DNA from: Verrucomicrobiia bacterium
GTDB taxonomy: Bacteria > Verrucomicrobiota > Verrucomicrobiia > Limisphaerales > UBA1319
Assembly: GCA_963664225.1 (NCBI GenBank)
Contig: OY760937.1
Coordinates: 352,001-416,000 of the forward strand
DNA: 64,000 nucleotides
Direction of reading: 5' to 3'
The translations under genes and the position numbers were made by a program. This document shows, piece by piece, positions 1 to 64,000 of this stretch. The stretch's first letter is position 1. Every line of letters begins with the position of its first letter. The notes under the pieces were generated by a model that did no database searches, had not been told where the DNA came from, and saw nothing but the letters and a program-made list of their open reading frames with translations.

Positions 1-2
1 GC

Positions 3-71
3 GCCCTCGGTGACGAAGAGGCGTTGAGCCAGTTGCTGACCTTCGATGAGATATTGGAATTGATGTCGTAG
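3..71 (+). CDS. 3' end of a CDS entering the window (partial)
   Basis: Open frame ALGDEEALSQLLTFDEILELMS* ending TAG at 69-71, convergent on jag; too short to identify. Confidence 0.35.
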   Translation, partial: ALGDEEALSQLLTFDEILELMS

Positions 72-151
72 TGCCCAGGAGTTCCTGGGCGCCACAAATT
101 CAAATTGGATCAAGACGTTCCGCTACTTAACCGAGTCGAATCATCACCCGC

Positions 152-601
152 TTACCGCCGTGGGCGCAGGAGAATGGCCTTATTGGTGGTGCCTTCGACT
201 TCGATGCTGTGCGTTTCCACCGTGGGATCGTCCTTCAAGGCGTTGTGAACGATGAAGCGGTCAAAACCGTTCAAGGGTTCCAATTCCACGATATCGCCCC
301 AGCGCCGGACTTTCTCCGCAGCTTCCTTGGCTTTGGCGATGAGGGCGTCGCGCGCCTGGGAACGATAATTGGCGACATCGACCAACACCTTGGGCGCGGT
401 TTGGTCCTGCTGGAAGATCAGGCGGTTGGTCAGGTATTGGAGCGCGATGAGCGTCTGGCCCTTGCGGCCGATCAAGCGCCCGGCATCGTCGGTCTTGATC
501 TCCAGGAGGGGACCTTCCTCAAGCATGTGCTCCTCCACGGTGGCTTCGAAACCGAGGAGGTAGAGAAACTCTTCCAGGATTAATTTGGGATTAGCTGGCA
601 T
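152..601 (-). CDS. jag: Jag/KhpB RNA-binding protein (KH + R3H)
   Basis: GRLIGRKGQTL KH motif, R-x3-H motif (DRFIVH), canonical position after yidC. Confidence 0.9.
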   Translation of the reverse strand: MPANPKLILEEFLYLLGFEATVEEHMLEEGPLLEIKTDDAGRLIGRKGQTLIALQYLTNRLIFQQDQTAPKVLVDVANYRSQARDALIAKAKEAAEKVRRWGDIVELEPLNGFDRFIVHNALKDDPTVETHSIEVEGTTNKAILLRPRR

Positions 602-667
602 AAGCGATTTGGGGTTAAATCAAGAGCCATCCAGTTGATGCGATTGACACGATTGGCATTGAGCGTC

Positions 668-2473
668 TCATGGTTTGGATTTGCGCGATCCAAACGCTCC
701 GGGTGTGGGCGCGCGGTGCTTCCTGGGCGGTTCGATGGTGACGTCCTGGTTCTTGGTCAATTTCATCTGCGCGATCGTCAGCAAGTTTTGCACGGTCCAA
801 TAAAGAGACAGGCCCGCAGAGTAATTGTAGAGGAAGAGAATGAACATGAGGGGCATGTACTTCATGATCTTCTGCTGCATGGGATCCATGCTGGGGGACG
901 GCGGAGTCATCCGGGCCTGCCAGAGCATGGTCACACCCATGAACAGGGGCAGGGGATTGACCGGGAACGCGATGCCGGGAATCGTGAAAATGGTGTCGGC
1001 CACGGATAGATCCTTGACCCACAGGAAACTGGCGCCGCGCAATTCGATGGCGCTCTGGAGCATTTTATAAAATCCGAAGAATACGGGAATCTGGAGCAGC
1101 ATGGGGAAACAACCGCTGGCGGGGTTGACCTTGTTTTCCTTCATGAACTCCATCGTCTTCTGGTTCATCTTCTTGGGATCGTCCTTATACTTCTCCTTGA
1201 TCTCATTCATCTGCGGCTGCAAGGCGGCCATGCGTTTCATGGAGCGCGTGCTGGCGTTGGTCAGTGGCCAGAACAGGAGCTTGATCAAAACGGTGATGAC
1301 AATAATCGCCCAGCCGTAGCCCAGGTTGAGGGCATGCAGGCCGTTCATCGAGATGAGCAGCAACTTGGCGAAGAAACCAAAGAAACCGCTGTAATCCATG
1401 ATGAGGTCCAGGTCGTTCTTCATCGCCACGCCAATGCGCGCGAGCGAATTATACTCCTTGGGACCGGCGTAGATTGTGAACCGTTTCTCCAGCGCCTGGT
1501 TGGCCGGAAGAATCGTTTCTGGAAAGACCATGGACGCCTGATAGCCGTAGGGTTTGGCAACCAGCCGGCTGTTATCCGCCAATTCCGCCGAGGTGGGGGC
1601 CGGCAGGTCCACTTTGCGGGCCAGAACGCGCAATGCGGGCTCATTGGTGGAAATCAACGCAACGGTGAAAAACTGGTTATGCACCGCGGCCCACGCCATA
1701 TTGGTTCCCGACACATACTCGGTGCGCGGGGTTCCGGGCAGACAGCCGAGGGTGCGGTTTGCAAACCAGCCGTCCCCGATATATTCGGCCTTGGCGCCAT
1801 TGTAGGCGATGATTCCCAACATCATCGTGTTCTTGTCCATGTCGCCCAGAGGCGTCGCCGTGCCGACATTCCATTCGGTTGCGGGAATCGCCAGCGGCTT
1901 GCCGGTGTTGTTTTCGATGCGCGCCGTGGTTTCAATCAGGTAATTGGTGCTGAGGTGGTATTCCTTGATGAAGGTGACGCCATTGGTGAGGCGTTTTTCC
2001 GCGCGCACCCCGGTGGTGGTTTTTGCCAACGTGAACTGGCCATCGCCTTCGAGGCCGGCCGGGCTGAGCAAGGCGAAGACAGGCAACGACGCCTTGGTGT
2101 TCAGGGTGGCGAGATTGGTCGCCAGGACGGATTTTTTGCCCTGTCCCACCACTTCGGGATATTTCTTGAGATCGAATTCCTTGATGCCGCCGCTCAGGGA
2201 GGAGAAGGTGTAACGCACGTTCTCGGTTTCTAAGACCAGCAACTTTTCCGGCTGTTTCTCGAGAACACGCAGGCGATTGTCCGCGCGCAATTGCGTCACG
2301 GCGGAGGTCTCCGTCACATTGGACCGGGCCGAAAGATTGGTGCTGGAGGCGTAGGCTACGGCATTGGTTTTCAGCGGCAACGGCTGCGGCGGGAACATCT
2401 TTGGCAGCATGACGTTCCAAGCCAGGAAAATCAGGAAGCTGATGAACAGGATGAGATATGATTTGCGGTCCAT
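668..2473 (-). CDS. yidC: Membrane protein insertase YidC
   Basis: N-terminal TM, periplasmic domain, YAGPK, NPASGCFPMLLQIPVF and GLSLYWTVQN motifs; synteny. Confidence 0.97.
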   Translation of the reverse strand: MDRKSYLILFISFLIFLAWNVMLPKMFPPQPLPLKTNAVAYASSTNLSARSNVTETSAVTQLRADNRLRVLEKQPEKLLVLETENVRYTFSSLSGGIKEFDLKKYPEVVGQGKKSVLATNLATLNTKASLPVFALLSPAGLEGDGQFTLAKTTTGVRAEKRLTNGVTFIKEYHLSTNYLIETTARIENNTGKPLAIPATEWNVGTATPLGDMDKNTMMLGIIAYNGAKAEYIGDGWFANRTLGCLPGTPRTEYVSGTNMAWAAVHNQFFTVALISTNEPALRVLARKVDLPAPTSAELADNSRLVAKPYGYQASMVFPETILPANQALEKRFTIYAGPKEYNSLARIGVAMKNDLDLIMDYSGFFGFFAKLLLISMNGLHALNLGYGWAIIVITVLIKLLFWPLTNASTRSMKRMAALQPQMNEIKEKYKDDPKKMNQKTMEFMKENKVNPASGCFPMLLQIPVFFGFYKMLQSAIELRGASFLWVKDLSVADTIFTIPGIAFPVNPLPLFMGVTMLWQARMTPPSPSMDPMQQKIMKYMPLMFILFLYNYSAGLSLYWTVQNLLTIAQMKLTKNQDVTIEPPRKHRAPTPGAFGSRKSKP

Positions 2474-2482
2474 TCTGAGTTG

Positions 2483-2737
2483 TTAGAAATGATTTTTCAA
2501 AGGGGGCACTGGATCGAAACCCGATCCGCCCAGGGGATGACAGCGACAGATGCGCCTGCCTGTCAACCAAAGCCCACGTATAAAACCGTGGGTATGAAGA
2601 GCTTCAATGCCGTATTCCGAGCAGGAGGGAGAAAAGCGGCACTTCCCCATGGGTCCAAATAGGAGCGTTTTCATCGGCGAGAGCGCATACCGATAAAAGG
2701 CAATGGCCACGATGGCCAGTTTCGCAGGCAGGTTCAT
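2483..2737 (-). CDS. yidD: Membrane protein insertion efficiency factor YidD
   Basis: [10 protein letters not shown] and RICRCHP..GFDPVP motifs; synteny. Confidence 0.95.
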
Positions 2738-3108
2738 AACTGGGGGCGCAAACCGGCCTGCCGCATAAACCGGAGATAATCCTGCTCCACGCTTTCGTAT
2801 GGTTTGTTCACCATGGATGCTCTGGGTATCAAGATGATCCGGGCCGGCTTGTTTAATTCATGCTGATGCTGCCTGAATACCTCCCTTAACAGGCGACGGG
2901 CACGGGCGCGCACCACCGCATTTCCCAATTTACGACTGGTGATGACTCCCAACTGCGAGCAGCCGTCGGACGGCAACACTTCCCAATTGACAATGATCGA
3001 ACCGGAGGACATGCGCCGCCCTTGCATTTTGAGCCGGGCAAAAACCCGCGTATCGTTCAACCGCATTTTGGCAGGGAACGTTAAACGGGCGCGGGAGGTG
3101 CCGGACAT
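2734..3108 (-). CDS. rnpA: Ribonuclease P protein component
   Basis: [24 protein letters not shown] motif; synteny. Confidence 0.93.
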
Positions 3109-3125
3109 GGCTGCCTCCCAAGGAC

Positions 3126-3263
3126 TTATACCGGGGTGAGACGTTTGCGGCCCACCCGGCGGCGGTTGGCCAAAGTGGCCTTGCCGCTCTTGGTCGAATT
3201 ACGATTCAAAAAACCATGCTGCCGTTGGCGGCGAATTTTCGACGGTTGATATTGGCGTTTCAT
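3126..3263 (-). CDS. rpmH: 50S ribosomal protein L34 (45 aa, not in ORF track)
   Basis: Hand translation [45 protein letters not shown]; directly upstream of rnpA. Confidence 0.97.
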
Positions 3264-3502
3264 GTATCTTTCTTCTAATAGCGTTCCACTACCTCAAACT
3301 AACGCGGGTTCCCATAATACCCCGCTTCGGGCAAAGCGCAAGAAACTATCAATGAAGGGCCAAGTGTCAAGCCAAGCAGCAAAAAAACTCCACTTTCGCA
3401 TCATTTAGACTGGTCGCTCCCTTTTTTTGAGGTTTTTTGGCGCCAGTGAATCCTGGGAAGCCCGCTTATGCGCTCTTCCGGCACTATGACGGAATGGGGA
3501 AG

Positions 3503-4318
3503 CTATGAATTCCCGATTTTCTTGAAAAACGCGTTCGCGGCGGTGTTGGTGGCCTGGGCCAGGTCGTCCATGGAGCAATCCTTGACTTGCGCCACGGCAC
3601 GGGCGGTTTCCATGACGTAGGCGGGTTCGCAGCGTTTTCCGCGGTAGGGAACGGGGGCGAGGAATGGACAGTCGGTCTCGAGCATGAAGCCGCCCAGCGG
3701 AATGGTTTTCAGAGTGTCCCGGACGTTCTGGCCATTCTTGAAAGTGACGATGCCTGTGAAACTGACGAGATGGCCGGCATCGAGAACGCGCCGGGCCATT
3801 TCCGGGGAATCAACAAAGCAGTGAAAGACCGCGCGCAGTTTTACCGCAAACGGCGCGATCATGGACATCGTATCCTCGAACGCCTCGCGTTGGTGAACGA
3901 CGCAGTTCAATCCAAATTCCGAGGCCACTTCCAACTGCTGCTGAAAGAGGGCGGCTTGCTTGAGCTTGATGGCGGCATCGTCGGCAGGGTTTCCGCCGGG
4001 TTGTTTGGAGGGCAGGCGCGAATAGTCCAATCCGGTCTCCCCAATGGCCACGCATTTGGGATGGGCGGCGAGTTGGCGTAAGGCCGGCCTCAGATCGTCC
4101 GGCGCTTCCGGGGCGTCGGAGGGGTGCCAGCCAATAACCGCGAAGACGTTGGAATACTGTTCGGTCAGGCGCAAGGCGCGTTCGCTGCTGGGCAGGCTGG
4201 TGCCGACACTGATGATGCGGGTGATGCCCGCAGTTCGCGCGCGCTCGATGATCTGCGGAAGATCGGGCGCGAAATCAGGATAATCCAAATGGGCGTGCGT
4301 ATCGCAAAATTCAGCCAT
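3503..4318 (-). CDS. tatD: TatD family hydrolase
   Basis: DTHAH, AIGETGLDY, VFHCF, LETDCPFLAPVP motifs. Confidence 0.93.
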   Translation of the reverse strand: MAEFCDTHAHLDYPDFAPDLPQIIERARTAGITRIISVGTSLPSSERALRLTEQYSNVFAVIGWHPSDAPEAPDDLRPALRQLAAHPKCVAIGETGLDYSRLPSKQPGGNPADDAAIKLKQAALFQQQLEVASEFGLNCVVHQREAFEDTMSMIAPFAVKLRAVFHCFVDSPEMARRVLDAGHLVSFTGIVTFKNGQNVRDTLKTIPLGGFMLETDCPFLAPVPYRGKRCEPAYVMETARAVAQVKDCSMDDLAQATNTAANAFFKKIGNS

Positions 4319-4362
4319 GCGCAGGAAAAATCGGGCGTTATCGGGGCCAATTCAAGGAAATA

Positions 4363-5901
4363 TTAGTTTGCCACCGCGTCCTTCGCCCAGACGTAGGTGC
4401 CCACAGCCCCGGCGTTCAGAGTGGAGGAAACGATTTTTCCGTGATCGCGGATGTCGAAGTCCTGCGGCGTTCGGCTGGTGTTCAGGACAATGAGAACCCT
4501 TTGCGAATTGGGTGTTGTGAAGGCCACATTGGGGAGATTCTCCAGATTGTTGGAGGCGATACGAACGGAACCGGGTCGCACGAATTTGGAGGCGTGGGCC
4601 ACGATGTAATAGGCCGGGTTGCGGGTGACTTTGTTGCCGTCGATGGTCACGGCGCCCAGGCAACGGTCGCAGCCGCCGCGGTCGGTGTGGGGATTCAGAT
4701 CGGGATCGGACGACAGGTTCCATTCCAGGACGGTGCGGCTCCAGTTGCGTGTGGCGCCGATGATCAGGTTCCTCACATGCGTCCGGATGTCCCTGTTCTT
4801 ATCGCCCGGCGCGCCCACCCATTGCTCGGTGAAGTAGATGTGTTTATCCGGATGGGCGTCGTGAACCTGGGAGAGCGCCTCGATTTTTCCGGCATAGAAA
4901 TGGAATGCGGAACCATCCACGAACTTTTTCGCGGCAGGATCGTTCAGGACGGTGATGGGATAATCGGGACGATCGGCGTTGTGATCGTAAATAATGATTT
5001 TTGTGTCGATTTTGGCGGCCTGGAATGCAGGGCCGAGGTGGTTTTTGATGAATTCGGCCTGTTGCGGGGCGAGCATCAGCAGGCTCGGATTATTGCCCGG
5101 ATGCAGCGGTTCGTTTTGAATGGTGATCGCGTCGATGCGGATGCCTTCGGCCTTCATGGCCTGGATATACTTCACGAAATATTTCGCATAGGCCGGCAGA
5201 CACTCCGATTTCAAGCTGCCGCCACGGGTGTCATTGGTGGTTTTCATCCAGGTGGGCGGTGACCAGGGCGAGGCCAGAATTTTGATCGTCGGCTGGATGG
5301 AGATGATTTTCTTCAGGACAGGGATCACATCGGCGCGGTCCGGACCCAGATCGAATTTCGCCATTTCGGGATCGGTCTGACCATCGGGCAAATCGTCATA
5401 GGAAAAGACGCGTTCGTTGAGATCGGAAGCGCCCAGACTGACCCTGAGATAAGCGCTGCCGAGGCCTTCGCTGCCGAACAATTCTTTCAACAATGCAGTC
5501 CGGCTGGCGGCGTCCATGCGAATGATGTGCTGGGCGCTGCCGCCGGTCAGGCACCAGCCGAAGCCTTCCATGGATTGGTAGGTCTGGGCGTCGTCAATGT
5601 CGATCGTGGGATGGGCATTTGTGGCGGTGGCAGAAGTGTTAAAGGGCAGGGGCTCGGTCTGTTTTTCAAAGAGAATGGCTTTGTCCGGGCTGGTGAGCCA
5701 TAAATTGACCTGGGCTTTGGCCGTGAAGTTGGTGGTGTTCCACAAAAATAGTCCCAGCACGCAAGCCATGACGGATGGGCCAATCCGGCGATTTGTTTTC
5801 ATGTCCTTGATCAAAACCCAACGACGAAAATATGCGAGTGAAATCGGGGTTGAGAGAAACAATGGGGGGCAGATCCGGGGAAGAGCGAATGCCAGGGGCA
5901 C
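4363..5901 (-). CDS. Glycoside hydrolase family 30 (glucosylceramidase-like), secreted; true start probably ~5802 or later
   Basis: ASPWSPPTWMK, ITIQNEP (acid/base), YFTEQW (nucleophile) motifs. Confidence 0.88.
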   Translation of the reverse strand: MPLAFALPRICPPLFLSTPISLAYFRRWVLIKDMKTNRRIGPSVMACVLGLFLWNTTNFTAKAQVNLWLTSPDKAILFEKQTEPLPFNTSATATNAHPTIDIDDAQTYQSMEGFGWCLTGGSAQHIIRMDAASRTALLKELFGSEGLGSAYLRVSLGASDLNERVFSYDDLPDGQTDPEMAKFDLGPDRADVIPVLKKIISIQPTIKILASPWSPPTWMKTTNDTRGGSLKSECLPAYAKYFVKYIQAMKAEGIRIDAITIQNEPLHPGNNPSLLMLAPQQAEFIKNHLGPAFQAAKIDTKIIIYDHNADRPDYPITVLNDPAAKKFVDGSAFHFYAGKIEALSQVHDAHPDKHIYFTEQWVGAPGDKNRDIRTHVRNLIIGATRNWSRTVLEWNLSSDPDLNPHTDRGGCDRCLGAVTIDGNKVTRNPAYYIVAHASKFVRPGSVRIASNNLENLPNVAFTTPNSQRVLIVLNTSRTPQDFDIRDHGKIVSSTLNAGAVGTYVWAKDAVAN

Positions 5902-5925
5902 AGGCTATTGTCTGAAGCCCCCTTG

Positions 5926-6276
5926 TTAGGCTGCCGGTGTCTCATGACAATAACCTATGCGTTTCATCAACTCCTCGCCGCGCGCAAGGTCAACAACATT
6001 GGGACCTTTCTTAAGCATGGAAGAAATCAACTCGGTCCAATAACTACTGTCGGAGATGCGCAACTGATCGCCACCGTGAACCCATCCCGTGCGGGCAAGC
6101 TCGGCAAACGTATCCGCCAAACCAAGCCGTGATAGCTGCGGCCGCAATGTCTGGGGCATGCCATCAGCAGTGCAATAGAGCCGCAAGCAAAACTGCTCTG
6201 CGTCGGGATAACTCATGCCTTCCGGCAACCGCTGCATAAAATATGACGCCACATTTTGCATAACGCTAGGCAGCAA
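5926..6276 (-). CDS. Hypothetical protein, cassette-like
   Basis: 116-aa ORF whose stop lies within GCCTAAC (RYYYAAC). Confidence 0.55.
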   Translation of the reverse strand: MLPSVMQNVASYFMQRLPEGMSYPDAEQFCLRLYCTADGMPQTLRPQLSRLGLADTFAELARTGWVHGGDQLRISDSSYWTELISSMLKKGPNVVDLARGEELMKRIGYCHETPAA

Positions 6277-6374
6277 CTAATGTGCAAAAATGAGCCACCG
6301 CCGACTCGCGACATGAAGTGCGATAGCGGAACGGCCTGTGCCCACGTTCGCACGCAGGAACGCTCTGGTTAAAC
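6258..6374. other. Degenerate attC-like site
   Basis: GCATAAC ... TGAGCCACCGCCG ... GTTAAAC between two small co-oriented ORFs; 13-mer shared with the next spacer. Confidence 0.45.
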
Positions 6375-6384
6375 CATGACTTTC

Positions 6385-6654
6385 TCATGCTTTCGGAGCT
6401 TTTGTAAGCCATATCACAACCACACCCAGCATTGCTAAACCAATCGCAACTAACAAGGCGTGCAAACGAAAATCTTGGGAGGCGGATTCTGCTACACTCA
6501 TCAATACATCTCGCGGCACTTGCGCTTCACGATACTCAGAGCCCAGCTTCAAGAATCCCCACATTGCGCGAGAACCAATCACAACCAGTGCGGCAGCGAA
6601 ATAAGCGAGGCATAGCCATAGAGCCGCAAGTTGGTATCTGCTAATATGTCTCAT
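6385..6654 (-). CDS. Small hypothetical membrane protein (2 TM), cassette-like
   Basis: Two hydrophobic helices; start shortly after GTTAAAT (GTTRRRY) on the minus strand. Confidence 0.55.
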   Translation of the reverse strand: MRHISRYQLAALWLCLAYFAAALVVIGSRAMWGFLKLGSEYREAQVPRDVLMSVAESASQDFRLHALLVAIGLAMLGVVVIWLTKAPKA

Positions 6655-6667
6655 GGTGTGAGAAGTG

Positions 6668-6779
6668 ATTTAACAAAAAAACTGAGCCACCGCCGCAGCG
6701 AGGACGCCGATTGCGAAACCAAACTGCGACAGCCTTCCAAGGTCTGCTGCAGCGAAAACAGTTCGGAATTTCTAGGTTC
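6668..6779. other. Degenerate attC-like site
   Basis: ATTTAAC (6668-6674), TGAGCCACCGCCG (6683-6695), GTTCGG near 6761. Confidence 0.45.
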
Positions 6780-7257
6780 ACATTCTTGTCGTCGAAAAGT
6801 AAATCGCTGAAGCTGATGGCGAAAGTGCAACGAAACCGCCCGAACGGCCAGTGAGAGTCTTTGGCGAGTAGAATTCACAGCCTTCGAATGCCGTGGCCGT
6901 CGGCCACCAAGATGGAGGGACAACCGGACTGGTGAAGGTCGGAGACGGTGCTGGAACGATCGCAGGCGACAAGGCCATGCGCCACTTGGAGAGATCGGCG
7001 GAGGGAATAATGATAACTCCGGATAACCACACATCCGAGGGGCCAGGAACCCTGCCACCGCTATTATCTTGGACGTCCTCGACCATATGAGCATCGAGGA
7101 GCGGCCCGGGAAGCTGGCAATATTTCGCGAGAATGGAAGAGGCGCGGGTAACGCGTTCCTGCTGTGTGCCCGTAATCTCGCTTCGCGAAAGTGACGGGAA
7201 AGATGGACTGCACGCCACGAATGCGAAACACAGCAGACATGTTAACGTAATTTTCAC
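6778..7257 (-). CDS. Hypothetical lipoprotein, cassette-like
   Basis: Lipobox-like FVAC after a hydrophobic stretch. Confidence 0.6.
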   Translation of the reverse strand: MKITLTCLLCFAFVACSPSFPSLSRSEITGTQQERVTRASSILAKYCQLPGPLLDAHMVEDVQDNSGGRVPGPSDVWLSGVIIIPSADLSKWRMALSPAIVPAPSPTFTSPVVPPSWWPTATAFEGCEFYSPKTLTGRSGGFVALSPSASAIYFSTTRM

Positions 7258-7268
7258 GAGACGCTATG

Positions 7269-7319
7269 AACCGCCGAGCTGTTAATAACCGCTGAGCTGT
7301 TAATAACCGCTGAGCAGTT
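7269..7319. repeat. 18-bp tandem repeat, ~2.8 copies (AACCGYYGAGCTGTTAAT)
   Basis: Units at 7269, 7287 and 7305 (partial). Confidence 0.85.
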
Positions 7320-7487
7320 CTTCATCGCGAGCCACCCGGCAACTTTGAGCGTGATGTCGTTGAACGTCATTATTTGATGAGTAATTATTTCGGTCACGAA
7401 CCGGCCCTTTTCTCCCCAACGAATTTCAGGGTGGGCTGCCATGGAATATGCGTCAAGCGGTTTGTGAAGATGACTCTTCACCCGCGC

Positions 7488-8603
7488 TCAGGGGAGGCGG
7501 CTGGTCAGCCAGAAACCGGCGCCGCCAAAGAGCATGTTCGGGAACCAGGCGGCGAGCACGGGCGGGAGGTAGCCGCCGGTGCCCAGGGCCAGGCCCAGCT
7601 TGAGCAGGACAAAGTAGGCGAAGCAGATGAAGATGCTGCTGGCCACGCCCACGAAGACGTTGCGGCGGCCGGGAGCGGCCCCGAAGGGTAGGGCGATGAG
7701 GACTACGACGAGGCAGGTCCAGGGTTCGGCGAGGCGTCCCTGCAACTGGGTGTTGAGCTTGGCCGATTCCGCCGGGGGCAGGTGGCGGTGCAGGCGCAGG
7801 TAGTTGCGGATTTCGCGGATGGAGAGCTGGGCTTTCTTGGCGGCGCGAATATTCGAGAGGCCGCTGATTTTGATCTCGCTGCGGATCAGTTCGGGCGTTT
7901 CGCCAAATTCGGCCATTACCAGACGATTGGTGTCAATGCGGGTGCCGGGTTGTCCGGGTGCGTAGATGACTTCCACCACGTTGTGAAACACCCAGCCTTC
8001 AGAGGTATATTCGGCGCGCGCGGCGAGAAAGTTTTTTCGAGTGCCATCCGGCAAACGCCATTCGACCTGGGGCTGAACCATTTCAGCGGTCTCGGTGTTG
8101 TAAGCGGCGATGTTCCAGATGCGGTTTTCAAAGTCGTTCTTAAAATTCAGGTTGCGCTGCCATTGGCGTTCGAGGGTTCCGGGGGCGACGGGTTCGCGGC
8201 GGTGCAGGATGCGTTCGGCGTTGTCGCTGCTGTCGGGAGCCTGGAATTCGTTGAGATAAAAGACGCCCAGGCAGAATAGAAAACCGACGGCCAGATAGGG
8301 CATGGCGGTGCGCCAGAGGCTGACCCCGGCGGCGCGAATGGCAATCAATTCATGATGGCGGGCGTGGTTCGTCAGGGCATAGAGGAGGGCGAGCAGGAAG
8401 GCGATGGGCACGATCAGCACCAGCAATTCAGGCATTTTGACCAGGTAATAGGAGGCGATGTCCCCGGCGGTCATCTGGTGGCGCTGGAAGGTTTCGAGTT
8501 CGGTGATGAGGTCGAAGGAAACCCAGAAAACGAGAAAGCCACTCAGGCAATAACCGAGCGGCAATAACAGTTCGCGCAACAGGTAACGATCCAGAAGTCG
8601 CAT
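7488..8603 (-). CDS. LptF/LptG family LPS export permease
   Basis: MRLLDRYLLRE start, HHELIAIRAAGVS motif, C-terminal AAWFPN; start trimmed from 8672. Confidence 0.9.
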   Translation of the reverse strand: MRLLDRYLLRELLLPLGYCLSGFLVFWVSFDLITELETFQRHQMTAGDIASYYLVKMPELLVLIVPIAFLLALLYALTNHARHHELIAIRAAGVSLWRTAMPYLAVGFLFCLGVFYLNEFQAPDSSDNAERILHRREPVAPGTLERQWQRNLNFKNDFENRIWNIAAYNTETAEMVQPQVEWRLPDGTRKNFLAARAEYTSEGWVFHNVVEVIYAPGQPGTRIDTNRLVMAEFGETPELIRSEIKISGLSNIRAAKKAQLSIREIRNYLRLHRHLPPAESAKLNTQLQGRLAEPWTCLVVVLIALPFGAAPGRRNVFVGVASSIFICFAYFVLLKLGLALGTGGYLPPVLAAWFPNMLFGGAGFWLTSRLP

Positions 8604-8701
8604 TCGACGCGAAGAGTATCCCCGGACGGGGTTCAAGGCAAGAAGGGTCGCGCCTGTTTTTGAGGTTGGCAAATCTGGAGAAGCTGGGTTACTGTCGCGC
8701 C

Positions 8702-10036
8702 ATGAGCCCCAAATTCCAATTCAGCCGAAGGTCATTTTTAAAGCAGATTGGCGTGGCAACTCTGGCCGCTCCATTCTTCACCCATAATCTCATTTCAGCA
8801 CCGCCCAGTTCGCTGCTGCAGCATGCCAGCTTTGGCGCGACGGGCATGGCGGAGCAGGATATCGGGGCGCTCACGAGCCATCCATCGCTGCGATTGATCG
8901 CGGTGGCGGAGGTCGATACCGAGCGGGCGGTGGCGGTGAAGAAAAAGTTTCCGGATGTCAAAGTCTATCAGGATTGGCGGCGGATGCTCGATGAAGAGAA
9001 GGGGATCGATTCGGTGAACGTGTCCACGCCGGACCACATGCATGCCGCGATGGGGATGTCCGCCATGCAACTGGGCCACCATCTTTACGGCCAGAAACCG
9101 CTCACGCATGATCTGTTCGAGACGCGCCGGCTGACGGAATTCGCCCGCGAAAAGAAGCTGGTCACCCAGATGGGCATTCAAATTCACGCGCTGGCCGAAT
9201 ACCGGCAGGCGGTGCGTTTGATCCAGGATCTGGCCATCGGCAAGGTCAAGGAAGTCCATACCTGGAGTAATAAGAAGTGGGGCGATCCTGATCCCATTCC
9301 TCAGCGTGTGGACCCGGTGCCGGCCAATTTCAATTGGGACCTCTGGCTGGGGGTTTGCGCGTCGCGTCCTTTCATTGGGGACGGCTATTATCATCCCTCC
9401 AACTGGCGCAAACGTCTGGATTTCGGCACGGGCACCTTTGGCGACATGGGCTGCCATATTTACGATCCCGTGTTTGAAGCGCTGGGAGTAACCGCTCCGA
9501 TATCGGTGCGTTCGGAGGGCCCACCGCCCTCGCCAACGAATTGGGGCATCAACTCGGTGATCCTCTATGTTTTCCCCGGCACCAGCGTTTCCGCTGAGAA
9601 GACCATTCGTGTGACCTGGTATGACGGGGATTCCCTGCCGCCACGGGAAGTGCAGGCCTTGATCGGCGCGGAGAAGCTTCCTGAGCAGGGGTCGATTTTC
9701 GTTGGGACCAAAGGCGCGATGCTCCTGCCGCATATCGGAGCGCCCCGGTTGTTTCCAGAGGCCGATTTCGACAGCTATACAATGCCCAAGATTGGCAGCA
9801 ATAATCATTGGGGACAATTTGTGGATGCGTGTCTGGGCAAGGGGAAAACGCTCGCTGGATTTGATTATTCCGGCCCGCTTACGGAGGCGGTGCTGCTCGG
9901 AAGTGTCGCGTGCCGGTTTCCGCAAACCACGTTGGAATGGAACGCCGCGGAGCTGAAGTTCTCGAATGTGCCCGAAGCGAACAAATTCGTCCGGCGCCAA
10001 TACCGCAAGGGTTGGGAAGTCAAAGGCCTGGAATAA
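8702..10036 (+). CDS. Gfo/Idh/MocA oxidoreductase with Tat signal
   Basis: SRRSFLK Tat motif, VSTPDHMH, YGQKPL, GDMGCH. Confidence 0.9.
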   Translation: MSPKFQFSRRSFLKQIGVATLAAPFFTHNLISAPPSSLLQHASFGATGMAEQDIGALTSHPSLRLIAVAEVDTERAVAVKKKFPDVKVYQDWRRMLDEEKGIDSVNVSTPDHMHAAMGMSAMQLGHHLYGQKPLTHDLFETRRLTEFAREKKLVTQMGIQIHALAEYRQAVRLIQDLAIGKVKEVHTWSNKKWGDPDPIPQRVDPVPANFNWDLWLGVCASRPFIGDGYYHPSNWRKRLDFGTGTFGDMGCHIYDPVFEALGVTAPISVRSEGPPPSPTNWGINSVILYVFPGTSVSAEKTIRVTWYDGDSLPPREVQALIGAEKLPEQGSIFVGTKGAMLLPHIGAPRLFPEADFDSYTMPKIGSNNHWGQFVDACLGKGKTLAGFDYSGPLTEAVLLGSVACRFPQTTLEWNAAELKFSNVPEANKFVRRQYRKGWEVKGLE

Positions 10037-10101
10037 ATCGCTCCAATAGTCGGCCGAAAGCGATTTCCTTCCTGCGACGTCCGGAGTAGGTTGCGCCGGT
10101 C

Positions 10102-11511
10102 ATGTCGCGACCAATGAAATCGCAGTGGGAATTTGGTGAGCTGTTTCCGGCGGAATCCACGCGCAAGGTGTGGACCGTCGGAGAGATCACCACGTCCATC
10201 AAACGCGTGCTGGAAACCCAGATCGGCCTGGTCTGGGTGACCGGTGAGGTGAGTAATTTTCGCGCGCAAAGCTCCGGTCACGCCTATTTTTCGCTCAAGG
10301 ACAATAACGGACAGTTGAGCTGCGTACTTTTTCGGGGGACGGCCTCCGCCGAAAAGGACCTGTTAAAGGATGGTCAAAAGGTCGTGGTACAAGGCGACCT
10401 GACCGTTTATGAGCCGCGCGGCCAGTATCAACTGGTGGTGCGGCGTGTGGAATTACAGGGTGTGGGCGCGCTGCAACTGGCCTTCGAACGCCTCAAGCAA
10501 AAGCTCGCCGCGGAGGGTTTGTTCGATCCGGCGCGCAAACGGCCCATCCCGAAGTTTCCGCGCTGTCTGGGTCTGGTGACTTCACCGACCGGGGCGGCGA
10601 TCCGGGATGTCCTGCATGTCGTGGCCCGACGAAATCCATCGTTGTCGATTGTGCTGGCGCCCAGCCGCGTGCAGGGAATCGGCGCGGCGGAGGACATTGC
10701 CGCAGCGGTGGGCTTGCTGAATGAATGGGCGGTGACGGCTCCCGAGAGCCAGAGGCCGGAATTGATTCTGGTGACGCGGGGTGGGGGAAGCCTCGAGGAT
10801 CTGTGGTCTTTCAACGAGGAAGTGGTGGCTCGAGCCATTGCGGGATCGCAGCTTCCGGTGGTTACTGCGGTGGGGCACGAGATCGATTTTACCATCAGCG
10901 ATTTTGTGGCGGACTTGAGGGCGGCCACGCCCAGCGCGGCGGCGGAAATCATCACGGAAGGAATGTTCGCCAGTAGTGCTGTCGTGGTGCAGGCGCGTGA
11001 ACGCATTGCCTGGCTGGCGCGCAGACGCTGGAAGGAAGAGGCGGAGGGTTTGGAACAGTGGTGCCGACGTCTGGGACGGGCGCATCCCCGGCGGCGGCTG
11101 AATGAAAACTGGCAGCGGATGGATGATTTGGAGGCGGGGCTGAGCAGGGCATGGACGCGTCGCGTGAAAGAGTTCAGCGGGCGGCTGGGGGAATTGCGGG
11201 CGCGGCTGCAACGGGCGCGCCCATCGGCGGCGCTGGCCCGGAGCCGGTCGGCATTGGCGCAGGCGGTTCAACGGCTGGAGGAACATTTGCGCGTGCAATG
11301 GGAGGCCCGGCGGGGCGCGCTGGCACAGGCGCACGCACGTTTGCGTTTGCTATCACCGGAGAATGTTCTTGAGCGCGGCTACTCGATCACCATGGATGAT
11401 GCCACTGGGAGAGTGATCCGCGACTCTGGCGAAGTGATCGCGGGTCAACGGATCAAAACGCGGCTCAAGAAAGGCACCGTCCGCAGTGTGGTGGAGAATG
11501 CGGGTGAGTGA
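10102..11511 (+). CDS. xseA: Exodeoxyribonuclease VII large subunit
   Basis: SGHAYFSLKD, RGGGSLEDLWSFNEE, VGHEIDFTISDFVAD, LERGYS. Confidence 0.97.
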   Translation: MSRPMKSQWEFGELFPAESTRKVWTVGEITTSIKRVLETQIGLVWVTGEVSNFRAQSSGHAYFSLKDNNGQLSCVLFRGTASAEKDLLKDGQKVVVQGDLTVYEPRGQYQLVVRRVELQGVGALQLAFERLKQKLAAEGLFDPARKRPIPKFPRCLGLVTSPTGAAIRDVLHVVARRNPSLSIVLAPSRVQGIGAAEDIAAAVGLLNEWAVTAPESQRPELILVTRGGGSLEDLWSFNEEVVARAIAGSQLPVVTAVGHEIDFTISDFVADLRAATPSAAAEIITEGMFASSAVVVQARERIAWLARRRWKEEAEGLEQWCRRLGRAHPRRRLNENWQRMDDLEAGLSRAWTRRVKEFSGRLGELRARLQRARPSAALARSRSALAQAVQRLEEHLRVQWEARRGALAQAHARLRLLSPENVLERGYSITMDDATGRVIRDSGEVIAGQRIKTRLKKGTVRSVVENAGE

Positions 11512-11560
11512 GGCGATGTTTTTGATTTAAACGCAGGCCGCTGCCCTTTACAGTTGCGGC

Positions 11561-13609
11561 ATGAAATTAAATTACAACTCGCCGTCAGCCCTCTGCGCAG
11601 GGATTAGAGGCGTATTACTTGCGTTGCTTTTATTCGGAGTATTCCATTTTTCCAGTGGCGCGCGTGCGGCGGAACCGGGGTATCGAGATTTGTTCCCAGA
11701 TACGTGGGTGGCCACCGATGCCCTTGGCCGAAACATGCCGACCTTCCCCATCGTGGGTCCGGTGAAAAAAGACCAGCAGCGCGTGGTGGGGATTTTCTAT
11801 ATCACCTGGCACAGCGGTCCACTGTCCACGCTCAAGAGCCCATATACTGCGGATGTGAGCAAGGTTCTTGCCCGTGATCCCAAGGCACGCCTGGACGCCA
11901 AACACCCGGGTTGGACAGAGGGTTCCTACCATTGGGGTGAACCGGAGATGGGCTATTTCCTGAGCCGGGACGAGTATGTCATTCGCAAGGACATGTCCAT
12001 GCTCGCCGATGCGGGGGTGGATGTCCTGGTCATGGATGTCACCAACGCGGTGCGCTACTGGGACGAGTGGGAAACGCTCTTTACAGTGATGGAGAAGATG
12101 AAAGCCGAAGGCAACAAGGTACCGCAATTTTGTTTTTGGGCGTTCAACGGCCCCGTCGTCACGGTGGTGCAGGACCTGTATGACCGTTATTTCAAGGTGG
12201 GGAAATTCAAGGACCTGTGGTTCATCTGGGATGGCAAACCGCTTTTGCTCTATAATGGCAATCCCGCATTCGATGCCAACGGTCAGGGCGTCCAGAATCC
12301 CAATCCCCATTTCGATGCCGCCGCGAAGACCGACAAGAACCATCCGCATTATGGCGACCCCGACTTTACCGAGCCGTTTTACAAGGATTACAGCAAGGAA
12401 ATCAAAAACTTCTTCACGTTGCGCACCATGTGGTGGGGTTATCATGATTGGGCCGGGAAGCGCTTCGTCGGCACCGAGGACAACTGGAGCTTCGGGTTGG
12501 ACCTGGGCGATAACAAGGTCAAGGCGATGAATCCCGACGACCTGGTTTCACGACACAACGGCAAAAAAGAGGAGGCGGCCGTCACGCCCGCGCAGCACCC
12601 CTCCAGCCTCGTGGGCAAGTCCTGGTCCCGTGAATCCGGTGAGCCAACCCTGAATGAATTCGATCTGCCCAATCCGACGCTGGTGCCGTGGCTGGGCAAA
12701 ACGGTGGAGCACCCGGAAGGTTACGGAATTTACTTTCAGCAGCGATGGGATGAAGCCCTCAAGAGCGATCCACCGTTCCTATACATCAACGATTGGAATG
12801 AATGGACCGCAGGCAAATATCCACCCACGGGCGCGCCCACCACAAAGTTCATGCGCCGGGACAGCACTTACTTTTTCGTGGACCAATATAATCCCGAGTT
12901 CAATCGCTGCATCCAGCCGATGAAGGGCGGTTATACGGATAATTATTACATGCAGATGGCCCAGAATATCCGACGCTACAAAGGCATCCGCCCCATTCCC
13001 GAATTGATCGGAACAAGCCAGATCAAAGTGGACGGAAACTTTGCAGACTGGGCGGGCGCCACCGTGGAATATCGTGACACCGTGGGGGACACCTTCCATC
13101 GCGACTATAAGGGCTATGGTGGACTGCATTACACGAATGACACGGGACGCAACGACATCATCACCAGCAAGGTGGCTGTCGATCGTTCCACCGTTAATTT
13201 CTACGTGGAAACTCAGGAGACGATGACACCGCATACCGGTTCAAACTGGATGCTTCTGTTCATCGACGCCGACAACAATCCCAATACCGGTTGGTATGGC
13301 TATGATTACGTGATCAATAAACGGGTGATCGATGACAAGGCCACAGCGATTTCGCGATACGATTCCAAGGCGAATGGTGGTTCCTGGATCGAAGTGGCGC
13401 AGCTCAATTACCGTTACTCGGGCAAACAATTGGAACTGGCCGTGCCGCGCAAACTTTTGGGAATGAAAGGGGACGCTTTTACGTTCGATTTTCATTGGTG
13501 CGACAATCCAACGGATTTGAAGGATCCGATTTCCCTGTGCACCAGCGGGGACAGCGCGCCAAACCGTCGGTTTAATTACCGCTGCATCTGGAAGCTGAAA
13601 GGGACTTGA
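11561..13609 (+). CDS. Secreted putative glycoside hydrolase (GH71/GH99-like barrel plus C-terminal beta domain)
   Basis: Signal peptide, HWGEPEMGY, LADAGVD, DGKPLL, WNEW motifs. Confidence 0.6.
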   Translation: MKLNYNSPSALCAGIRGVLLALLLFGVFHFSSGARAAEPGYRDLFPDTWVATDALGRNMPTFPIVGPVKKDQQRVVGIFYITWHSGPLSTLKSPYTADVSKVLARDPKARLDAKHPGWTEGSYHWGEPEMGYFLSRDEYVIRKDMSMLADAGVDVLVMDVTNAVRYWDEWETLFTVMEKMKAEGNKVPQFCFWAFNGPVVTVVQDLYDRYFKVGKFKDLWFIWDGKPLLLYNGNPAFDANGQGVQNPNPHFDAAAKTDKNHPHYGDPDFTEPFYKDYSKEIKNFFTLRTMWWGYHDWAGKRFVGTEDNWSFGLDLGDNKVKAMNPDDLVSRHNGKKEEAAVTPAQHPSSLVGKSWSRESGEPTLNEFDLPNPTLVPWLGKTVEHPEGYGIYFQQRWDEALKSDPPFLYINDWNEWTAGKYPPTGAPTTKFMRRDSTYFFVDQYNPEFNRCIQPMKGGYTDNYYMQMAQNIRRYKGIRPIPELIGTSQIKVDGNFADWAGATVEYRDTVGDTFHRDYKGYGGLHYTNDTGRNDIITSKVAVDRSTVNFYVETQETMTPHTGSNWMLLFIDADNNPNTGWYGYDYVINKRVIDDKATAISRYDSKANGGSWIEVAQLNYRYSGKQLELAVPRKLLGMKGDAFTFDFHWCDNPTDLKDPISLCTSGDSAPNRRFNYRCIWKLKGT

Positions 13610-14059
13610 ATTGTTGTCTGGCGAAGGGGCAAAACCCTTTGAATACCGGAGGAACCAAAACCGCCTTCGGATTTGTTGCAGGTAGAGCAAACGCATGATG
13701 ACTGGCGAGTGAATCGCTCCAAGGGTGCTTTTTTGGCGATAGTCACAGAGCTTCTTTTGACTACAACGATAAAGTAACCTAACAGGATGCGCGTGCTCCT
13801 TTGCGGTCATGTGTGACACAAATCCACCTGGTTTTTCAATGTGCTGTTTAACTTGTATCTTATTCGGGCTTAAATTTTTTTGAAAAATTCTTTTGCGTAA
13901 GTTGAAATAAAAGAGGAAGATGGTGTGCGACTGGTCGAGATTTCGATTTCAAGAACTGGAAGATCTTCAGGTGAACTTGTGTTCAGTGATGATTTGAAAC
14001 CCGTGATTGGGGACAGTCCGTGAAGCATCGGTCAGTCTGAGTAAATACAAGTAATCAGC

Positions 14060-14455
14060 ATGAACACGAAATTATTTGTGGGAAATCTCTCCTACAATGT
14101 CACTGAAAATGATCTTCAGGATCTCTTCGCCCAGCACGGCCCGGTCAGCGAAGTCAATCTGATGATGGATCGCATGAGCGGACGCCCCCGTGGGTTTGCG
14201 TTCGTCACGATGGGGACGGAAGAAGCGGCCCAGGCAGCGATCGAAGCGCTGAATGGCAAGCCGTTGGATGGTCGCAACCTGACCGTGAACGAAGCCCGTC
14301 CTCGTGAAGAGGGTGCCGGTCGTTCATTCGGTGGTGGCGGCGGTGGTGGTGGACGCGGCGGTGATCGCGGTGGTGACCGCGGCGGTCGTGGTGGTGACCG
14401 CGGCGGAAGCGGTGGTGGTAGCGGCGGGCCTCGTCGTTCCCAAAGTCGCTACTAA
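14060..14455 (+). CDS. RRM RNA-binding protein with Gly/RGG tail
   Basis: RNP2 LFVGNL, RNP1 [12 protein letters not shown] repeats. Confidence 0.93.
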
Positions 14456-14481
14456 GTAAAACTTTTTAGCTTTGCAAGCAG

Positions 14482-14512
14482 GAGAGCCTCGATTTTCGGG
14501 GCTCTTTTTTTT
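14482..14512 (+). terminator. Rho-independent terminator
   Basis: AGAGCCTCG-atttt-CGGGGCTCT followed by a T-run. Confidence 0.8.
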
Positions 14513-14571
14513 GCCCGGACATCAAGCCTGGCCGGGCTTTACAGCCGGAATTCCTCGTTCATAATGACTGC

Positions 14572-15981
14572 ATGCCAAGTCCAGTCATCGATATAGCCCG
14601 GATGCGCGCGTGGGAGATACTTTCGTGGGAGCAAGTCATGAAAGAGGAGGAAGTCATTGCCCGCGCCGGGGGATGCGTGGCTGCGTGCGCGGAACGCCTG
14701 ACGCCGTCTGGCGGACGGATCGTGATCCTGGCCGGTCGCGGGCATAACGGGGATGATGCGCGGCAGGCGGGGCTTCAGATAACCAATCGGGATATCAGCG
14801 TCGTGGCGGCCAACTCACCGGAAGAGGTACTTGAGGAATTGGTCCGCCTCCTGGCGAAGCGTCCGGCGCTGTTGATCGACGGCTTGTTTGGCATCGGCCT
14901 CAATCGGGAGTTAAGCCCGGCCTGGGTGCGCCTTATAGAACATATCAATGCGAGTGGCGTTCCCATTCTGGCGGTGGACACGCCGTCGGGTTTGAACGCG
15001 GACACCGGCCTGCCAATGGGTGCATCAGTGCAGGCCACGGTGACGATTACTTTTGGCGCGCCCAAAATCGGTTTGCTTGCAACCTCTGCGGAACCTTTTG
15101 TCGGACGTTTGGAAGTGGCCCCTGAAATTGGCCTTGTGCCTTGTCCGTTCCAAACGGAGTTGAATTGGACGCTGCCCTCGGATTTTGACGGCTATCCACC
15201 GGCGCGTTCAGCCTCAGGACACAAGGGGACTTATGGGCACGCGGGCATCATCGCAGGGAGCCTGGGGTATCACGGGGCAGGGGTGCTGGCGGCGCGTGGC
15301 GCGTTGCGGGCGCGTCCGGGGCTGGTGTCTCTGGCGACCATGCCCGCAGTCTATGTGCCTGTGGCGGGTCAGCTTCAGGCAGCCATGGTTGCCCCGTGGA
15401 GAGCCGGGATGGTGTGGCCTGAGTCCGTGACCGCAATTCTGGCCGGTCCGGGACTGGCCGCGCCGGGATTGCCTGAAAACTTGAAAGCCCAAATCCGCGA
15501 GGCCTGGTGCAAGGAATCTCGGGCCATGATTGTCGATGCCACCGCTCTGGATTGGCTTCCCAAATGCAAGGCGGGCGCCATGGAAAACAATTCCCCGCGC
15601 GTGATTACACCGCATCCGGGTGAAGCGGCGCGGATGCTCGGGATCTCCACGGGCGAAGTGCAGAAGGACCGTCCGGGCGCGGTGCGCACTCTTTCGCGAC
15701 TGTATGGCGATTGTTGGGTCGTGCTGAAAGGACACCAGACCCTCATCGGGCGCAGCGAAGGGCCGTTGTTCATCAATTCCACGGGCAATCCCGGAATGGC
15801 CCAGGGCGGCAGTGGGGATATCCTGGCAGGATTTTTGGCGGGATTACTAGCGCAACCGGGGTTGAATAAGAAACCAGAAATGGCCATTCGGCATGCGGTC
15901 TGGCGGCACGGACAGCGCGCGGATGCGCTTGAAGAAACCGGGCGGAATTGGACGATCGAAGAACTTGTGAGCGGTCTTTAA
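14572..15981 (+). CDS. nnr: Bifunctional NAD(P)H-hydrate epimerase/dehydratase
   Basis: GRGHNGDD, DGLFGIG, AVDTPSG, ITPHPGEA, GGSGDILAG. Confidence 0.9.
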   Translation: MPSPVIDIARMRAWEILSWEQVMKEEEVIARAGGCVAACAERLTPSGGRIVILAGRGHNGDDARQAGLQITNRDISVVAANSPEEVLEELVRLLAKRPALLIDGLFGIGLNRELSPAWVRLIEHINASGVPILAVDTPSGLNADTGLPMGASVQATVTITFGAPKIGLLATSAEPFVGRLEVAPEIGLVPCPFQTELNWTLPSDFDGYPPARSASGHKGTYGHAGIIAGSLGYHGAGVLAARGALRARPGLVSLATMPAVYVPVAGQLQAAMVAPWRAGMVWPESVTAILAGPGLAAPGLPENLKAQIREAWCKESRAMIVDATALDWLPKCKAGAMENNSPRVITPHPGEAARMLGISTGEVQKDRPGAVRTLSRLYGDCWVVLKGHQTLIGRSEGPLFINSTGNPGMAQGGSGDILAGFLAGLLAQPGLNKKPEMAIRHAVWRHGQRADALEETGRNWTIEELVSGL

Positions 15982-16077
15982 TGGTCACTGGCAACCGTGA
16001 CGGCCAATCAGGTCGGTTTTTTTGGCCGGACACAATTTCTTGAAGAACGGTCGGTTATGGACCAGACTGTCCGTTGC

Positions 16078-17646
16078 ATGAGCAAGAGATTTTATCTGAC
16101 CACGGCCATTGATTATGTGAATGGCCAACCGCATTTGGGGCACGCCTATGAGAAGATCATCACGGATGTGATGGCGCGGGCCCAGCGAAGTGCGGGCGCC
16201 GAGGTGTTCTTTCTGACGGGCGCGGACGAGCACGGCCAAAAGGTGCAGCAGGCGGCGCACGCGGAAGGCAGGGCGGCGCAGGAGTATTGCGACGGGTTGG
16301 CGGCAACGTGGCAGGCCTTTGTCGCCCGGCTCGATGTGACCAACGACGATTACGTGCGCACCACCCAGCCGCGACACAAGGAAGTGGTTCAGGCAATTCT
16401 TTCCAAGCTTTACGCGGAGGGCCAGTTCTACAAGGCACCTTACCGGGGCTTTTATTCCACCAAGGAAGAGACCTTCCTGACGGAAAAGGACCGCCGCCCG
16501 GACGGCAACTTCGATCCTTCCTACGGCGAGGTGGTGGAGCTGGTGGAGGAGAATTATTATTTCAAGCTCAAGGACCATCAGCAGTGGTTGATCGATTATA
16601 TCGAGAGCCATCCGGACTTCATTTTTCCCGAGAACCGCAAAAACGAAGTGCTCGGTTTTCTGAAGAACAACACGCTGGAGGATTTGTGCATCAGCCGTCC
16701 GTCCTCGCGGTTGAGCTGGGGTATCCCGCTGCCGTTCGATCCGACCTACGTGACGTATGTCTGGTTCGACGCGTTAAGCAATTACGTCACGCTTCCGGCG
16801 GCATTGGGCGATCCGCTCCTTTGCAAGGCGCTCGGATGCGGGGCCGGAAAACCGGTGGGGCCGGAGCTCTGGCCTGCCGACAAACAGGTCATCGGCAAGG
16901 ACATTGTGAAGTTTCACGCCGTTTATTGGCCGATCATGCTCAAGGCCATGGGCGTGCCCCTGCCCAAACAGCTCGTGGTTCACGGCTGGTGGCAGAAGGA
17001 CGGCCAGAAGATGAGCAAGAGCACCGGCAACGTGGTCGATCCGCTCGCCGTGGTCAATGAGTGGGGCGTGGACGCTTTTCGTTATTACGTCGTGCGCGAA
17101 CTGGCCATTGGACCGGACGGCAACTGGACCGATGCGGGATTCTCCGCGCGCTATCATGCCGAGTTGGCCAATGGGCTTGGCAACCTGTTGAATCGTTCGC
17201 TCTCCATGCTCAACCGCTACCGCAAGGGCGTGGTGCCGCAGCCTTCCTCAGAGCTGGCGAAGGACGCCGAAAAAGCGGCTGCGGAATCGTGGGCCGCGAT
17301 CGAGAAAAACGAATTGCAGGACGCGCTGGTGAGCATTTGGGGGCTCGTCAACCGGGCCAACCAATATGTAGATCAGACCGCGCCATTCAAGATGGCCAAG
17401 GACCCGGCCCAGAGCGCGCGCCTGGACGAGGTGCTTTACAATCTGGCGGAATCCTGCCGCATTCTGGCTGTATTGCTGTGGCCGTTCATTCCCGGCACCT
17501 CGGCCAGGATTTACGCCCAGCTGAATCTCAAGACCACGCCGGATAAGCGCTCAGAGGCCCAATGGGGCGGACTGGTCGCTGGCCATGTCATCGGCGCGCC
17601 GGAGGCCTTGTTTCCGCGCAGAGACCAGCCCGCCGCAGGGAAATAA
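16078..17646 (+). CDS. metG: Methionine--tRNA ligase (short form)
   Basis: YVNGQPHLGH (HIGH), KMSKS, YVWFDAL; start taken at MSKRFY. Confidence 0.95.
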   Translation: MSKRFYLTTAIDYVNGQPHLGHAYEKIITDVMARAQRSAGAEVFFLTGADEHGQKVQQAAHAEGRAAQEYCDGLAATWQAFVARLDVTNDDYVRTTQPRHKEVVQAILSKLYAEGQFYKAPYRGFYSTKEETFLTEKDRRPDGNFDPSYGEVVELVEENYYFKLKDHQQWLIDYIESHPDFIFPENRKNEVLGFLKNNTLEDLCISRPSSRLSWGIPLPFDPTYVTYVWFDALSNYVTLPAALGDPLLCKALGCGAGKPVGPELWPADKQVIGKDIVKFHAVYWPIMLKAMGVPLPKQLVVHGWWQKDGQKMSKSTGNVVDPLAVVNEWGVDAFRYYVVRELAIGPDGNWTDAGFSARYHAELANGLGNLLNRSLSMLNRYRKGVVPQPSSELAKDAEKAAAESWAAIEKNELQDALVSIWGLVNRANQYVDQTAPFKMAKDPAQSARLDEVLYNLAESCRILAVLLWPFIPGTSARIYAQLNLKTTPDKRSEAQWGGLVAGHVIGAPEALFPRRDQPAAGK

Positions 17647-19279
17647 ACAGGCCCCCGGGACCGGTTTGAATGGAAAAAGCGAATGGATTGCAAAATCGGC
17701 TTGCGAAATGCCGTGGGCATGGTTGAATGTGGTCCTTGGTTGCGCTTATGGTGGAATTGGCAGACACGCTACTTTGAGGTGGTAGTGGGGTAACCCGTGC
17801 AGGTTCAAGTCCTGCTAAGCGCACCACTCCACCACTCAACGATTTTTCGACGAGTGTTGACCACGGTTTGACGCAATAACCACGGGCTTTTTTGCAGTCG
17901 AGGACCAGGTTCGAGCCGAAGACTTTCAAGGCGAGATCCCTCTTCTCTTGAAGAGAACCCGAAACAGCGATTTGACCCGCGTTTTTAGCGGTTATTATCC
18001 AATTTTGGAACGGTTCGAGCCAATCGACGCGTCCTGCCGCCTGAGCGACCTTTTGCTCTTCCAAAGTCTTCTTTTGGCTCATCAATTTGGCCTTTTCTGC
18101 TGTGAATGTCTCCCGGTCGATGAGTTCATCCAAAAAAGTGTCGAGCAGCTTCTGGAGGCGAAGATTGAGCTTTTGGATTTCGGCTCTTTTTTGCTCCGCC
18201 AATTGCGCCGCCGATTGGGTGGACTCGCTTTTCTCCTTCTTGACCAGTTCAAGCATCGTATCCGCCCAGTCGGCAGGCATGGCAAATGGCGTCAGGAGCG
18301 CCGAAATCTCGGCGTTAAGGGCTTCTTCGCGAATGTAAGGCTGTTCGCACCATGAATTTAGGCGGCCTTTCTTGGTGCAGCGATAATAGGTGTGGCCTTT
18401 CTGAATTTCAGCGGTGATGGTGCCTCCACAGGTGGCGCAGTGCAGAAGGCCCATAAACGGCTTTGAGACGGTTTTCTTCTCCAGGGGTGAGAATCGCCAC
18501 CTGCGTTTGAAAATCGCATCGACCTTGTCAAAGAGGGCTTTGGATATGATCGGCTGGTGTGTGCCTTCATAAACATCGCCCTTGTAGCGGAAATGACCGT
18601 AATAGAAGGAATTCGAGAGCAATGACGATACGTATGTGCGGATGAGGGTGTGTCCGGTACGAGAAAAAACGCCACGCTCCGCGAAAAACGTTCGAATCGT
18701 GTCGATTGTGGCGTTTCCTGTGGCGTAAAGCTCAAATGCCTCTTTGATAATCGGGGCTCGCTCCTTGTCGATGATGATTTTCTTGGTGCGATAATCGTTC
18801 AGATAGCCGATGGGGGCACGACCAGGAAACTCACCGCGCCTGAGTTTTTCGCGAAGTCCGCGCTTGGTGTTCTCCGCAAGCGAGTCCACGTAGTATTTGC
18901 TCTGGCCGAACATGATGTTGAGCATGAATTTGCCCTGCGGGTCAGATTCAAAACGGAAGGTTGGAAATCGGAGAGTTTTAATTTTGCCGGTGTCGAGGAG
19001 ATATATTATTTGCCCGCCATCGATGCTGTTGCGGGCCAGACGGTCGGGATGCCAGGAGAGAATTCCATCGGCTTCACCTGCCTCGATACGGGAGATCATA
19101 TCATTGAAAATCACCCTTCCTGGTGATTTTGCCGACTGCTTCTCGATCATCTCGGCAACAACTCTTATGTGCTCGCGTTGCGCGAATTCGCGCAATTCAG
19201 CGAGTTGGGCTTCGATGGAGAGAACCTGCTTGTCCTCGGCATCGGTGGATTTTCTCGCATAGAGGAAAAGGTTATTCAT
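17588..19279 (-). CDS. Large serine recombinase (integrase); att site inside its 3' end
   Basis: YARKS catalytic Ser, DRLARN, CATCG...YYRC zinc ribbon, coiled coil; after V486 the frame reads through antisense tRNA (RLAGLEPAR). Confidence 0.95.
   Translation of the reverse strand: MNNLFLYARKSTDAEDKQVLSIEAQLAELREFAQREHIRVVAEMIEKQSAKSPGRVIFNDMISRIEAGEADGILSWHPDRLARNSIDGGQIIYLLDTGKIKTLRFPTFRFESDPQGKFMLNIMFGQSKYYVDSLAENTKRGLREKLRRGEFPGRAPIGYLNDYRTKKIIIDKERAPIIKEAFELYATGNATIDTIRTFFAERGVFSRTGHTLIRTYVSSLLSNSFYYGHFRYKGDVYEGTHQPIISKALFDKVDAIFKRRWRFSPLEKKTVSKPFMGLLHCATCGGTITAEIQKGHTYYRCTKKGRLNSWCEQPYIREEALNAEISALLTPFAMPADWADTMLELVKKEKSESTQSAAQLAEQKRAEIQKLNLRLQKLLDTFLDELIDRETFTAEKAKLMSQKKTLEEQKVAQAAGRVDWLEPFQNWIITAKNAGQIAVSGSLQEKRDLALKVFGSNLVLDCKKARGYCVKPWSTLVEKSLSGGVVRLAGLEPARVTPLPPQSSVSANSTISATKDHIQPCPRHFASRFCNPFAFSIQTGPGGLFISLRRAGLCAETRPPARR
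17742..17826 (+). tRNA. tRNA-Leu (anticodon GAG), integration target
   Basis: GCGCTTA/TAAGCGC acceptor stem, CTACT-TTGAGGT-GGTAG anticodon arm, long variable arm, GGTTCAAGTCC T arm, encoded CCA. Confidence 0.97.
17821..17905. repeat. attL arm; 85-bp inverted repeat of 19618-19702
   Basis: Reverse complement matches 19618-19702 by eye. Confidence 0.95.
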
Positions 19280-19300
19280 GGCATCTGAATATTAGCGCAA

Positions 19301-19323
19301 TATGCTTGCTCGTGCAAGCATAT
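19301..19323. promoter_or_regulatory. Perfect inverted repeat just upstream of the integrase start (operator or hairpin)
   Basis: ATATGCTTGC-tcgt-GCAAGCATAT. Confidence 0.55.
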
Positions 19324-19351
19324 CAATAATTGAAACGACTCGACGACTGTA

Positions 19352-19513
19352 TCATCCCCGATCCCAGCGGGCGCGGGCCGCCAACTTGGCTATTCGTGAG
19401 CGCGCCTTCGCTGACAACTTTGCAGCGCGCGCTTGCCCTCCTTTGGAGGCACCAAGTTTCGAGAGCGCAACCGCTGCCGGGTTTTTCTTCTTTGATTGTG
19501 ATTCTCCAGACAT
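19352..19513 (-). CDS. 53-aa basic protein (histone H1-like/KGG-type, not in ORF track)
   Basis: Hand translation MSGESQSKKKNPAAVALSKLGASKGGQARAAKLSAKARSRIAKLAARARWDRG*. Confidence 0.75.
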   Translation of the reverse strand: MSGESQSKKKNPAAVALSKLGASKGGQARAAKLSAKARSRIAKLAARARWDRG

Positions 19514-19617
19514 GATTATGAAGTAGTATAAATGTTGTTGCGAGTAAACGCTAGTGGCGCAACAAATCGTTTCGGATTCTATCGGTTCTTAAACCGTGGT
19601 CAAATCGCAACTCGTCT

Positions 19618-20110
19618 GTCCTCGACTGCAAAAAAGCCCGTGGTTATTGCGTCAAACCGTGGTCAACACTCGTCGAAAAATCGTTGAGTGGTGGAGTGGT
19701 GCCTCTGTATAACGCCGCTCGAACTTTCTTTCGAGGGCAAACATCGTCGTGAACGTGCAATCCAACTTTTTGCCTCGCGTTTGAGGCAGACTCTTTTGGA
19801 CAATGTTCGAAGATCTTTTCACAAAAATCTGCACCGTTGATTGAGTGGAGACTACGAGATTCGAACCCCGTTGTCTCTTTGAAAAAGGGTATCCTCGAAC
19901 CTATCCCCGCACCTGTCCCCACGGCGGGGATACCCTGCGAATCAACGGCATCCTGTGTTTACCGTCGTTTTGTCGTGGTTTGTCCGCTTGACGGCATCCC
20001 CGACTTCGGTCGGTTTTATGGCTCGCACGGCTGCTGTTTGTGTGGAAGCCGTGCTCGCCAAAAACCTCCCTCATCGCTCACGCGAAAACGAGTTCACCGG
20101 CGGACGGGTT
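19618..20110 (-). repeat. Internal inverted copy of the complete attP junction (493 bp)
   Basis: Equals the reverse complement of 49420-49835 joined to 17829-17905 across the GCACCACT core. Confidence 0.93.
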
Positions 20111-20166
20111 AATTTTCTTGGAAAATCCTCTTTTTTAAAGTCGCCATGAGGCGATCCCCGCATTTG

Positions 20167-21360
20167 TTATTGGACTTCGAGCTTGGTAACGAGATTATTA
20201 ACGCTTACGCCGCCTGCGGCACCGTTTTTAGCACTGAGCCCCAGGAGCATTTCCAACTGCAACCGACAGGAACCAGAGGCCGGAGATTTCTGATCATTTG
20301 ATACGAATTTGATTGTGGCCGTGATGGAATCATTGGGTTTGATTTCTGTGGCTGGGGAAAATGTGTTTGGCTGATACCCGTAACTTGAAAAGAATGCGAG
20401 GCTGATTCCTGAAACACTTGTTCGGTTGCCACTAAATTCAGAACCAGTCGAATCGGTGATTCGTCCATTTATGGTGCCCATGAGTTCAGTGCCTACGGCC
20501 ACCCAAATCGACTTCGCTTTGTTTTGATTTGTTAATGACATCGTAAGCAAGTATTGCGTATCATTTACGATACGAAGGGGCTGCAGGTCGATGCGGAGGT
20601 CTCCGAAGGTTTTGCTGGCAGAAGGCTTCTCATCACTGGCTGCTCCGGCTGCGGGTTCAGTAGCGGGGTGAGACATGAGTTGCTGCACATTCGTGTCTGT
20701 CATAAATTCAGCCCTGGCGGCTCCCACGATCTCGGCGGTTTCAGTGGTGATTACCTTTGCTGTAAGGCTGGTCTTTTGGCCTTTCGGTATGATCGTTCCG
20801 ATCACCAGTGCGTCCACACCGGCAAATTTTCCAAGCTGTTTGGCGTTTTCCGGGTCCACAAGACCCAGTGATGTTAGCTTGTGCTCAGCCAGGATTCTTC
20901 TGAGATTTGCCCGGTCGAGCACTGAGAAATCCCGTTTGCCCATCACAAAGTTTACCGTCAATTGCTCAGCGATATATTTTCCGAGTTCACCGCTTGGCGA
21001 GCCTTGAAGATCTGTAAAATCGACCACTGCCACTTTTTTCATGGCCTTGTCTTTAATTGGGGCCGCGAGCTTTTCGGTCAGGTCGGAAAGCTCTTTGTCC
21101 ATATCCTGGGTTTGGGCGAGCGCATGGCCGCACAAAACGATGCACAGAAAGGCTGTCAGGGAGCGTTGCAGATTCATAACTTGGATTCTTGGTTGAATGA
21201 TCCTACTGGATCGACATTTTGGTGTCCTTTGAGATTTGTTTGATGAGGCGTTCTTCGGCCATTGAACGCGCCTCCACCTGTTTAAAACCGGAGCCATTTG
21301 CAGTGAATGTCCATGTTCCGCCTTGGACGCTTCTGGCGATTGGCAATACTTGCACCTCAA
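20167..21360 (-). CDS. CsgG/FlgO-like secreted protein; probable start ~21178 (MNLQR)
   Basis: Signal peptide, VAVVDF, DRANLRRILAE, AKQLGKFAGVDALVIG. Confidence 0.7.
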   Translation of the reverse strand: MRCKYCQSPEASKAEHGHSLQMAPVLNRWRRVQWPKNASSNKSQRTPKCRSSRIIQPRIQVMNLQRSLTAFLCIVLCGHALAQTQDMDKELSDLTEKLAAPIKDKAMKKVAVVDFTDLQGSPSGELGKYIAEQLTVNFVMGKRDFSVLDRANLRRILAEHKLTSLGLVDPENAKQLGKFAGVDALVIGTIIPKGQKTSLTAKVITTETAEIVGAARAEFMTDTNVQQLMSHPATEPAAGAASDEKPSASKTFGDLRIDLQPLRIVNDTQYLLTMSLTNQNKAKSIWVAVGTELMGTINGRITDSTGSEFSGNRTSVSGISLAFFSSYGYQPNTFSPATEIKPNDSITATIKFVSNDQKSPASGSCRLQLEMLLGLSAKNGAAGGVSVNNLVTKLEVQ

Positions 21361-22168
21361 GCTGCATATTTGCGGTGACGAGATTTAGCAGAGAAGGGGT
21401 CGTTGAATACTGGACAGTCTGTTGAGAGAGTATGAGGGCGTCCAAGGAGTTGGCGACCTCCAGTTTGTTTAGAACATCGGTTGAACCGCCGAATACCGTG
21501 GCGAAAAGTTTGTCAGAAACGAATTCAGGTTTGAAAAATGAGGAGAGAAACTCGACGGAGTTGGTTTTGAAGTGCTGAGCCAGGGCGGTGCTTACGTTCT
21601 GGTTCAACTTTCCATCATCGGATACGACCACGATGGCCACTGATTTTGTTGAAGGCGTGCGATTAAAGCCGGTATTCAGATAGCGCGCCAAAAAACGTGC
21701 ATGTTTCGCCGCTTCTTCTTCGCGAAGTTTTGCTGCCGCCTCCTCATGGAGCTTCGTCACCCTGGCCTCTTCAGCGGCTCTCTCCGCAGCAATCTCGCTG
21801 GCCCTGTTAGGTCGCTGCTCCTGTGGCTGGGGAATCGATACTGCTTGAGCAGGCGTTGGGTTGGCGACCTTTGGTTGATATTGTATTTGCGGGGTAGGCT
21901 GGTAAACCCGCTGCGGTTCTGAATATCCGGCTCTAAAGAAAAAGCAATTGATGGTCAGCGCGATGATGACAAGGCCACCAATAAAATACTTCAGCTTTTG
22001 TTTGTTCGACTCCGTGCTCATACCGATCTGATTGTGCATTGGATTACACGGGCTTGCACTGGAGGATAAATCTGGCGAAAAGGGTTGACTATGGCAAGCC
22101 AACAATGGGGATAACAGGACATCCTGAAAATGTGGTATGATTTTTTGTTGTTCGTATTGTTCAGCCAC
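21203..22168 (-). CDS. Hypothetical membrane-anchored protein; probable start ~22022
   Basis: TM helix, PQ-rich linker, coiled coil, alpha/beta C-terminal domain. Confidence 0.6.
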   Translation of the reverse strand: MAEQYEQQKIIPHFQDVLLSPLLACHSQPFSPDLSSSASPCNPMHNQIGMSTESNKQKLKYFIGGLVIIALTINCFFFRAGYSEPQRVYQPTPQIQYQPKVANPTPAQAVSIPQPQEQRPNRASEIAAERAAEEARVTKLHEEAAAKLREEEAAKHARFLARYLNTGFNRTPSTKSVAIVVVSDDGKLNQNVSTALAQHFKTNSVEFLSSFFKPEFVSDKLFATVFGGSTDVLNKLEVANSLDALILSQQTVQYSTTPSLLNLVTANMQLEVQVLPIARSVQGGTWTFTANGSGFKQVEARSMAEERLIKQISKDTKMSIQ

Positions 22169-22268
22169 ACCTCTATTACCATGACGGCTCGCAGCAAACG
22201 TATGTCGTCATTTCGCACGCATGAAGGCCGCGCGGCGAGTTTCACTCGCGGAATGGAGGTATGCTTGG

Positions 22269-23531
22269 ATGGAACAAGACAACCTTGTATTTGTAGGGAA
22301 GCGACATGAGTGGGGTGATGACATCCCATTTGGAATTGATGTTGCCGCCCGACGCCAGCACGTCTATGTGATTGGACAGACCGGTTCGGGAAAATCCACC
22401 TTGCTTCGCAATTTGATCCTGCAAGACATCGAGGAAGGTCGCGGTGTGGGGGTAATTGATCCGCATGGTGATCTGGCGTCGGACATTTTGGAGCATATTC
22501 CACCGTGGCGGACTGGTGATGTTGTGTATTTCGATCCATCTGATGATCATCCACTTGCAATCAATCTATTTCGCGCCACAACCGATAATTGGCATCTCGT
22601 CACCTCGGGCATTGTGTCGGCATTCAAAAACATTTGGGGGAATTCCTGGGGGCCACGACTTGAATACGTGCTGTATGCGACGGTTGCGGCACTGGTGCAA
22701 TGCGACAATACAAGCCTTTTGGGAGTATCCCGGATGCTCTATGACGACAAATACCGATCCTGGGTCGTAAAGCAGGTCACAGACCCCATGGTGCGGTCAT
22801 TTTGGATAAATGAGTTTGCCAATTATGATCGCAGTTTTCGGAATGAAGTCGTGAGCCCCATTCAAAACAAGGTTGGGCAGATATTCCTTGCTCCCGCGCT
22901 TCGCAATGTCCTGGGGCAGGTCGGCATGAAAATCAATTTCCGCTTCATGATGGATCACAAGCGCATCTTTGTGGCCAATCTAAGCAAGGGCCTTATCGGC
23001 GAGGCACACAGCAGTCTCCTGGGATCACTTCTCGTTACGGGCTTCGAGTTGGCTGCGCTGTCGCGCGCCGACATTCCGGCCAATGAGCGCGAGGACTTCT
23101 TTTTGTATGCCGATGAGTTCCATCACTACGCGACCGATTCATTTGCGGGCATCCTTTCGGAAGCGCGCAAATACCGACTCTGTCTCACGCTCGCGCATCA
23201 ATATCTCGGACAGTTGACTGAGGAGATAAGCGATGCAGTGTTTGGCAACGTCGGCACGTTTCTCGCGTTTCGGGTGAGCGAAGCCGACGCATTAGTGCTC
23301 CAACGACAATTTGGCGACAATCTCAGTCCAGCGCATTTTACGGGCCTCGAAAATTTTGAATTATGTGCGCGACTGTTGAACAAAGAACCCTTCCTCGCGA
23401 CCTCGTTGCCGCCGTTGGAAACATCGAGGCGACGGCGGAAAATCATCATGCGAAATTCTCGCCAGAAATATTCCACGCGGAAAAAGGTGGTTGAAGAAAA
23501 GATTGAACGCTGGTTAAAAAGGAGGCATTGA
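22269..23531 (+). CDS. VirD4/TraD-like (HerA-FtsK superfamily) ATPase
   Basis: Walker A GQTGSGKS, IDPHGD, Walker B LYADEF, SEARKY..LAHQ. Confidence 0.88.
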   Translation: MEQDNLVFVGKRHEWGDDIPFGIDVAARRQHVYVIGQTGSGKSTLLRNLILQDIEEGRGVGVIDPHGDLASDILEHIPPWRTGDVVYFDPSDDHPLAINLFRATTDNWHLVTSGIVSAFKNIWGNSWGPRLEYVLYATVAALVQCDNTSLLGVSRMLYDDKYRSWVVKQVTDPMVRSFWINEFANYDRSFRNEVVSPIQNKVGQIFLAPALRNVLGQVGMKINFRFMMDHKRIFVANLSKGLIGEAHSSLLGSLLVTGFELAALSRADIPANEREDFFLYADEFHHYATDSFAGILSEARKYRLCLTLAHQYLGQLTEEISDAVFGNVGTFLAFRVSEADALVLQRQFGDNLSPAHFTGLENFELCARLLNKEPFLATSLPPLETSRRRRKIIMRNSRQKYSTRKKVVEEKIERWLKRRH

Positions 23532-24352
23532 TTTTGAGTATGATTATTGAATCAACAGACCCCTCCACGAGCCGGTCGCGGTTCATAACAAGGACATACG
23601 TGAATATGGCGGTTATCACTGCCATGTTTATCCTCGGTGTAATCGTGCTTTCGTTTTTGTCATCGGTGCTTTTTCCAGGTTCCTCTATGACCATGTTGAT
23701 CTTCGATGGCATCGCCCTGGCGTGCGCGTATTATTTCTATATTCTATGGGAAAAACGCCCAATTCGCTTGGTGTGTCGAAACTGCAATAAAATCATTTTG
23801 AGCAATACGCCGTGGTTTTGTGCCGCGTGCAATCGGCCAAACACGAATACGACCGAATTTCCCTTTGTTCATAAATGCGAGCATTGTGGCGCGGAGCCGA
23901 AGGCTTATCGGTGTCATAATCCGGAATGCAAAGAGATAATTTATTTGTCGGAGGACGAGGACAAGACAAATTACGCCCACCGCTTGAACTCGCCGGATGA
24001 AAATTCAGAGCAGGATAAACGCACCCAGCAATTAAAGACGAAGCTGCAAATGAAAGAGGACAGGGAACATGAGATTTTGATGGCGCAATCCGATGTCACT
24101 TTGATAGAGCTCAAGCAACGGCACAAGTTTATCAAAGGTCTGATCAAATCCTCAAAGAAAAAGCCACCGATTGAATCGAAAAGAGAAAATCTGAAGGAAT
24201 TCTTCGGCACTTCCATAGCGGCTGAACAGGCAGCGCGCGAACAAAAGGCGGCTAACGCCATTGAATGCAAGGGCGATGCAGCGGAGCGCAGGCGGAGAGA
24301 TCGCGTCGTGGATTCCTGGCTGGAGCGCGAAAAGGCAGGAGACAATGAATAA
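23528..24352 (+). CDS. Hypothetical membrane protein with Cys-rich zinc ribbons and coiled coil
   Basis: 2 TM, CRNC/CAAC/CEHC/CHNPEC; overlaps the ATPase stop. Confidence 0.7.
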   Translation: MILSMIIESTDPSTSRSRFITRTYVNMAVITAMFILGVIVLSFLSSVLFPGSSMTMLIFDGIALACAYYFYILWEKRPIRLVCRNCNKIILSNTPWFCAACNRPNTNTTEFPFVHKCEHCGAEPKAYRCHNPECKEIIYLSEDEDKTNYAHRLNSPDENSEQDKRTQQLKTKLQMKEDREHEILMAQSDVTLIELKQRHKFIKGLIKSSKKKPPIESKRENLKEFFGTSIAAEQAAREQKAANAIECKGDAAERRRRDRVVDSWLEREKAGDNE

Positions 24353-24376
24353 CCCCGTTCCTGTGAACGGGGTTAT
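24349..24376. terminator. 12-bp perfect stem-loop, probable terminator
   Basis: ATAACCCCGTTC-ctgt-GAACGGGGTTAT. Confidence 0.7.
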
Positions 24377-24905
24377 CTCTAATGCGACGGTTCATAACGA
24401 GTCGCAATGAGACGTGGATCGCACGTCTTTGGCTGAACAGCCAGGCGGGCAACCTCTTCATACATGCGTAAGTGTTCTTGAAGATCGCGATGCATGATGT
24501 AACGGAATGATGCGCCGTAGGCTTTCGGCATATTGCGTATTTGTCCTTCGATGGTGTCGAGCAGAGCTTGAACATCGAGTTCTTCAGTCTGAGCATTCAT
24601 CTGATCCTGAGTTTGGAATGGATAACCGTTATCCTGTTCCTGTCTGAGGTGTGGAAAAATGCGGTCATGAATCTCTCGGTTGATACGCAGTTTGAAAATC
24701 TTCCAGCGCATCCGTGAAAAGAACGATTCCTTGGTATTTCTGTGCATAAACCATTGGTGGTCAATGTTTGTTGACAGTTGAAGAAACCAACCACGTCGTA
24801 TGGCGGGCTTCACACGACTGTCAAACGGAGGAGGGATGCCAGGGAAAAGTCTGCTACGTATTATATCACAAAAGTCGAGTTGGTACAAGGGGCGCGGGGC
24901 TCGCA

Positions 24906-24934
24906 TTGACGATTAAAACAAGCCTTGCTTTAAT
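24906..24934 (+). promoter_or_regulatory. Sigma70-like promoter for the 24980-26308 operon
   Basis: TTGACG-17 nt-TTTAAT; AAGGAG RBS before 24980. Confidence 0.55.
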
Positions 24935-24979
24935 GATAGGCGGAACATTCGTTCCTTAACTTCAACATAAAGGAGATCG

Positions 24980-25279
24980 ATGAACACGCCATCTGCTCGT
25001 TCTGACGAGCCGCAGCCAAAATTCCTTGTCGGCCGAATCGTGGCAACGCCAAATGCGATCAATCAAATTCCCAGTGATGAGATTATGAATGCGCTGGCAC
25101 GCCACATTCAGGGCGATTGGGGAGCGTTGGATACGGACGATTGGGACTCAAACGAATGCGCCCTTAAAAACGGCGGACGTTTGTTTTCTCAGTATCGCTC
25201 GACACAAGACATCAAGTTTTGGATAACAACGGAAGCCGACAGGTCGGTGACGACCGTTCTTTTACCGGAGGACTATTGA
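24980..25279 (+). CDS. Small plasmid/ICE-associated hypothetical protein (paralog 1 of 3)
   Basis: GRIVATP...RH..GDWG...RLFS.Y...WITTEADRSVTTVLLPEDY. Confidence 0.8.
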   Translation: MNTPSARSDEPQPKFLVGRIVATPNAINQIPSDEIMNALARHIQGDWGALDTDDWDSNECALKNGGRLFSQYRSTQDIKFWITTEADRSVTTVLLPEDY

Positions 25280-26308
25280 ATGAACAAATCATGGATAGAC
25301 TTCAAGGCGCTTCGTGCGGAATTGGATTTCGCGGAAGTGCTCCACCACTACGGTGTGGAGGTTAAAGGCAACGGCAAACAACATCATGGTTTTTGTCCGC
25401 TGCCGAATCACAATGGAAATCGCAATTCGCCTTCGTTTTCGGCGAATCTTGAACGAGGGATATTCCAGTGTTTCGGCTGCGGTGCAAAAGGCAATGTTCT
25501 TGAATTCGCCGCTTTCATGGAAAAATCCGATCCCCAGGATGGTGCGGCTTTGCGCGAAGTTGCTCTCAAACTCCAACAACGCTTTTGTCCGGAACTTGGA
25601 GACCAGCCAAAGGAAATTAAAAAGCCCATTCAACAGCGGTTGGAGCCCATCAAACCGGAGAGTGAACTGCCGGTTCTCGTCAACGTCCCGCTCGATTTTG
25701 AGCTCAAGGACTTGGATCAAACCCACCCATACGCCTTTGATCGAGGGTTTACAAAGGACACCATTGCCCATTTCGGGCTCGGCTTTTGTTCACGCGGAAT
25801 GCTCAAAGGTCGTCTGGCGATTCCGCTTCATGACGATCAGGGGAGATTGATAGGGTATGCGGGCCGCCTCGTCGATGACACCAACGTGAGTGAAGAGAAT
25901 CCTCGTTACCGGTTTCCGGGCAAGCGAGAAAGAGACGGCAAGGTCTTCGAATTTCGAAAGACTGCATTTCTTTACAACGGCTATCGGATCAAAGCTCCGG
26001 TGGATGATCTCATCGTTGTCGAAGGGTTCACCTCGGTGTGGTGGTTGCATCAAAACGGCCAGCCTCGAGTGGTTGCTACCATGGGTGCCGACTGCTCGGA
26101 AAAACAGGCGGAACTTATCGTTTCCTTCGTGAAGCCAAAGGGACGTGTCTGGATTGTTCCCGATGGGGATATCGCAGGGGAGCGACTGGTGCATTCGCTC
26201 CTATTTCAGGTTTCGCCACACCGTCTGGTACGGTGGATGAAACTTGCCAACGACATTCAGCCGACGGATTTGTCCGCTGAACAATTAAAAACATGCTTCA
26301 TCTTGTGA
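25280..26308 (+). CDS. DnaG-like primase (CHC2 zinc finger + TOPRIM)
   Basis: CPLPNH...CFGC, IGYAGR, VVEGF, DGDIAG. Confidence 0.85.
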   Translation: MNKSWIDFKALRAELDFAEVLHHYGVEVKGNGKQHHGFCPLPNHNGNRNSPSFSANLERGIFQCFGCGAKGNVLEFAAFMEKSDPQDGAALREVALKLQQRFCPELGDQPKEIKKPIQQRLEPIKPESELPVLVNVPLDFELKDLDQTHPYAFDRGFTKDTIAHFGLGFCSRGMLKGRLAIPLHDDQGRLIGYAGRLVDDTNVSEENPRYRFPGKRERDGKVFEFRKTAFLYNGYRIKAPVDDLIVVEGFTSVWWLHQNGQPRVVATMGADCSEKQAELIVSFVKPKGRVWIVPDGDIAGERLVHSLLFQVSPHRLVRWMKLANDIQPTDLSAEQLKTCFIL

Positions 26309-26313
26309 AGCGC

Positions 26314-26338
26314 AGCGATCCGTGAGGGTCGCTTTTTT
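26314..26338 (+). terminator. Terminator between primase and XRE gene
   Basis: AGCGATCC-gtga-GGGTCGCT then a T-run. Confidence 0.65.
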
Positions 26339-26558
26339 AAACGTCGCGAACCAGGTCGCGGACGTGAACTTTTAGAGCTGTTGCAATGCGTGTAAGCGCA
26401 TCCACTGATATCGTCTTTTCCATGCGCTCCACTTCACCGATGTATTTCGGGTTTAAATCCGCCAGTTCTCCAAGCCGTTCCTGGGTCAGGTTCGCCTTCT
26501 TGCGGTAATGGCGAATGGCTTGACCAAGTGCTTTTCGGTTTTCTGGATGTGTAACCAC
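26337..26558 (-). CDS. XRE-family HTH regulator (C-protein-like)
   Basis: LTQERLGELADLNPKYIGEVER HTH. Confidence 0.88.
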   Translation of the reverse strand: MVTHPENRKALGQAIRHYRKKANLTQERLGELADLNPKYIGEVERMEKTISVDALTRIATALKVHVRDLVRDV

Positions 26559-26595
26559 AGGCCGTCAGCCTAGCCGACAGGCGCTCCCTCATTAC

Positions 26596-26611
26596 ACCAG
26601 CTATAGCTGGT
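26596..26611. promoter_or_regulatory. 16-bp perfect palindrome, putative XRE operator
   Basis: ACCAGCTATAGCTGGT between divergent genes. Confidence 0.6.
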
Positions 26612-26657
26612 ATTATTTTCTTGCAATCTTCCCGCTTTTGCCTGATTATTCAGCCAT

Positions 26658-26915
26658 ATGAACAACCCTATCGAATTCCTTCGCAGAATCGGCCCAGACC
26701 CTCATGCAAACGGCAGGCAGACGGTTGCGCTCAATAATTGCCCGGACATTTTTGAACTCAAATCCGGGGATTTCGCCATCATCGGCATCGACATTACAGA
26801 TACCGCCAAACCGAAATTGCCGCCGACGGCGGGCTGCGGCCCCGATGAACGGATTGTCTTTATCCCGCGAAATCTGCTCGTCGAAGCCAGGTCTGACATT
26901 CCCAAAACGGTTTAG
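26658..26915 (+). CDS. Small hypothetical protein (CPDIFEL motif)
   Basis: 85-aa ORF divergent from XRE, globular composition. Confidence 0.7.
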   Translation: MNNPIEFLRRIGPDPHANGRQTVALNNCPDIFELKSGDFAIIGIDITDTAKPKLPPTAGCGPDERIVFIPRNLLVEARSDIPKTV

Positions 26916-26956
26916 GGGATTTGGTGTAATCCCGCCTGCTCCGGTATAATGGGCGG

Positions 26957-27409
26957 ATGGGAGCATTTCAATGGCTTGGAGAGCATTGGTTCGACTGCGT
27001 TCAAATCGTTGGCGTGGTCGGTGGTTTGCTGCTGACCGCATATACGATTCACAAGGATGCGCGGGCGCGACAAATCAGCAACCTGATCGCGTTGAATGAT
27101 CGGCACGATGAAATATGGAGCACGTTTTACGAGCGTCCTCAATTGGCGCGTGTTCTCAAGAGCACCGTCGATTTGAAAAAGCAGCCTGTGTCCGATGAGG
27201 AGCACCTGTTTGTGAAAATGCTTTTCATCCACCTGGATACCATTCGGCGGACAACCAAAGCGGGAATGTTCATCAAGATTGTGGAAATCCAGAATGACAT
27301 TCACGGCTTCATAAAACTTCCCATACCCAAAGCGGTTTGGGAAAAACTCAAACCCTTTCAGGATGAGGATTTCATTTCATTTGTGGAAGATTGTCAGAAT
27401 CTCCGGTAA
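26957..27409 (+). CDS. Hypothetical protein with N-terminal TM and helical domain (DUF6082/DUF4760-like)
   Basis: TM followed by an all-alpha domain; family from recollection only. Confidence 0.6.
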   Translation: MGAFQWLGEHWFDCVQIVGVVGGLLLTAYTIHKDARARQISNLIALNDRHDEIWSTFYERPQLARVLKSTVDLKKQPVSDEEHLFVKMLFIHLDTIRRTTKAGMFIKIVEIQNDIHGFIKLPIPKAVWEKLKPFQDEDFISFVEDCQNLR

Positions 27410-28388
27410 CTACCTTGCCTTCGAGGAGACATCTCTTTTTGATTTTCGATTCGATGAATGACTCGCGCTCCGGCTGGTGTCGGTATTCAAACCGGCGCCT
27501 GGGCCGTTCGTTGTAAAATGGGGTGCCAATCGTCAGGTTGCGGTAATCCATCGGCAGAATCCAGATCGCGCCAAGAGGGTCGGCGATTACATCTGCAAGG
27601 GTTGTGAGCCACGTTCGGCTCAATATGGGCGGGTCGTTCTGCGCCAGCCGTTCCGCTGTGTTATTCCGACGCTCGGCGGATTTGAGAACCATGAGAACAC
27701 GAAAGGGGAATTCCTTGAAATCAGTTCGCGGAACACCATTGCGAACAGCAAACCCGCCGGATTTGTAATATTCCCGGTAACAGTCAGCCTTGGCGACGAG
27801 GACATCCTGAGTTTCGCTTGAACGATCCACTTCAAGAAAACAGTCGTAGGCATAACCTTTTGTACCGGGTTCCTTTTCGTGGATACGGAGGAAACCGTCC
27901 GGCTTTACCAAAATATTGGTGCCGTCGCCAGGACGGGATGCCTCGAATTGGTATAACAGCGGCCATGTGCTGAATTCAAGGATCGAAAAAGTTTCAGATT
28001 TAACGAGTGCGGCATGGAACGCCGCTTTTACATCCATGATCTCAAGTTCATGGCGCAGAGTGACTTCGCTCACATTTGCGCGTGCTTCGAAAGAGCTTTT
28101 TCCAAGTGACGGGTATTCTGCAAGATGACCTTGGTCGGTGAGCAGGGTAAAGGCCTTACGGGTTAAAAAGAGAACGGATGACTCATTTGCATTTCGTTTT
28201 CGTTCGCCAATATATCCGGCGGCTTTGAGTTTTTGGAGGCGCTTTTTGGTATATTCGCGTTTGCTCTCGAAATACAGGGTTGCAATGTGCGCGCCGGTCA
28301 TTACGCGGGATTCAAAAAGGCCACGGAGGAGGGCGATGTCGCGGTCTTGAAGTTGTATGGGTTCAACGTGTGTTTTCAAGGTGGCCAT
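27372..28388 (-). CDS. Replication-relaxation (Replic_Relax) family protein
   Basis: LQDRDIALL winged helix, LRHELEI, VKPDGF, FLEVDRSSE..K..Y PD-(D/E)xK-like motifs. Confidence 0.85.
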   Translation of the reverse strand: MATLKTHVEPIQLQDRDIALLRGLFESRVMTGAHIATLYFESKREYTKKRLQKLKAAGYIGERKRNANESSVLFLTRKAFTLLTDQGHLAEYPSLGKSSFEARANVSEVTLRHELEIMDVKAAFHAALVKSETFSILEFSTWPLLYQFEASRPGDGTNILVKPDGFLRIHEKEPGTKGYAYDCFLEVDRSSETQDVLVAKADCYREYYKSGGFAVRNGVPRTDFKEFPFRVLMVLKSAERRNNTAERLAQNDPPILSRTWLTTLADVIADPLGAIWILPMDYRNLTIGTPFYNERPRRRFEYRHQPERESFIESKIKKRCLLEGKVVTGDSDNLPQMK

Positions 28389-28874
28389 GTGTGAATATTT
28401 TTAATTGATACGCCTTCTTTGATAACTTCATCGACGATGGTTTTAAATCCACAATTCAAGCGGAAAACAAATATATGTTAGTGAAATAGACGCGTATAGT
28501 CAATCGGTTTGGATTGCGAATCAAATGCGGTTATGGGGGGGTGTGGATTGTGCAATGTGTTTGTGAACGTCCATTCAAGTCCCTCGGCTTTTTATATGCA
28601 ACATAGTGCGTCATCGCACCAAAGTGCGTGCGGTTAAAAATGAGCTCGGTTGCGGCGATTGCTTTGACGTTTAAAAACTCATTTTGTCCCATTCTTGGAC
28701 AAAATGCGTGTTAGCACACTCTTTGATAATAAAAGAATAAAATAAATCATAATTGTTTTGACACAGGAAAGGGTGCTGATATTATGTCTCCTAATAAATG
28801 TTAGGGCAGGAAAGTCGGTCCTGCGGTGTTTCTTCCTGCCGGTTCGGGTTAATTGTCCGTCAATATTCTATCCT

Positions 28875-31811
28875 ATGAATAAGCACGCAATTAGTGTCAT
28901 CGCCCTCCTCATCTCCGCATTGACTCTTCATGGCCAGACCGCCGTCGTAGTGGAGCGTGGCCCACATCACCGGGTGTGGGAATCAGTGATGTCTGAGTTG
29001 GGGCCGTCGGGAGAGGTATTGTGGAGCACGAACAGTTACGTTGAATTGCAAACCGGTGCGTGTTATCAGGAGAATGGTAAATGGGTGGATGCAAACGATG
29101 AGATTGAAATACACCCCGATGGCGCTATCGCTCAGCACACGCAGCACAAGGTGATATTTGCACCCAATCTCAAAACACTGGGCGCGATTGACCTTTTGGC
29201 TCCTGACGGTAAGCGAATGCGGAGCTCACCGGTGGGATTGGCATATTATGACGCGGCTAGTGGGCAGTCTGTGTGGATAGGGGGAGTGAAGGAGAGCCAG
29301 GGCGCGGTACTGGGAGCCAATCAGGTTATCTATACCAACGCCTTTTCAAACATTGTGGCAACAGTTCGATACACCTTGACGAAAGCCGGTTTTGAACAGG
29401 ATATCATCCTTCAGGAGCAACCACCGGCTCCTGAAGAGTTCGGATTGCCTTCAGATACAACCCGGTTGGAAGTGGTGACTGAATTTTACGAGAGCCCTGT
29501 TCCTGAAAAAACAGCGGTGGTTCTCAAACATTACACACAAAGATTAGGCCAGCGTGCATTGGTGAGTCCCGATTTTATGGATGAGGAGCTTGATTTTGGA
29601 GCGATGCGCACAGGACGAGGCCGGGCATTCAAACTGACGGACGAGGATGATCCCAATCAAGGGGTGGAGGTGGGCAAACATTTCGGAAACTCTAATGGCC
29701 GCACTTTCATGATTGAAGGAGTGGAGTATCAGTCAATTCGGCAGCAGTTTTCGCAATTGCCAGAAACAAAAAAAGCGATTCGCACGGCCATGAGTCCGTC
29801 GCCAACCCAATCCCGGACATATCCACCACTCAATCAGGCTGCAAAAACCAAATCACCCCTCTTGATGGCGCAATCAGGCCTTCGATTGGATGCAGGAGTG
29901 GTCATCGATTATATTCTATTGGGCAACACGAACAATTTCACATTCCGTGGGGACACAACCTACTTTGTAACGAACAATACAACGGTGACATTTAGTGGAA
30001 CATCGATCCTGGAAGGGGGGTGCGTCATTAAATACTCAAGTGGAAGTGGATTGAGTTTTACCGGTCCAGTCAAAACAGACACATCTGCTTACAGACCAAT
30101 AATATGCACGGCAAAGGATGATAACACAATTGGGGACACAATCTCTGGCTCAACAGGATCCCCGAGCGGTTATTATGGCAACGGAATGACCGTCAGCGCG
30201 GATGCGGATTTACAGTATCTGTATTTCAAACACCTCAGTACGGGGATTTCATATACCGCGAGTCACATCAACACGAACAGCCATTCAAAGTTCTATCGCA
30301 CGGGGACCGCCTTTACGTTCGCTGGTGGGACAAACTATTTGCGAAATGTATTGTTTGATAACGTGGGTTCCTGCTTGATATTTGCCAGTGGCGTAAATGT
30401 CTGTTCCGTTGAACATGCCACTGCAAATACCGTCTCCACCACATTTGCGGGCGGGCAGCCAGCCACTTTGAACGTCACCAACAGTCTGTTCGTCCAGTGC
30501 ACAACCAATGGGTTTGCATTCAATACCAATTATTGCGCGACCGCCAGCAGTACGAATGGAGTGTTTCAGGGAATCATGGATGGTGGAAGTTATCTGGCCG
30601 ACAACACATATCGCAATCTGGGCACCATGAACATCAATTCCAATTTGCTCAAAGATTTGCGGACGCGAACGACCTATGCCCCCGTCATGCTGACCAACAC
30701 AATTTCCACGGCCATATCCGTTGATACCGTGCTTAATCCCCAGGCCCAGCGTGACACGGACATCCCCGATTTGGGTTTTCATTTCGATCCGGTGGATTAC
30801 ATGGTGGGCAATTTGTATCTGACGAACGCCACGCTGACACTCACGAATGGTGTGGCGGTCGGTTATTTTGGCTCTTTGGGTTTCATTTTGCAGACTGGAT
30901 CGGTCCTCGTCAGTCAAGGAACCCCGGATCGCATGAACCGGCTGGTGCATTACCAATGGGCGCAGGATCGATCAGACCAGTTTGACCCAACCACTGGACA
31001 GAGGGCCGTGTGGATGCAGTCGGGCACGGGAGTGAACATGTTCCTCAGGTTTACAGCAATGAATGCCAAAAGCCGTGGTGCCAGTTGCTTCTTCGCACTT
31101 ACTTATCTGAATCGAATGGCTGTAACCGATTGTCAGCTCGTGCATGGAAGCTGGCTATTTAGCGCCACTTCGACAATGGGGGCCGTGTGTTGGACCAACA
31201 ACCTCTGCAAGCGTGTGACTCTCAGTGTCTCGGAGGGTTATATGGGAAGCCCCGCGCCTTTGAACTTTTATTGCTATAACAATAACTTTATCGAGTCTTC
31301 GATGACAGCAAACAACTCTGTCACCACGTATCCCTGGGCTATATACGATAACTTGTTCGACAATTGCACGTTGACATGTGTAAATACCTCAGGAGGTAGT
31401 GGTTACAACGGTTATCTCAATACGCCCACGACCTTGGGTGGCCTTCAGAACATTACATTGGCCTCCTTTAATTATGCGACGGGGACATTCGGAACCTATT
31501 ACCAAAGCTCAACCGACCTGATCAACAAGGGGAGCCGCAATGCTACCAACGCGACTCTATTCCATTACACGACCCAGACAAGCAACCTTAAAGAGACCAA
31601 TACCGTGGTCGATATCGGTTTTCACTATGTTGCCGCGGATTCCAACGGAAATCCATACGACCAGGATGGGGATGGAGTCCCGGATTATTTGGAGGACAGG
31701 AATGGAAACGGAAATGGGGGTGATGACGCAACCTCCTGGCAAACCTATAATTCGATGAATGGGTTAAATGGAAGTCAGGAAGTCCGCGTGTTTACGCCTT
31801 TGAAGCCATAA
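28875..31811 (+). CDS. Large secreted protein (beta-helix-like repeats, C-terminal DxDGDG Ca-binding motif)
   Basis: Signal peptide from MNKHAIS, internally repeated GFHF/GFHY motif, DQDGDGVPDYLED. Confidence 0.75.
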   Translation: MNKHAISVIALLISALTLHGQTAVVVERGPHHRVWESVMSELGPSGEVLWSTNSYVELQTGACYQENGKWVDANDEIEIHPDGAIAQHTQHKVIFAPNLKTLGAIDLLAPDGKRMRSSPVGLAYYDAASGQSVWIGGVKESQGAVLGANQVIYTNAFSNIVATVRYTLTKAGFEQDIILQEQPPAPEEFGLPSDTTRLEVVTEFYESPVPEKTAVVLKHYTQRLGQRALVSPDFMDEELDFGAMRTGRGRAFKLTDEDDPNQGVEVGKHFGNSNGRTFMIEGVEYQSIRQQFSQLPETKKAIRTAMSPSPTQSRTYPPLNQAAKTKSPLLMAQSGLRLDAGVVIDYILLGNTNNFTFRGDTTYFVTNNTTVTFSGTSILEGGCVIKYSSGSGLSFTGPVKTDTSAYRPIICTAKDDNTIGDTISGSTGSPSGYYGNGMTVSADADLQYLYFKHLSTGISYTASHINTNSHSKFYRTGTAFTFAGGTNYLRNVLFDNVGSCLIFASGVNVCSVEHATANTVSTTFAGGQPATLNVTNSLFVQCTTNGFAFNTNYCATASSTNGVFQGIMDGGSYLADNTYRNLGTMNINSNLLKDLRTRTTYAPVMLTNTISTAISVDTVLNPQAQRDTDIPDLGFHFDPVDYMVGNLYLTNATLTLTNGVAVGYFGSLGFILQTGSVLVSQGTPDRMNRLVHYQWAQDRSDQFDPTTGQRAVWMQSGTGVNMFLRFTAMNAKSRGASCFFALTYLNRMAVTDCQLVHGSWLFSATSTMGAVCWTNNLCKRVTLSVSEGYMGSPAPLNFYCYNNNFIESSMTANNSVTTYPWAIYDNLFDNCTLTCVNTSGGSGYNGYLNTPTTLGGLQNITLASFNYATGTFGTYYQSSTDLINKGSRNATNATLFHYTTQTSNLKETNTVVDIGFHYVAADSNGNPYDQDGDGVPDYLEDRNGNGNGGDDATSWQTYNSMNGLNGSQEVRVFTPLKP

Positions 31812-31845
31812 TATATTCAAGAATCAAACAAATAAGAGGAAGCCA

Positions 31846-34800
31846 ATGAATATGGATGCAATTGTATCGATGGCGGGATATCACCGTTCTACTTTTCTTA
31901 AAGCGACCCGGTTAATTGTTTTATTATGTGGTCTGGTCTTTGGAGCTAATCAAGTTCAAGCCTCCAAGCCGTGGGATTCATGGGCTGAGGATCCTTTGTT
32001 TGCGTTGATGAAGGTGCAATCACAGGTGATGGCGGAGAGCAATAGCAGTTATCAAGTCAGTTTCTCGCAAACAAATCTCATTGGATACGGTGGTGGGTGT
32101 GACAATACGGTGACCAATACCAATTCGGCTTCCGTTGAAATGCCCTTTTACAAACCATTCCAGCTTACGGTTCAGGGATCAAATCTGTATTATATTCAAT
32201 GTGATTTAACTGCGATGGCCGGAGTGAGTCTGATGGACGCTCGGAGAGTTCGCGATAATTTTCCCAACAACATCAAGTTTTTAATCAACGATGTGGAAGG
32301 AGGCATGTTATCAGATTTCAATTACACAAATTCATGTGGCTATTATAGCAATTCGTGGAAAGTAGAAATACGGTGGGATGCTCGTCCGCGCTGGCGACTT
32401 GATGATGACAGCAACGAACCGGATAGAGCGCCGGGTGATGGTTCCAGCCTGCAGCTTGGACCAGGAATGAGTCTTTCTACAAACCGTTCCCAGATTGAAT
32501 GGAATGTTAGCTTGGGGCATCTTTTGGACAACAATTCGGCTGGCAAGCTTCGGCTGCTTAACAATGGTTTGTTTGCCTCGGTTTACACCCCATCAAATTT
32601 GTTTTATACGTGCAAATCCACGAATATCCGCAGTCAATTGGAATTGGTGATTACAAATCAGATGTCTGGAGAACTGCGCCAGGTCAAAGCGCCACAGGCA
32701 TTTGTCGATATTGTACCGGGAACGAACCAATATTCGCTGAAGTTTTACCATCCTTCGCAGGTGGGCAGCCAGACAAACAGTCAGGGGATTTACACCAATA
32801 TCTCGGGAAACTATTTTGTAAGCTGGCAGGTGGTGAATCCGGACAATAATCCGGCAATTAGCAACCGATTGCATATCATTGAAAATCGCAACGGTTGGTC
32901 TCGCACCAACATTCTTGAATTCAATTCAGCCTCAAGTCTTTGGACTTTGAAGGAAGGAGAAGGCAGTGAACAAAAAATTGAAACACGGTTGGTTTCATTC
33001 GCTTCGAACACGAGCGTTTCACCTGCACGCAGCAATCGACTTGAGACAGTTGAAATCAAATATTACGGAGGCCAGATTTCATCCCAAAGCATTGAAAAAT
33101 ATGAGTTGTTTCCTTGGGGCTGGAATCTTGTGGAAACCCGCCTTGATCCAAACGGGGCAAATCTTTCTACGCGAATGGAATATTACACGGAAGGAGAGCT
33201 GTACGAAATAGGTCGCGTAAAATATGTTTTCAATCCAAATGGAACCTGGGAAAAGCGCATATACAACGGTTGGGATTCAGGCGAGCCAGGAACCTTGGGT
33301 AAAGTCCTTAGGCCATGGAAAGACAGCCCTTTGACGCCTCAAGAGGCCGATGAATCGAATTCCCATAGAACAGAATACGCAGCTTATTCAGAAGAGGGTG
33401 TGCCAATGTACAACCGCCAGTATCTCTATAATAACGATACAGGTTATGATTTCTGGATTCGTGAGGAAACGTATAGTGAAAATCCGGATTATGGGGATAC
33501 TCTGGAGAGATTTGAAGGCAAACAAATCTGCGAGGATATGACTTTGAGTGTAGGTGCCTACCGAAGATTCTTTGCCCCAACCGCACCTTGGGGACTTGCT
33601 GATCATCCTTTGGAATGTTCGAAAAGCGGTGAACCGGTCCAATATTATTACTACGATCATGGTTCTTATAATCCCTCGACGCGGGTTTTTTCCTATGATC
33701 CCAACAATCATCTCTACACGAGCGACGCCTCTTTGGTCATCAATCCAGATCGACGTCAAACCATCATTTACTGCGGTTTGGAGTCGATGGATATTTACGG
33801 CCTAGAAAATGATACTTACCGCAACATTGGCGTACAGCTTTATACGATGGAAGACCATGTATGCGATCGTTTATTGTATTATTATGTAGGTCAAAGTTGG
33901 AAAGAAACCACTGTTTATTCGCAAGGACTTCCCGTTTTAAGGGAAAAATATGCTTGCTCTGGCACCAATGCATGGGGCGAACCAGTGTTTGAGTTGCTTT
34001 ACCAGGAGGTTCTCGCAAACGACACGTTAGGACATACCACGAATATCACACGCATGGACCCTGTCTCAGGTTTGCCACGCACCACCTATTCTGCGGATTA
34101 CCGTGGGAACAATGTGATGGATGGCAGTCTTCTGCTTTCCGAAATGGATGAGACTGGCAAAGAAACAGTTTACACTTATGATACGCTTAAACGCATAAAA
34201 ACCCGCACGATCAAGGGCATCTCAGCAATGGATGGTTATCCTTCACAATCGGACCAGATTACCACCTATGTATATGACGCCTCCGGTCGCACGCTTAGCG
34301 AAACCCAATCGGCAGGTTCGTTATCCATGGTGAATGCCTCGGCTTTTGACAAAACGGGAAGACTTACGTCTCAGACCAATTCGGACGGTCTCGTGACCAC
34401 GTTTGCCTATCCGGGCAACACTTCGGGAACAAATATCACCCTGCCTGGAGGAGCCACGTTGCTTCTCACCAATTATCTGGATGGACGGCTAAAATCGAAA
34501 ACTGGCACATCCACCATTGCCGAGTATTACGACTATGATCTGGACTGGCAATATTCTATGGGTCGTGTTCAAGATTATACAGTCAAGAGAATCGGAGCGT
34601 TGAATTCTGGTCGATATGTTAAAACCGGAATCGACTGGGTCGATAACCAGATATATGAGGAACGTCCGAGCTTTTCCTTGGAAGGAAATTACACAGTTTA
34701 TAAAGCAATGCCGGAAGGTTACCGCGTAACCAAAATGACCACAAATGATTTGGGTCGCGCCGTAACCGAATATGATGGTCTGGAGCGGACATGGCGCCAA

Positions 34801-37800
34801 ACGCTCCGTAAGTATAACGGTTTGGAGCCAAATTACTCGTTTGTCTATACAGACCCAGTTTCAGATGATCGAATAAGTCAGACTGATACTTACTTCAAGA
34901 AAATCGCCAATGTCTGGTATGAAGTGACGACAAATCTCACGTTTTTGACCTATAACGACTCAACTCCTTCCGTGACGAGTGTTGTCGAGAACCAAGTCAA
35001 TAACCTGAGCTCGACCGAAATTTCGAAAACCAGCCAATGGGATGCTTTTAATAACCTGACTATTAGCACTGTTACGGTTGATCGCACCAAAAAACGCACC
35101 ACCGAGACTCTTAACACGGCCCAGTCGGTCCAAGACGCCACCACAGTAAAGGTTAATGACCTTTTGCAAAAGGAAAACACCCCAACCGTTGCTGGTTATA
35201 TATGGCATTATTACGATGAGTTGGGGCGCGAGGTTCAAACGATCAATCCACAGGGGGCTTCGAGCCGCACTTTCTATGATGCGGTTACCGGTCAAATCAC
35301 CAATACCGTGGATTACACGGGGATGAGCACGGCCTCCGAATATTATCCGGCTACGCATCTCAATGCAGGACAGCTGAAATGCACCACGGCGGCGAACGGC
35401 AAAAAAACCTTTTATGAATATACCGCCCGGGGTGAATTGTCACGGACCTGGGGTGATGTGCCATATCCCGAGGAGCGAATCTATGATTCATATGGTGATA
35501 TGATTGAGTTGCACACTTACCGTGGCGGGTCTCAATGGGCTAACTCGACCTGGCCTGGAACAGGTGTTGCGTGCGATACAAACAAGTGGCTGTATCAGGC
35601 TGAAACCGGTTACCTTACCAACAAAGTGGACCAAACTGGTCACGCTGTAAAATATGCCTATCAAAATAATGGTTTGTTGAGCACGCGCCAATGGTCTCGC
35701 GGTGTGACAACGACGTATCTATACAACGAGTACGGCGATCTGACAGCGGTCAATTATTCGGATGGAACAACGCCCGTCGTGTATGTCAATGAGGCATATA
35801 CAAGTTATAATCGCGCTGGCCTCCCAGCTTTTGTAAGTGATTCTACAGGGGAGCATTTGCTATTTTACGATATTCTGGGCCGTCCGACAGGAGACGGGTG
35901 CACAGCGGGAACATTCGTAAATCTCTCCATAACAAACCATTATGACGCATTGTATGGGCGCGACTGGATAAAACTCCGGGTTAATAGCACAGATTTACTG
36001 ACCTCGACTTATGGATATGACGCTTATGGGCGGTTGAGTAGCGCTTCGTCAGGGGTGGATTCCGCTGCATATGCATATCAGAACAATGCAGATTTGCTGG
36101 CAACCACCTCGTTCAAACACAGTGGATCGTCAAAACTCACAACGAGTCGGACGTGGGATTATGGAGTTCGCCTACATTCCATTGCCAATAACTCCACGGG
36201 GTCTGTAAGCAGTCACGTCTATACCTATGATTCCGTGAATCGCCGAACGCGGGCCACCCAGACCGACGGGTCGGCGTGGGCGTATGATTATAATGACCGC
36301 AACGAGGTCGTTTCAGGCAAACGCTATTGGTCGGATTTCAAACCGGTGACAGGACAGCAATATGAGTATTGTTACGATAATATAGGCAATCTGAAAACCA
36401 ATTGGAGTGGCGGTGACGCCTCTGGTCAAAACCTCAGACCAACGGCCTTCACGGTCAATGGGCTTAACGAATATACCGGTATCACGATACCCAGTTATAA
36501 AGATGTGTGTGGCGTGGCCTACGCGAATGTCACGATCACAGTGAATGGGCAGTCCACAGATCGGAAGGGGGAATACTACCATTCCGAGTTGAGCGTCACC
36601 AATGTCGGTGGAGCCTTGTGGCAGACCGTGACGGTCGCTGGTGCAACGAATACAACAGGTAATCTTCTGATTGCTCCGTCATCCGCCACATTGGTGTATG
36701 ATAATGATGGCAATCTTCAACAGGACGGGCTGTGGGGATACACTTGGGATGCGGAGAATCGGTTGTCAAAAGTTGAAAGCATCAGCTCGTTGCCCAACTT
36801 TGCCAAGCGGAAGCTGGAGTTTGGCTACGATTACAAAGGACGTCGAATCTGGAGCAAGATATCCACCAATAACGGCAGTTATGTTTTGAGCCGGAATACC
36901 CGGTTCCTTTATGATGGCTGGAATGTGATCGGCGAATTGAATGCAACCAACAACGCCTTGGTGCGCTCCTATACATGGGGCCTGGACATGAGCCATACGA
37001 TGGACGGGGTCGGTGGCATTGGAGGACTGGTTCTGGTCGCCGATAACTCGAGCGGATCAACCTATTATCCCGCCTATGACGGTAATGGAAACGTCATGGC
37101 GTTAGTTAATGCATCTGATGCTTCCACGGCGGCCCAATACGAGTATTCGCCATTCGGCGAACTTATCCGTGCCACAGGGCCAATGGCCAGAACTAATCCA
37201 ATCCGTTGGTCCACCAAATACTGGGATGAAGAAAGTAGTTTGGTTTATTACGGATACAGATATTATAGCCCGAGTATGGAAAGGTGGATCAGTCGAGATC
37301 CTAGTGAGGAACAGGGAGGAAATAATCTATATGCGTTCTGCAAGAATAATAGTCTTAACGCAATTGATCCACATGGGGATATGCTTGAGGGACTGCTATT
37401 AGCGGAAGGGGATGATTTGGGTGGTGCGGTGGCGTTCGCTGCACGTGGGTATTCATTGTTGTCAAGGATTAGGAATGCGGTTGAGACTTATGGGCAAATT
37501 CAAAACATGACGGTGCAAGCTCTTGATGCCGTGCAAAACGGTGATGGTGACCGTCTCGAAGAAATGCTATCAGCAGGTGGAACGGCTCTCGGTAGTATGC
37601 TTTTGGGTAAAACAGTTGGAGTGGCGGTTGGAGCCGCTACTAGTAGAGCACTTGGTGACATTCTGAGTGACACAACGATATTTAAACGATGGATAAAATG
37701 TAGTCATGATCCGAATCTACCATTAAGTGCGTCAGATGCAAAAAAAGTATGGGCAAAACTGAAACAAATGGGTAAAACGCCAAAGTATCACGATAAAGGC

Positions 37801-37881
37801 CATTCCGATACCAAGTGGCAAGGAGCGCATATAAACGTTGATGGCGCCCACATTCCTGTAGATCCATCTTTTAAGCCATGA
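31846..37881 (+). CDS. RHS/YD-repeat polymorphic toxin with N-terminal signal peptide
   Basis: YD repeats, YEYSPFGE, YYGYRYY, RWISRDP, NAIDPHG cleavage motif, His-rich C-terminal tip. Confidence 0.93.
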   Translation: MNMDAIVSMAGYHRSTFLKATRLIVLLCGLVFGANQVQASKPWDSWAEDPLFALMKVQSQVMAESNSSYQVSFSQTNLIGYGGGCDNTVTNTNSASVEMPFYKPFQLTVQGSNLYYIQCDLTAMAGVSLMDARRVRDNFPNNIKFLINDVEGGMLSDFNYTNSCGYYSNSWKVEIRWDARPRWRLDDDSNEPDRAPGDGSSLQLGPGMSLSTNRSQIEWNVSLGHLLDNNSAGKLRLLNNGLFASVYTPSNLFYTCKSTNIRSQLELVITNQMSGELRQVKAPQAFVDIVPGTNQYSLKFYHPSQVGSQTNSQGIYTNISGNYFVSWQVVNPDNNPAISNRLHIIENRNGWSRTNILEFNSASSLWTLKEGEGSEQKIETRLVSFASNTSVSPARSNRLETVEIKYYGGQISSQSIEKYELFPWGWNLVETRLDPNGANLSTRMEYYTEGELYEIGRVKYVFNPNGTWEKRIYNGWDSGEPGTLGKVLRPWKDSPLTPQEADESNSHRTEYAAYSEEGVPMYNRQYLYNNDTGYDFWIREETYSENPDYGDTLERFEGKQICEDMTLSVGAYRRFFAPTAPWGLADHPLECSKSGEPVQYYYYDHGSYNPSTRVFSYDPNNHLYTSDASLVINPDRRQTIIYCGLESMDIYGLENDTYRNIGVQLYTMEDHVCDRLLYYYVGQSWKETTVYSQGLPVLREKYACSGTNAWGEPVFELLYQEVLANDTLGHTTNITRMDPVSGLPRTTYSADYRGNNVMDGSLLLSEMDETGKETVYTYDTLKRIKTRTIKGISAMDGYPSQSDQITTYVYDASGRTLSETQSAGSLSMVNASAFDKTGRLTSQTNSDGLVTTFAYPGNTSGTNITLPGGATLLLTNYLDGRLKSKTGTSTIAEYYDYDLDWQYSMGRVQDYTVKRIGALNSGRYVKTGIDWVDNQIYEERPSFSLEGNYTVYKAMPEGYRVTKMTTNDLGRAVTEYDGLERTWRQTLRKYNGLEPNYSFVYTDPVSDDRISQTDTYFKKIANVWYEVTTNLTFLTYNDSTPSVTSVVENQVNNLSSTEISKTSQWDAFNNLTISTVTVDRTKKRTTETLNTAQSVQDATTVKVNDLLQKENTPTVAGYIWHYYDELGREVQTINPQGASSRTFYDAVTGQITNTVDYTGMSTASEYYPATHLNAGQLKCTTAANGKKTFYEYTARGELSRTWGDVPYPEERIYDSYGDMIELHTYRGGSQWANSTWPGTGVACDTNKWLYQAETGYLTNKVDQTGHAVKYAYQNNGLLSTRQWSRGVTTTYLYNEYGDLTAVNYSDGTTPVVYVNEAYTSYNRAGLPAFVSDSTGEHLLFYDILGRPTGDGCTAGTFVNLSITNHYDALYGRDWIKLRVNSTDLLTSTYGYDAYGRLSSASSGVDSAAYAYQNNADLLATTSFKHSGSSKLTTSRTWDYGVRLHSIANNSTGSVSSHVYTYDSVNRRTRATQTDGSAWAYDYNDRNEVVSGKRYWSDFKPVTGQQYEYCYDNIGNLKTNWSGGDASGQNLRPTAFTVNGLNEYTGITIPSYKDVCGVAYANVTITVNGQSTDRKGEYYHSELSVTNVGGALWQTVTVAGATNTTGNLLIAPSSATLVYDNDGNLQQDGLWGYTWDAENRLSKVESISSLPNFAKRKLEFGYDYKGRRIWSKISTNNGSYVLSRNTRFLYDGWNVIGELNATNNALVRSYTWGLDMSHTMDGVGGIGGLVLVADNSSGSTYYPAYDGNGNVMALVNASDASTAAQYEYSPFGELIRATGPMARTNPIRWSTKYWDEESSLVYYGYRYYSPSMERWISRDPSEEQGGNNLYAFCKNNSLNAIDPHGDMLEGLLLAEGDDLGGAVAFAARGYSLLSRIRNAVETYGQIQNMTVQALDAVQNGDGDRLEEMLSAGGTALGSMLLGKTVGVAVGAATSRALGDILSDTTIFKRWIKCSHDPNLPLSASDAKKVWAKLKQMGKTPKYHDKGHSDTKWQGAHINVDGAHIPVDPSFKP

Positions 37882-38405
37882 AGACAAACGGTTATCTTAT
37901 TGTATTAGATACGGTCACATATAACAAAGGAACACTAAATATATTGTATCGAGGGGTAGATCGTTTGCCACAATATCCTAGCAATATACTTAGTGAACGT
38001 GAGGCGAATGAATTTTATGTATTTTCCGGTGTGCGTCTCGATTCTGGACTTATAGAAACATTGAATCAAGCCACCGATCTCTTAAAAATGTTTGAGAAAT
38101 CGCCACGTAAGTATGAAATACTCTTTTGCTCTTTTGACGATGATCAAAAACAATATGAACAAGAAGGACATTTGTTGTTTCTTGGGGTAGATGTAGCATC
38201 AATATCAGGAGACTGCTGGTCGATAGTGAAAGATTACCCTTGTCATCAAGAAATGAAAAAATATTTACCACTATTAAATGAAAATGGTTTATTTTCTAAT
38301 TGCATAGTAGCACGGAAATATTTGATGGATTACCGATCCCAAAAACTTAATGATTATGATTTTCCATTCGAGGTAATCGCTGTCTATCGATTCAATGTAA
38401 AATAA
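37878..38405 (+). CDS. Putative immunity protein
   Basis: ATGA overlap with the RHS stop, AT-rich like the toxin tip. Confidence 0.7.
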   Translation: MKTNGYLIVLDTVTYNKGTLNILYRGVDRLPQYPSNILSEREANEFYVFSGVRLDSGLIETLNQATDLLKMFEKSPRKYEILFCSFDDDQKQYEQEGHLLFLGVDVASISGDCWSIVKDYPCHQEMKKYLPLLNENGLFSNCIVARKYLMDYRSQKLNDYDFPFEVIAVYRFNVK

Positions 38406-38459
38406 GCGATAAAACCCTAAACAAATATGTAAATAATAAGATAATCGACTATTATATAT

Positions 38460-38888
38460 ATGAATGTTAAATACTGGATTCAAGTTGGAATGTCATTGAT
38501 GTGTATGTCATTGTGTCTGCGAGCACAAAGCGTAACGAACAATAATGCGTTTACTGGTTATAAGCCCAATATCGAAGGAAAGATGAGTGATCCTGAACGA
38601 AAGGCGCTTTTAGAAAGCCGAAAACAAGAGTTGCTTAAATGGGATAAGAACGGTGATGGCAAAATTGATGCGGGCGAACGTGAAGCATGGAAACGTGCCC
38701 GCCAGGAATATTACCTGAAGATCAAGAAACAAAAGCAAATCGAAAATCCTAACAACGAGGCTGCGCGTTTGCTTAAAAAGCATGATGTGAATCATGACGG
38801 ACATCTCGACCAAACAGAGAAATTAGCATTGGAAGCTGATTTGGCTGAAGTACAAGCTCGTAAACAGTCAAAAAATGCTGGAAAATAG
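38460..38888 (+). CDS. Secreted EF-hand protein
   Basis: Signal peptide; DKNGDGKIDAGE and DVNHDGHLDQTE. Confidence 0.8.
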   Translation: MNVKYWIQVGMSLMCMSLCLRAQSVTNNNAFTGYKPNIEGKMSDPERKALLESRKQELLKWDKNGDGKIDAGEREAWKRARQEYYLKIKKQKQIENPNNEAARLLKKHDVNHDGHLDQTEKLALEADLAEVQARKQSKNAGK

Positions 38889-39078
38889 AGAGTCTCGGTC
38901 TGGATTCATGCAGGCATTCTTCAGGACAAGTGGCTATTGTAGTCGATCGAGTTGACATCTAACAGCCTTTACATTGCTCGGTTTCGACATTGATAATGGG
39001 GGAGTTCATAAATTATCATGTCAAGTGCTGGATGGCTTCAAAAGACTCATGACGCGCAGCGGAGTATATCATTTGCAA

Positions 39079-40881
39079 TTATTTTAACTGCCGCTTCACC
39101 GGCAGCAGATCGTCAGGCTCCTTCAAAATCACCTGCTGAACCTTTTTCGGTTCGTTGGAATTCTTTAATAATCCAACGGCCATTTTCTGTTCACGGTCTT
39201 TAATTTGCCTGTTTGCCTCGGTACTTGGCATGGCAAACGGCAGTTTTTTGTACAAACGGGTTAAAAAGGATTGCGCCATCTTGTCATTGGCAGGCGTTTT
39301 CTGAATGGTCGGTGTCACAATGGTGTGGGGAGTGGCCATTCCAACGAGCCGAGCCACGCCATGACGCTGTTTCTGATCATGCAGAGCCGCCATAGCCCGG
39401 AACATCTGTTCCTCCAGGGGGCGGAATTGGACGCTGGAAAGTTCTTTTCCAATGACTGGACGGAGAAAAGGCATTTCGGTTTCAGAACTGCCTCCGCCTC
39501 GCACGTTCATTTGGGACGTGCCGTCTGAATTAGCCTCCGAACTATTCCACGCGCTGGGGTCTTCTTGTGAGTCGTTAAGTATCATGCCGCTCGTGCTTTC
39601 GGTGCCGGTCAGACCGGTAAATTGCCCGGTGGCCTCGCTCCAGTTTTCGCTCCTGCTCCTAACGGTGCGGGTCTCCTCGACGTAATCCATCACCTTGGTG
39701 CTGTATAGCTCGTGTTTGATCTCGTCCGGGTTCATCACACCCATAAAGAGGTCGGTGGCAAGGGGACGCAAATTCTCCTCGCCGTGTGTTTCAAACACGA
39801 TCTTGCTCCGCGCGTTCGCCATGATCGAGTCATACACCTGGGGGCCGTTTGCGCCGGTATGGAGAATCTGGCGTGGAAATTGGTTGGCAAGCGTGAGGTG
39901 AAGCCCGAATCCGCGTGCCTGGTCGAGATTCTTGGCAATCGTCGGGGTCACGAAGTTCTGAAATTCGTCAATATAGACATAGAATGGTTTTACCTGGCGA
40001 GCATCAGTGCCTTTACCGCGTTCCTTTGCCGCCGTCCAAAGATCGCTCAAAAGCAATGTCGCAAACAGGGAAGCATCTTCCTCGGATACGCGAGCGCCTT
40101 CGGTTGAAAGATTGACGATGATTATCGAACCCTCTTCGAGCGCTTTGCCAAGATCAAGTGATGTGCCGTTCTGGCCGAACATGAGACGCAGCTTTTCATT
40201 GTGCAGGAAACTGTGAAATCGATTCACGGTGCTCGAAATCTGTGCGTCAAAATCCCTTGGTGTTAAGGCATTAGCGTAGGCCCAATCCTGAGCAACAGAA
40301 CGTTTGGATAGGCCAGCCGTCATCTGGAACCGGAGGCGCTTGTTGGTGCGGTCAATCAGATATTCCGATTCAAGGAGCGTCATCTTTTTCTCATATAACG
40401 TCCATAGGACATTGCTTCCGATACGAGCGAATAGGGGTGTTTTGTCGGTGCCGTCCACGCCCCAGACATACGACATGGCTTGGACAAAGTTATTCACGAT
40501 AACCGCAGGATCGGCCTTCATGCGCGGACGCATCACGTTGTATGCGACTGTCCAATCGGTTTGCCGTAAATCAATTGGGACAATGGGAACCTTTTTAAGA
40601 TACGGTTCCTGCCATGAAATCCAATTGATGAGGCTGTCGTATAACGATCCGTGGGGGTCGAGCACCAGGAGTCCGCACTTGCTTTGGGGCCATTTGGCGA
40701 TGTCCTGGCGGATGAGATATTCCAGCATTTTCGATTTGCCGGTGCCGGTCGAGCCGCAGATGTATAAATGCGTCGAACGCATCTCAGGGGTAATCTGGAG
40801 GGGAACCCCCTTACCGTCCACCACACCGAGCTTAATTTTATTGCCGGGAATGCGACGCATAGTAATCACAACATAAATCAA
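39079..40881 (-). CDS. Second VirD4/TraD-like coupling ATPase
   Basis: GSTGTGKS, LDPHGS, YVYIDEFQNF, ARGFGLHLTLANQ. Confidence 0.88.
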   Translation of the reverse strand: MIYVVITMRRIPGNKIKLGVVDGKGVPLQITPEMRSTHLYICGSTGTGKSKMLEYLIRQDIAKWPQSKCGLLVLDPHGSLYDSLINWISWQEPYLKKVPIVPIDLRQTDWTVAYNVMRPRMKADPAVIVNNFVQAMSYVWGVDGTDKTPLFARIGSNVLWTLYEKKMTLLESEYLIDRTNKRLRFQMTAGLSKRSVAQDWAYANALTPRDFDAQISSTVNRFHSFLHNEKLRLMFGQNGTSLDLGKALEEGSIIIVNLSTEGARVSEEDASLFATLLLSDLWTAAKERGKGTDARQVKPFYVYIDEFQNFVTPTIAKNLDQARGFGLHLTLANQFPRQILHTGANGPQVYDSIMANARSKIVFETHGEENLRPLATDLFMGVMNPDEIKHELYSTKVMDYVEETRTVRSRSENWSEATGQFTGLTGTESTSGMILNDSQEDPSAWNSSEANSDGTSQMNVRGGGSSETEMPFLRPVIGKELSSVQFRPLEEQMFRAMAALHDQKQRHGVARLVGMATPHTIVTPTIQKTPANDKMAQSFLTRLYKKLPFAMPSTEANRQIKDREQKMAVGLLKNSNEPKKVQQVILKEPDDLLPVKRQLK

Positions 40882-40937
40882 AAACTGTATAGTGAAGGCG
40901 TGATAATATCAAAACAGGAACAAAGCATGTTTGGAAT

Positions 40938-41684
40938 CTATTTTTTCTGAGCAACAAAAAAAACCAAATCGTTCGGGACATCGGATCTTTTTTCGAATGA
41001 AACAGCATGGACTTCAGAAAATCCTATATTCGTAAATGCTCGCCAATAATCATCGCAATTTCGGTCAAAATATGTAAAGGGCGCTGGATGCACGGATGAT
41101 CCTCTAATTTTAAATGGTGCCAAGTATGCCGTCCGACCATTCACCAATATCCGCTTAGCTTGTTGACGCCGATGGTTAAACCAGAAAACAGGATGTGGTA
41201 TGCAACCGATCAGCACACCCTTTGGTTTAAGCAAATCGTAAATTGATTCTGCAATTTCTTCAATGTTAGGTACATTGTGAAAAAACATGTTTGCAACGCA
41301 AGCATCATAACGATCATGTTCCTCCTTCGAATAGTCGAGAATATTGGTAGCATGGAATTTGAGAGACGGAAAATTCTCCCGCGCAATGGAAATACAATCG
41401 GAAGCAATATCAATGCCGACTACATCGAATCCGAGATTGTGAATATAATCCGAGAAAAAACCTAAACCGCAACCAACATCTAGAACAGTTCGCCCAGGAG
41501 AAACGTCACTTAATAGTTTGTATAAAAGTGGACACAAAATATTTTTATATGTTTGGTCTTGTCCAGAAAATAGTTCTTGGAATCGATATCGAGCATTACA
41601 ATCCCATTGTTTGGCAATGAAACTGAATGAATTAAAATGTTTTTGGGATTTCCTCATGGAGTATAATGCTGTATGATAACACAT
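40938..41684 (-). CDS. Class I SAM-dependent methyltransferase; probable start 41657
   Basis: VLDVGCGLG, VVGIDI, LKPKGVL. Confidence 0.85.
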   Translation of the reverse strand: MCYHTALYSMRKSQKHFNSFSFIAKQWDCNARYRFQELFSGQDQTYKNILCPLLYKLLSDVSPGRTVLDVGCGLGFFSDYIHNLGFDVVGIDIASDCISIARENFPSLKFHATNILDYSKEEHDRYDACVANMFFHNVPNIEEIAESIYDLLKPKGVLIGCIPHPVFWFNHRRQQAKRILVNGRTAYLAPFKIRGSSVHPAPFTYFDRNCDDYWRAFTNIGFSEVHAVSFEKRSDVPNDLVFFVAQKK

Positions 41685-42258
41685 CGTTTGCCAAAGCTAT
41701 GAGATGGGGATCGTTCGTGCTGCAGGTCCCGATAAATTCAATTAGTTCCGGTCCGGCAATTGCGGCCCCTGTAACTTTGCTTCGGCATATTATTTGCTCA
41801 AAACCATCATTCTTTAGAATTGAAAACTTATGTTGTGACTGCACGCAACTGGGTATTTGAAATACTGAAGCTCCTGACGCCCTAAGTTGTTGTCCTTGGC
41901 TCCCAATTATCTTCAAAAATAACCGCAACTGACCTTTTGATGCCTTATTCACCAAGGCTGAATGTATTTCATCCGATCGCGCCCAATCTAAGTCATCGCA
42001 ATAAACCGATAAGTCTCCTGGAATATTATACCAATCTCTAAAAAAGCCGATTAATTGTTTACTGCCAGGTTTGAATCGATAAACTGTTTTTTCGCGAACG
42101 AAAATAGCATAACCAATAAAAACGCACAAAATTGTTGCTGCAATACACTTCTGATATAGATTAGGTAGAAGTGGGGCAAAATCTGCTAAGCCCACTACGC
42201 CCATGATCACAAAAAATAAATGAATTAAAGCTGCCCGAGTTTGTTTTATCGTATACAT
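41632..42258 (-). CDS. Hypothetical protein, 2 N-terminal TM + alpha/beta domain
   Basis: Hydrophobic N-terminus; DDLDW and HKFSI segments reminiscent of a PLD/TrmB-like fold (weak). Confidence 0.65.
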   Translation of the reverse strand: MYTIKQTRAALIHLFFVIMGVVGLADFAPLLPNLYQKCIAATILCVFIGYAIFVREKTVYRFKPGSKQLIGFFRDWYNIPGDLSVYCDDLDWARSDEIHSALVNKASKGQLRLFLKIIGSQGQQLRASGASVFQIPSCVQSQHKFSILKNDGFEQIICRSKVTGAAIAGPELIEFIGTCSTNDPHLIALANDVLSYSIILHEEIPKTF

Positions 42259-42331
42259 ATAAGCTCAGCGATCTATTAATGCATATTAAATCAAAAATAG
42301 TTTAACAAGTTCTATAAAGTGATTATCTACT

Positions 42332-43912
42332 TTAAGTAAGAACCCTCTTTATTGGTTTAGTAAAGTTCGTCTTTGAATTGTTCACGGCTTCGCAAAATAT
42401 ATGTTCCCAATCTGATATGGTTAAATCTTTAAAAAGATCGGACCGGTTTGGATGACAAAATACAAATACACGACGACTTTTGTCGAGTAAATTGTCGGCA
42501 CCTTCATTATCATAAGACGGCACTACGAAATCTTTAGTTCGTTCATCTAATAACTTCATACTATTTATGGCAAACGTTTCATGTCCCGGTTTAACCGGTG
42601 TGTATTCCAGTAAAATGTCCCCTTGTTTGATAGTTGGAAGAACATGCCTAATTGCCTTTTCCAAATTATTTGCCTTTTGTAGGCATGTATCGATAGATGC
42701 GTGACTTTCATTCAAAATGCTTTGGAAAAATGTACTGGCGTTAGGTTTGGCATGTGAAACTGAAACACCAAAACGGTAAACCATTTTAAACAAAGCACGA
42801 TTTCTAAACAGGAACGGCTCTAAAAGCGAATGTAATCGAGGGTTTTTGATTGTTCGAATAATTTGATAAATATTATGAGAAACCTGATCGTCTTGCGAAA
42901 GCATTAATCTTTTTAGCTGCATTGGAGTCAGAAACTTCATTTTGCATAACAAAAATATAAGCGTCTTCATCATTGCTCCACACGCTCGCACCGTTTTGTG
43001 CCAATATACTTCGTTATACATTAGATTTCTAACTGTGATCAAAGTTGGAATATGTGATTCACTTTTTGTACTAAGGCAAATACTGGCATTTGCTTTATCA
43101 ATGTGAAGCCCAGCTAAGAACCGGTCTATGTCCAAAGCCAGACCGAAATTAACTCCACAATGGACACTATCTCGAATGAGGTAATCCATTTTATCGAGGT
43201 CAAGCACCCCGCTCAAAGCAGTTGCCATTACAGCAAAACCGCCAGGTAGCCCTTGACCTTTGATCGCCTTGCATACATCGCGAGGGTTGATGCCCCAACT
43301 CTTTTCAAGAATCTCGCGAATCTTCGTATGCATGATGAGGTGATCGGCTCGATCTTCATGTTTTTTGAGGTTTATTCCTGGTAATTGCCCAATTTCTTCA
43401 ATTAAGTGAGAAAATGGATAGTGGCCTATGTCATGCAAGAGGGCACTTGCAATTAAAAGTTTGACCATGTCGGCGGGGCTTTGCGCAAACTCATAAAACT
43501 CATCTCGTTCAAGCAATACCTTGGCATATTTTAGGCTTAGTGCGTAAGTTCCCAGAGAATGTTCAAAACGCGTGTGAACGGCTCCAGGATATACAAAATA
43601 CGTTGGACCAAGTTGACGAACTCCACGTAATCTTTGAAATTCTTGAGTTTCAATGATTTGAAGAACTTCGTTGGCAACAGGGACACTGCCTGATACAGGG
43701 ATTCTTAAAGTGCCACTGAATGTCAGGATCCTCTCCAGCGACAGGTCTTTCTTAATCGCATGCTTCGATGTGCGTTTTGGTTTCATTCGTAGAGGTATTG
43801 GTGAATGACTTCGTACCAGAAAAATAAGGACGAGCAACTCTAAAATAGAAATTAATATTGTTTTATAAAACTGAGCTGTGGAAAAACCGATGGATTCGAT
43901 AAGAATGAGCAA
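42332..43912 (-). CDS. HD-domain phosphohydrolase (SAMHD1/dNTPase-like); probable start 43786
   Basis: FQRLRGVRQLG, HTRFEHSLG, LLHDIGHYPFSH, DLDKMDYLIRDS, VYWHKTVR. Confidence 0.9.
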   Translation of the reverse strand: MLILIESIGFSTAQFYKTILISILELLVLIFLVRSHSPIPLRMKPKRTSKHAIKKDLSLERILTFSGTLRIPVSGSVPVANEVLQIIETQEFQRLRGVRQLGPTYFVYPGAVHTRFEHSLGTYALSLKYAKVLLERDEFYEFAQSPADMVKLLIASALLHDIGHYPFSHLIEEIGQLPGINLKKHEDRADHLIMHTKIREILEKSWGINPRDVCKAIKGQGLPGGFAVMATALSGVLDLDKMDYLIRDSVHCGVNFGLALDIDRFLAGLHIDKANASICLSTKSESHIPTLITVRNLMYNEVYWHKTVRACGAMMKTLIFLLCKMKFLTPMQLKRLMLSQDDQVSHNIYQIIRTIKNPRLHSLLEPFLFRNRALFKMVYRFGVSVSHAKPNASTFFQSILNESHASIDTCLQKANNLEKAIRHVLPTIKQGDILLEYTPVKPGHETFAINSMKLLDERTKDFVVPSYDNEGADNLLDKSRRVFVFCHPNRSDLFKDLTISDWEHIFCEAVNNSKTNFTKPIKRVLT

Positions 43913-43941
43913 TTAAAGAAAAGAATGTATTTACCTTTGAT

Positions 43942-44736
43942 TTATATGGTTTGATTATCGTTTAATGTATTTTTAGAGCGGTGTGTGGTCATAAAAATGT
44001 GCGCATCAGGGATTGTGATCCCGTTTCCTTCCCACCAATCTCGCGTTCTTGGGACGAAATCGGTTGCTAAATTGAGTGTCCTGCCACGAATCGCCGTCCG
44101 ATAACGCTTTGATCTTCGGTTGTAACCGCCAGCCGTCACTTTCTTGCCCTCTTTGGAATACCAGGATATCTGGGGAATTGTTTTGAAACTCGTGTCGAAA
44201 CGGTAAGATGCGACCGTCAATCCTTCGATCCAATAATACACATGGCCGAAATATGCCGCATGAATCCATTTTTCCCACAGTCGGGGTGTGTAGCGATTGG
44301 CGTCAAGGGCCGGTGTCCACTGCAAAAGCCAAAGCACATAAATTCCTCGTTGGTGGTAATCAATCGTCCGGCGCATGATTGTTTCGATCGAAAGGGAACT
44401 GATCTGAACCTCGATGGCGACAGGGACGCCATTGATAATGGCGCTTACGTCAGGGCGGACAGTTTCAAGCGGTCGCTCAATGGCGACATTGTGAACGCCA
44501 GGCTCTCGCTTAAGCGCCTCGAAAATCTCCATTTTGCAGCGCCGATGTGTCTCGCTTTCACCCTCGGCAAACTTGCACGCGATCGGATTGGCGTGGGCAA
44601 AATGATTTACGCGATTTCTGCCGCATTTAAGGATCACATCCTCGTTGCATTGAGGACAGACGAACGGCGCATTCCGTTTTGATTCAAGATATGCGGTCAC
44701 GACTTGACCGTCTGATTTTCGTTTGGCGCAGAGCAT
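43942..44736 (-). CDS. CoiA-like nuclease
   Basis: CPQC...HFAH...ESETH, RPDV...AIEVQIS. Confidence 0.85.
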   Translation of the reverse strand: MLCAKRKSDGQVVTAYLESKRNAPFVCPQCNEDVILKCGRNRVNHFAHANPIACKFAEGESETHRRCKMEIFEALKREPGVHNVAIERPLETVRPDVSAIINGVPVAIEVQISSLSIETIMRRTIDYHQRGIYVLWLLQWTPALDANRYTPRLWEKWIHAAYFGHVYYWIEGLTVASYRFDTSFKTIPQISWYSKEGKKVTAGGYNRRSKRYRTAIRGRTLNLATDFVPRTRDWWEGNGITIPDAHIFMTTHRSKNTLNDNQTI

Positions 44737-44817
44737 GTTCTGAAAAATCGATCAAATTATATCACGCCGCCTGTAGGTTAAAAAAGGACCCCTCCCGAAA
44801 AATGGAAGGGGCTTGAA

Positions 44818-45672
44818 TCACTCTTTGACTTCGTTGATATCGCCTGCGGACGCGCCAATGATGTAATCAGCGGCTTTTTGCGCCTGGGCTGCTGCTTGAA
44901 CCATGAGCGTCCGATCACTGCGCAACTTTACGAGCCAGTTGTTAATATACGCAGCCGAGTTATCAATCGTTCGATCCACGATCTCTGCATATCCACAGAG
45001 AAACGCGCTGCCGAGTTCGGCGATCAATTCCTCGCGGGCATACGGGTCTGATCCGAAGCCGGTGTTTTCGACAAGCGTAGCGCGATGCAACCGCGATTTG
45101 TGGCCTGTCGAATGCACCAGTTCATGAAAAATCGTCGCGTAATAGCTCGTCTCGTTGTCGAATCGGTCAGGAACCGGCATTCCGACCTCATCTGCCGATG
45201 GGGCATAGAAAGCGCGGGTCATGCCGTGTTTGATCACGGGCGGTTGCGGCATCCTCGCCACAATTTCCGCTGGTTTCGTAACCGCAATCGAAATGTCTTC
45301 CGCTGCGGGTGGTGTTTTTAACCCCTCGCATTGCGAAATGTTGAATACGTGATACACGCGGAGCAAAGGAATTTTGTGTTCCTTGCCGGTTTCGTTGTCT
45401 TCAACCTCTAACGGTTTCCAAAAAACGACCGGACATGCTTTTTCGCCTTTGCTGACTGAACCGCCAAGCTCCGTGGCCTGGTGGAATGTCAGCCAGAAAG
45501 GGGATTCGTAGCTCATGGCTATGAGCAAAAATATATTCACGCCACGATACGGTCTTTTGGTGATGAAATTCCGTGGCAAGCCGGTTTTTGCTTTCCACGG
45601 CTTATGCCAGGGAATGGTGCCTTGCTCAAGCAGGGCAATGATTCGTTCGTTGATGCGGTCATAGGCATTCAT
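44818..45672 (-). CDS. ardC: ArdC-like antirestriction/ssDNA-binding protein with zincin domain
   Basis: PWHKPW, YRGVN, VSKGEK, HELVHSTGH, YAREELIAE; start MNAYD. Confidence 0.88.
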   Translation of the reverse strand: MNAYDRINERIIALLEQGTIPWHKPWKAKTGLPRNFITKRPYRGVNIFLLIAMSYESPFWLTFHQATELGGSVSKGEKACPVVFWKPLEVEDNETGKEHKIPLLRVYHVFNISQCEGLKTPPAAEDISIAVTKPAEIVARMPQPPVIKHGMTRAFYAPSADEVGMPVPDRFDNETSYYATIFHELVHSTGHKSRLHRATLVENTGFGSDPYAREELIAELGSAFLCGYAEIVDRTIDNSAAYINNWLVKLRSDRTLMVQAAAQAQKAADYIIGASAGDINEVKE

Positions 45673-45755
45673 AGACCGTGATCCTCCATTGGGATGTAAT
45701 ACCGGAGATGGCGAACACGCCACAATTCGCAACGAGTGGTGCAATGAAGATCCAT
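45669..45755 (-). pseudogene. 28-aa internally deleted paralog of the 46222-46551 gene (or a leader peptide)
   Basis: MDLHCTTRCELWRVRHL...EDHGL* vs MDVHCSTCGEPWDTFHL...EDHHL*; AAGGAG RBS; ATGA overlap with ardC. Confidence 0.7.
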
Positions 45756-45760
45756 CGTAT

Positions 45761-45812
45761 CTCCTTATGGTTATGTGGTTTGATGAAGAACTGACTCCAG
45801 TTTTGCATTATA
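45761..45812 (-). promoter_or_regulatory. Conserved upstream repeat copy 1 (TATAAT + leader + RBS)
   Basis: TATAAT-N7-TGGAGTCAGTTCTTCA..AAACCACATAACCATAAGGAG on the minus strand. Confidence 0.8.
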
Positions 45813-45940
45813 CCAGACGATGTTCGAGGACAGGTAGGGCGCGGCGGTGGTTACATTAAGTCGAGGAAAGCAGTCAAGGCGTGCAAACTTGCCGTTTGGG
45901 GCAAGAAAAGGAGCGACCCGAATGGATCGCCCTTGTGAAT

Positions 45941-46225
45941 TCAATCGCTCGGCATCATGACCTTTGTCACGGAGCGATTCGGCACTGTGATGACAAAGAA
46001 TGGCATGTCATTGTGGTCGTGATAGACCGATATGAGAATCAACCCCCTTTCGAGGTTAAGATCGTTCTCTAATCGGTCGTCACTGCTTAAATTGCCCCAA
46101 TCGCTCATTTGATGACGAATGACTGCTGAAATGATTTCATTCAGAGTCAGGCATTTAAGGGCGTTGGGTGTTACCATGAGTTGACCAAGAGGGAACTTGG
46201 CGATTGAATTGACGGCTGCGTTCAT
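45941..46225 (-). CDS. Small plasmid/ICE-associated hypothetical protein (paralog 2 of 3)
   Basis: KFPLGQLMVTPNA...SDWG...RSVTKVMMPSD. Confidence 0.75.
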   Translation of the reverse strand: MNAAVNSIAKFPLGQLMVTPNALKCLTLNEIISAVIRHQMSDWGNLSSDDRLENDLNLERGLILISVYHDHNDMPFFVITVPNRSVTKVMMPSD

Positions 46226-46551
46226 AGGTGATGATCCTCGAAGGTTGCAGCCAATCCCTCCTGGTCCTTGCCCAAAAGCTGTTCAAGGACTGCTTTTGTT
46301 TTTACGACCTCTGGGTTGGGTTTTGCATCCTTGGGACAGCACGGGCAACGAGTGACGTTGATCACGCTTTGCCCGAACTCCCAGCCGACCGCCCGAAATT
46401 CCTTCCGGTAACGGTCGTTTAATTTTTGAGACTGGGGAAGAAAGTCCCACGCTTCGGCTTCCTCAGCACTCAATCCTGTCTCGAATATGGCTTCGTGCCA
46501 GAGATGAAATGTATCCCATGGCTCGCCACAGGTGGAACAATGAACATCCAT
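46222..46551 (-). CDS. Hypothetical Cys-rich protein
   Basis: CSTCGEPWD and CPCC motifs; RBS; ATGA overlap with the next gene. Confidence 0.8.
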   Translation of the reverse strand: MDVHCSTCGEPWDTFHLWHEAIFETGLSAEEAEAWDFLPQSQKLNDRYRKEFRAVGWEFGQSVINVTRCPCCPKDAKPNPEVVKTKAVLEQLLGKDQEGLAATFEDHHL

Positions 46552-46556
46552 GATAA

Positions 46557-46609
46557 CTCCTTATGGTTATGTGGTTTCAGTGAAGAACTGACTCCAATGA
46601 TCAATTATA
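46557..46609 (-). promoter_or_regulatory. Conserved upstream repeat copy 2
   Basis: Near-identical to 45761-45812, same TATAAT spacing. Confidence 0.8.
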
Positions 46610-46782
46610 CATTACACAGGTGCGGAGATGGATGTTGATAGCGAATATGGTCGGTTACAAATGATAGGGTGAACTTACAATATATCTTCTAGGCCCAATT
46701 CTTTTGAGGATTGAATATGTTTGACTCAGATGGGTTATCAGGATTAAAATTGCATTAACATTCTAAAAAAGAAGAGATAAAT

Positions 46783-47073
46783 ATGTCATACACATACCTG
46801 TTTGAAACTGCCAGCGAACCATTTAAATTGTCAGTTTGGACTAAAGGAAGAATTATTCAAAACTTCGATCCAAAGGTATGGAGATACGATGAGTGCGGAA
46901 ACGTCATGAGATATAGCGAACATGGCAATTCAGATTCAGAATACGGCTGGGAAATCGATCATATTATGCCCGTTGCCCTTGGCGGAACCGATGATCTGAG
47001 CAATCTCCAGCCACTTCAATGGGAAAACAATCGTAGTAAAAGCGACACGTATCCTTGGCATTGCGGACAATAG
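46783..47073 (+). CDS. Small HNH endonuclease
   Basis: WEIDHIMP..GG.D.LSNLQPLQWENN. Confidence 0.88.
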   Translation: MSYTYLFETASEPFKLSVWTKGRIIQNFDPKVWRYDECGNVMRYSEHGNSDSEYGWEIDHIMPVALGGTDDLSNLQPLQWENNRSKSDTYPWHCGQ

Positions 47074-47108
47074 TTGAAAAACGGGCAACCGTTTAAAAGT
47101 TTTTAACG

Positions 47109-47699
47109 TCATCTGAGTTGGGCAACTGTCCATCCGATGGGTTCACGGTAAAGTTCAGCGATATCTCCCATAATAAGGGAATACATTTGGACGTTGTATT
47201 CCTGATTGTCTTCGTGCTCCCGTTTGAGGCGTGCAGCCCAATTAGCGTCTCGAACAACAATTTTTGCATTACTGCAATCAAAAGGCAGTTCGTCACATTT
47301 AATTCTCCACTCGCGTTCCCAGGTAAAGTCGGAAAAAGACAATCCGTCGCGCAATTCAAACGTAACATGACGCCATTGATAACTATGAGGTAGTTCATTA
47401 TATTCCGGCGCAGGCTGATAGATCACCGGCCGACCACCTCGTTCAAAAAGCAATTTCTTGGAAACCATGATTCCGAATGGCGAATATTTGGAATAGAAAT
47501 CCTGGTTCACTAAGCCGTCTTGGAGACTGGACAATGGTGCCTCGGAAAAACACACGCATCGATGGCCTCCCTTAATCTTGTTACTGCTGCCAATTAATTT
47601 CTTATCATGAATAATCTTTTGAAGACGTTTAAAGGCTTTTTCGTCGGTTGTGTCGCGCGTAAAGTGAATTAGGTATTTGGAAATGTCTGGTCGGATCAT
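47109..47699 (-). CDS. AbiGi-like protein (ADP-ribosyltransferase-like fold)
   Basis: LIHFT, VCFSEAP, YSPFGI, GGRPVIY, WEREWR; start MIRPD. Confidence 0.7.
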   Translation of the reverse strand: MIRPDISKYLIHFTRDTTDEKAFKRLQKIIHDKKLIGSSNKIKGGHRCVCFSEAPLSSLQDGLVNQDFYSKYSPFGIMVSKKLLFERGGRPVIYQPAPEYNELPHSYQWRHVTFELRDGLSFSDFTWEREWRIKCDELPFDCSNAKIVVRDANWAARLKREHEDNQEYNVQMYSLIMGDIAELYREPIGWTVAQLR

Positions 47700-47925
47700 G
47701 GAAAACATATCACTACAGTTTTGATAGAGAAGAAACAGAAGAATTACATTCATTCCTCATTTTATCGGCATTTGAGATGTCTTCAGAATTTTAAATGCAC
47801 TCAGAGTGCTGGATGATGCAGCTCGTTTGGCTGAGAGTGGGGTTCGAAAGCCCCCTGGGGGAGGAATCCGGCAGGGGGTTGGGGGTCGGGGAGGACGTCG
47901 CACCCCCCCCCATTTGCCAAAGCAC

Positions 47926-47953
47926 GAAAAAACCCCGCTTTTTAGGCGGGGTT
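47926..47953 (-). terminator. Terminator of the leftward 47969-48791 operon
   Basis: AACCCCGC-ttttag-GCGGGGTT with an A-run on the + strand. Confidence 0.7.
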
Positions 47954-47968
47954 ATTTCGTCGCTGCGG

Positions 47969-48244
47969 CTATTCCGCGCTCGTGCTTTTCTCGCGAGAAT
48001 CCGTCATCTCGCGTATATCCGTGCGAATCTCGCCGATGAAATCGGCGATTGCCTCACGGTTTCCCTCAACCTTGTCCTCAACCTCGGCAATCCGACTGTA
48101 GAGGCGGGATTCTGTCGCGTCTATGCGCTCCTCCAGCCTTTCGAAAGAGCGTGCGATGGAGATGGCGATGTCGTCGCCGTTCTTGTAAATAACGCGCTCG
48201 ATGAGTTCGAGGTCTTTCTGCGTTAAACCTGTATAATTGGTCAT
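47969..48244 (-). CDS. Small coiled-coil hypothetical protein
   Basis: Heptad-rich FERLEERIDATESRLYSRIAEVE. Confidence 0.75.
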   Translation of the reverse strand: MTNYTGLTQKDLELIERVIYKNGDDIAISIARSFERLEERIDATESRLYSRIAEVEDKVEGNREAIADFIGEIRTDIREMTDSREKSTSAE

Positions 48245-48260
48245 GGTGTTTGTTCGTTAG

Positions 48261-48560
48261 CTAATAATCTTCGGGCAGGAGAACCGTTGTCGCGGTTCGG
48301 TCTGCCTCCGTAATGATCCAGAATTTCACGGCATTTCTGCCGTGATACACCGAAAACAGACGGCCACCGCCCCAGAGTGCGGAATCGTTGGCCTCGCTGT
48401 CCTCGGGACAAACATCGCCCCAATCACACCCTGCATGGCGTAAAAGGCTGGCATGGATGTCTTCCGGTTCAATCGTGCGCATGGCATTTGTCGTCATGAC
48501 GATCTGGCCAAGCGGGAATTTCGGATTCAGATGCCTCGACAGGAAACTGAAGTTGGTCAT
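48261..48560 (-). CDS. Small plasmid/ICE-associated hypothetical protein (paralog 3 of 3)
   Basis: KFPLGQIVMT...CDWGD...WIITEADRTATTVLLPEDY. Confidence 0.8.
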   Translation of the reverse strand: MTNFSFLSRHLNPKFPLGQIVMTTNAMRTIEPEDIHASLLRHAGCDWGDVCPEDSEANDSALWGGGRLFSVYHGRNAVKFWIITEADRTATTVLLPEDY

Positions 48561-48593
48561 TTTTGCGAATGAGACTGATAATGAGGCTGGGGA

Positions 48594-48791
48594 CTACTCA
48601 GCCTTTCCGAAAGAACCGCGTCGGCGGCTCTCTCCCTTGCGGATCACCTGCTTGCCTTTCTGGCCTGCGGCGATTCCGTTGCGGTAACTTTCGAGGACTT
48701 TCTCGGAAACCCATCGGACGATGGTTGCCGTATTCTCGGCTCCGTTAAGCTTCTTCAAAAGTTCCGCTTCGAACTGTTCGATGTATGACAT
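48594..48791 (-). CDS. 65-aa hypothetical protein
   Basis: MSYIEQFEAELLKKL...VLESYRNG; first gene of the leftward operon. Confidence 0.65.
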   Translation of the reverse strand: MSYIEQFEAELLKKLNGAENTATIVRWVSEKVLESYRNGIAAGQKGKQVIRKGESRRRGSFGKAE

Positions 48792-49384
48792 TGAAGTTTT
48801 TGTTGGCTGATAAAGTTCGACCTTTGTGCGCGGCGTTCGTAAGACGCCTGCACTCTCGGAATGGCATCCGAAGTCAAGGTTGGGCGAGCGCGGTGGAACG
48901 CCCTCGACCGGGATGGGCTGGAACGACCTTGACCGGATGGTAAAATGGAGAGAGGGCGGCGGCGAAACGAACGAATGCGGTTTGCGATTGGGGGGGTGCG
49001 ACGGACTTCGGGGCAGCAAACAGTATGAGGCGATGAGCCGAATTCCTTTTAACGGGTTAAAAAAGTGCAAAAAGTCGTCCCGGAAACAGTTAGAATCCGT
49101 AAAGAAGCGATAGCGATAACGGGTTAAAAATCGTAAGGGCGGATCAAGCGAGCGGAGACGGTTTCTGAATACTTGGAGGATACCCCGTCACGGCTCGCCC
49201 GCCCGCCAGGACAAAGTCTTGGGACGTTTCGAGACCGGAGGGTTTCCGCCGAAAGGGGAGCGGGGAATGAGGCGGATGCCCGGAGAGTCGAAGAATACTC
49301 GCAAGTCTTTGTCCGTTCCCGCTGTGTCATTGTGTCCCAGTGTCCGGCAGTCGTTTGAACCCGTTTCTAAACTCGTTTCACTCG

Positions 49385-49402
49385 TTAAGGACATGTCCTT
49401 AA
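49385..49402. repeat. 18-bp perfect palindrome among ACTCGT repeats
   Basis: TTAAGGACATGTCCTTAA. Confidence 0.85.
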
Positions 49403-49419
49403 TAGGTCGAAACTCGTCA

Positions 49420-49835
49420 AACCCGTCCGCCGGTGAACTCGTTTTCGCGTGAGCGATGAGGGAGGTTTTTGGCGAGCACGGCTTCCACACAAACAGCAGC
49501 CGTGCGAGCCATAAAACCGACCGAAGTCGGGGATGCCGTCAAGCGGACAAACCACGACAAAACGACGGTAAACACAGGATGCCGTTGATTCGCAGGGTAT
49601 CCCCGCCGTGGGGACAGGTGCGGGGATAGGTTCGAGGATACCCTTTTTCAAAGAGACAACGGGGTTCGAATCTCGTAGTCTCCACTCAATCAACGGTGCA
49701 GATTTTTGTGAAAAGATCTTCGAACATTGTCCAAAAGAGTCTGCCTCAAACGCGAGGCAAAAAGTTGGATTGCACGTTCACGACGATGTTTGCCCTCGAA
49801 AGAAAGTTCGAGCGGCGTTATACAGAGGCACCACT
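49420..49835. repeat. attR arm; 416-bp inverted repeat of 19695-20110
   Basis: Identical ORF-track translations in both copies; ends in GCACCACT; encodes the detached integrase tail on the minus strand. Confidence 0.95.
49610..49684 (+). ncRNA. Degenerate tRNA-like element (mirror copy 19846-19920, minus strand)
   Basis: 75 nt; GGGGAC/GTCTCC ends, GGTTCGAATC loop, resemblance to tRNA-Glu 3' half; stems imperfect, no CCA. Confidence 0.35.
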
Positions 49836-50131
49836 TCCATTATTTTATCCCAGGCAACCGCAATTTGCCCGATTTTATTGGTTGTTTTTCATTTTTATGT
49901 CCCACTCGAGACGTGGTCCACGGCATATCGACAGTGTTCCTTTTCGCCAGCTAAACACACTTTTCAGGTTGGAATAGTGGCTGGAACGGTTTTTCGACGT
50001 CAATCTTCAGGGATTTGTCTGAAAACGGTTCATTGGGAGGATTTTCCAGCGTTCCTCGCCCATCTGAACACGCCATCAGCTTCACAGGAGCGATCCTGAG
50101 ACCAAAAAAACTCAATAAAATGGGTCCAGCT

Positions 50132-51286
50132 TTACGGCGTTCTCAAGCGGTAAATGCGTGCGGGATAATTCGTCCACTCGGGATCGCTGAAATGGGCCAT
50201 ACCGTCGGTGAGGGTGTTGGTTTGGAGTGGAGACCACGTGGGATTGGCCAGGTTGGTGCAGGCGTCCACGGCGACGGACACGTTTGTTGCCCAGGAAATG
50301 GTGAATCCGAAGCCGTTGGAATTGACGCCAAAGTCGTTACCAAAGTTAAGGATCTGCGGGTTTGGAAGCACCCATTGCGCTGTGGGACGGCCACCATAAG
50401 CCGTGTCCCAGCCAGAAGTGCCCGGCAAGTAATAGACGGTCGCATTGGTGCAATCAAAAAACACATCTTCCTCAAGGCTGGATGCATTGCCTTTAAAATA
50501 GATTCCATTCAGGTTTATACACGATCGGAATGCATTATTCCTAATACTGGTAACGCTCTTTGGGATTGTGACACTTGTAAGATTGTTACACAGAACGAAC
50601 GCAGAATCCCCGATGTTGGTGACACCGTTTAGTATGGCGCAGTTTGTCAGGCCGAAGCAGGCAGCAAACGCCTTATTTCCAATGCTTGTGACGCTATTTG
50701 GTATCGTGACGGACTCCAGTCTGAGGCTATAATAGAATGCCCAATCTCCGATGTTAATGATCCCGTTGGTCATACTGATGCTGATCAGGCCAAAGCATTC
50801 ACTGAACGCATAACTTCCTATGCTCTTGACGCTGTCGGGGATGGTGATGTTCCTAATAAACCTGCATGTTTTGAATGCGGAATCTCCAATGTTGGTGACA
50901 CTATTGGGAATCGTAATATCTGTCAGAACCTCGCAGTTGCTGAATGCATTTGTTCCGATGCTGGTAACGCTATTGGGGATTGTGACACTGGTCAGGCTGA
51001 AGCAACAATAGAATGCATCGTTCCCAATGCTGGTCACGCTGTCGGGGATCGTGACACTTACAAGATCGGAAAGCCGTGCGAATGCCATATCGCCGATTCT
51101 GGTGACAGTTATGCCATTGAGTTCATCTGGGATGGTGACTGCACCTCCGGGACCTGTGTATCCCGTGATGGTAATGGCTCCATTATTGGTTGTGTAAGTA
51201 TAATCGGATTGGGCCTGTGCGAACGCACAAATGTGGAATACCACAAATGCCGCCATAATTGCAGATAAAGTTTTGTTGAATCCCAT
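50132..51286 (-). CDS. BspA-type leucine-rich repeat surface protein
   Basis: Signal peptide; repeats LTSVTIPNSVTSIG..AF..C. Confidence 0.92.
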   Translation of the reverse strand: MGFNKTLSAIMAAFVVFHICAFAQAQSDYTYTTNNGAITITGYTGPGGAVTIPDELNGITVTRIGDMAFARLSDLVSVTIPDSVTSIGNDAFYCCFSLTSVTIPNSVTSIGTNAFSNCEVLTDITIPNSVTNIGDSAFKTCRFIRNITIPDSVKSIGSYAFSECFGLISISMTNGIINIGDWAFYYSLRLESVTIPNSVTSIGNKAFAACFGLTNCAILNGVTNIGDSAFVLCNNLTSVTIPKSVTSIRNNAFRSCINLNGIYFKGNASSLEEDVFFDCTNATVYYLPGTSGWDTAYGGRPTAQWVLPNPQILNFGNDFGVNSNGFGFTISWATNVSVAVDACTNLANPTWSPLQTNTLTDGMAHFSDPEWTNYPARIYRLRTP

Positions 51287-51606
51287 CGTAATGGCCTCCC
51301 TCAGCCCAGTTGAATCCGTCGTTATTCCATGGCTTTAGACCGCATATCACGACCATTATCAGTGTGGAATGGAGAAAGCAAGCCAAACTCTTGATGTTTT
51401 GCCGAAATGCTTGATTCGACGATGATTTTCTGGCATAGGTGGTGACATGCCCAGCCGATCTGAAATAGGCGTTTTGCGCGCGTCCACCAGGACGGGTGGA
51501 GGCTGGATTGTTGCGGGCTTCTTTTTTCAATTTTCAAATCACAACAGAATAGCCGCCAATGGCGCAATGACGTTTCATTGGCCGTGCTGCTGAGTAAGAT
51601 GAGGTT

Positions 51607-52926
51607 ATGAATTACACTTCCCTACAAAACACGGCGGTTTTATTGGGCGTGCTGGTGGCCGGGGTATTCGGCGGTTCCAGCGCATTGTTCGCTCAATCCC
51701 GGGGCATCAACCAGGACGAGAGCAAAGTGCCGCCCTATGTGCTGCCGGATCTTTTGCGCCAGGCCGATGGCACCCGCGTCACCACCCGGCAATCCTGGGA
51801 GGCGAACCGTCGCCCGGAGATTTTGCGTTTTTACGAAACCCAGATGTATGGGCGCAGTCCCGCCCGGCCCGGCGACATGCGTTTTGTGGTGACGGTGACG
51901 GATACCAATGCCCTGGGCGGACTCGCCATTCGCAAGGAGGTGACCATTCAGCTTTCGAAATCGCCGGAAGCGCCGCAGATTCACTTGTTGATGTATGTGC
52001 CCAAAAAAGCCATGGCGACGAGGGAACGTCCGCCGGTGTTTTTGGGTCTGAATTTTTCCGGCAATCAAACCGTAAGCGCCGATCCGGGGATCACTTTGCA
52101 CGAACAGTGGGCAAAGTCGGAGAATAATGGCCCCCTGGTCAGGCGAATGCCCGCCGAATCAACCCGTGGAAAGGAGGCCAGCAGTTGGCAGGTGGAAAAG
52201 ATCCTGCAGCGGGGATATTCGCTGGCCACGTTCCATTATTGGGATGTGGAGCCGGACGATGCGGATGCCTATGAACACAGTGTGCGCGCGGTGTTTCCCA
52301 AGCCCAACACCGGCAAACCGGGACCGGACGAGTGGGGCGCCATCGCGGCGTGGGCCTGGGGAGCAAGCTGCGCCATGGATTACCTGGCGACCGATCGGGA
52401 TATCCAGGCGTCCAAAGTGGCATTGATGGGGCATTCGCGTCTGGGCAAGACGGCCTTGTGGGCGGGCGCGCAGGACAATCGTTTTGCGGTGGTCATCTCC
52501 AACGACTCTGGGGAGGGTGGCGCGGCGTTGAGCCGACGCTGGTTTGGGGAAACCGTGGACCGCATCAATACGGTGTTTCCGCATTGGTTCTGCGGCAATT
52601 ACAAGCAATACAGCAATAACGAAGACAAGCTGCCCATGGACCAGCACATGCTGATCGCCCTGATGGCGCCCCGGCCCGTTTATGTGGCCAGCGCCGAACA
52701 GGATCTCTGGGCCGATCCCAAAGGGGAATTTCTCGCGGCGCTGAATGCGGAACCGGCCTACCGGCTCTACGGGCTGGAAGGCTTGGGCGCGACGGAAATG
52801 CCGGGCATCGAGCAACCGATTGGCAAATTCATCGGCTACCATATCCGCCATGGCAAACATGATGTGACGGACTACGATTGGGACCGTTACCTTGACTTTG
52901 CAGACCGGCATTTTGGCCGGAAATGA
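51607..52926 (+). CDS. CE15 family esterase (glucuronoyl esterase-like)
   Basis: GAIAAWAWG, GHSRLGK, DQHMLIALMAPRP, WADPKGE. Confidence 0.85.
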   Translation: MNYTSLQNTAVLLGVLVAGVFGGSSALFAQSRGINQDESKVPPYVLPDLLRQADGTRVTTRQSWEANRRPEILRFYETQMYGRSPARPGDMRFVVTVTDTNALGGLAIRKEVTIQLSKSPEAPQIHLLMYVPKKAMATRERPPVFLGLNFSGNQTVSADPGITLHEQWAKSENNGPLVRRMPAESTRGKEASSWQVEKILQRGYSLATFHYWDVEPDDADAYEHSVRAVFPKPNTGKPGPDEWGAIAAWAWGASCAMDYLATDRDIQASKVALMGHSRLGKTALWAGAQDNRFAVVISNDSGEGGAALSRRWFGETVDRINTVFPHWFCGNYKQYSNNEDKLPMDQHMLIALMAPRPVYVASAEQDLWADPKGEFLAALNAEPAYRLYGLEGLGATEMPGIEQPIGKFIGYHIRHGKHDVTDYDWDRYLDFADRHFGRK

Positions 52927-52990
52927 GCGGACGGCTGTTCCATGACCCAACCAGGAAGTTGGCCGCTGGGGACAGTGCCGGTCGCTTTCC

Positions 52991-53965
52991 TCAGCGCAAC
53001 TCGGTGGTGTGGCGTTTCAGCCAGTCGAGATCGTTCTGAATTTGCGCAACGGTGACACCGGGCATCTGCGCCGAATGGTTGTGCCAGAAGCCGTCGGTCT
53101 CGGGCAAATTCGGGTTGTTAAATTTGGGATTGGTCCATTTGTGGGATTCGGCGTGGCCATCGGCAAACGCGAAATTCGAGGATTTGCCATGGTAGTTGCC
53201 CGGAACATGATAGACGGTGTTATTATCCATATGCACACCGAATTGGGGTCTGCAGATGCTGAAGGGATGGATCTCGCCAAACAAAAAGTAATTGTTGGGG
53301 CGGGGGACCTCGGCGGTTTTTTTGAAGACCCGATATTTGTCGCTGGGTTCGTTGTGCATGAGAACCCCTTCCCAGCCAAAGAACGTGTTCATGCTGTAGC
53401 TTCTTGGCCGCATGAATGTCTGGCCGCCCTTGACGATCGGTTTTCGATCCCCCGGACAGCGGAATGAGGCCCGGGCTTTGAGATACGGGGCCAGCAATGA
53501 GAGTTTGGGCGACACCAGGCCCGCCGCAGAAGCGTCATCGGTCAGATTCGACCCCTCGCGGCCCTCCGCCCAAACACTCGCAACATAATTGGCGGGCGGA
53601 TTAAGCAGATTGACGTTGGCATCTCCGCCTCCATTGGCCGGCCATCGGTCATTGTAATCGGTGGCATAGATCTGTGCGGCGAGACCCATTTGTCTTACAT
53701 TATTAATGCAGGAAATACTGCTGGCCTTGCTCTTGGCGGTGGACAGGGCCGGCAAGAGCATGGATGCGAGAATGGCAATGATGGCGATGACGACCAAAAG
53801 CTCAATCAAGGTGAACGCTCTTTGCTCAGAAAACGCGGGTGTTCTGAAAGACCGCCTGATAAACGTGGGAATTTGCACGACCTGACACTGGAGCACCTCC
53901 CGCCGACGGTCAAGCGGGATGTCCTTCAGATTGCGTAATAAGACAGTCCCGGCGACGTGCGGCAA
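52991..53965 (-). CDS. Prepilin-type N-terminal cleavage / DUF1559 / H-X9-DG protein (start uncertain)
   Basis: [38 protein letters not shown]. Confidence 0.9.
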
Positions 53966-54192
53966 ATTCAGGCTTTTTTATTGGCGAATTACTGGACAAC
54001 CTAAATGGGCCTTGGAATGGTCTGCACCCAATATCATACGGTTTTCCACCGGGTGGGTGCCCGTAACAATCGGCAGGCAATGAGAGAACAAAACCACCGA
54101 TTGGTATTTGGACCCCATCAGACTGCGGCAGTCATTATCGCTGAACCTTTGTAAGGATTTATCTTGGAACAATCCGCTTTATAATTTCGTGA

Positions 54193-56022
54193 TTATTGCA
54201 CCAGGATTGCGCGGTATAATCCCTGAGTGAAGCCTTTATAAACCAGAATTCGCTTTTGCGTGGTGGTGGCGGTGACGGTGACTTCTGTCTGCCAGACTCC
54301 CCCGAGTGCGGTCACGCTCTGGATTTTGTATTGTTTACCCGGCACCGTCTGCAAATACAAGGCATGGTCCGTGGGGCCCAAGGCGGTTTTATCCGCATCG
54401 ATCAAATCTTCCGGGCGAGGTGCATTTTCAAATGACAGTTTTGAATTCGGATTGGTCGGATCAGTGCCTGCCTGCATCTCTGCCAGATTGGTCATGCCGT
54501 CCTGGTCCGCGTCATCCGTCTCCGCGCTGGAGTTTGGATATTTGTCCAACAAACCAACGCTCATTGCCCATTCCTGATAGGTTGGCTGCTGGATCCATAT
54601 TGCCGTGGGTCTGCCAGAATAGGTCGGGCCCCAGCCAGTGGTTCCTTCACGGTAGTGAACGATCACATCAGTGGCGCCCTGGAACGGATCGGGAATGGCT
54701 ACAGGCGCGTTACCCTCAAAATAGACTCCTGTAAGATTGGTGCATGAATAGAACGCCTGAGAGCCGAGCGTGGTGACACTGCCGGGGATGATGATGCTCT
54801 TGAGCCCGGTGCAGTTGTAGAATGCCAGATCCCCAATGGTGGTGACCGTGTCGGGGATGGTGACGTTCTTTAATTCAATGCAGCCATTGAACATCCCATA
54901 GCCGACGATCGGGACGCCATTGCCGATGATCGCATTTGTCAGGCTGGTGCAGGTGGCGAACACGTGCGCCCCAATGCTGGAGACACTCTTCCCAATCATT
55001 ACACTCTTCAGGCCGCTGCAGCCAATGAAGGCCTCCGCCCCGATGCTGGTGACGCTGTTGGGAATCGTGACGCTGGTCAGGCCGATGCAACCACGGAAGG
55101 CATACATGCCGATGCTGGTGACACTGTCGGGTATGGTGATATTTGTCAGTCCGGTGCAGCCTTCGAACGTATAATCCACGATGTTGGTCACACCGTTTCC
55201 AATGGTCACATTCGTCAGGCCGGTGCAGTTATAGAATGCCTGGACTCCGATGTTGGTGACGCTGTCAGGAATCGTGATACTCCTGAGGCCGGAGCACCAA
55301 AAGAATGCCGCATATTCGATGCTTGTGACGTTGTTGGGAATCGTGATGCCCTGGAGCCCTCGGCACGAATTGAACGCATTGGCCCCGATGGTGGTGACGC
55401 CGTTGCCGATTACCACATTGGTCAGACTGGCGCACCAAAGGAATGCCTTATTCCCAATGGTGGTGACACTGTCAGGAATCGTGATGTTCGTGAGCCCCGA
55501 GCAGTTATAGAAGGCCTGATAACCAATGGTGGTGACTTTGGATGGGATGGTGATGCCCGTCAGGCCAGGGCAACCGTCGAAAGTATTATTGGCGATGTTT
55601 GTCAGGCTGTTGCCCAATATCGCATTCGTCAGGCCAGTGCAGCCATAGAACAATTGGATTCCAATGCCGCTGACACTGTTGGGGATGGTGATGCTTTTCA
55701 AGCTGGTGCAACCGTCGAACACATTATTCCCAATGGTGACGATGCCTTCAGGGACTATCACACTTGTCAGGCTGGTGTCTTTTTGGAACGCGTAGTCCCC
55801 GAGAGTAGTGACCGGGGTGCCGCGAATATTGTCTGGAACCGTCACATTGGCTTCAGATCCGTTATATTTTGTGATGGTTACTGAAGTGCCGTCTGTCGAG
55901 TAGGTGAAATTCCCATACAATTCAGCTCTGCCCAGGGTAAACATGCCTGATAATAGAAGAAGAATTGACACGAGGCTCCACTGCGAGACGTTTCCGACTA
56001 TAATTCGTTTCGTTATCGTCAT
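54193..56022 (-). CDS. BspA-type leucine-rich repeat surface protein with DxDxDG motif
   Basis: Many 23-aa LRR units; DADQDGMTNLAEMQAGTDP. Confidence 0.92.
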   Translation of the reverse strand: MTITKRIIVGNVSQWSLVSILLLLSGMFTLGRAELYGNFTYSTDGTSVTITKYNGSEANVTVPDNIRGTPVTTLGDYAFQKDTSLTSVIVPEGIVTIGNNVFDGCTSLKSITIPNSVSGIGIQLFYGCTGLTNAILGNSLTNIANNTFDGCPGLTGITIPSKVTTIGYQAFYNCSGLTNITIPDSVTTIGNKAFLWCASLTNVVIGNGVTTIGANAFNSCRGLQGITIPNNVTSIEYAAFFWCSGLRSITIPDSVTNIGVQAFYNCTGLTNVTIGNGVTNIVDYTFEGCTGLTNITIPDSVTSIGMYAFRGCIGLTSVTIPNSVTSIGAEAFIGCSGLKSVMIGKSVSSIGAHVFATCTSLTNAIIGNGVPIVGYGMFNGCIELKNVTIPDTVTTIGDLAFYNCTGLKSIIIPGSVTTLGSQAFYSCTNLTGVYFEGNAPVAIPDPFQGATDVIVHYREGTTGWGPTYSGRPTAIWIQQPTYQEWAMSVGLLDKYPNSSAETDDADQDGMTNLAEMQAGTDPTNPNSKLSFENAPRPEDLIDADKTALGPTDHALYLQTVPGKQYKIQSVTALGGVWQTEVTVTATTTQKRILVYKGFTQGLYRAILVQ

Positions 56023-56322
56023 AAGGGCCTTTTACCACTTGCCTGTCCTTATGCAAGACAAATCATGAAGTATTTTCAAGGGCGAATTGAATCCGATTTC
56101 AAGGTATTGAGGAAACCAGATTGAGTGAAAGCCATGGCGCCATTAATTCACGCAAAAGAGAAACGGGAAACCGGAGGCAACAAACATGAATTAAGGGAAC
56201 TGTTTCAATGGATTTGAATGGTTTCAACCATTGTCGGCTTGGGTTCCGTCCTGCTGAATTTCTGCATGGCTTGGCTTTACAACGCTGATGAACCTTGGAA
56301 TGTTATTGGCTCAGGACTGACC

Positions 56323-57858
56323 ATGATAAACCAACTATTCCGGATCAAGAGCCTGACCAGGATCAATGCCGACCTGCAGGCCGAAGGAGGCCATCGCCTG
56401 AAAAAGACCCTTGGGCCGCTCGATTTGGTCGCGTTGGGAATTGGCGCGGTGATCGGCGCGGGAATTTTCACGGTGATCGGCACGGCTGCGGCGGGAGGGG
56501 CCTCCCATATCGGAGCCGGGCCGGCGGTGTCTCTCTCATTTCTCATTACGGCCGTGGCGTGCGCCTTCTGCGCGCTGGCTTACGCCGAGTTTGCCTCGAT
56601 GGTGCCCATTTCCGGCAGCGCCTACACGTATTCTTATGCCACGCTGGGGGAGGTTGTGGCGTGGATCATTGGGTGGGATCTGATATTGGAATACGGCATC
56701 GGGAATGTGGCGGTGGCCATCGGTTGGTCCGGCTATTTCCATCATTTGATGGAAGGCTTTGGACTTCACATACCGGGCTGGCTCTCGGTGGATTACCATT
56801 CCGCGCATCTCGCCTATTTGGAAACCGTCAAAAGCGGCGGCACAGTGGTTCCGGGAACGAACCTTGCGATGGAGGCCTGGCAAAATCACCCGGTGCTGTT
56901 CGGCATTCCCGTCATCTTTAATTCCCTGGCTTTTGGGATCGTCCTGCTGCTCACCTGGCTCCTATGCATCGGCATCAAGGAATCCGCGTGGACCAATAAC
57001 GCGATGGTCATGATTAAACTGGTGATACTGACCTTTTTCATCGGGCTGGGCGCCTACCACGTCGATCCTCAGAACTGGACTCCTTTCATGCCCAATGGAT
57101 TCAATGGTGTGTGGGTGGGCGCCAGCCTGGTGTTTTTTGCGTTCATCGGATTCGATGCCGTATCGACCGCCGCCGAGGAATGCAAGAATCCGGGACGCGA
57201 CCTGCCGATTGGGATCATCGGATCGCTGGTGATCTGCACTGTTTTCTATGTGGCTTCAGCCATCGTGGTCACGGGGCTGGTTTCATGGAAAACACTCGGT
57301 GTTCCCGATCCCCTGGCGGCGGCGTTGTCGCAGGTGGGGCTGAACTGGGCCGCCGGAATCGTCGCCTTCGGGGCGGTGATTTCCATTTCCTCCGTGTTGC
57401 TGGTCTTTCAGTTGAGCCAGCCGCGCATTTTCTTCTCCATGGGACGCGACGGTCTGCTGCCGAAATGGTTTTCAACCGTTCATCCAAAATACAAAACCCC
57501 GGCCAATTCGACCATTCTGACCGGTGTCGTGGTAGCCGTGGTGGCCGGGTTCACCAATATCAATGAAATGGTGGAACTGACCAACATTGGCACGCTGTTC
57601 GCCTTCATCCTGGTCAGCGCGGGCATCATCGTTCTTCGCATCACAGATCCCAAGCATCCCCGCATTTTCAGAACCCCGTGGGTTCCCTGGGTGCCGCTGG
57701 CCGGTATGATCATGTGCGGTTACTTGATGCTGGGACTGCCGCGCATCACCTGGATCCGCTTCTTCATCTGGCTGGCCATCGGGCTGGTGATCTATTTCGT
57801 CTACAGTTATAAACACAGTGTCCTCCGAAAACGCGACAGGGCCGTTGGAAAGGCTTGA
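56323..57858 (+). CDS. APC family amino acid permease
   Basis: GIGAVIGAGIF, GSAYTY, FIGFDAVST; start taken at MINQLF. Confidence 0.92.
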   Translation: MINQLFRIKSLTRINADLQAEGGHRLKKTLGPLDLVALGIGAVIGAGIFTVIGTAAAGGASHIGAGPAVSLSFLITAVACAFCALAYAEFASMVPISGSAYTYSYATLGEVVAWIIGWDLILEYGIGNVAVAIGWSGYFHHLMEGFGLHIPGWLSVDYHSAHLAYLETVKSGGTVVPGTNLAMEAWQNHPVLFGIPVIFNSLAFGIVLLLTWLLCIGIKESAWTNNAMVMIKLVILTFFIGLGAYHVDPQNWTPFMPNGFNGVWVGASLVFFAFIGFDAVSTAAEECKNPGRDLPIGIIGSLVICTVFYVASAIVVTGLVSWKTLGVPDPLAAALSQVGLNWAAGIVAFGAVISISSVLLVFQLSQPRIFFSMGRDGLLPKWFSTVHPKYKTPANSTILTGVVVAVVAGFTNINEMVELTNIGTLFAFILVSAGIIVLRITDPKHPRIFRTPWVPWVPLAGMIMCGYLMLGLPRITWIRFFIWLAIGLVIYFVYSYKHSVLRKRDRAVGKA

Positions 57859-57861
57859 TCC

Positions 57862-60507
57862 ATGAAATTTCACCAGAAAGAGTTTCGCCACACCGCGCTG
57901 ATCGTGATGGCGATGGTCCTCCTGCAAAGCAGGATCGGGTTAGCCGCAAACCCCGGTCCCACAGCGGTGGATTTTCAATACTCGCCACCGGAATGGCAGA
58001 CGGCCATCTGCCTGCCGGACGATCCTGACAAATCGCTCGTGGATCGCAGCGGCGAACTGCTCTATCACTACAACCAGGGCGGGCGCGAGTTCGGCACCCG
58101 GGTGAGCGTCGAAGCGGTTGGGAATGCGGTCTGGCAGAAACAGGAGTTGCTCTCGCCGCGTGTGCCCATTGTAATCACGCACCGCCTCGCGGAAGGGCTC
58201 GAAATCACCGAGGAAGCTTTCGCCATCACCGATCTGCCGCAACCGAGCGCGAAGTTAAGTCGCAAGGGATCCTCGGCCAGTACTAACCTGCCGCAAACAA
58301 CAGGCACGAGGCTGGTGTTGCTGCGTGTCGATAAGGGCGGACGCGAGAGGAACTGGGCCAAGCCGCCCAGTGGCGTAGATGCATCGTTTGGCGATATCGC
58401 GGTCCATCAGGAGGGCAGTCTGGAATACACCGTTGCCGTTTCGGCGGGCGCCGCGTATCGCATTGCACTGGTATTGTGTGAAGGTTGGTGGAGCGAGACT
58501 GGGAAGCGTGTTCAGGTTTTAAGAGTGGAAGGCGCAGCTCCACGGACAATCGATACCGTGGCCGATCTCGGGAAGAACAAGGCAGGTGTCTTTTGGTTCG
58601 ACGCGAAAGACACCAATGCCGACGGGCGGATCGAAGTAACCGTTGAAGCCGCTGGGGCCGACAAAAACACCATCCTCAACGGGCTATATGTTCTGGCCCC
58701 GGATGCCAATCCGGACAGTGAGGCGTTGTTGGCGGGCCGGATGAAGTCATTGGCTTTCGAGCGCATGAGCACCGCTCATTCCAGCGGGCCTGCGCGCAAC
58801 GATCTGATACTCGTCCACGTTAATAACACCACGTTGCAGGAATACACCCTGCGGCCCAGACTTATTGTGGATACGACCTTGCCGTTCACCTTCCAACCCG
58901 ACACCCAGCGGGTGCAGGTTAACGAACACGAGACCATCACGTCCTCACTGAAAATGATCGGCATGGCGGACGAGAGTTCATCGCGGCGCGCGATCCAACT
59001 CGAATCGCTCACTGTGCAGCCGGGCCAGAGCGCCACATTTTTTGCCCTGTATAGCGGCGGCGGCGCAATTGAGATCGAGCCAGCGTCTGTGAAAAAAGCC
59101 CTGAAGTATCGCGAACAGGCGGTGACGTATTGGCAAAAGGCACCTCTGCCGTACGGACGCGTTCAGGTGCCGGATGCGGGGATTCAAGGATTGGTGGATT
59201 CATCCATCCGCAACATCTGGCAGGCGCGGGAAATCAAAAAGGGCCTGCCGGCATTCCAGGTAGGGCCGACCTGCTATCGGGGGCTCTGGATTGTGGATGG
59301 CGCGTTCCTCCTGGAGGCCGCCGAGCTCCTGGGCGCTGGAGCGGAAGCCCGCAACGGCGTGGCCTACGAACTGACTTATCAGCAACCGGACGGGCGCATC
59401 CAGGTGATGCAGAATTTCTCCAAGGAAAACGGAATCGTGCTCTGGACATGCGTTCGCCACGCGCAACTCACCCAGGACAAGGCCTGGCTTGCAGCTCTAT
59501 GGCCCAAGCTGGAGCGCATTGCCGAACATATCAAAACGCTGCGGCAGCAGACTTTGACAAACGCCTCAAAGCTCGACGACGGATTGCTGCCCGCCGGTTT
59601 TCCGGACGGCGGAATCGGCGGCGTGATGGATGAATATACGAACCCCTATTGGAACCTCGTGGGCCTGCACGCCTTTATAGACGCGGCGCATTGGCTCGGC
59701 AAAACGGATTCTGCGGCGGTTTGGCGAAGAGAATATGATGACTTCATGGCCGCGTTCCGCAAGGCGTCGCAGCGCGACATGAAAATAGATGCGCATGGGC
59801 ACCCTTATCTGCCCATTCGCATGGATGGTCAGGACCTGCCTCAACGTGGGCAATGGGCTTTTTGCCAGGCGGTTTATCCGGGTCAGATATTTGCCAGGGA
59901 TGAGGCATTGGTCGCGGGCAACATGGCGATGCTGCAAGAGACCGAACGCGAAGGCATGGTCTATGGCACCGGCTGGGATCCGACCGGTATCTGGAATTAC
60001 TTTGCGTCTTTTTACGGGCATGCCTGGCTCTGGCAGGGCAATGGCCAGAAGGCGGCGAAAGTGCTTACGGCCTATGCAAACCATGCCGCGCCAACATTGG
60101 TCTGGCGCGAGGAACAATCATTGCGGGGTGAAAAATTCAATAAAGTGGGCGACATGCCGCACAACTGGGCGAGCGCTGAATTCATCCGGCTGACCATTCA
60201 CCTCCTGGCGCTGGATCGCGGCGATGAACTGCACTTGCTGGAGGGTCTGCCGCCGGAGTGGACCGGCCCTGTAATGACCACACGCCTCAGTGGAGTGGCC
60301 ACCCCGTTCGGCCCGCTCGAGATGGTTTTAAAAACCGATCGCGCGGGAAAAATGGCGACACTGAAAGTCAAACCGTTAGCCGATAACTGCAGCGCCATTG
60401 TGGTGCATCTGCCTGATGGCGGCACCCAAAAGATTTCTCCCGCCAAAGGCGGCACGATTACTTTTCCGGTGGGCAATTCAGGTGGCCGGACTCACGAAAA
60501 GCAATGA
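57862..60507 (+). CDS. Secreted six-hairpin glycosidase-like protein with malectin-like insert
   Basis: Signal peptide; YRGLWIVDG, GDMPHNWASAEF, C-terminal TPFGPL. Confidence 0.65.
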   Translation: MKFHQKEFRHTALIVMAMVLLQSRIGLAANPGPTAVDFQYSPPEWQTAICLPDDPDKSLVDRSGELLYHYNQGGREFGTRVSVEAVGNAVWQKQELLSPRVPIVITHRLAEGLEITEEAFAITDLPQPSAKLSRKGSSASTNLPQTTGTRLVLLRVDKGGRERNWAKPPSGVDASFGDIAVHQEGSLEYTVAVSAGAAYRIALVLCEGWWSETGKRVQVLRVEGAAPRTIDTVADLGKNKAGVFWFDAKDTNADGRIEVTVEAAGADKNTILNGLYVLAPDANPDSEALLAGRMKSLAFERMSTAHSSGPARNDLILVHVNNTTLQEYTLRPRLIVDTTLPFTFQPDTQRVQVNEHETITSSLKMIGMADESSSRRAIQLESLTVQPGQSATFFALYSGGGAIEIEPASVKKALKYREQAVTYWQKAPLPYGRVQVPDAGIQGLVDSSIRNIWQAREIKKGLPAFQVGPTCYRGLWIVDGAFLLEAAELLGAGAEARNGVAYELTYQQPDGRIQVMQNFSKENGIVLWTCVRHAQLTQDKAWLAALWPKLERIAEHIKTLRQQTLTNASKLDDGLLPAGFPDGGIGGVMDEYTNPYWNLVGLHAFIDAAHWLGKTDSAAVWRREYDDFMAAFRKASQRDMKIDAHGHPYLPIRMDGQDLPQRGQWAFCQAVYPGQIFARDEALVAGNMAMLQETEREGMVYGTGWDPTGIWNYFASFYGHAWLWQGNGQKAAKVLTAYANHAAPTLVWREEQSLRGEKFNKVGDMPHNWASAEFIRLTIHLLALDRGDELHLLEGLPPEWTGPVMTTRLSGVATPFGPLEMVLKTDRAGKMATLKVKPLADNCSAIVVHLPDGGTQKISPAKGGTITFPVGNSGGRTHEKQ

Positions 60508-60572
60508 AATGCGGGAGTGGTATTTGAAGTGTAGTTTTGGATTCTGATCGCATCTGCAACAAGAACGAACGC

Positions 60573-62426
60573 ATGAAAACCATCTGCCGGGCATTGATCG
60601 CAGGAATGCTGATTGCCATGATTGCCATTGGCGTGGCGTGCGCCATGGCGGAGTCGGACTCCGCTCAAACGAAGGTCGCCGTATTGCGGGGCGTGGTCGT
60701 CGATGCGGAAACGGGTTTGCCGGAGCCATGCACGGTCGCGATTATCGATTCGAAGGGTCGAACGGTTTTGGAGTCGGAGGGATTCAAGGACGGTTTTCGC
60801 TGCGATGGACGGTTTGAGAAGCAGTTGCCTCCGGGCCGGACGCGCGTGCGGGTGACGCGGGGATTTGAGGTGGTGGCAGAGGAGCGAACTGTGGAGCTGG
60901 CCCGGGGAAGGGAGGTCCGCATGGAGTTTCGTCTGAAACGAAGAGTCGATGTGCGCCGACGCGGCTGGTTTGCGGGGGACAGTCACGCGCACATGATTCA
61001 TGGCGAAAACAAGTTGCCGGTTGATTTTAACGACGTGGCACTGGCGGCAAAGGCCGAAGACTTGCAGTTCCTTTCGCTGGCGCAGGCGTGGTCAATGGAG
61101 AATCCCACGCCGGAAAAGCTCGAAGCCGAATTGAGCCGCAGGTCCAGTCCCGACTGCGCCCTGACCTGGAACATGGAAGCGCCCAAGAACTATTACCGGG
61201 GCGATGCGGGCCGCTGCCTGGGCCATTGCTGGACGCTGGGACTGCGCGGACGCACCGGCAGCGGACGGGACGCCATCTCGCTGCTCATGGAGGCCAGCGC
61301 GCACGATTACGAATCCGCCAAGCCGGGTTTCGCCAACTTTGAATCGCATCAATTCATCCATGAACAGGGAGGCGCGGTCTTTTACAGCCATCCCGCGCGG
61401 TGGTGGACGGGACCGTGGGGAGGCCAGGGCGGTTATGCGAAACAGGAGAACATGCGCATTTCCAACATGGCGGTGGAGCTCCCCTTGGACACTTTGATCG
61501 GGCCCACTTACGATGGCCTGGATGTGATGACCAGCAGCGGCGAACTTCAGGCCAACGGGCTGGCCTTCGACCTTTGGTGCCTGTTGCTCAACCACGGTTG
61601 GCGCGTGGCCGCCACCGCGTCATCGGATTCCTGTTTTGATCGTCCGGGCGGGGCGACTCCCGGGGATGTGCGGACTTATGCTTATCTGGAAGGCGGATTT
61701 TCCTTTCCGGCTGTGGCCAAGGCAACGGCCCTGGGTCGGACGTTTGTAACCAGCGGCCCGCTGCTGCTGGCCGCATTGGAGAAGCAACCGCCCGGCTCGT
61801 CTTTCGCCGCCGACGGGCACAAACGAACACTTACCCTGGAGGCCTGGGCCTCCGGCGCGGATGATCAGGGATTGGGCAAAATGGAAGTGCTGCGCAACGG
61901 GGTGTTGTTCTGGAGCAACCAATGGTCGCAGCCCTGTCTCAGCGCGAAAACCAATATCGTGATCACCGAGGACCAGAACGCCTGGTATTGCGCGCGGGTC
62001 TTCGGAACCGGCGCCCGTCAGCCGCGCGCCATTAGTGGGGCGTTTTATTTCGAATCAAAACCGTATGAACCGCCCGCTCCCATTCCGGCCAGCGTGCGTG
62101 TTTCACTGGTGGACAGGCAATCCGGCGCAAAACTTTCCGGGAAGGTGACCGAGGTGTTTTTCAAGGCATCGCTGCAGAGCGACGGAAAATCACATGCCAT
62201 TACGGGCGGCGAAGGCGAACTAACCACACCGGCAATTGCGAGGCTTCGCGCGGAAGTTCCCGGCTACGAACCGCTGTGCCTGAGTCCCTTTCTTGATAAT
62301 CCGGAATTGCTGAATACCATTACGGGTCTCAAAGCGGAGGATCTGGTCAAGTGGGTGACATTCGAACGCGTGCGGGCATTACTCGGCAGGGTCCAGTTGG
62401 AATTTCAGCTTCAGCGCAAACCGTAG
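60573..62426 (+). CDS. CehA/McbA-like PHP metallohydrolase
   Basis: GWFAGDSHAH, YSHP, ASSDS, GRTFVTSGP. Confidence 0.75.
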   Translation: MKTICRALIAGMLIAMIAIGVACAMAESDSAQTKVAVLRGVVVDAETGLPEPCTVAIIDSKGRTVLESEGFKDGFRCDGRFEKQLPPGRTRVRVTRGFEVVAEERTVELARGREVRMEFRLKRRVDVRRRGWFAGDSHAHMIHGENKLPVDFNDVALAAKAEDLQFLSLAQAWSMENPTPEKLEAELSRRSSPDCALTWNMEAPKNYYRGDAGRCLGHCWTLGLRGRTGSGRDAISLLMEASAHDYESAKPGFANFESHQFIHEQGGAVFYSHPARWWTGPWGGQGGYAKQENMRISNMAVELPLDTLIGPTYDGLDVMTSSGELQANGLAFDLWCLLLNHGWRVAATASSDSCFDRPGGATPGDVRTYAYLEGGFSFPAVAKATALGRTFVTSGPLLLAALEKQPPGSSFAADGHKRTLTLEAWASGADDQGLGKMEVLRNGVLFWSNQWSQPCLSAKTNIVITEDQNAWYCARVFGTGARQPRAISGAFYFESKPYEPPAPIPASVRVSLVDRQSGAKLSGKVTEVFFKASLQSDGKSHAITGGEGELTTPAIARLRAEVPGYEPLCLSPFLDNPELLNTITGLKAEDLVKWVTFERVRALLGRVQLEFQLQRKP

Positions 62427-62503
62427 CGGGCGCCAGACAGGCCGGGTCTCATTACCGCGCGGCCCTGATGCGCTTTATCTCATCAGGGCGCGCCGAATTC
62501 CTT

Positions 62504-63391
62504 TTACAGAGTGGCGTCCATCACGCCGCGGTAATAGCCGATCGATTCGGCCACTCCGAGCATCGGATCGTCCATGTCCTTCTCGTATTCCAGGCTGCAC
62601 ATGCCGCTGTATTTGATCTTGCGAAGTGCGAGGACGAATGCCGTCATATTGATGGCCCCGCGCGGCAGCTCGATGCCCCGGCCCTTTTTGTCCGACGAGG
62701 TCACGTTCTTGATGTGGATGTCGTGGATGCGATCGGCGAATTGGGTCACGGTCTTGACCGGGTCCTTGCCGTCGCGGAATTGATGCCCGATGTCCAGGCA
62801 AAGGCCCACGCGCTTGTCCATGTCCTTGATGAGTTCCATGGCGCTGTCGGCGCTGGGGAAAAGCTCCGGCATGTCCGGGCCGTGGTTATGGATGGCGTAT
62901 TTGATGTCGTATTCCTGGACCTTCTCGTTCACCAGCTTGAGCAGTTCGGGCGATGACACGCGCTTCTTGTCCACGAGCTTGAACGGCACGCCCACGAGGG
63001 TCTTCACGCCCACGCGTTTGGCATAGGCGAAGGCGCTGTTCACTTCCTCCTCGGTGCCCATGTAGATCGGGCCCACGCCGTATCCGGTGATGCCGAAACT
63101 CTTGCACTTGGCATGAAACGCGGCGATTTCTTCATCCGTGCTTTTCAGGGGCAGGTGAAAATCCTTGATGCACAGGTAGTGGACATCCACTTTTTTGACC
63201 ATCTCGAGGGTCGGATCGAGTTTGAATTTGACGAACGTGTAGCCCGCAATGCCGAGCCGCAGCGGTTCCTGCGTGCTGCCGTCCGTGGTGGACCGCTGTG
63301 CATGGGCCGTGCTGGTGAATAGCGCCGGACCGCCCACAGCGACTGCCGTGGCGACACTGGCCCGTTTGAAAAAGGAACGTCGTGAGATCAT
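62504..63391 (-). CDS. Sugar phosphate isomerase/epimerase (Tat signal)
   Basis: SRRSFFK, AIHNHG, LDIGH, IHIKN, SLEYE. Confidence 0.87.
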   Translation of the reverse strand: MISRRSFFKRASVATAVAVGGPALFTSTAHAQRSTTDGSTQEPLRLGIAGYTFVKFKLDPTLEMVKKVDVHYLCIKDFHLPLKSTDEEIAAFHAKCKSFGITGYGVGPIYMGTEEEVNSAFAYAKRVGVKTLVGVPFKLVDKKRVSSPELLKLVNEKVQEYDIKYAIHNHGPDMPELFPSADSAMELIKDMDKRVGLCLDIGHQFRDGKDPVKTVTQFADRIHDIHIKNVTSSDKKGRGIELPRGAINMTAFVLALRKIKYSGMCSLEYEKDMDDPMLGVAESIGYYRGVMDATL

Positions 63392-63493
63392 GCGCCAGTT
63401 GTAGCGCCGGATGGGCTGGTTGTAAACAGGGAGTGTGGGAATATTCAAGGAGGGCTATTGCCCTATAATCCAATTGCTTTCGCAAAGCTCCGG

Positions 63494-64000
63494 CTACAAC
63501 TGCTTCATGTCGATGGGAGCGTTCTCCAATATCACCATTTTTTCGCGCAGGTCGGAAGCGAGAACTTCAACAGTGGGTTGCGGCAATTCTCCTTCCACAG
63601 TCATTTGAATCGAATGATTGTCTTCAACGTAACGGACGACAATTCCATCCACCTTGTTTCTAAAAACGTTGTATTCCTCCTCCACTTTGGGCATTTGCTC
63701 ATGTGGAATTGCAGGACAATACAAGATTTTCAGCAAGTCAAGATCAGGTGAAGCACCTAATTCCACTCTCAATTTCTCCATCTCATCATGGAATTCTTTT
63801 TCCCAATTAAATTCACGAGACCACAGCGCCTGTCGAATATGCCATATATGGTTGGGTTTCCCGTCTTGTCTGACGATCTCCCAGCGTTGCCAATTCCGTT
63901 CTGTGATGCGCTCCCAACGCCAATCGGTGAGGTGTAGTCGCCAGTCGTTGATGTTCTCAACTAGAGAACTTTCCTTCCCGCTGTGGACCAACAGCCCACG
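63494..64000 (-). CDS. Hypothetical protein, C-terminal part (runs off the window)
   Basis: Frame remains open to position 64000. Confidence 0.55.
   Translation of the reverse strand, partial: RGLLVHSGKESSLVENINDWRLHLTDWRWERITERNWQRWEIVRQDGKPNHIWHIRQALWSREFNWEKEFHDEMEKLRVELGASPDLDLLKILYCPAIPHEQMPKVEEEYNVFRNKVDGIVVRYVEDNHSIQMTVEGELPQPTVEVLASDLREKMVILENAPIDMKQL

What the first reader, a model, noticed from the sequence alone, without database searches (positions are those of the whole stretch)
17821..20110. Integrated element carries a second, intact, inverted attP: possible two-attP integrase switch
Seen: 19618-20110 is the reverse complement of the circular junction (attR arm 49420-49835, GCACCACT core, attL arm 17829-17905). 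The island therefore holds attL, attR and a complete attP. The att site lies inside the integrase gene, so the current integrated state cuts off its native tail PLYNAARTFFRGQTSS* (502-aa form), and that tail is present in frame in the spare copy. Inference: (i) the excised circle would have two inverted attP sites, and integrating through the spare one leaves the integrase gene intact while integrating through the intragenic one alters it; (ii) flipping 17906-19617 between the 85-bp inverted repeats restores the full-length gene without excision; (iii) the spare attP could recombine with another tRNA-Leu attB. I do not know of a described element with this layout.
Basis: partly seen in the sequence, partly recalled or inferred. 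Interest (0 to 1): 0.9.

Follow-up and report, generated by a model that had tools for sequence, protein, structure and literature searches.

The report
Serine-integrase island with spare inverted attP
A 32-kb mobile island sitting at the end of a tRNA-Leu gene keeps a second, back-to-front, intact copy of its own docking site beside its integrase gene, a layout shared by hundreds of related elements and apparently undescribed, which may let the integrase gene lose and regain its conserved tail.

Summary
19618-20110 is a perfect inverted copy of the joined island ends (85 nt shared with attL, 416 nt with attR, overlapping in the 8-bp core). Contigs of two independent isolate-like runs carry every junction and show double depth on both repeats. 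The island (17829-49835, low G+C, relaxase, coupling ATPases, primase, ArdC, RHS) sits at the CCA end of tRNA-Leu(GAG), inserted by a large serine recombinase whose gene crosses the attachment site.

The layout is a family hallmark. 105 of 158 related loci (Verrucomicrobia, many Patescibacteria) have the same repeat around the integrase gene, and 18 small elements show both repeat pairs. The 16-residue tail cut off by integration (LYxxARTxF) is conserved family-wide. 112 loci have the truncated orientation and 4 contigs the opposite one. Two close relatives differ by an inverted cargo, and the arms evolve in concert.

My best reading is that integration truncates the integrase, and recombination between the repeats can rejoin it to the spare tail. 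This is inferred, not shown. I found no published description, though earlier notes of this scan report the family on other DNA.

The parts
17742..17826 (+). tRNA-Leu(GAG), the integration target. The crossover lies in its CACCA 3' end.
   Evidence: ARAGORN; Rfam RF00005, 51.7 bits
17821..17828 (+). attL core GCACCACT, shared by attL, attR and the spare attP
   Evidence: overlap of I1 and I2; sequence read
17829..17905 (+). P' arm of attL. Together with the core it forms the left arm of the 85-nt inverted repeat. It encodes (minus strand) the last 26 residues of the integrase before the core, a region that AF2 models as disordered in a relative.
17588..19279 (-). Large serine recombinase gene. 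It is 563 aa as integrated; residues 1-486 are native, and the last 77 are read from the tRNA antisense strand and beyond.
   Evidence: Pfam Resolvase 7e-22, Recombinase 1.9e-13, Zn_ribbon_recom 1.4e-9
17906..19617 (.). Integrase segment 'S' (integrase, 53-aa ORF, promoter-like site), bracketed by the 85-nt inverted repeats
19352..19513 (-). 53-aa basic ORF upstream of the integrase gene. It is conserved at this position in 15 Verrucomicrobia-type relatives and has no family hit. It is a candidate regulator or directionality factor (inference).
   Evidence: tblastn in script; no Pfam or NCBIfam hit
19576..19603 (-). Promoter-like site TTGACC-16-TAGAAT inside S, 15 nt from the spare attP, facing the small ORF and the integrase gene
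   Evidence: consensus scan, 10 of 12 positions; not evidence of function
19618..20110 (-). Spare, intact, inverted attP. P' arm 19618-19694, core 19695-19702, P arm 19703-20110.
19702..19752 (+). Native integrase tail PLYNAARTFFRGQTSS plus stop, in frame with the repeat copy of the integrase 3' end
19769..19790 (+). Terminator-like hairpin just after the native stop codon
   Evidence: consensus scan only
20111..49419 (.). Cargo: CsgG/FlgO-like protein, HerA/FtsK-like ATPase, primase, Replic_Relax relaxase, 1017-aa and 2011-aa (RHS) proteins, TraG/VirD4-like ATPase, methyltransferase, HD protein, CoiA-like nuclease, ArdC. G+C is 0.38-0.51 against 0.56-0.60 outside.
49420..49835 (+). attR: P arm 49420-49827 and core 49828-49835. 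It is followed by chromosomal B' from 49836.
   Evidence: loose ends at 19695 and 20110 read into B' and into 49390-49419

Best explanation
SHOWN. 17829-49835 is an integrative, probably mobilizable island. A large serine recombinase (LSR) inserted it at the CCA end of tRNA-Leu(GAG). The attachment site lies inside the 3' end of the recombinase gene. Integration therefore replaces a family-conserved 16-residue tail (LYxxARTxF) and its terminator with tRNA-antisense sequence. An intact inverted attP sits just upstream of the gene, so the integrase segment S and the cargo are each bracketed by inverted repeats. This layout is the hallmark of a large family, from 2-kb elements in Patescibacteria to this 32-kb island. 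Within the family the arms evolve in concert, the relative orientation of cargo and S differs between close relatives, and both tRNA-proximal orientations of S occur, at 112 loci against 4.

INFERRED. Integration through the intragenic site disables or attenuates the integrase and locks the island in. This is the common state, and it is the state seen here. Recombination between the 85-nt arms would flip S. I think this is most likely host homologous recombination, because the arms are far longer than an LSR half-site and are homogenised. Flipping would rejoin the gene to the spare tail and terminator and put it downstream of the tRNA promoter. The resulting full-length enzyme would drive excision or further rearrangement. 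That makes the flipped state short-lived and the truncated state the sink.
For: The repeats and junctions are real. The LSR domain set is present, and AF2 of a full-length relative gives the catalytic domain, recombinase domain, zinc ribbon and a long coiled coil.

Family conservation is strong. 105 of 158 loci have the flanking repeat, and 45 of 55 loci with enough context do; 26 of those 45 are 100% identical and 37 are at least 98%. 18 loci hold both repeat pairs. In the genome of L006 the spare's P arm (289 nt, 98%) is inverted relative to a site 23 kb away.

The tail LYxxARTxF sits at a fixed distance from the core in dozens of loci. It shows synonymous variation: Leu with 6 codons, Thr with 4, Tyr and Phe with 2 each, Arg as CGA, AGA or CGC.

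Concerted evolution is visible. The arms of L009 and L011 differ from each other at 11 of 159 positions, yet each element's own two arms are 100% identical.

Isomers exist. In L009 versus L011, cargo plus P arms match on the minus strand (96.7% over 1743 nt), while the integrase segment matches on the plus strand (91.8% over 1991 nt).

Orientation counts: 112 of 158 loci have the tRNA directly after the integrase 3' end. Four (L067, L073, L081, L105) have tRNA-core-P' directly upstream of the gene.

The arms are 45-190 nt long, median 114. An LSR half-site is about 25 bp (recalled). One contig of run X20 joins 17906 to 19618 on opposite strands, that is, the integrase 3' end to the tail. This is a weak hint only.
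Against: There is no direct evidence of inversion, excision or a circular form in this strain. k=31 contigs cannot phase an 85-nt repeat, and the X20 joint could be a k-mer chimera.

All 4 opposite-orientation contigs end inside the second repeat copy, so wrong resolution of the repeat by the assembler cannot be excluded. The rest of those elements was not found in their bins.

The tail codons also form the most conserved DNA block of the P half-site (GCTCGAAC). Part of the tail's conservation may therefore be a DNA-binding constraint rather than a protein constraint.

AF2 models the last ~50 residues as disordered (pLDDT 25-45), so structure gives no clue to what the tail does.

10 of 55 loci with enough context were scored without the repeat. 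One of them, L063, does have it, and L061 has a truncated integrase gene. Canonical LSRs do not recombine attL with attP (recalled).
Confidence: 0.45

Rival explanations
1. There are two equivalent docking sites and no switch. The spare is simply a second functional attP, so the circle can integrate through either site. The strong bias towards the truncated orientation arises because insertions that keep a full-length, tRNA-promoter-driven integrase are costly and are lost.
For: The two sites are identical over 493 nt, so the enzyme cannot tell them apart. Both orientations are found. Cargo and S isomers exist.
Against: This gives no reason for the spare to be kept in elements as small as 2.1 kb (L015). 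It does not explain why the arms extend 45-190 nt, well beyond a half-site. Concerted evolution still requires homologous exchange between the arms.
Confidence: 0.2
2. The integrase itself inverts S or the cargo between the inverted sites. This would resemble Flp on the 2-micron plasmid or Gin on the Mu G segment, and could serve copy-number amplification of the excised circle or phase variation.
For: The recombinase gene lies inside a segment bracketed by inverted copies of its own site. Isomers exist. The island carries a primase and a Replic_Relax protein.
Against: Small elements have no replication genes. Crossover at the core cannot homogenise the arms, yet they are homogenised. Known LSRs do not recombine attP x attP or attL x attP (recalled). 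The 112 to 4 orientation bias argues against free flipping.
Confidence: 0.12
3. The spare copy is regulatory or structural and is not a recombination substrate. It could be an integrase-binding decoy or operator, a terminator or insulator between cargo and the integrase gene, or the source of an RNA complementary to the integrase 3' end.
For: It lies directly upstream of the promoter-like site. The P arm carries hairpins and folds better than shuffled sequence (z = -3.8).
Against: The core lies 77-185 nt from the promoter region, too far for simple occlusion. A regulator site need not copy the whole attP, the tail and the terminator exactly. The opposite-orientation loci and the isomers show that the copies do recombine.
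Confidence: 0.1
4. The spare is a neutral relic: one ancestral inverted duplication kept uniform by gene conversion, with no function.
For: Gene conversion alone can keep nearby inverted repeats identical. Decaying examples exist (arms at 74-95% in 4 of 45 loci; L162 arms at 80% with a frameshifted integrase gene).
Against: The spare is retained across phyla, at 40-70% integrase identity, and in minimal elements under strong size pressure. Decay coincides with broken integrase genes, which suggests the spare is maintained while the element is active.
Confidence: 0.08
5. The spare is an assembly artefact, for example a circular form folded into the chromosome assembly.
For: Both repeat pairs are 100% identical. 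The circular junction would have the same sequence as the spare.
Against: Both novel junctions (19617|19618 and 20110|20111) are present in contigs of two runs, with unique flanks, and the repeats have double depth. The genome is a single closed contig. The same layout, with slightly diverged arms, occurs in over 100 independent assemblies.
Confidence: 0.01

Closest known systems
Large serine integrases of phages and integrative elements (phiC31, Bxb1, Listeria A118/LI, SPbeta SprA; names recalled)
   Same: The domain set is the same: resolvase catalytic domain, recombinase domain, zinc ribbon with a long coiled coil. Sequence identity between the recombining sites is short (8 bp here, 5 bp in L009). 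An attP lying directly next to the integrase gene is also typical.
   Different: The targets here are the CCA ends of many different tRNA genes. One attP lies inside the integrase coding sequence, and a second, inverted attP lies upstream of it. No known directionality factor is present. Best NCBIfam hits (XisF, CcrB, CcrA) score far below their cut-offs.
Dehalococcoides ssrA-specific genomic islands with serine integrase DsiB (PMC3146451; passages read)
   Same: A serine-family integrase gene lies next to attL, overlaps attP/attL and reads into a tRNA-like (tmRNA) gene. The authors themselves suggest the gene may be fully functional only on the circular form. The islands are mobilizable and do not transfer themselves.
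   Different: The word 'inverted' does not occur in that paper's main text, and no spare attP is described. The insertion point is in the T-loop of ssrA with a 20-bp direct repeat. There is a companion small recombinase, DsiA. I did not test homology to DsiB.
SSV1-type archaeal integrases whose attP lies within the integrase gene (recalled; PMC8371274 seen only in a search listing)
   Same: Integration into a tRNA gene splits or alters the integrase gene.
   Different: These are tyrosine recombinases. The gene is split into two large parts. No spare inverted site restores it.
Invertible segments of serine invertases (Salmonella Hin; Mu Gin G segment, which swaps the C-terminal ends of tail-fibre genes) and the 2-micron plasmid Flp/FRT inverted repeats (all recalled)
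   Same: The recombinase gene lies inside or beside a segment bracketed by inverted copies of its site. Inversion would swap the 3' end of a gene. A circle is divided into two segments by inverted repeats, giving isomers.
   Different: The enzyme here is a large serine integrase. The sites are attL and attP of a mobile element. The orientation is strongly biased (112 to 4). No enhancer or Fis system is known here.
Integration-dependent immunity of mycobacteriophages such as BPs and Brujita (recalled)
   Same: attP lies inside a gene, so integration changes that protein's C-terminus and thereby its activity or stability.
   Different: These use tyrosine integrases. The altered gene is the repressor, and integration removes a degradation tag. 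There is no inverted spare site.

Membership tests
Large serine recombinase (serine integrase) | N-terminal resolvase-type catalytic domain with the nucleophilic serine | tested here: met
   PF00239 at 7e-22, residues 5-150. Y7, R9, S11, D79, R80 and R83 are invariant in alignments A1 and A4.
Large serine recombinase (serine integrase) | Recombinase domain plus zinc-ribbon domain carrying a coiled-coil insertion | tested here: met
   PF07508 at 1.9e-13 and PF13408 at 1.4e-9. The AF2 model of full-length relative L098 has helices 333-380 and 386-415 after the zinc ribbon (mean pLDDT 74.9, pTM 0.33).
Large serine recombinase (serine integrase) | Short attP and attB that share only a few bases around a 2-bp crossover | tested here: inconclusive
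   The common core is 8 bp here and 5 bp in L009. The crossover dinucleotide cannot be located from sequence alone.
Large serine recombinase (serine integrase) | Excision controlled by a separate directionality factor | not testable with these tools
   The conserved 53-aa ORF is only a candidate. The small elements carry no shared accessory gene.
Integrative and mobilizable element | Integrase plus relaxase or oriT, without a complete conjugation apparatus | tested here: inconclusive
   Replic_Relax at 8.9e-21, two TraG/VirD4/HerA-like ATPases, a primase and ArdC are present, and no other type IV secretion family was found among the 24 ORFs scanned. Only ORFs of 110 aa or more were scanned, and no oriT was sought.
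Serine DNA-invertase switch (Hin/Gin type) | Small serine recombinase with a C-terminal helix-turn-helix acting on ~26-bp inverted sites with an enhancer | tested here: not met
   The enzyme is a 502/563-aa LSR. The inverted sites are attL and attP of an island. 112 of 158 loci are in one orientation.
Double-attP tRNA-CCA serine-integrase elements (family seen in this scan, unnamed) | Integrase 3' end abuts the 3' end of a tRNA gene, with the core in CACCA | tested here: met
   112 of 158 relatives show the same
Double-attP tRNA-CCA serine-integrase elements (family seen in this scan, unnamed) | Inverted copy of core plus P' arm upstream of the integrase gene, continuing into a copy of the attR arm | tested here: met
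   for the window; for relatives
Double-attP tRNA-CCA serine-integrase elements (family seen in this scan, unnamed) | Conserved tail [LF][YF]xx[AIVT]RTxF encoded just beyond the core on the P arm | tested here: met
   PLYNAARTFF in the window; the same motif at the same spacing in relatives

The most novel reading that the evidence does not exclude
The integrase gene is its own switch. Integration through the intragenic attP removes a short conserved C-terminal motif that the enzyme needs, or that sets its direction. An inverted spare site lets repair-type recombination, for example after DNA damage, flip the gene back onto its tail and behind the tRNA promoter, triggering excision. This would be a directionality and induction mechanism for serine integrases that needs no separate directionality factor or repressor. 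It would be used by a very large, undescribed family that moves defence genes among Patescibacteria and larger islands in Verrucomicrobia.
Probability: 0.2. Interest if true: 0.9.

Novelty: new variant of a known kind. Interest (0 to 1): 0.75.

Why it matters
Serine integrases are valued tools because they are simple and one-directional. How natural elements control direction is known for only a few phages. Here a widespread family has three unusual properties:

- It targets the universal CCA end of tRNA genes. A 2014 database paper stated that serine-family integrases were not known to do this (PMC4383910, passage read).
- It places the site inside its own gene.
- It always keeps an inverted spare site.

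If the spare works as proposed, it is a new way to couple integrase activity to integration state. It would also give a compact natural design: the integrase gene plus two sites, about 2 kb in L015. The small elements carry restriction-modification and other defence-like genes, so the family is probably a main route of gene exchange in ultra-small bacteria. In practical terms, these repeats break short-read assemblies right beside the integrase gene. Many contigs end there, which hides the elements from island-finding software.

Tried and rejected
Reads. Only Logan contigs were available for the runs that hold the locus. They cannot phase the 85-nt repeat or tell a circular junction from the spare copy. 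No empty-site junction was among the loose ends shown, and 51 loose ends were not shown. Runs X20 and X21 are of unknown kind and fragmentary. The X20 joint 17906->19618 is kept only as a hint.

Empty site. The same-genus genome G004 has the tRNA-Leu gene, but its downstream flank is not syntenic with 49836 onwards. No empty attB could be shown.

Extending the opposite-orientation contigs. The bins holding L073 and L081 contain no contig with the rest of the repeat.

Phage link. A scan of viral contigs found no relative (0 of 6 stretches).

Structure. AF2 of a full-length relative gives no position for the tail (pLDDT below 50 for residues 453-504). No fold search was run.

RNA. Rfam finds only the tRNA in 17400-20500.

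Full-length integrase genes without an adjacent tRNA. L098, L128 and L160 are too short to classify. L061 is N-terminally truncated and composite. L162 is frameshifted with 80% arms. L145 could not be classified.

A second attB for reading (iii). None was found in this genome.

Literature. Five full-text searches and passages of three papers gave no description of the layout. Supplements were not read.
Full report
OBSERVATION

The repeat finder on the whole window reports two perfect inverted pairs. One is 19695-20110 versus 49420-49835 (416 nt). The other is 17821-17905 versus 19618-19702 (85 nt). They overlap in 19695-19702, the reverse complement of GCACCACT.

tRNA-Leu(GAG) occupies 17742-17826 (Rfam). 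The common core therefore lies on the CACCA end of the tRNA.

A 563-aa ORF runs on the minus strand from 19279 to 17588. It carries the three Pfam domains of a large serine recombinase. It reads through the 85-nt arm, the core, the tRNA antisense strand and beyond. On the plus strand of the spare copy the same frame continues ...GGVV-PLYNAARTFFRGQTSS-stop, with the stop at 19750-19752. That gives a 502-aa protein.

The stretch between the outer cores has 0.38-0.51 G+C, against 0.56-0.60 outside. It encodes a Replic_Relax relaxase, two TraG/VirD4/HerA-like ATPases, a primase, ArdC, a CoiA-like nuclease and an RHS protein. I read it as an integrative, probably mobilizable island.

NOT AN ARTEFACT

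The genome is one 5.78-Mb contig, and the repeat sequences occur only at the three expected places.

Two runs from different samples and studies hold 98% of the sampled words of 17300-20600. Their k=31 contigs break at the repeat edges. The 85-nt and 416-nt pieces show about twice the depth of the unique flanks. The contigs cross each junction by 30 nt, including the two junctions that exist only if the spare is really inserted between 19617 and 20111. These contigs cannot tell which way the 1.7-kb segment lies.

A FAMILY HALLMARK

A scan of one genome per species found 127 relatives of the integrase among 169 candidate stretches, and 79 loci were kept. They come from Verrucomicrobia and, in greater number, from Patescibacteria.

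Self-BLAST of all 158 loci gave these results:
- 105 loci have an inverted repeat with one arm on the integrase 3' end and the other upstream of the gene.
- Of the 55 loci with at least 700 nt upstream, at least 200 nt downstream and a near-complete gene, 45 were scored as having the repeat. One of the ten misses, L063, does have it.
- Arm length is 45-190 nt, median 114.
- 26 of the 45 are 100% identical, 37 are at least 98%, and 4 are below 95%.
- Eighteen loci contain the whole element and show both repeat pairs abutting at a short core. Cargo ranges from 153 nt (L015, about 2.1 kb in all) to 4.2 kb.

For a 25-kb relative, the P arm of the spare (289 nt, 98%) is inverted relative to a site 23 kb away in the same contig.

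The targets are the 3' ends of many different tRNA genes.

The cargo of the small elements is mostly defence-like: type IIG and ThaI restriction-modification, a WYL regulator with DUF1706, NYN, an SDH protease, and a radical-SAM protein with thymidylate kinase. It includes no replication or transfer genes.

In this genome the integrase has one copy. None of 9 same-family genomes has a match at E <= 1e-30, so the island was probably acquired recently.

WHAT INTEGRATION DOES TO THE GENE

I translated each spare copy outward from the repeat. In the window and in dozens of loci this gives the same motif at the same distance from the core: [LF][YF]xx[AIVT]RT[FYH]F, followed by 2-7 residues and a stop. 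Examples are ELYNSARTFFERN, RFYAHARTYFSTKSQI and PLYLAARTYFLSQT.

The codons vary synonymously: six Leu codons, four Thr, both Tyr and both Phe, and Arg as CGA, AGA or CGC. This argues for selection on the peptide.

In the integrated genes the same position reads tRNA-antisense sequence (..G[ILF]EP..) of arbitrary length.

One caveat applies. These codons are also the most conserved DNA block of the attP (GCTCGAAC). Its complement, GTTCGAGC, resembles the tRNA T-loop and lies about 4 nt further from the core than the T-loop does in the tRNA. Part of the conservation may therefore be a DNA-binding constraint.

AF2 of a contiguous full-length relative (L098, 504 aa) gives a standard LSR body. 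Residues 453-504 are disordered in the model. That region is the part encoded by the repeat, plus the tail. So the P' arm encodes a variable linker, and the tail looks like a short terminal motif.

DO THE COPIES RECOMBINE?

Three comparative results say yes.

(a) Concerted evolution. The 159-nt arms of L009 and L011 differ from each other at 11 positions, and those of L009 and L012 at 2. Each element's own two arms are 100% identical. Crossover at the core cannot homogenise the arms. Homologous exchange can.

(b) Isomers. L009 sits in tRNA-Leu(TAG) and L011 in tRNA-Val(CAC). Between them, cargo plus P arms align on the minus strand (96.7% over 1743 nt), while the integrase segment aligns on the plus strand (91.8% over 1991 nt).

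(c) Both tRNA-proximal orientations exist. 112 of 158 loci have the tRNA directly after the integrase 3' end, which is the truncated state seen in the window. In four loci (L067, L073, L081, L105) the tRNA, the core and the reverse-complemented integrase C-terminal coding arm lie directly upstream of the gene. This is the product expected from integration through the spare site or from flipping S.

All four of those contigs end inside the second repeat copy, and the continuation was not found in their bins. Wrong resolution of the repeat by the assembler cannot be excluded. A fifth candidate (L145) is unclear. Five loci have a gene ending in the native tail with no tRNA nearby, but they are too short or degenerate to classify. 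The remaining 36 loci are cut by contig ends or broken.

MECHANISM

Any explanation must give the spare a role, because it is kept even in 2-kb elements.

The two attP copies are identical, so a circle should integrate through either. The arms evidently exchange, so the opposite orientation must arise regularly. Yet it is rare (4 against 112). The orientation with the full-length gene therefore seems short-lived, and the truncated one seems to be the sink.

I conclude, as inference, three things. Loss of the tail disables or attenuates the enzyme and stabilises the insertion. The spare provides the way back. Flipping S across the 85-nt arms rejoins the gene to its tail and to the terminator-like hairpin at 19769-19790, and places it downstream of the tRNA gene.

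I favour host homologous recombination for the flip, for three reasons. The arms are several times longer than an LSR half-site. They are homogenised. Known LSRs do not recombine attL with attP (recalled).

A promoter-like site inside S (19603-19576) and a conserved 53-aa basic ORF complete the module. Whether the ORF acts as a directionality factor is unknown. I put this reading at about 0.45. The rivals are listed separately.

COMPARISON WITH WHAT IS KNOWN

The enzyme is a member of the large serine recombinases (domains and fold tested). The element works like an LSR-driven integrative element.

The nearest published case I could read is the Dehalococcoides ssrA island. Its serine integrase gene, dsiB, overlaps attP/attL and reads into the tmRNA gene. 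Its authors wondered whether the gene is complete only on the circle (PMC3146451, passages). That paper's main text does not contain the word 'inverted'.

The Islander paper of 2014 states that serine-family integrases were not known to target tRNA genes (PMC4383910, passage). The tycheposon preprint mentions that 27 of 937 elements carry a large serine recombinase, without describing such a layout.

Five full-text searches gave no description of a duplicated inverted attP. Supplements were not read.

Analogies recalled from memory are the SSV1-type split integrase genes, Hin/Gin invertible segments, the 2-micron plasmid, and integration-dependent immunity of mycobacteriophages. Each shares one feature but none shares the combination.

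EARLIER NOTES OF THIS SCAN

Look-ups show that other agents met the same family on other DNA: 25 notes in at least 23 genomes. They too found no description. One noted the one-sided orientation. I re-derived these points independently here. I add the Verrucomicrobia island, the read-depth check, the tail analysis, the isomer pair and the four opposite-orientation contigs.

VERDICT

The feature is real. It is a new architectural variant of serine-integrase elements and a hallmark of a very large undescribed family. The switch function is plausible and testable but not shown.

Noticed in passing
window 49655-49700 (and its inverted copy 19830-19880): Inside the P arm lies a tRNA-3'-end-like fragment (..GGGGTTCGAATCTCGTAGTCTCCA) followed by CTCAATCAACGG, which resembles the start of the P' arm. 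It may be a fossil attL of an earlier related element, and it could explain why this P arm (416 nt) is longer than in relatives (142-296 nt). The arm folds better than shuffled sequence (z = -3.8).
   Followed up: no
P half-site, window 19717-19724 and relatives: The most conserved DNA block of attP is GCTCGAAC (complement GTTCGAGC). It coincides with the A-R-T codons of the tail and resembles the tRNA T-loop GTTCRA. It lies 18 nt from CACCA, against 14 nt in a tRNA. This may be how one family recognises many tRNAs, with the outward shift between attP and attB half-sites reported for LSRs (recalled).
   Followed up: partly
window 19590-19616 and 19652-19674 (also 17849-17871): A 13-nt motif, AAACCGTGGTCAA, followed by ACTCGTC, occurs just inside S and again inside the P' arm. 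On the minus strand it contains the TTGACC of the promoter-like site, so each P' arm carries a second -35-like box.
   Followed up: no
L015:5325-7455: A minimal member of the family. The cargo between attR and the spare attP is only 153 nt, so the whole element (small ORF, integrase, two attP) is about 2.1 kb and sits in tRNA-Thr(CGT).
   Followed up: partly
L036:5574-11162: The integrase match stops at residue 306. The second repeat arm lies 5.1 kb away, next to tRNA-Gly(CCC), and a further 48-nt arm-like copy lies next to tRNA-Leu(GAG). This looks like an insertion into the integrase gene, or tandem elements.
   Followed up: no
window 50132-51286 and 50500-55820: Just outside attR there are genes with BspA-type leucine-rich repeats (PF13306 at 2.5e-65) and 69-nt-period repeat families D1 and D2 at 50.5-51.1 kb and 54.7-55.8 kb.
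   Followed up: no
window 28758-37881: The island cargo includes a 1017-aa ORF with no family hit, followed by a 2011-aa RHS-repeat protein and two small ORFs. This is a polymorphic-toxin-like module.
   Followed up: no
window 45727-45813 and 46523-46610: Two direct repeats of 55 nt and 30 nt (83-84% identical), 796 nt apart, lie in the intergenic region next to the ArdC-like gene. Their meaning is unknown.
   Followed up: no
window 17826 (run X19): One contig of X19 follows the tRNA 3' half to CCA and then continues into unrelated sequence (ACCTAATTCTC...). This could be a second tRNA with the same 3' half, or a variant site in that sample. It is not the empty attB.
   Followed up: no
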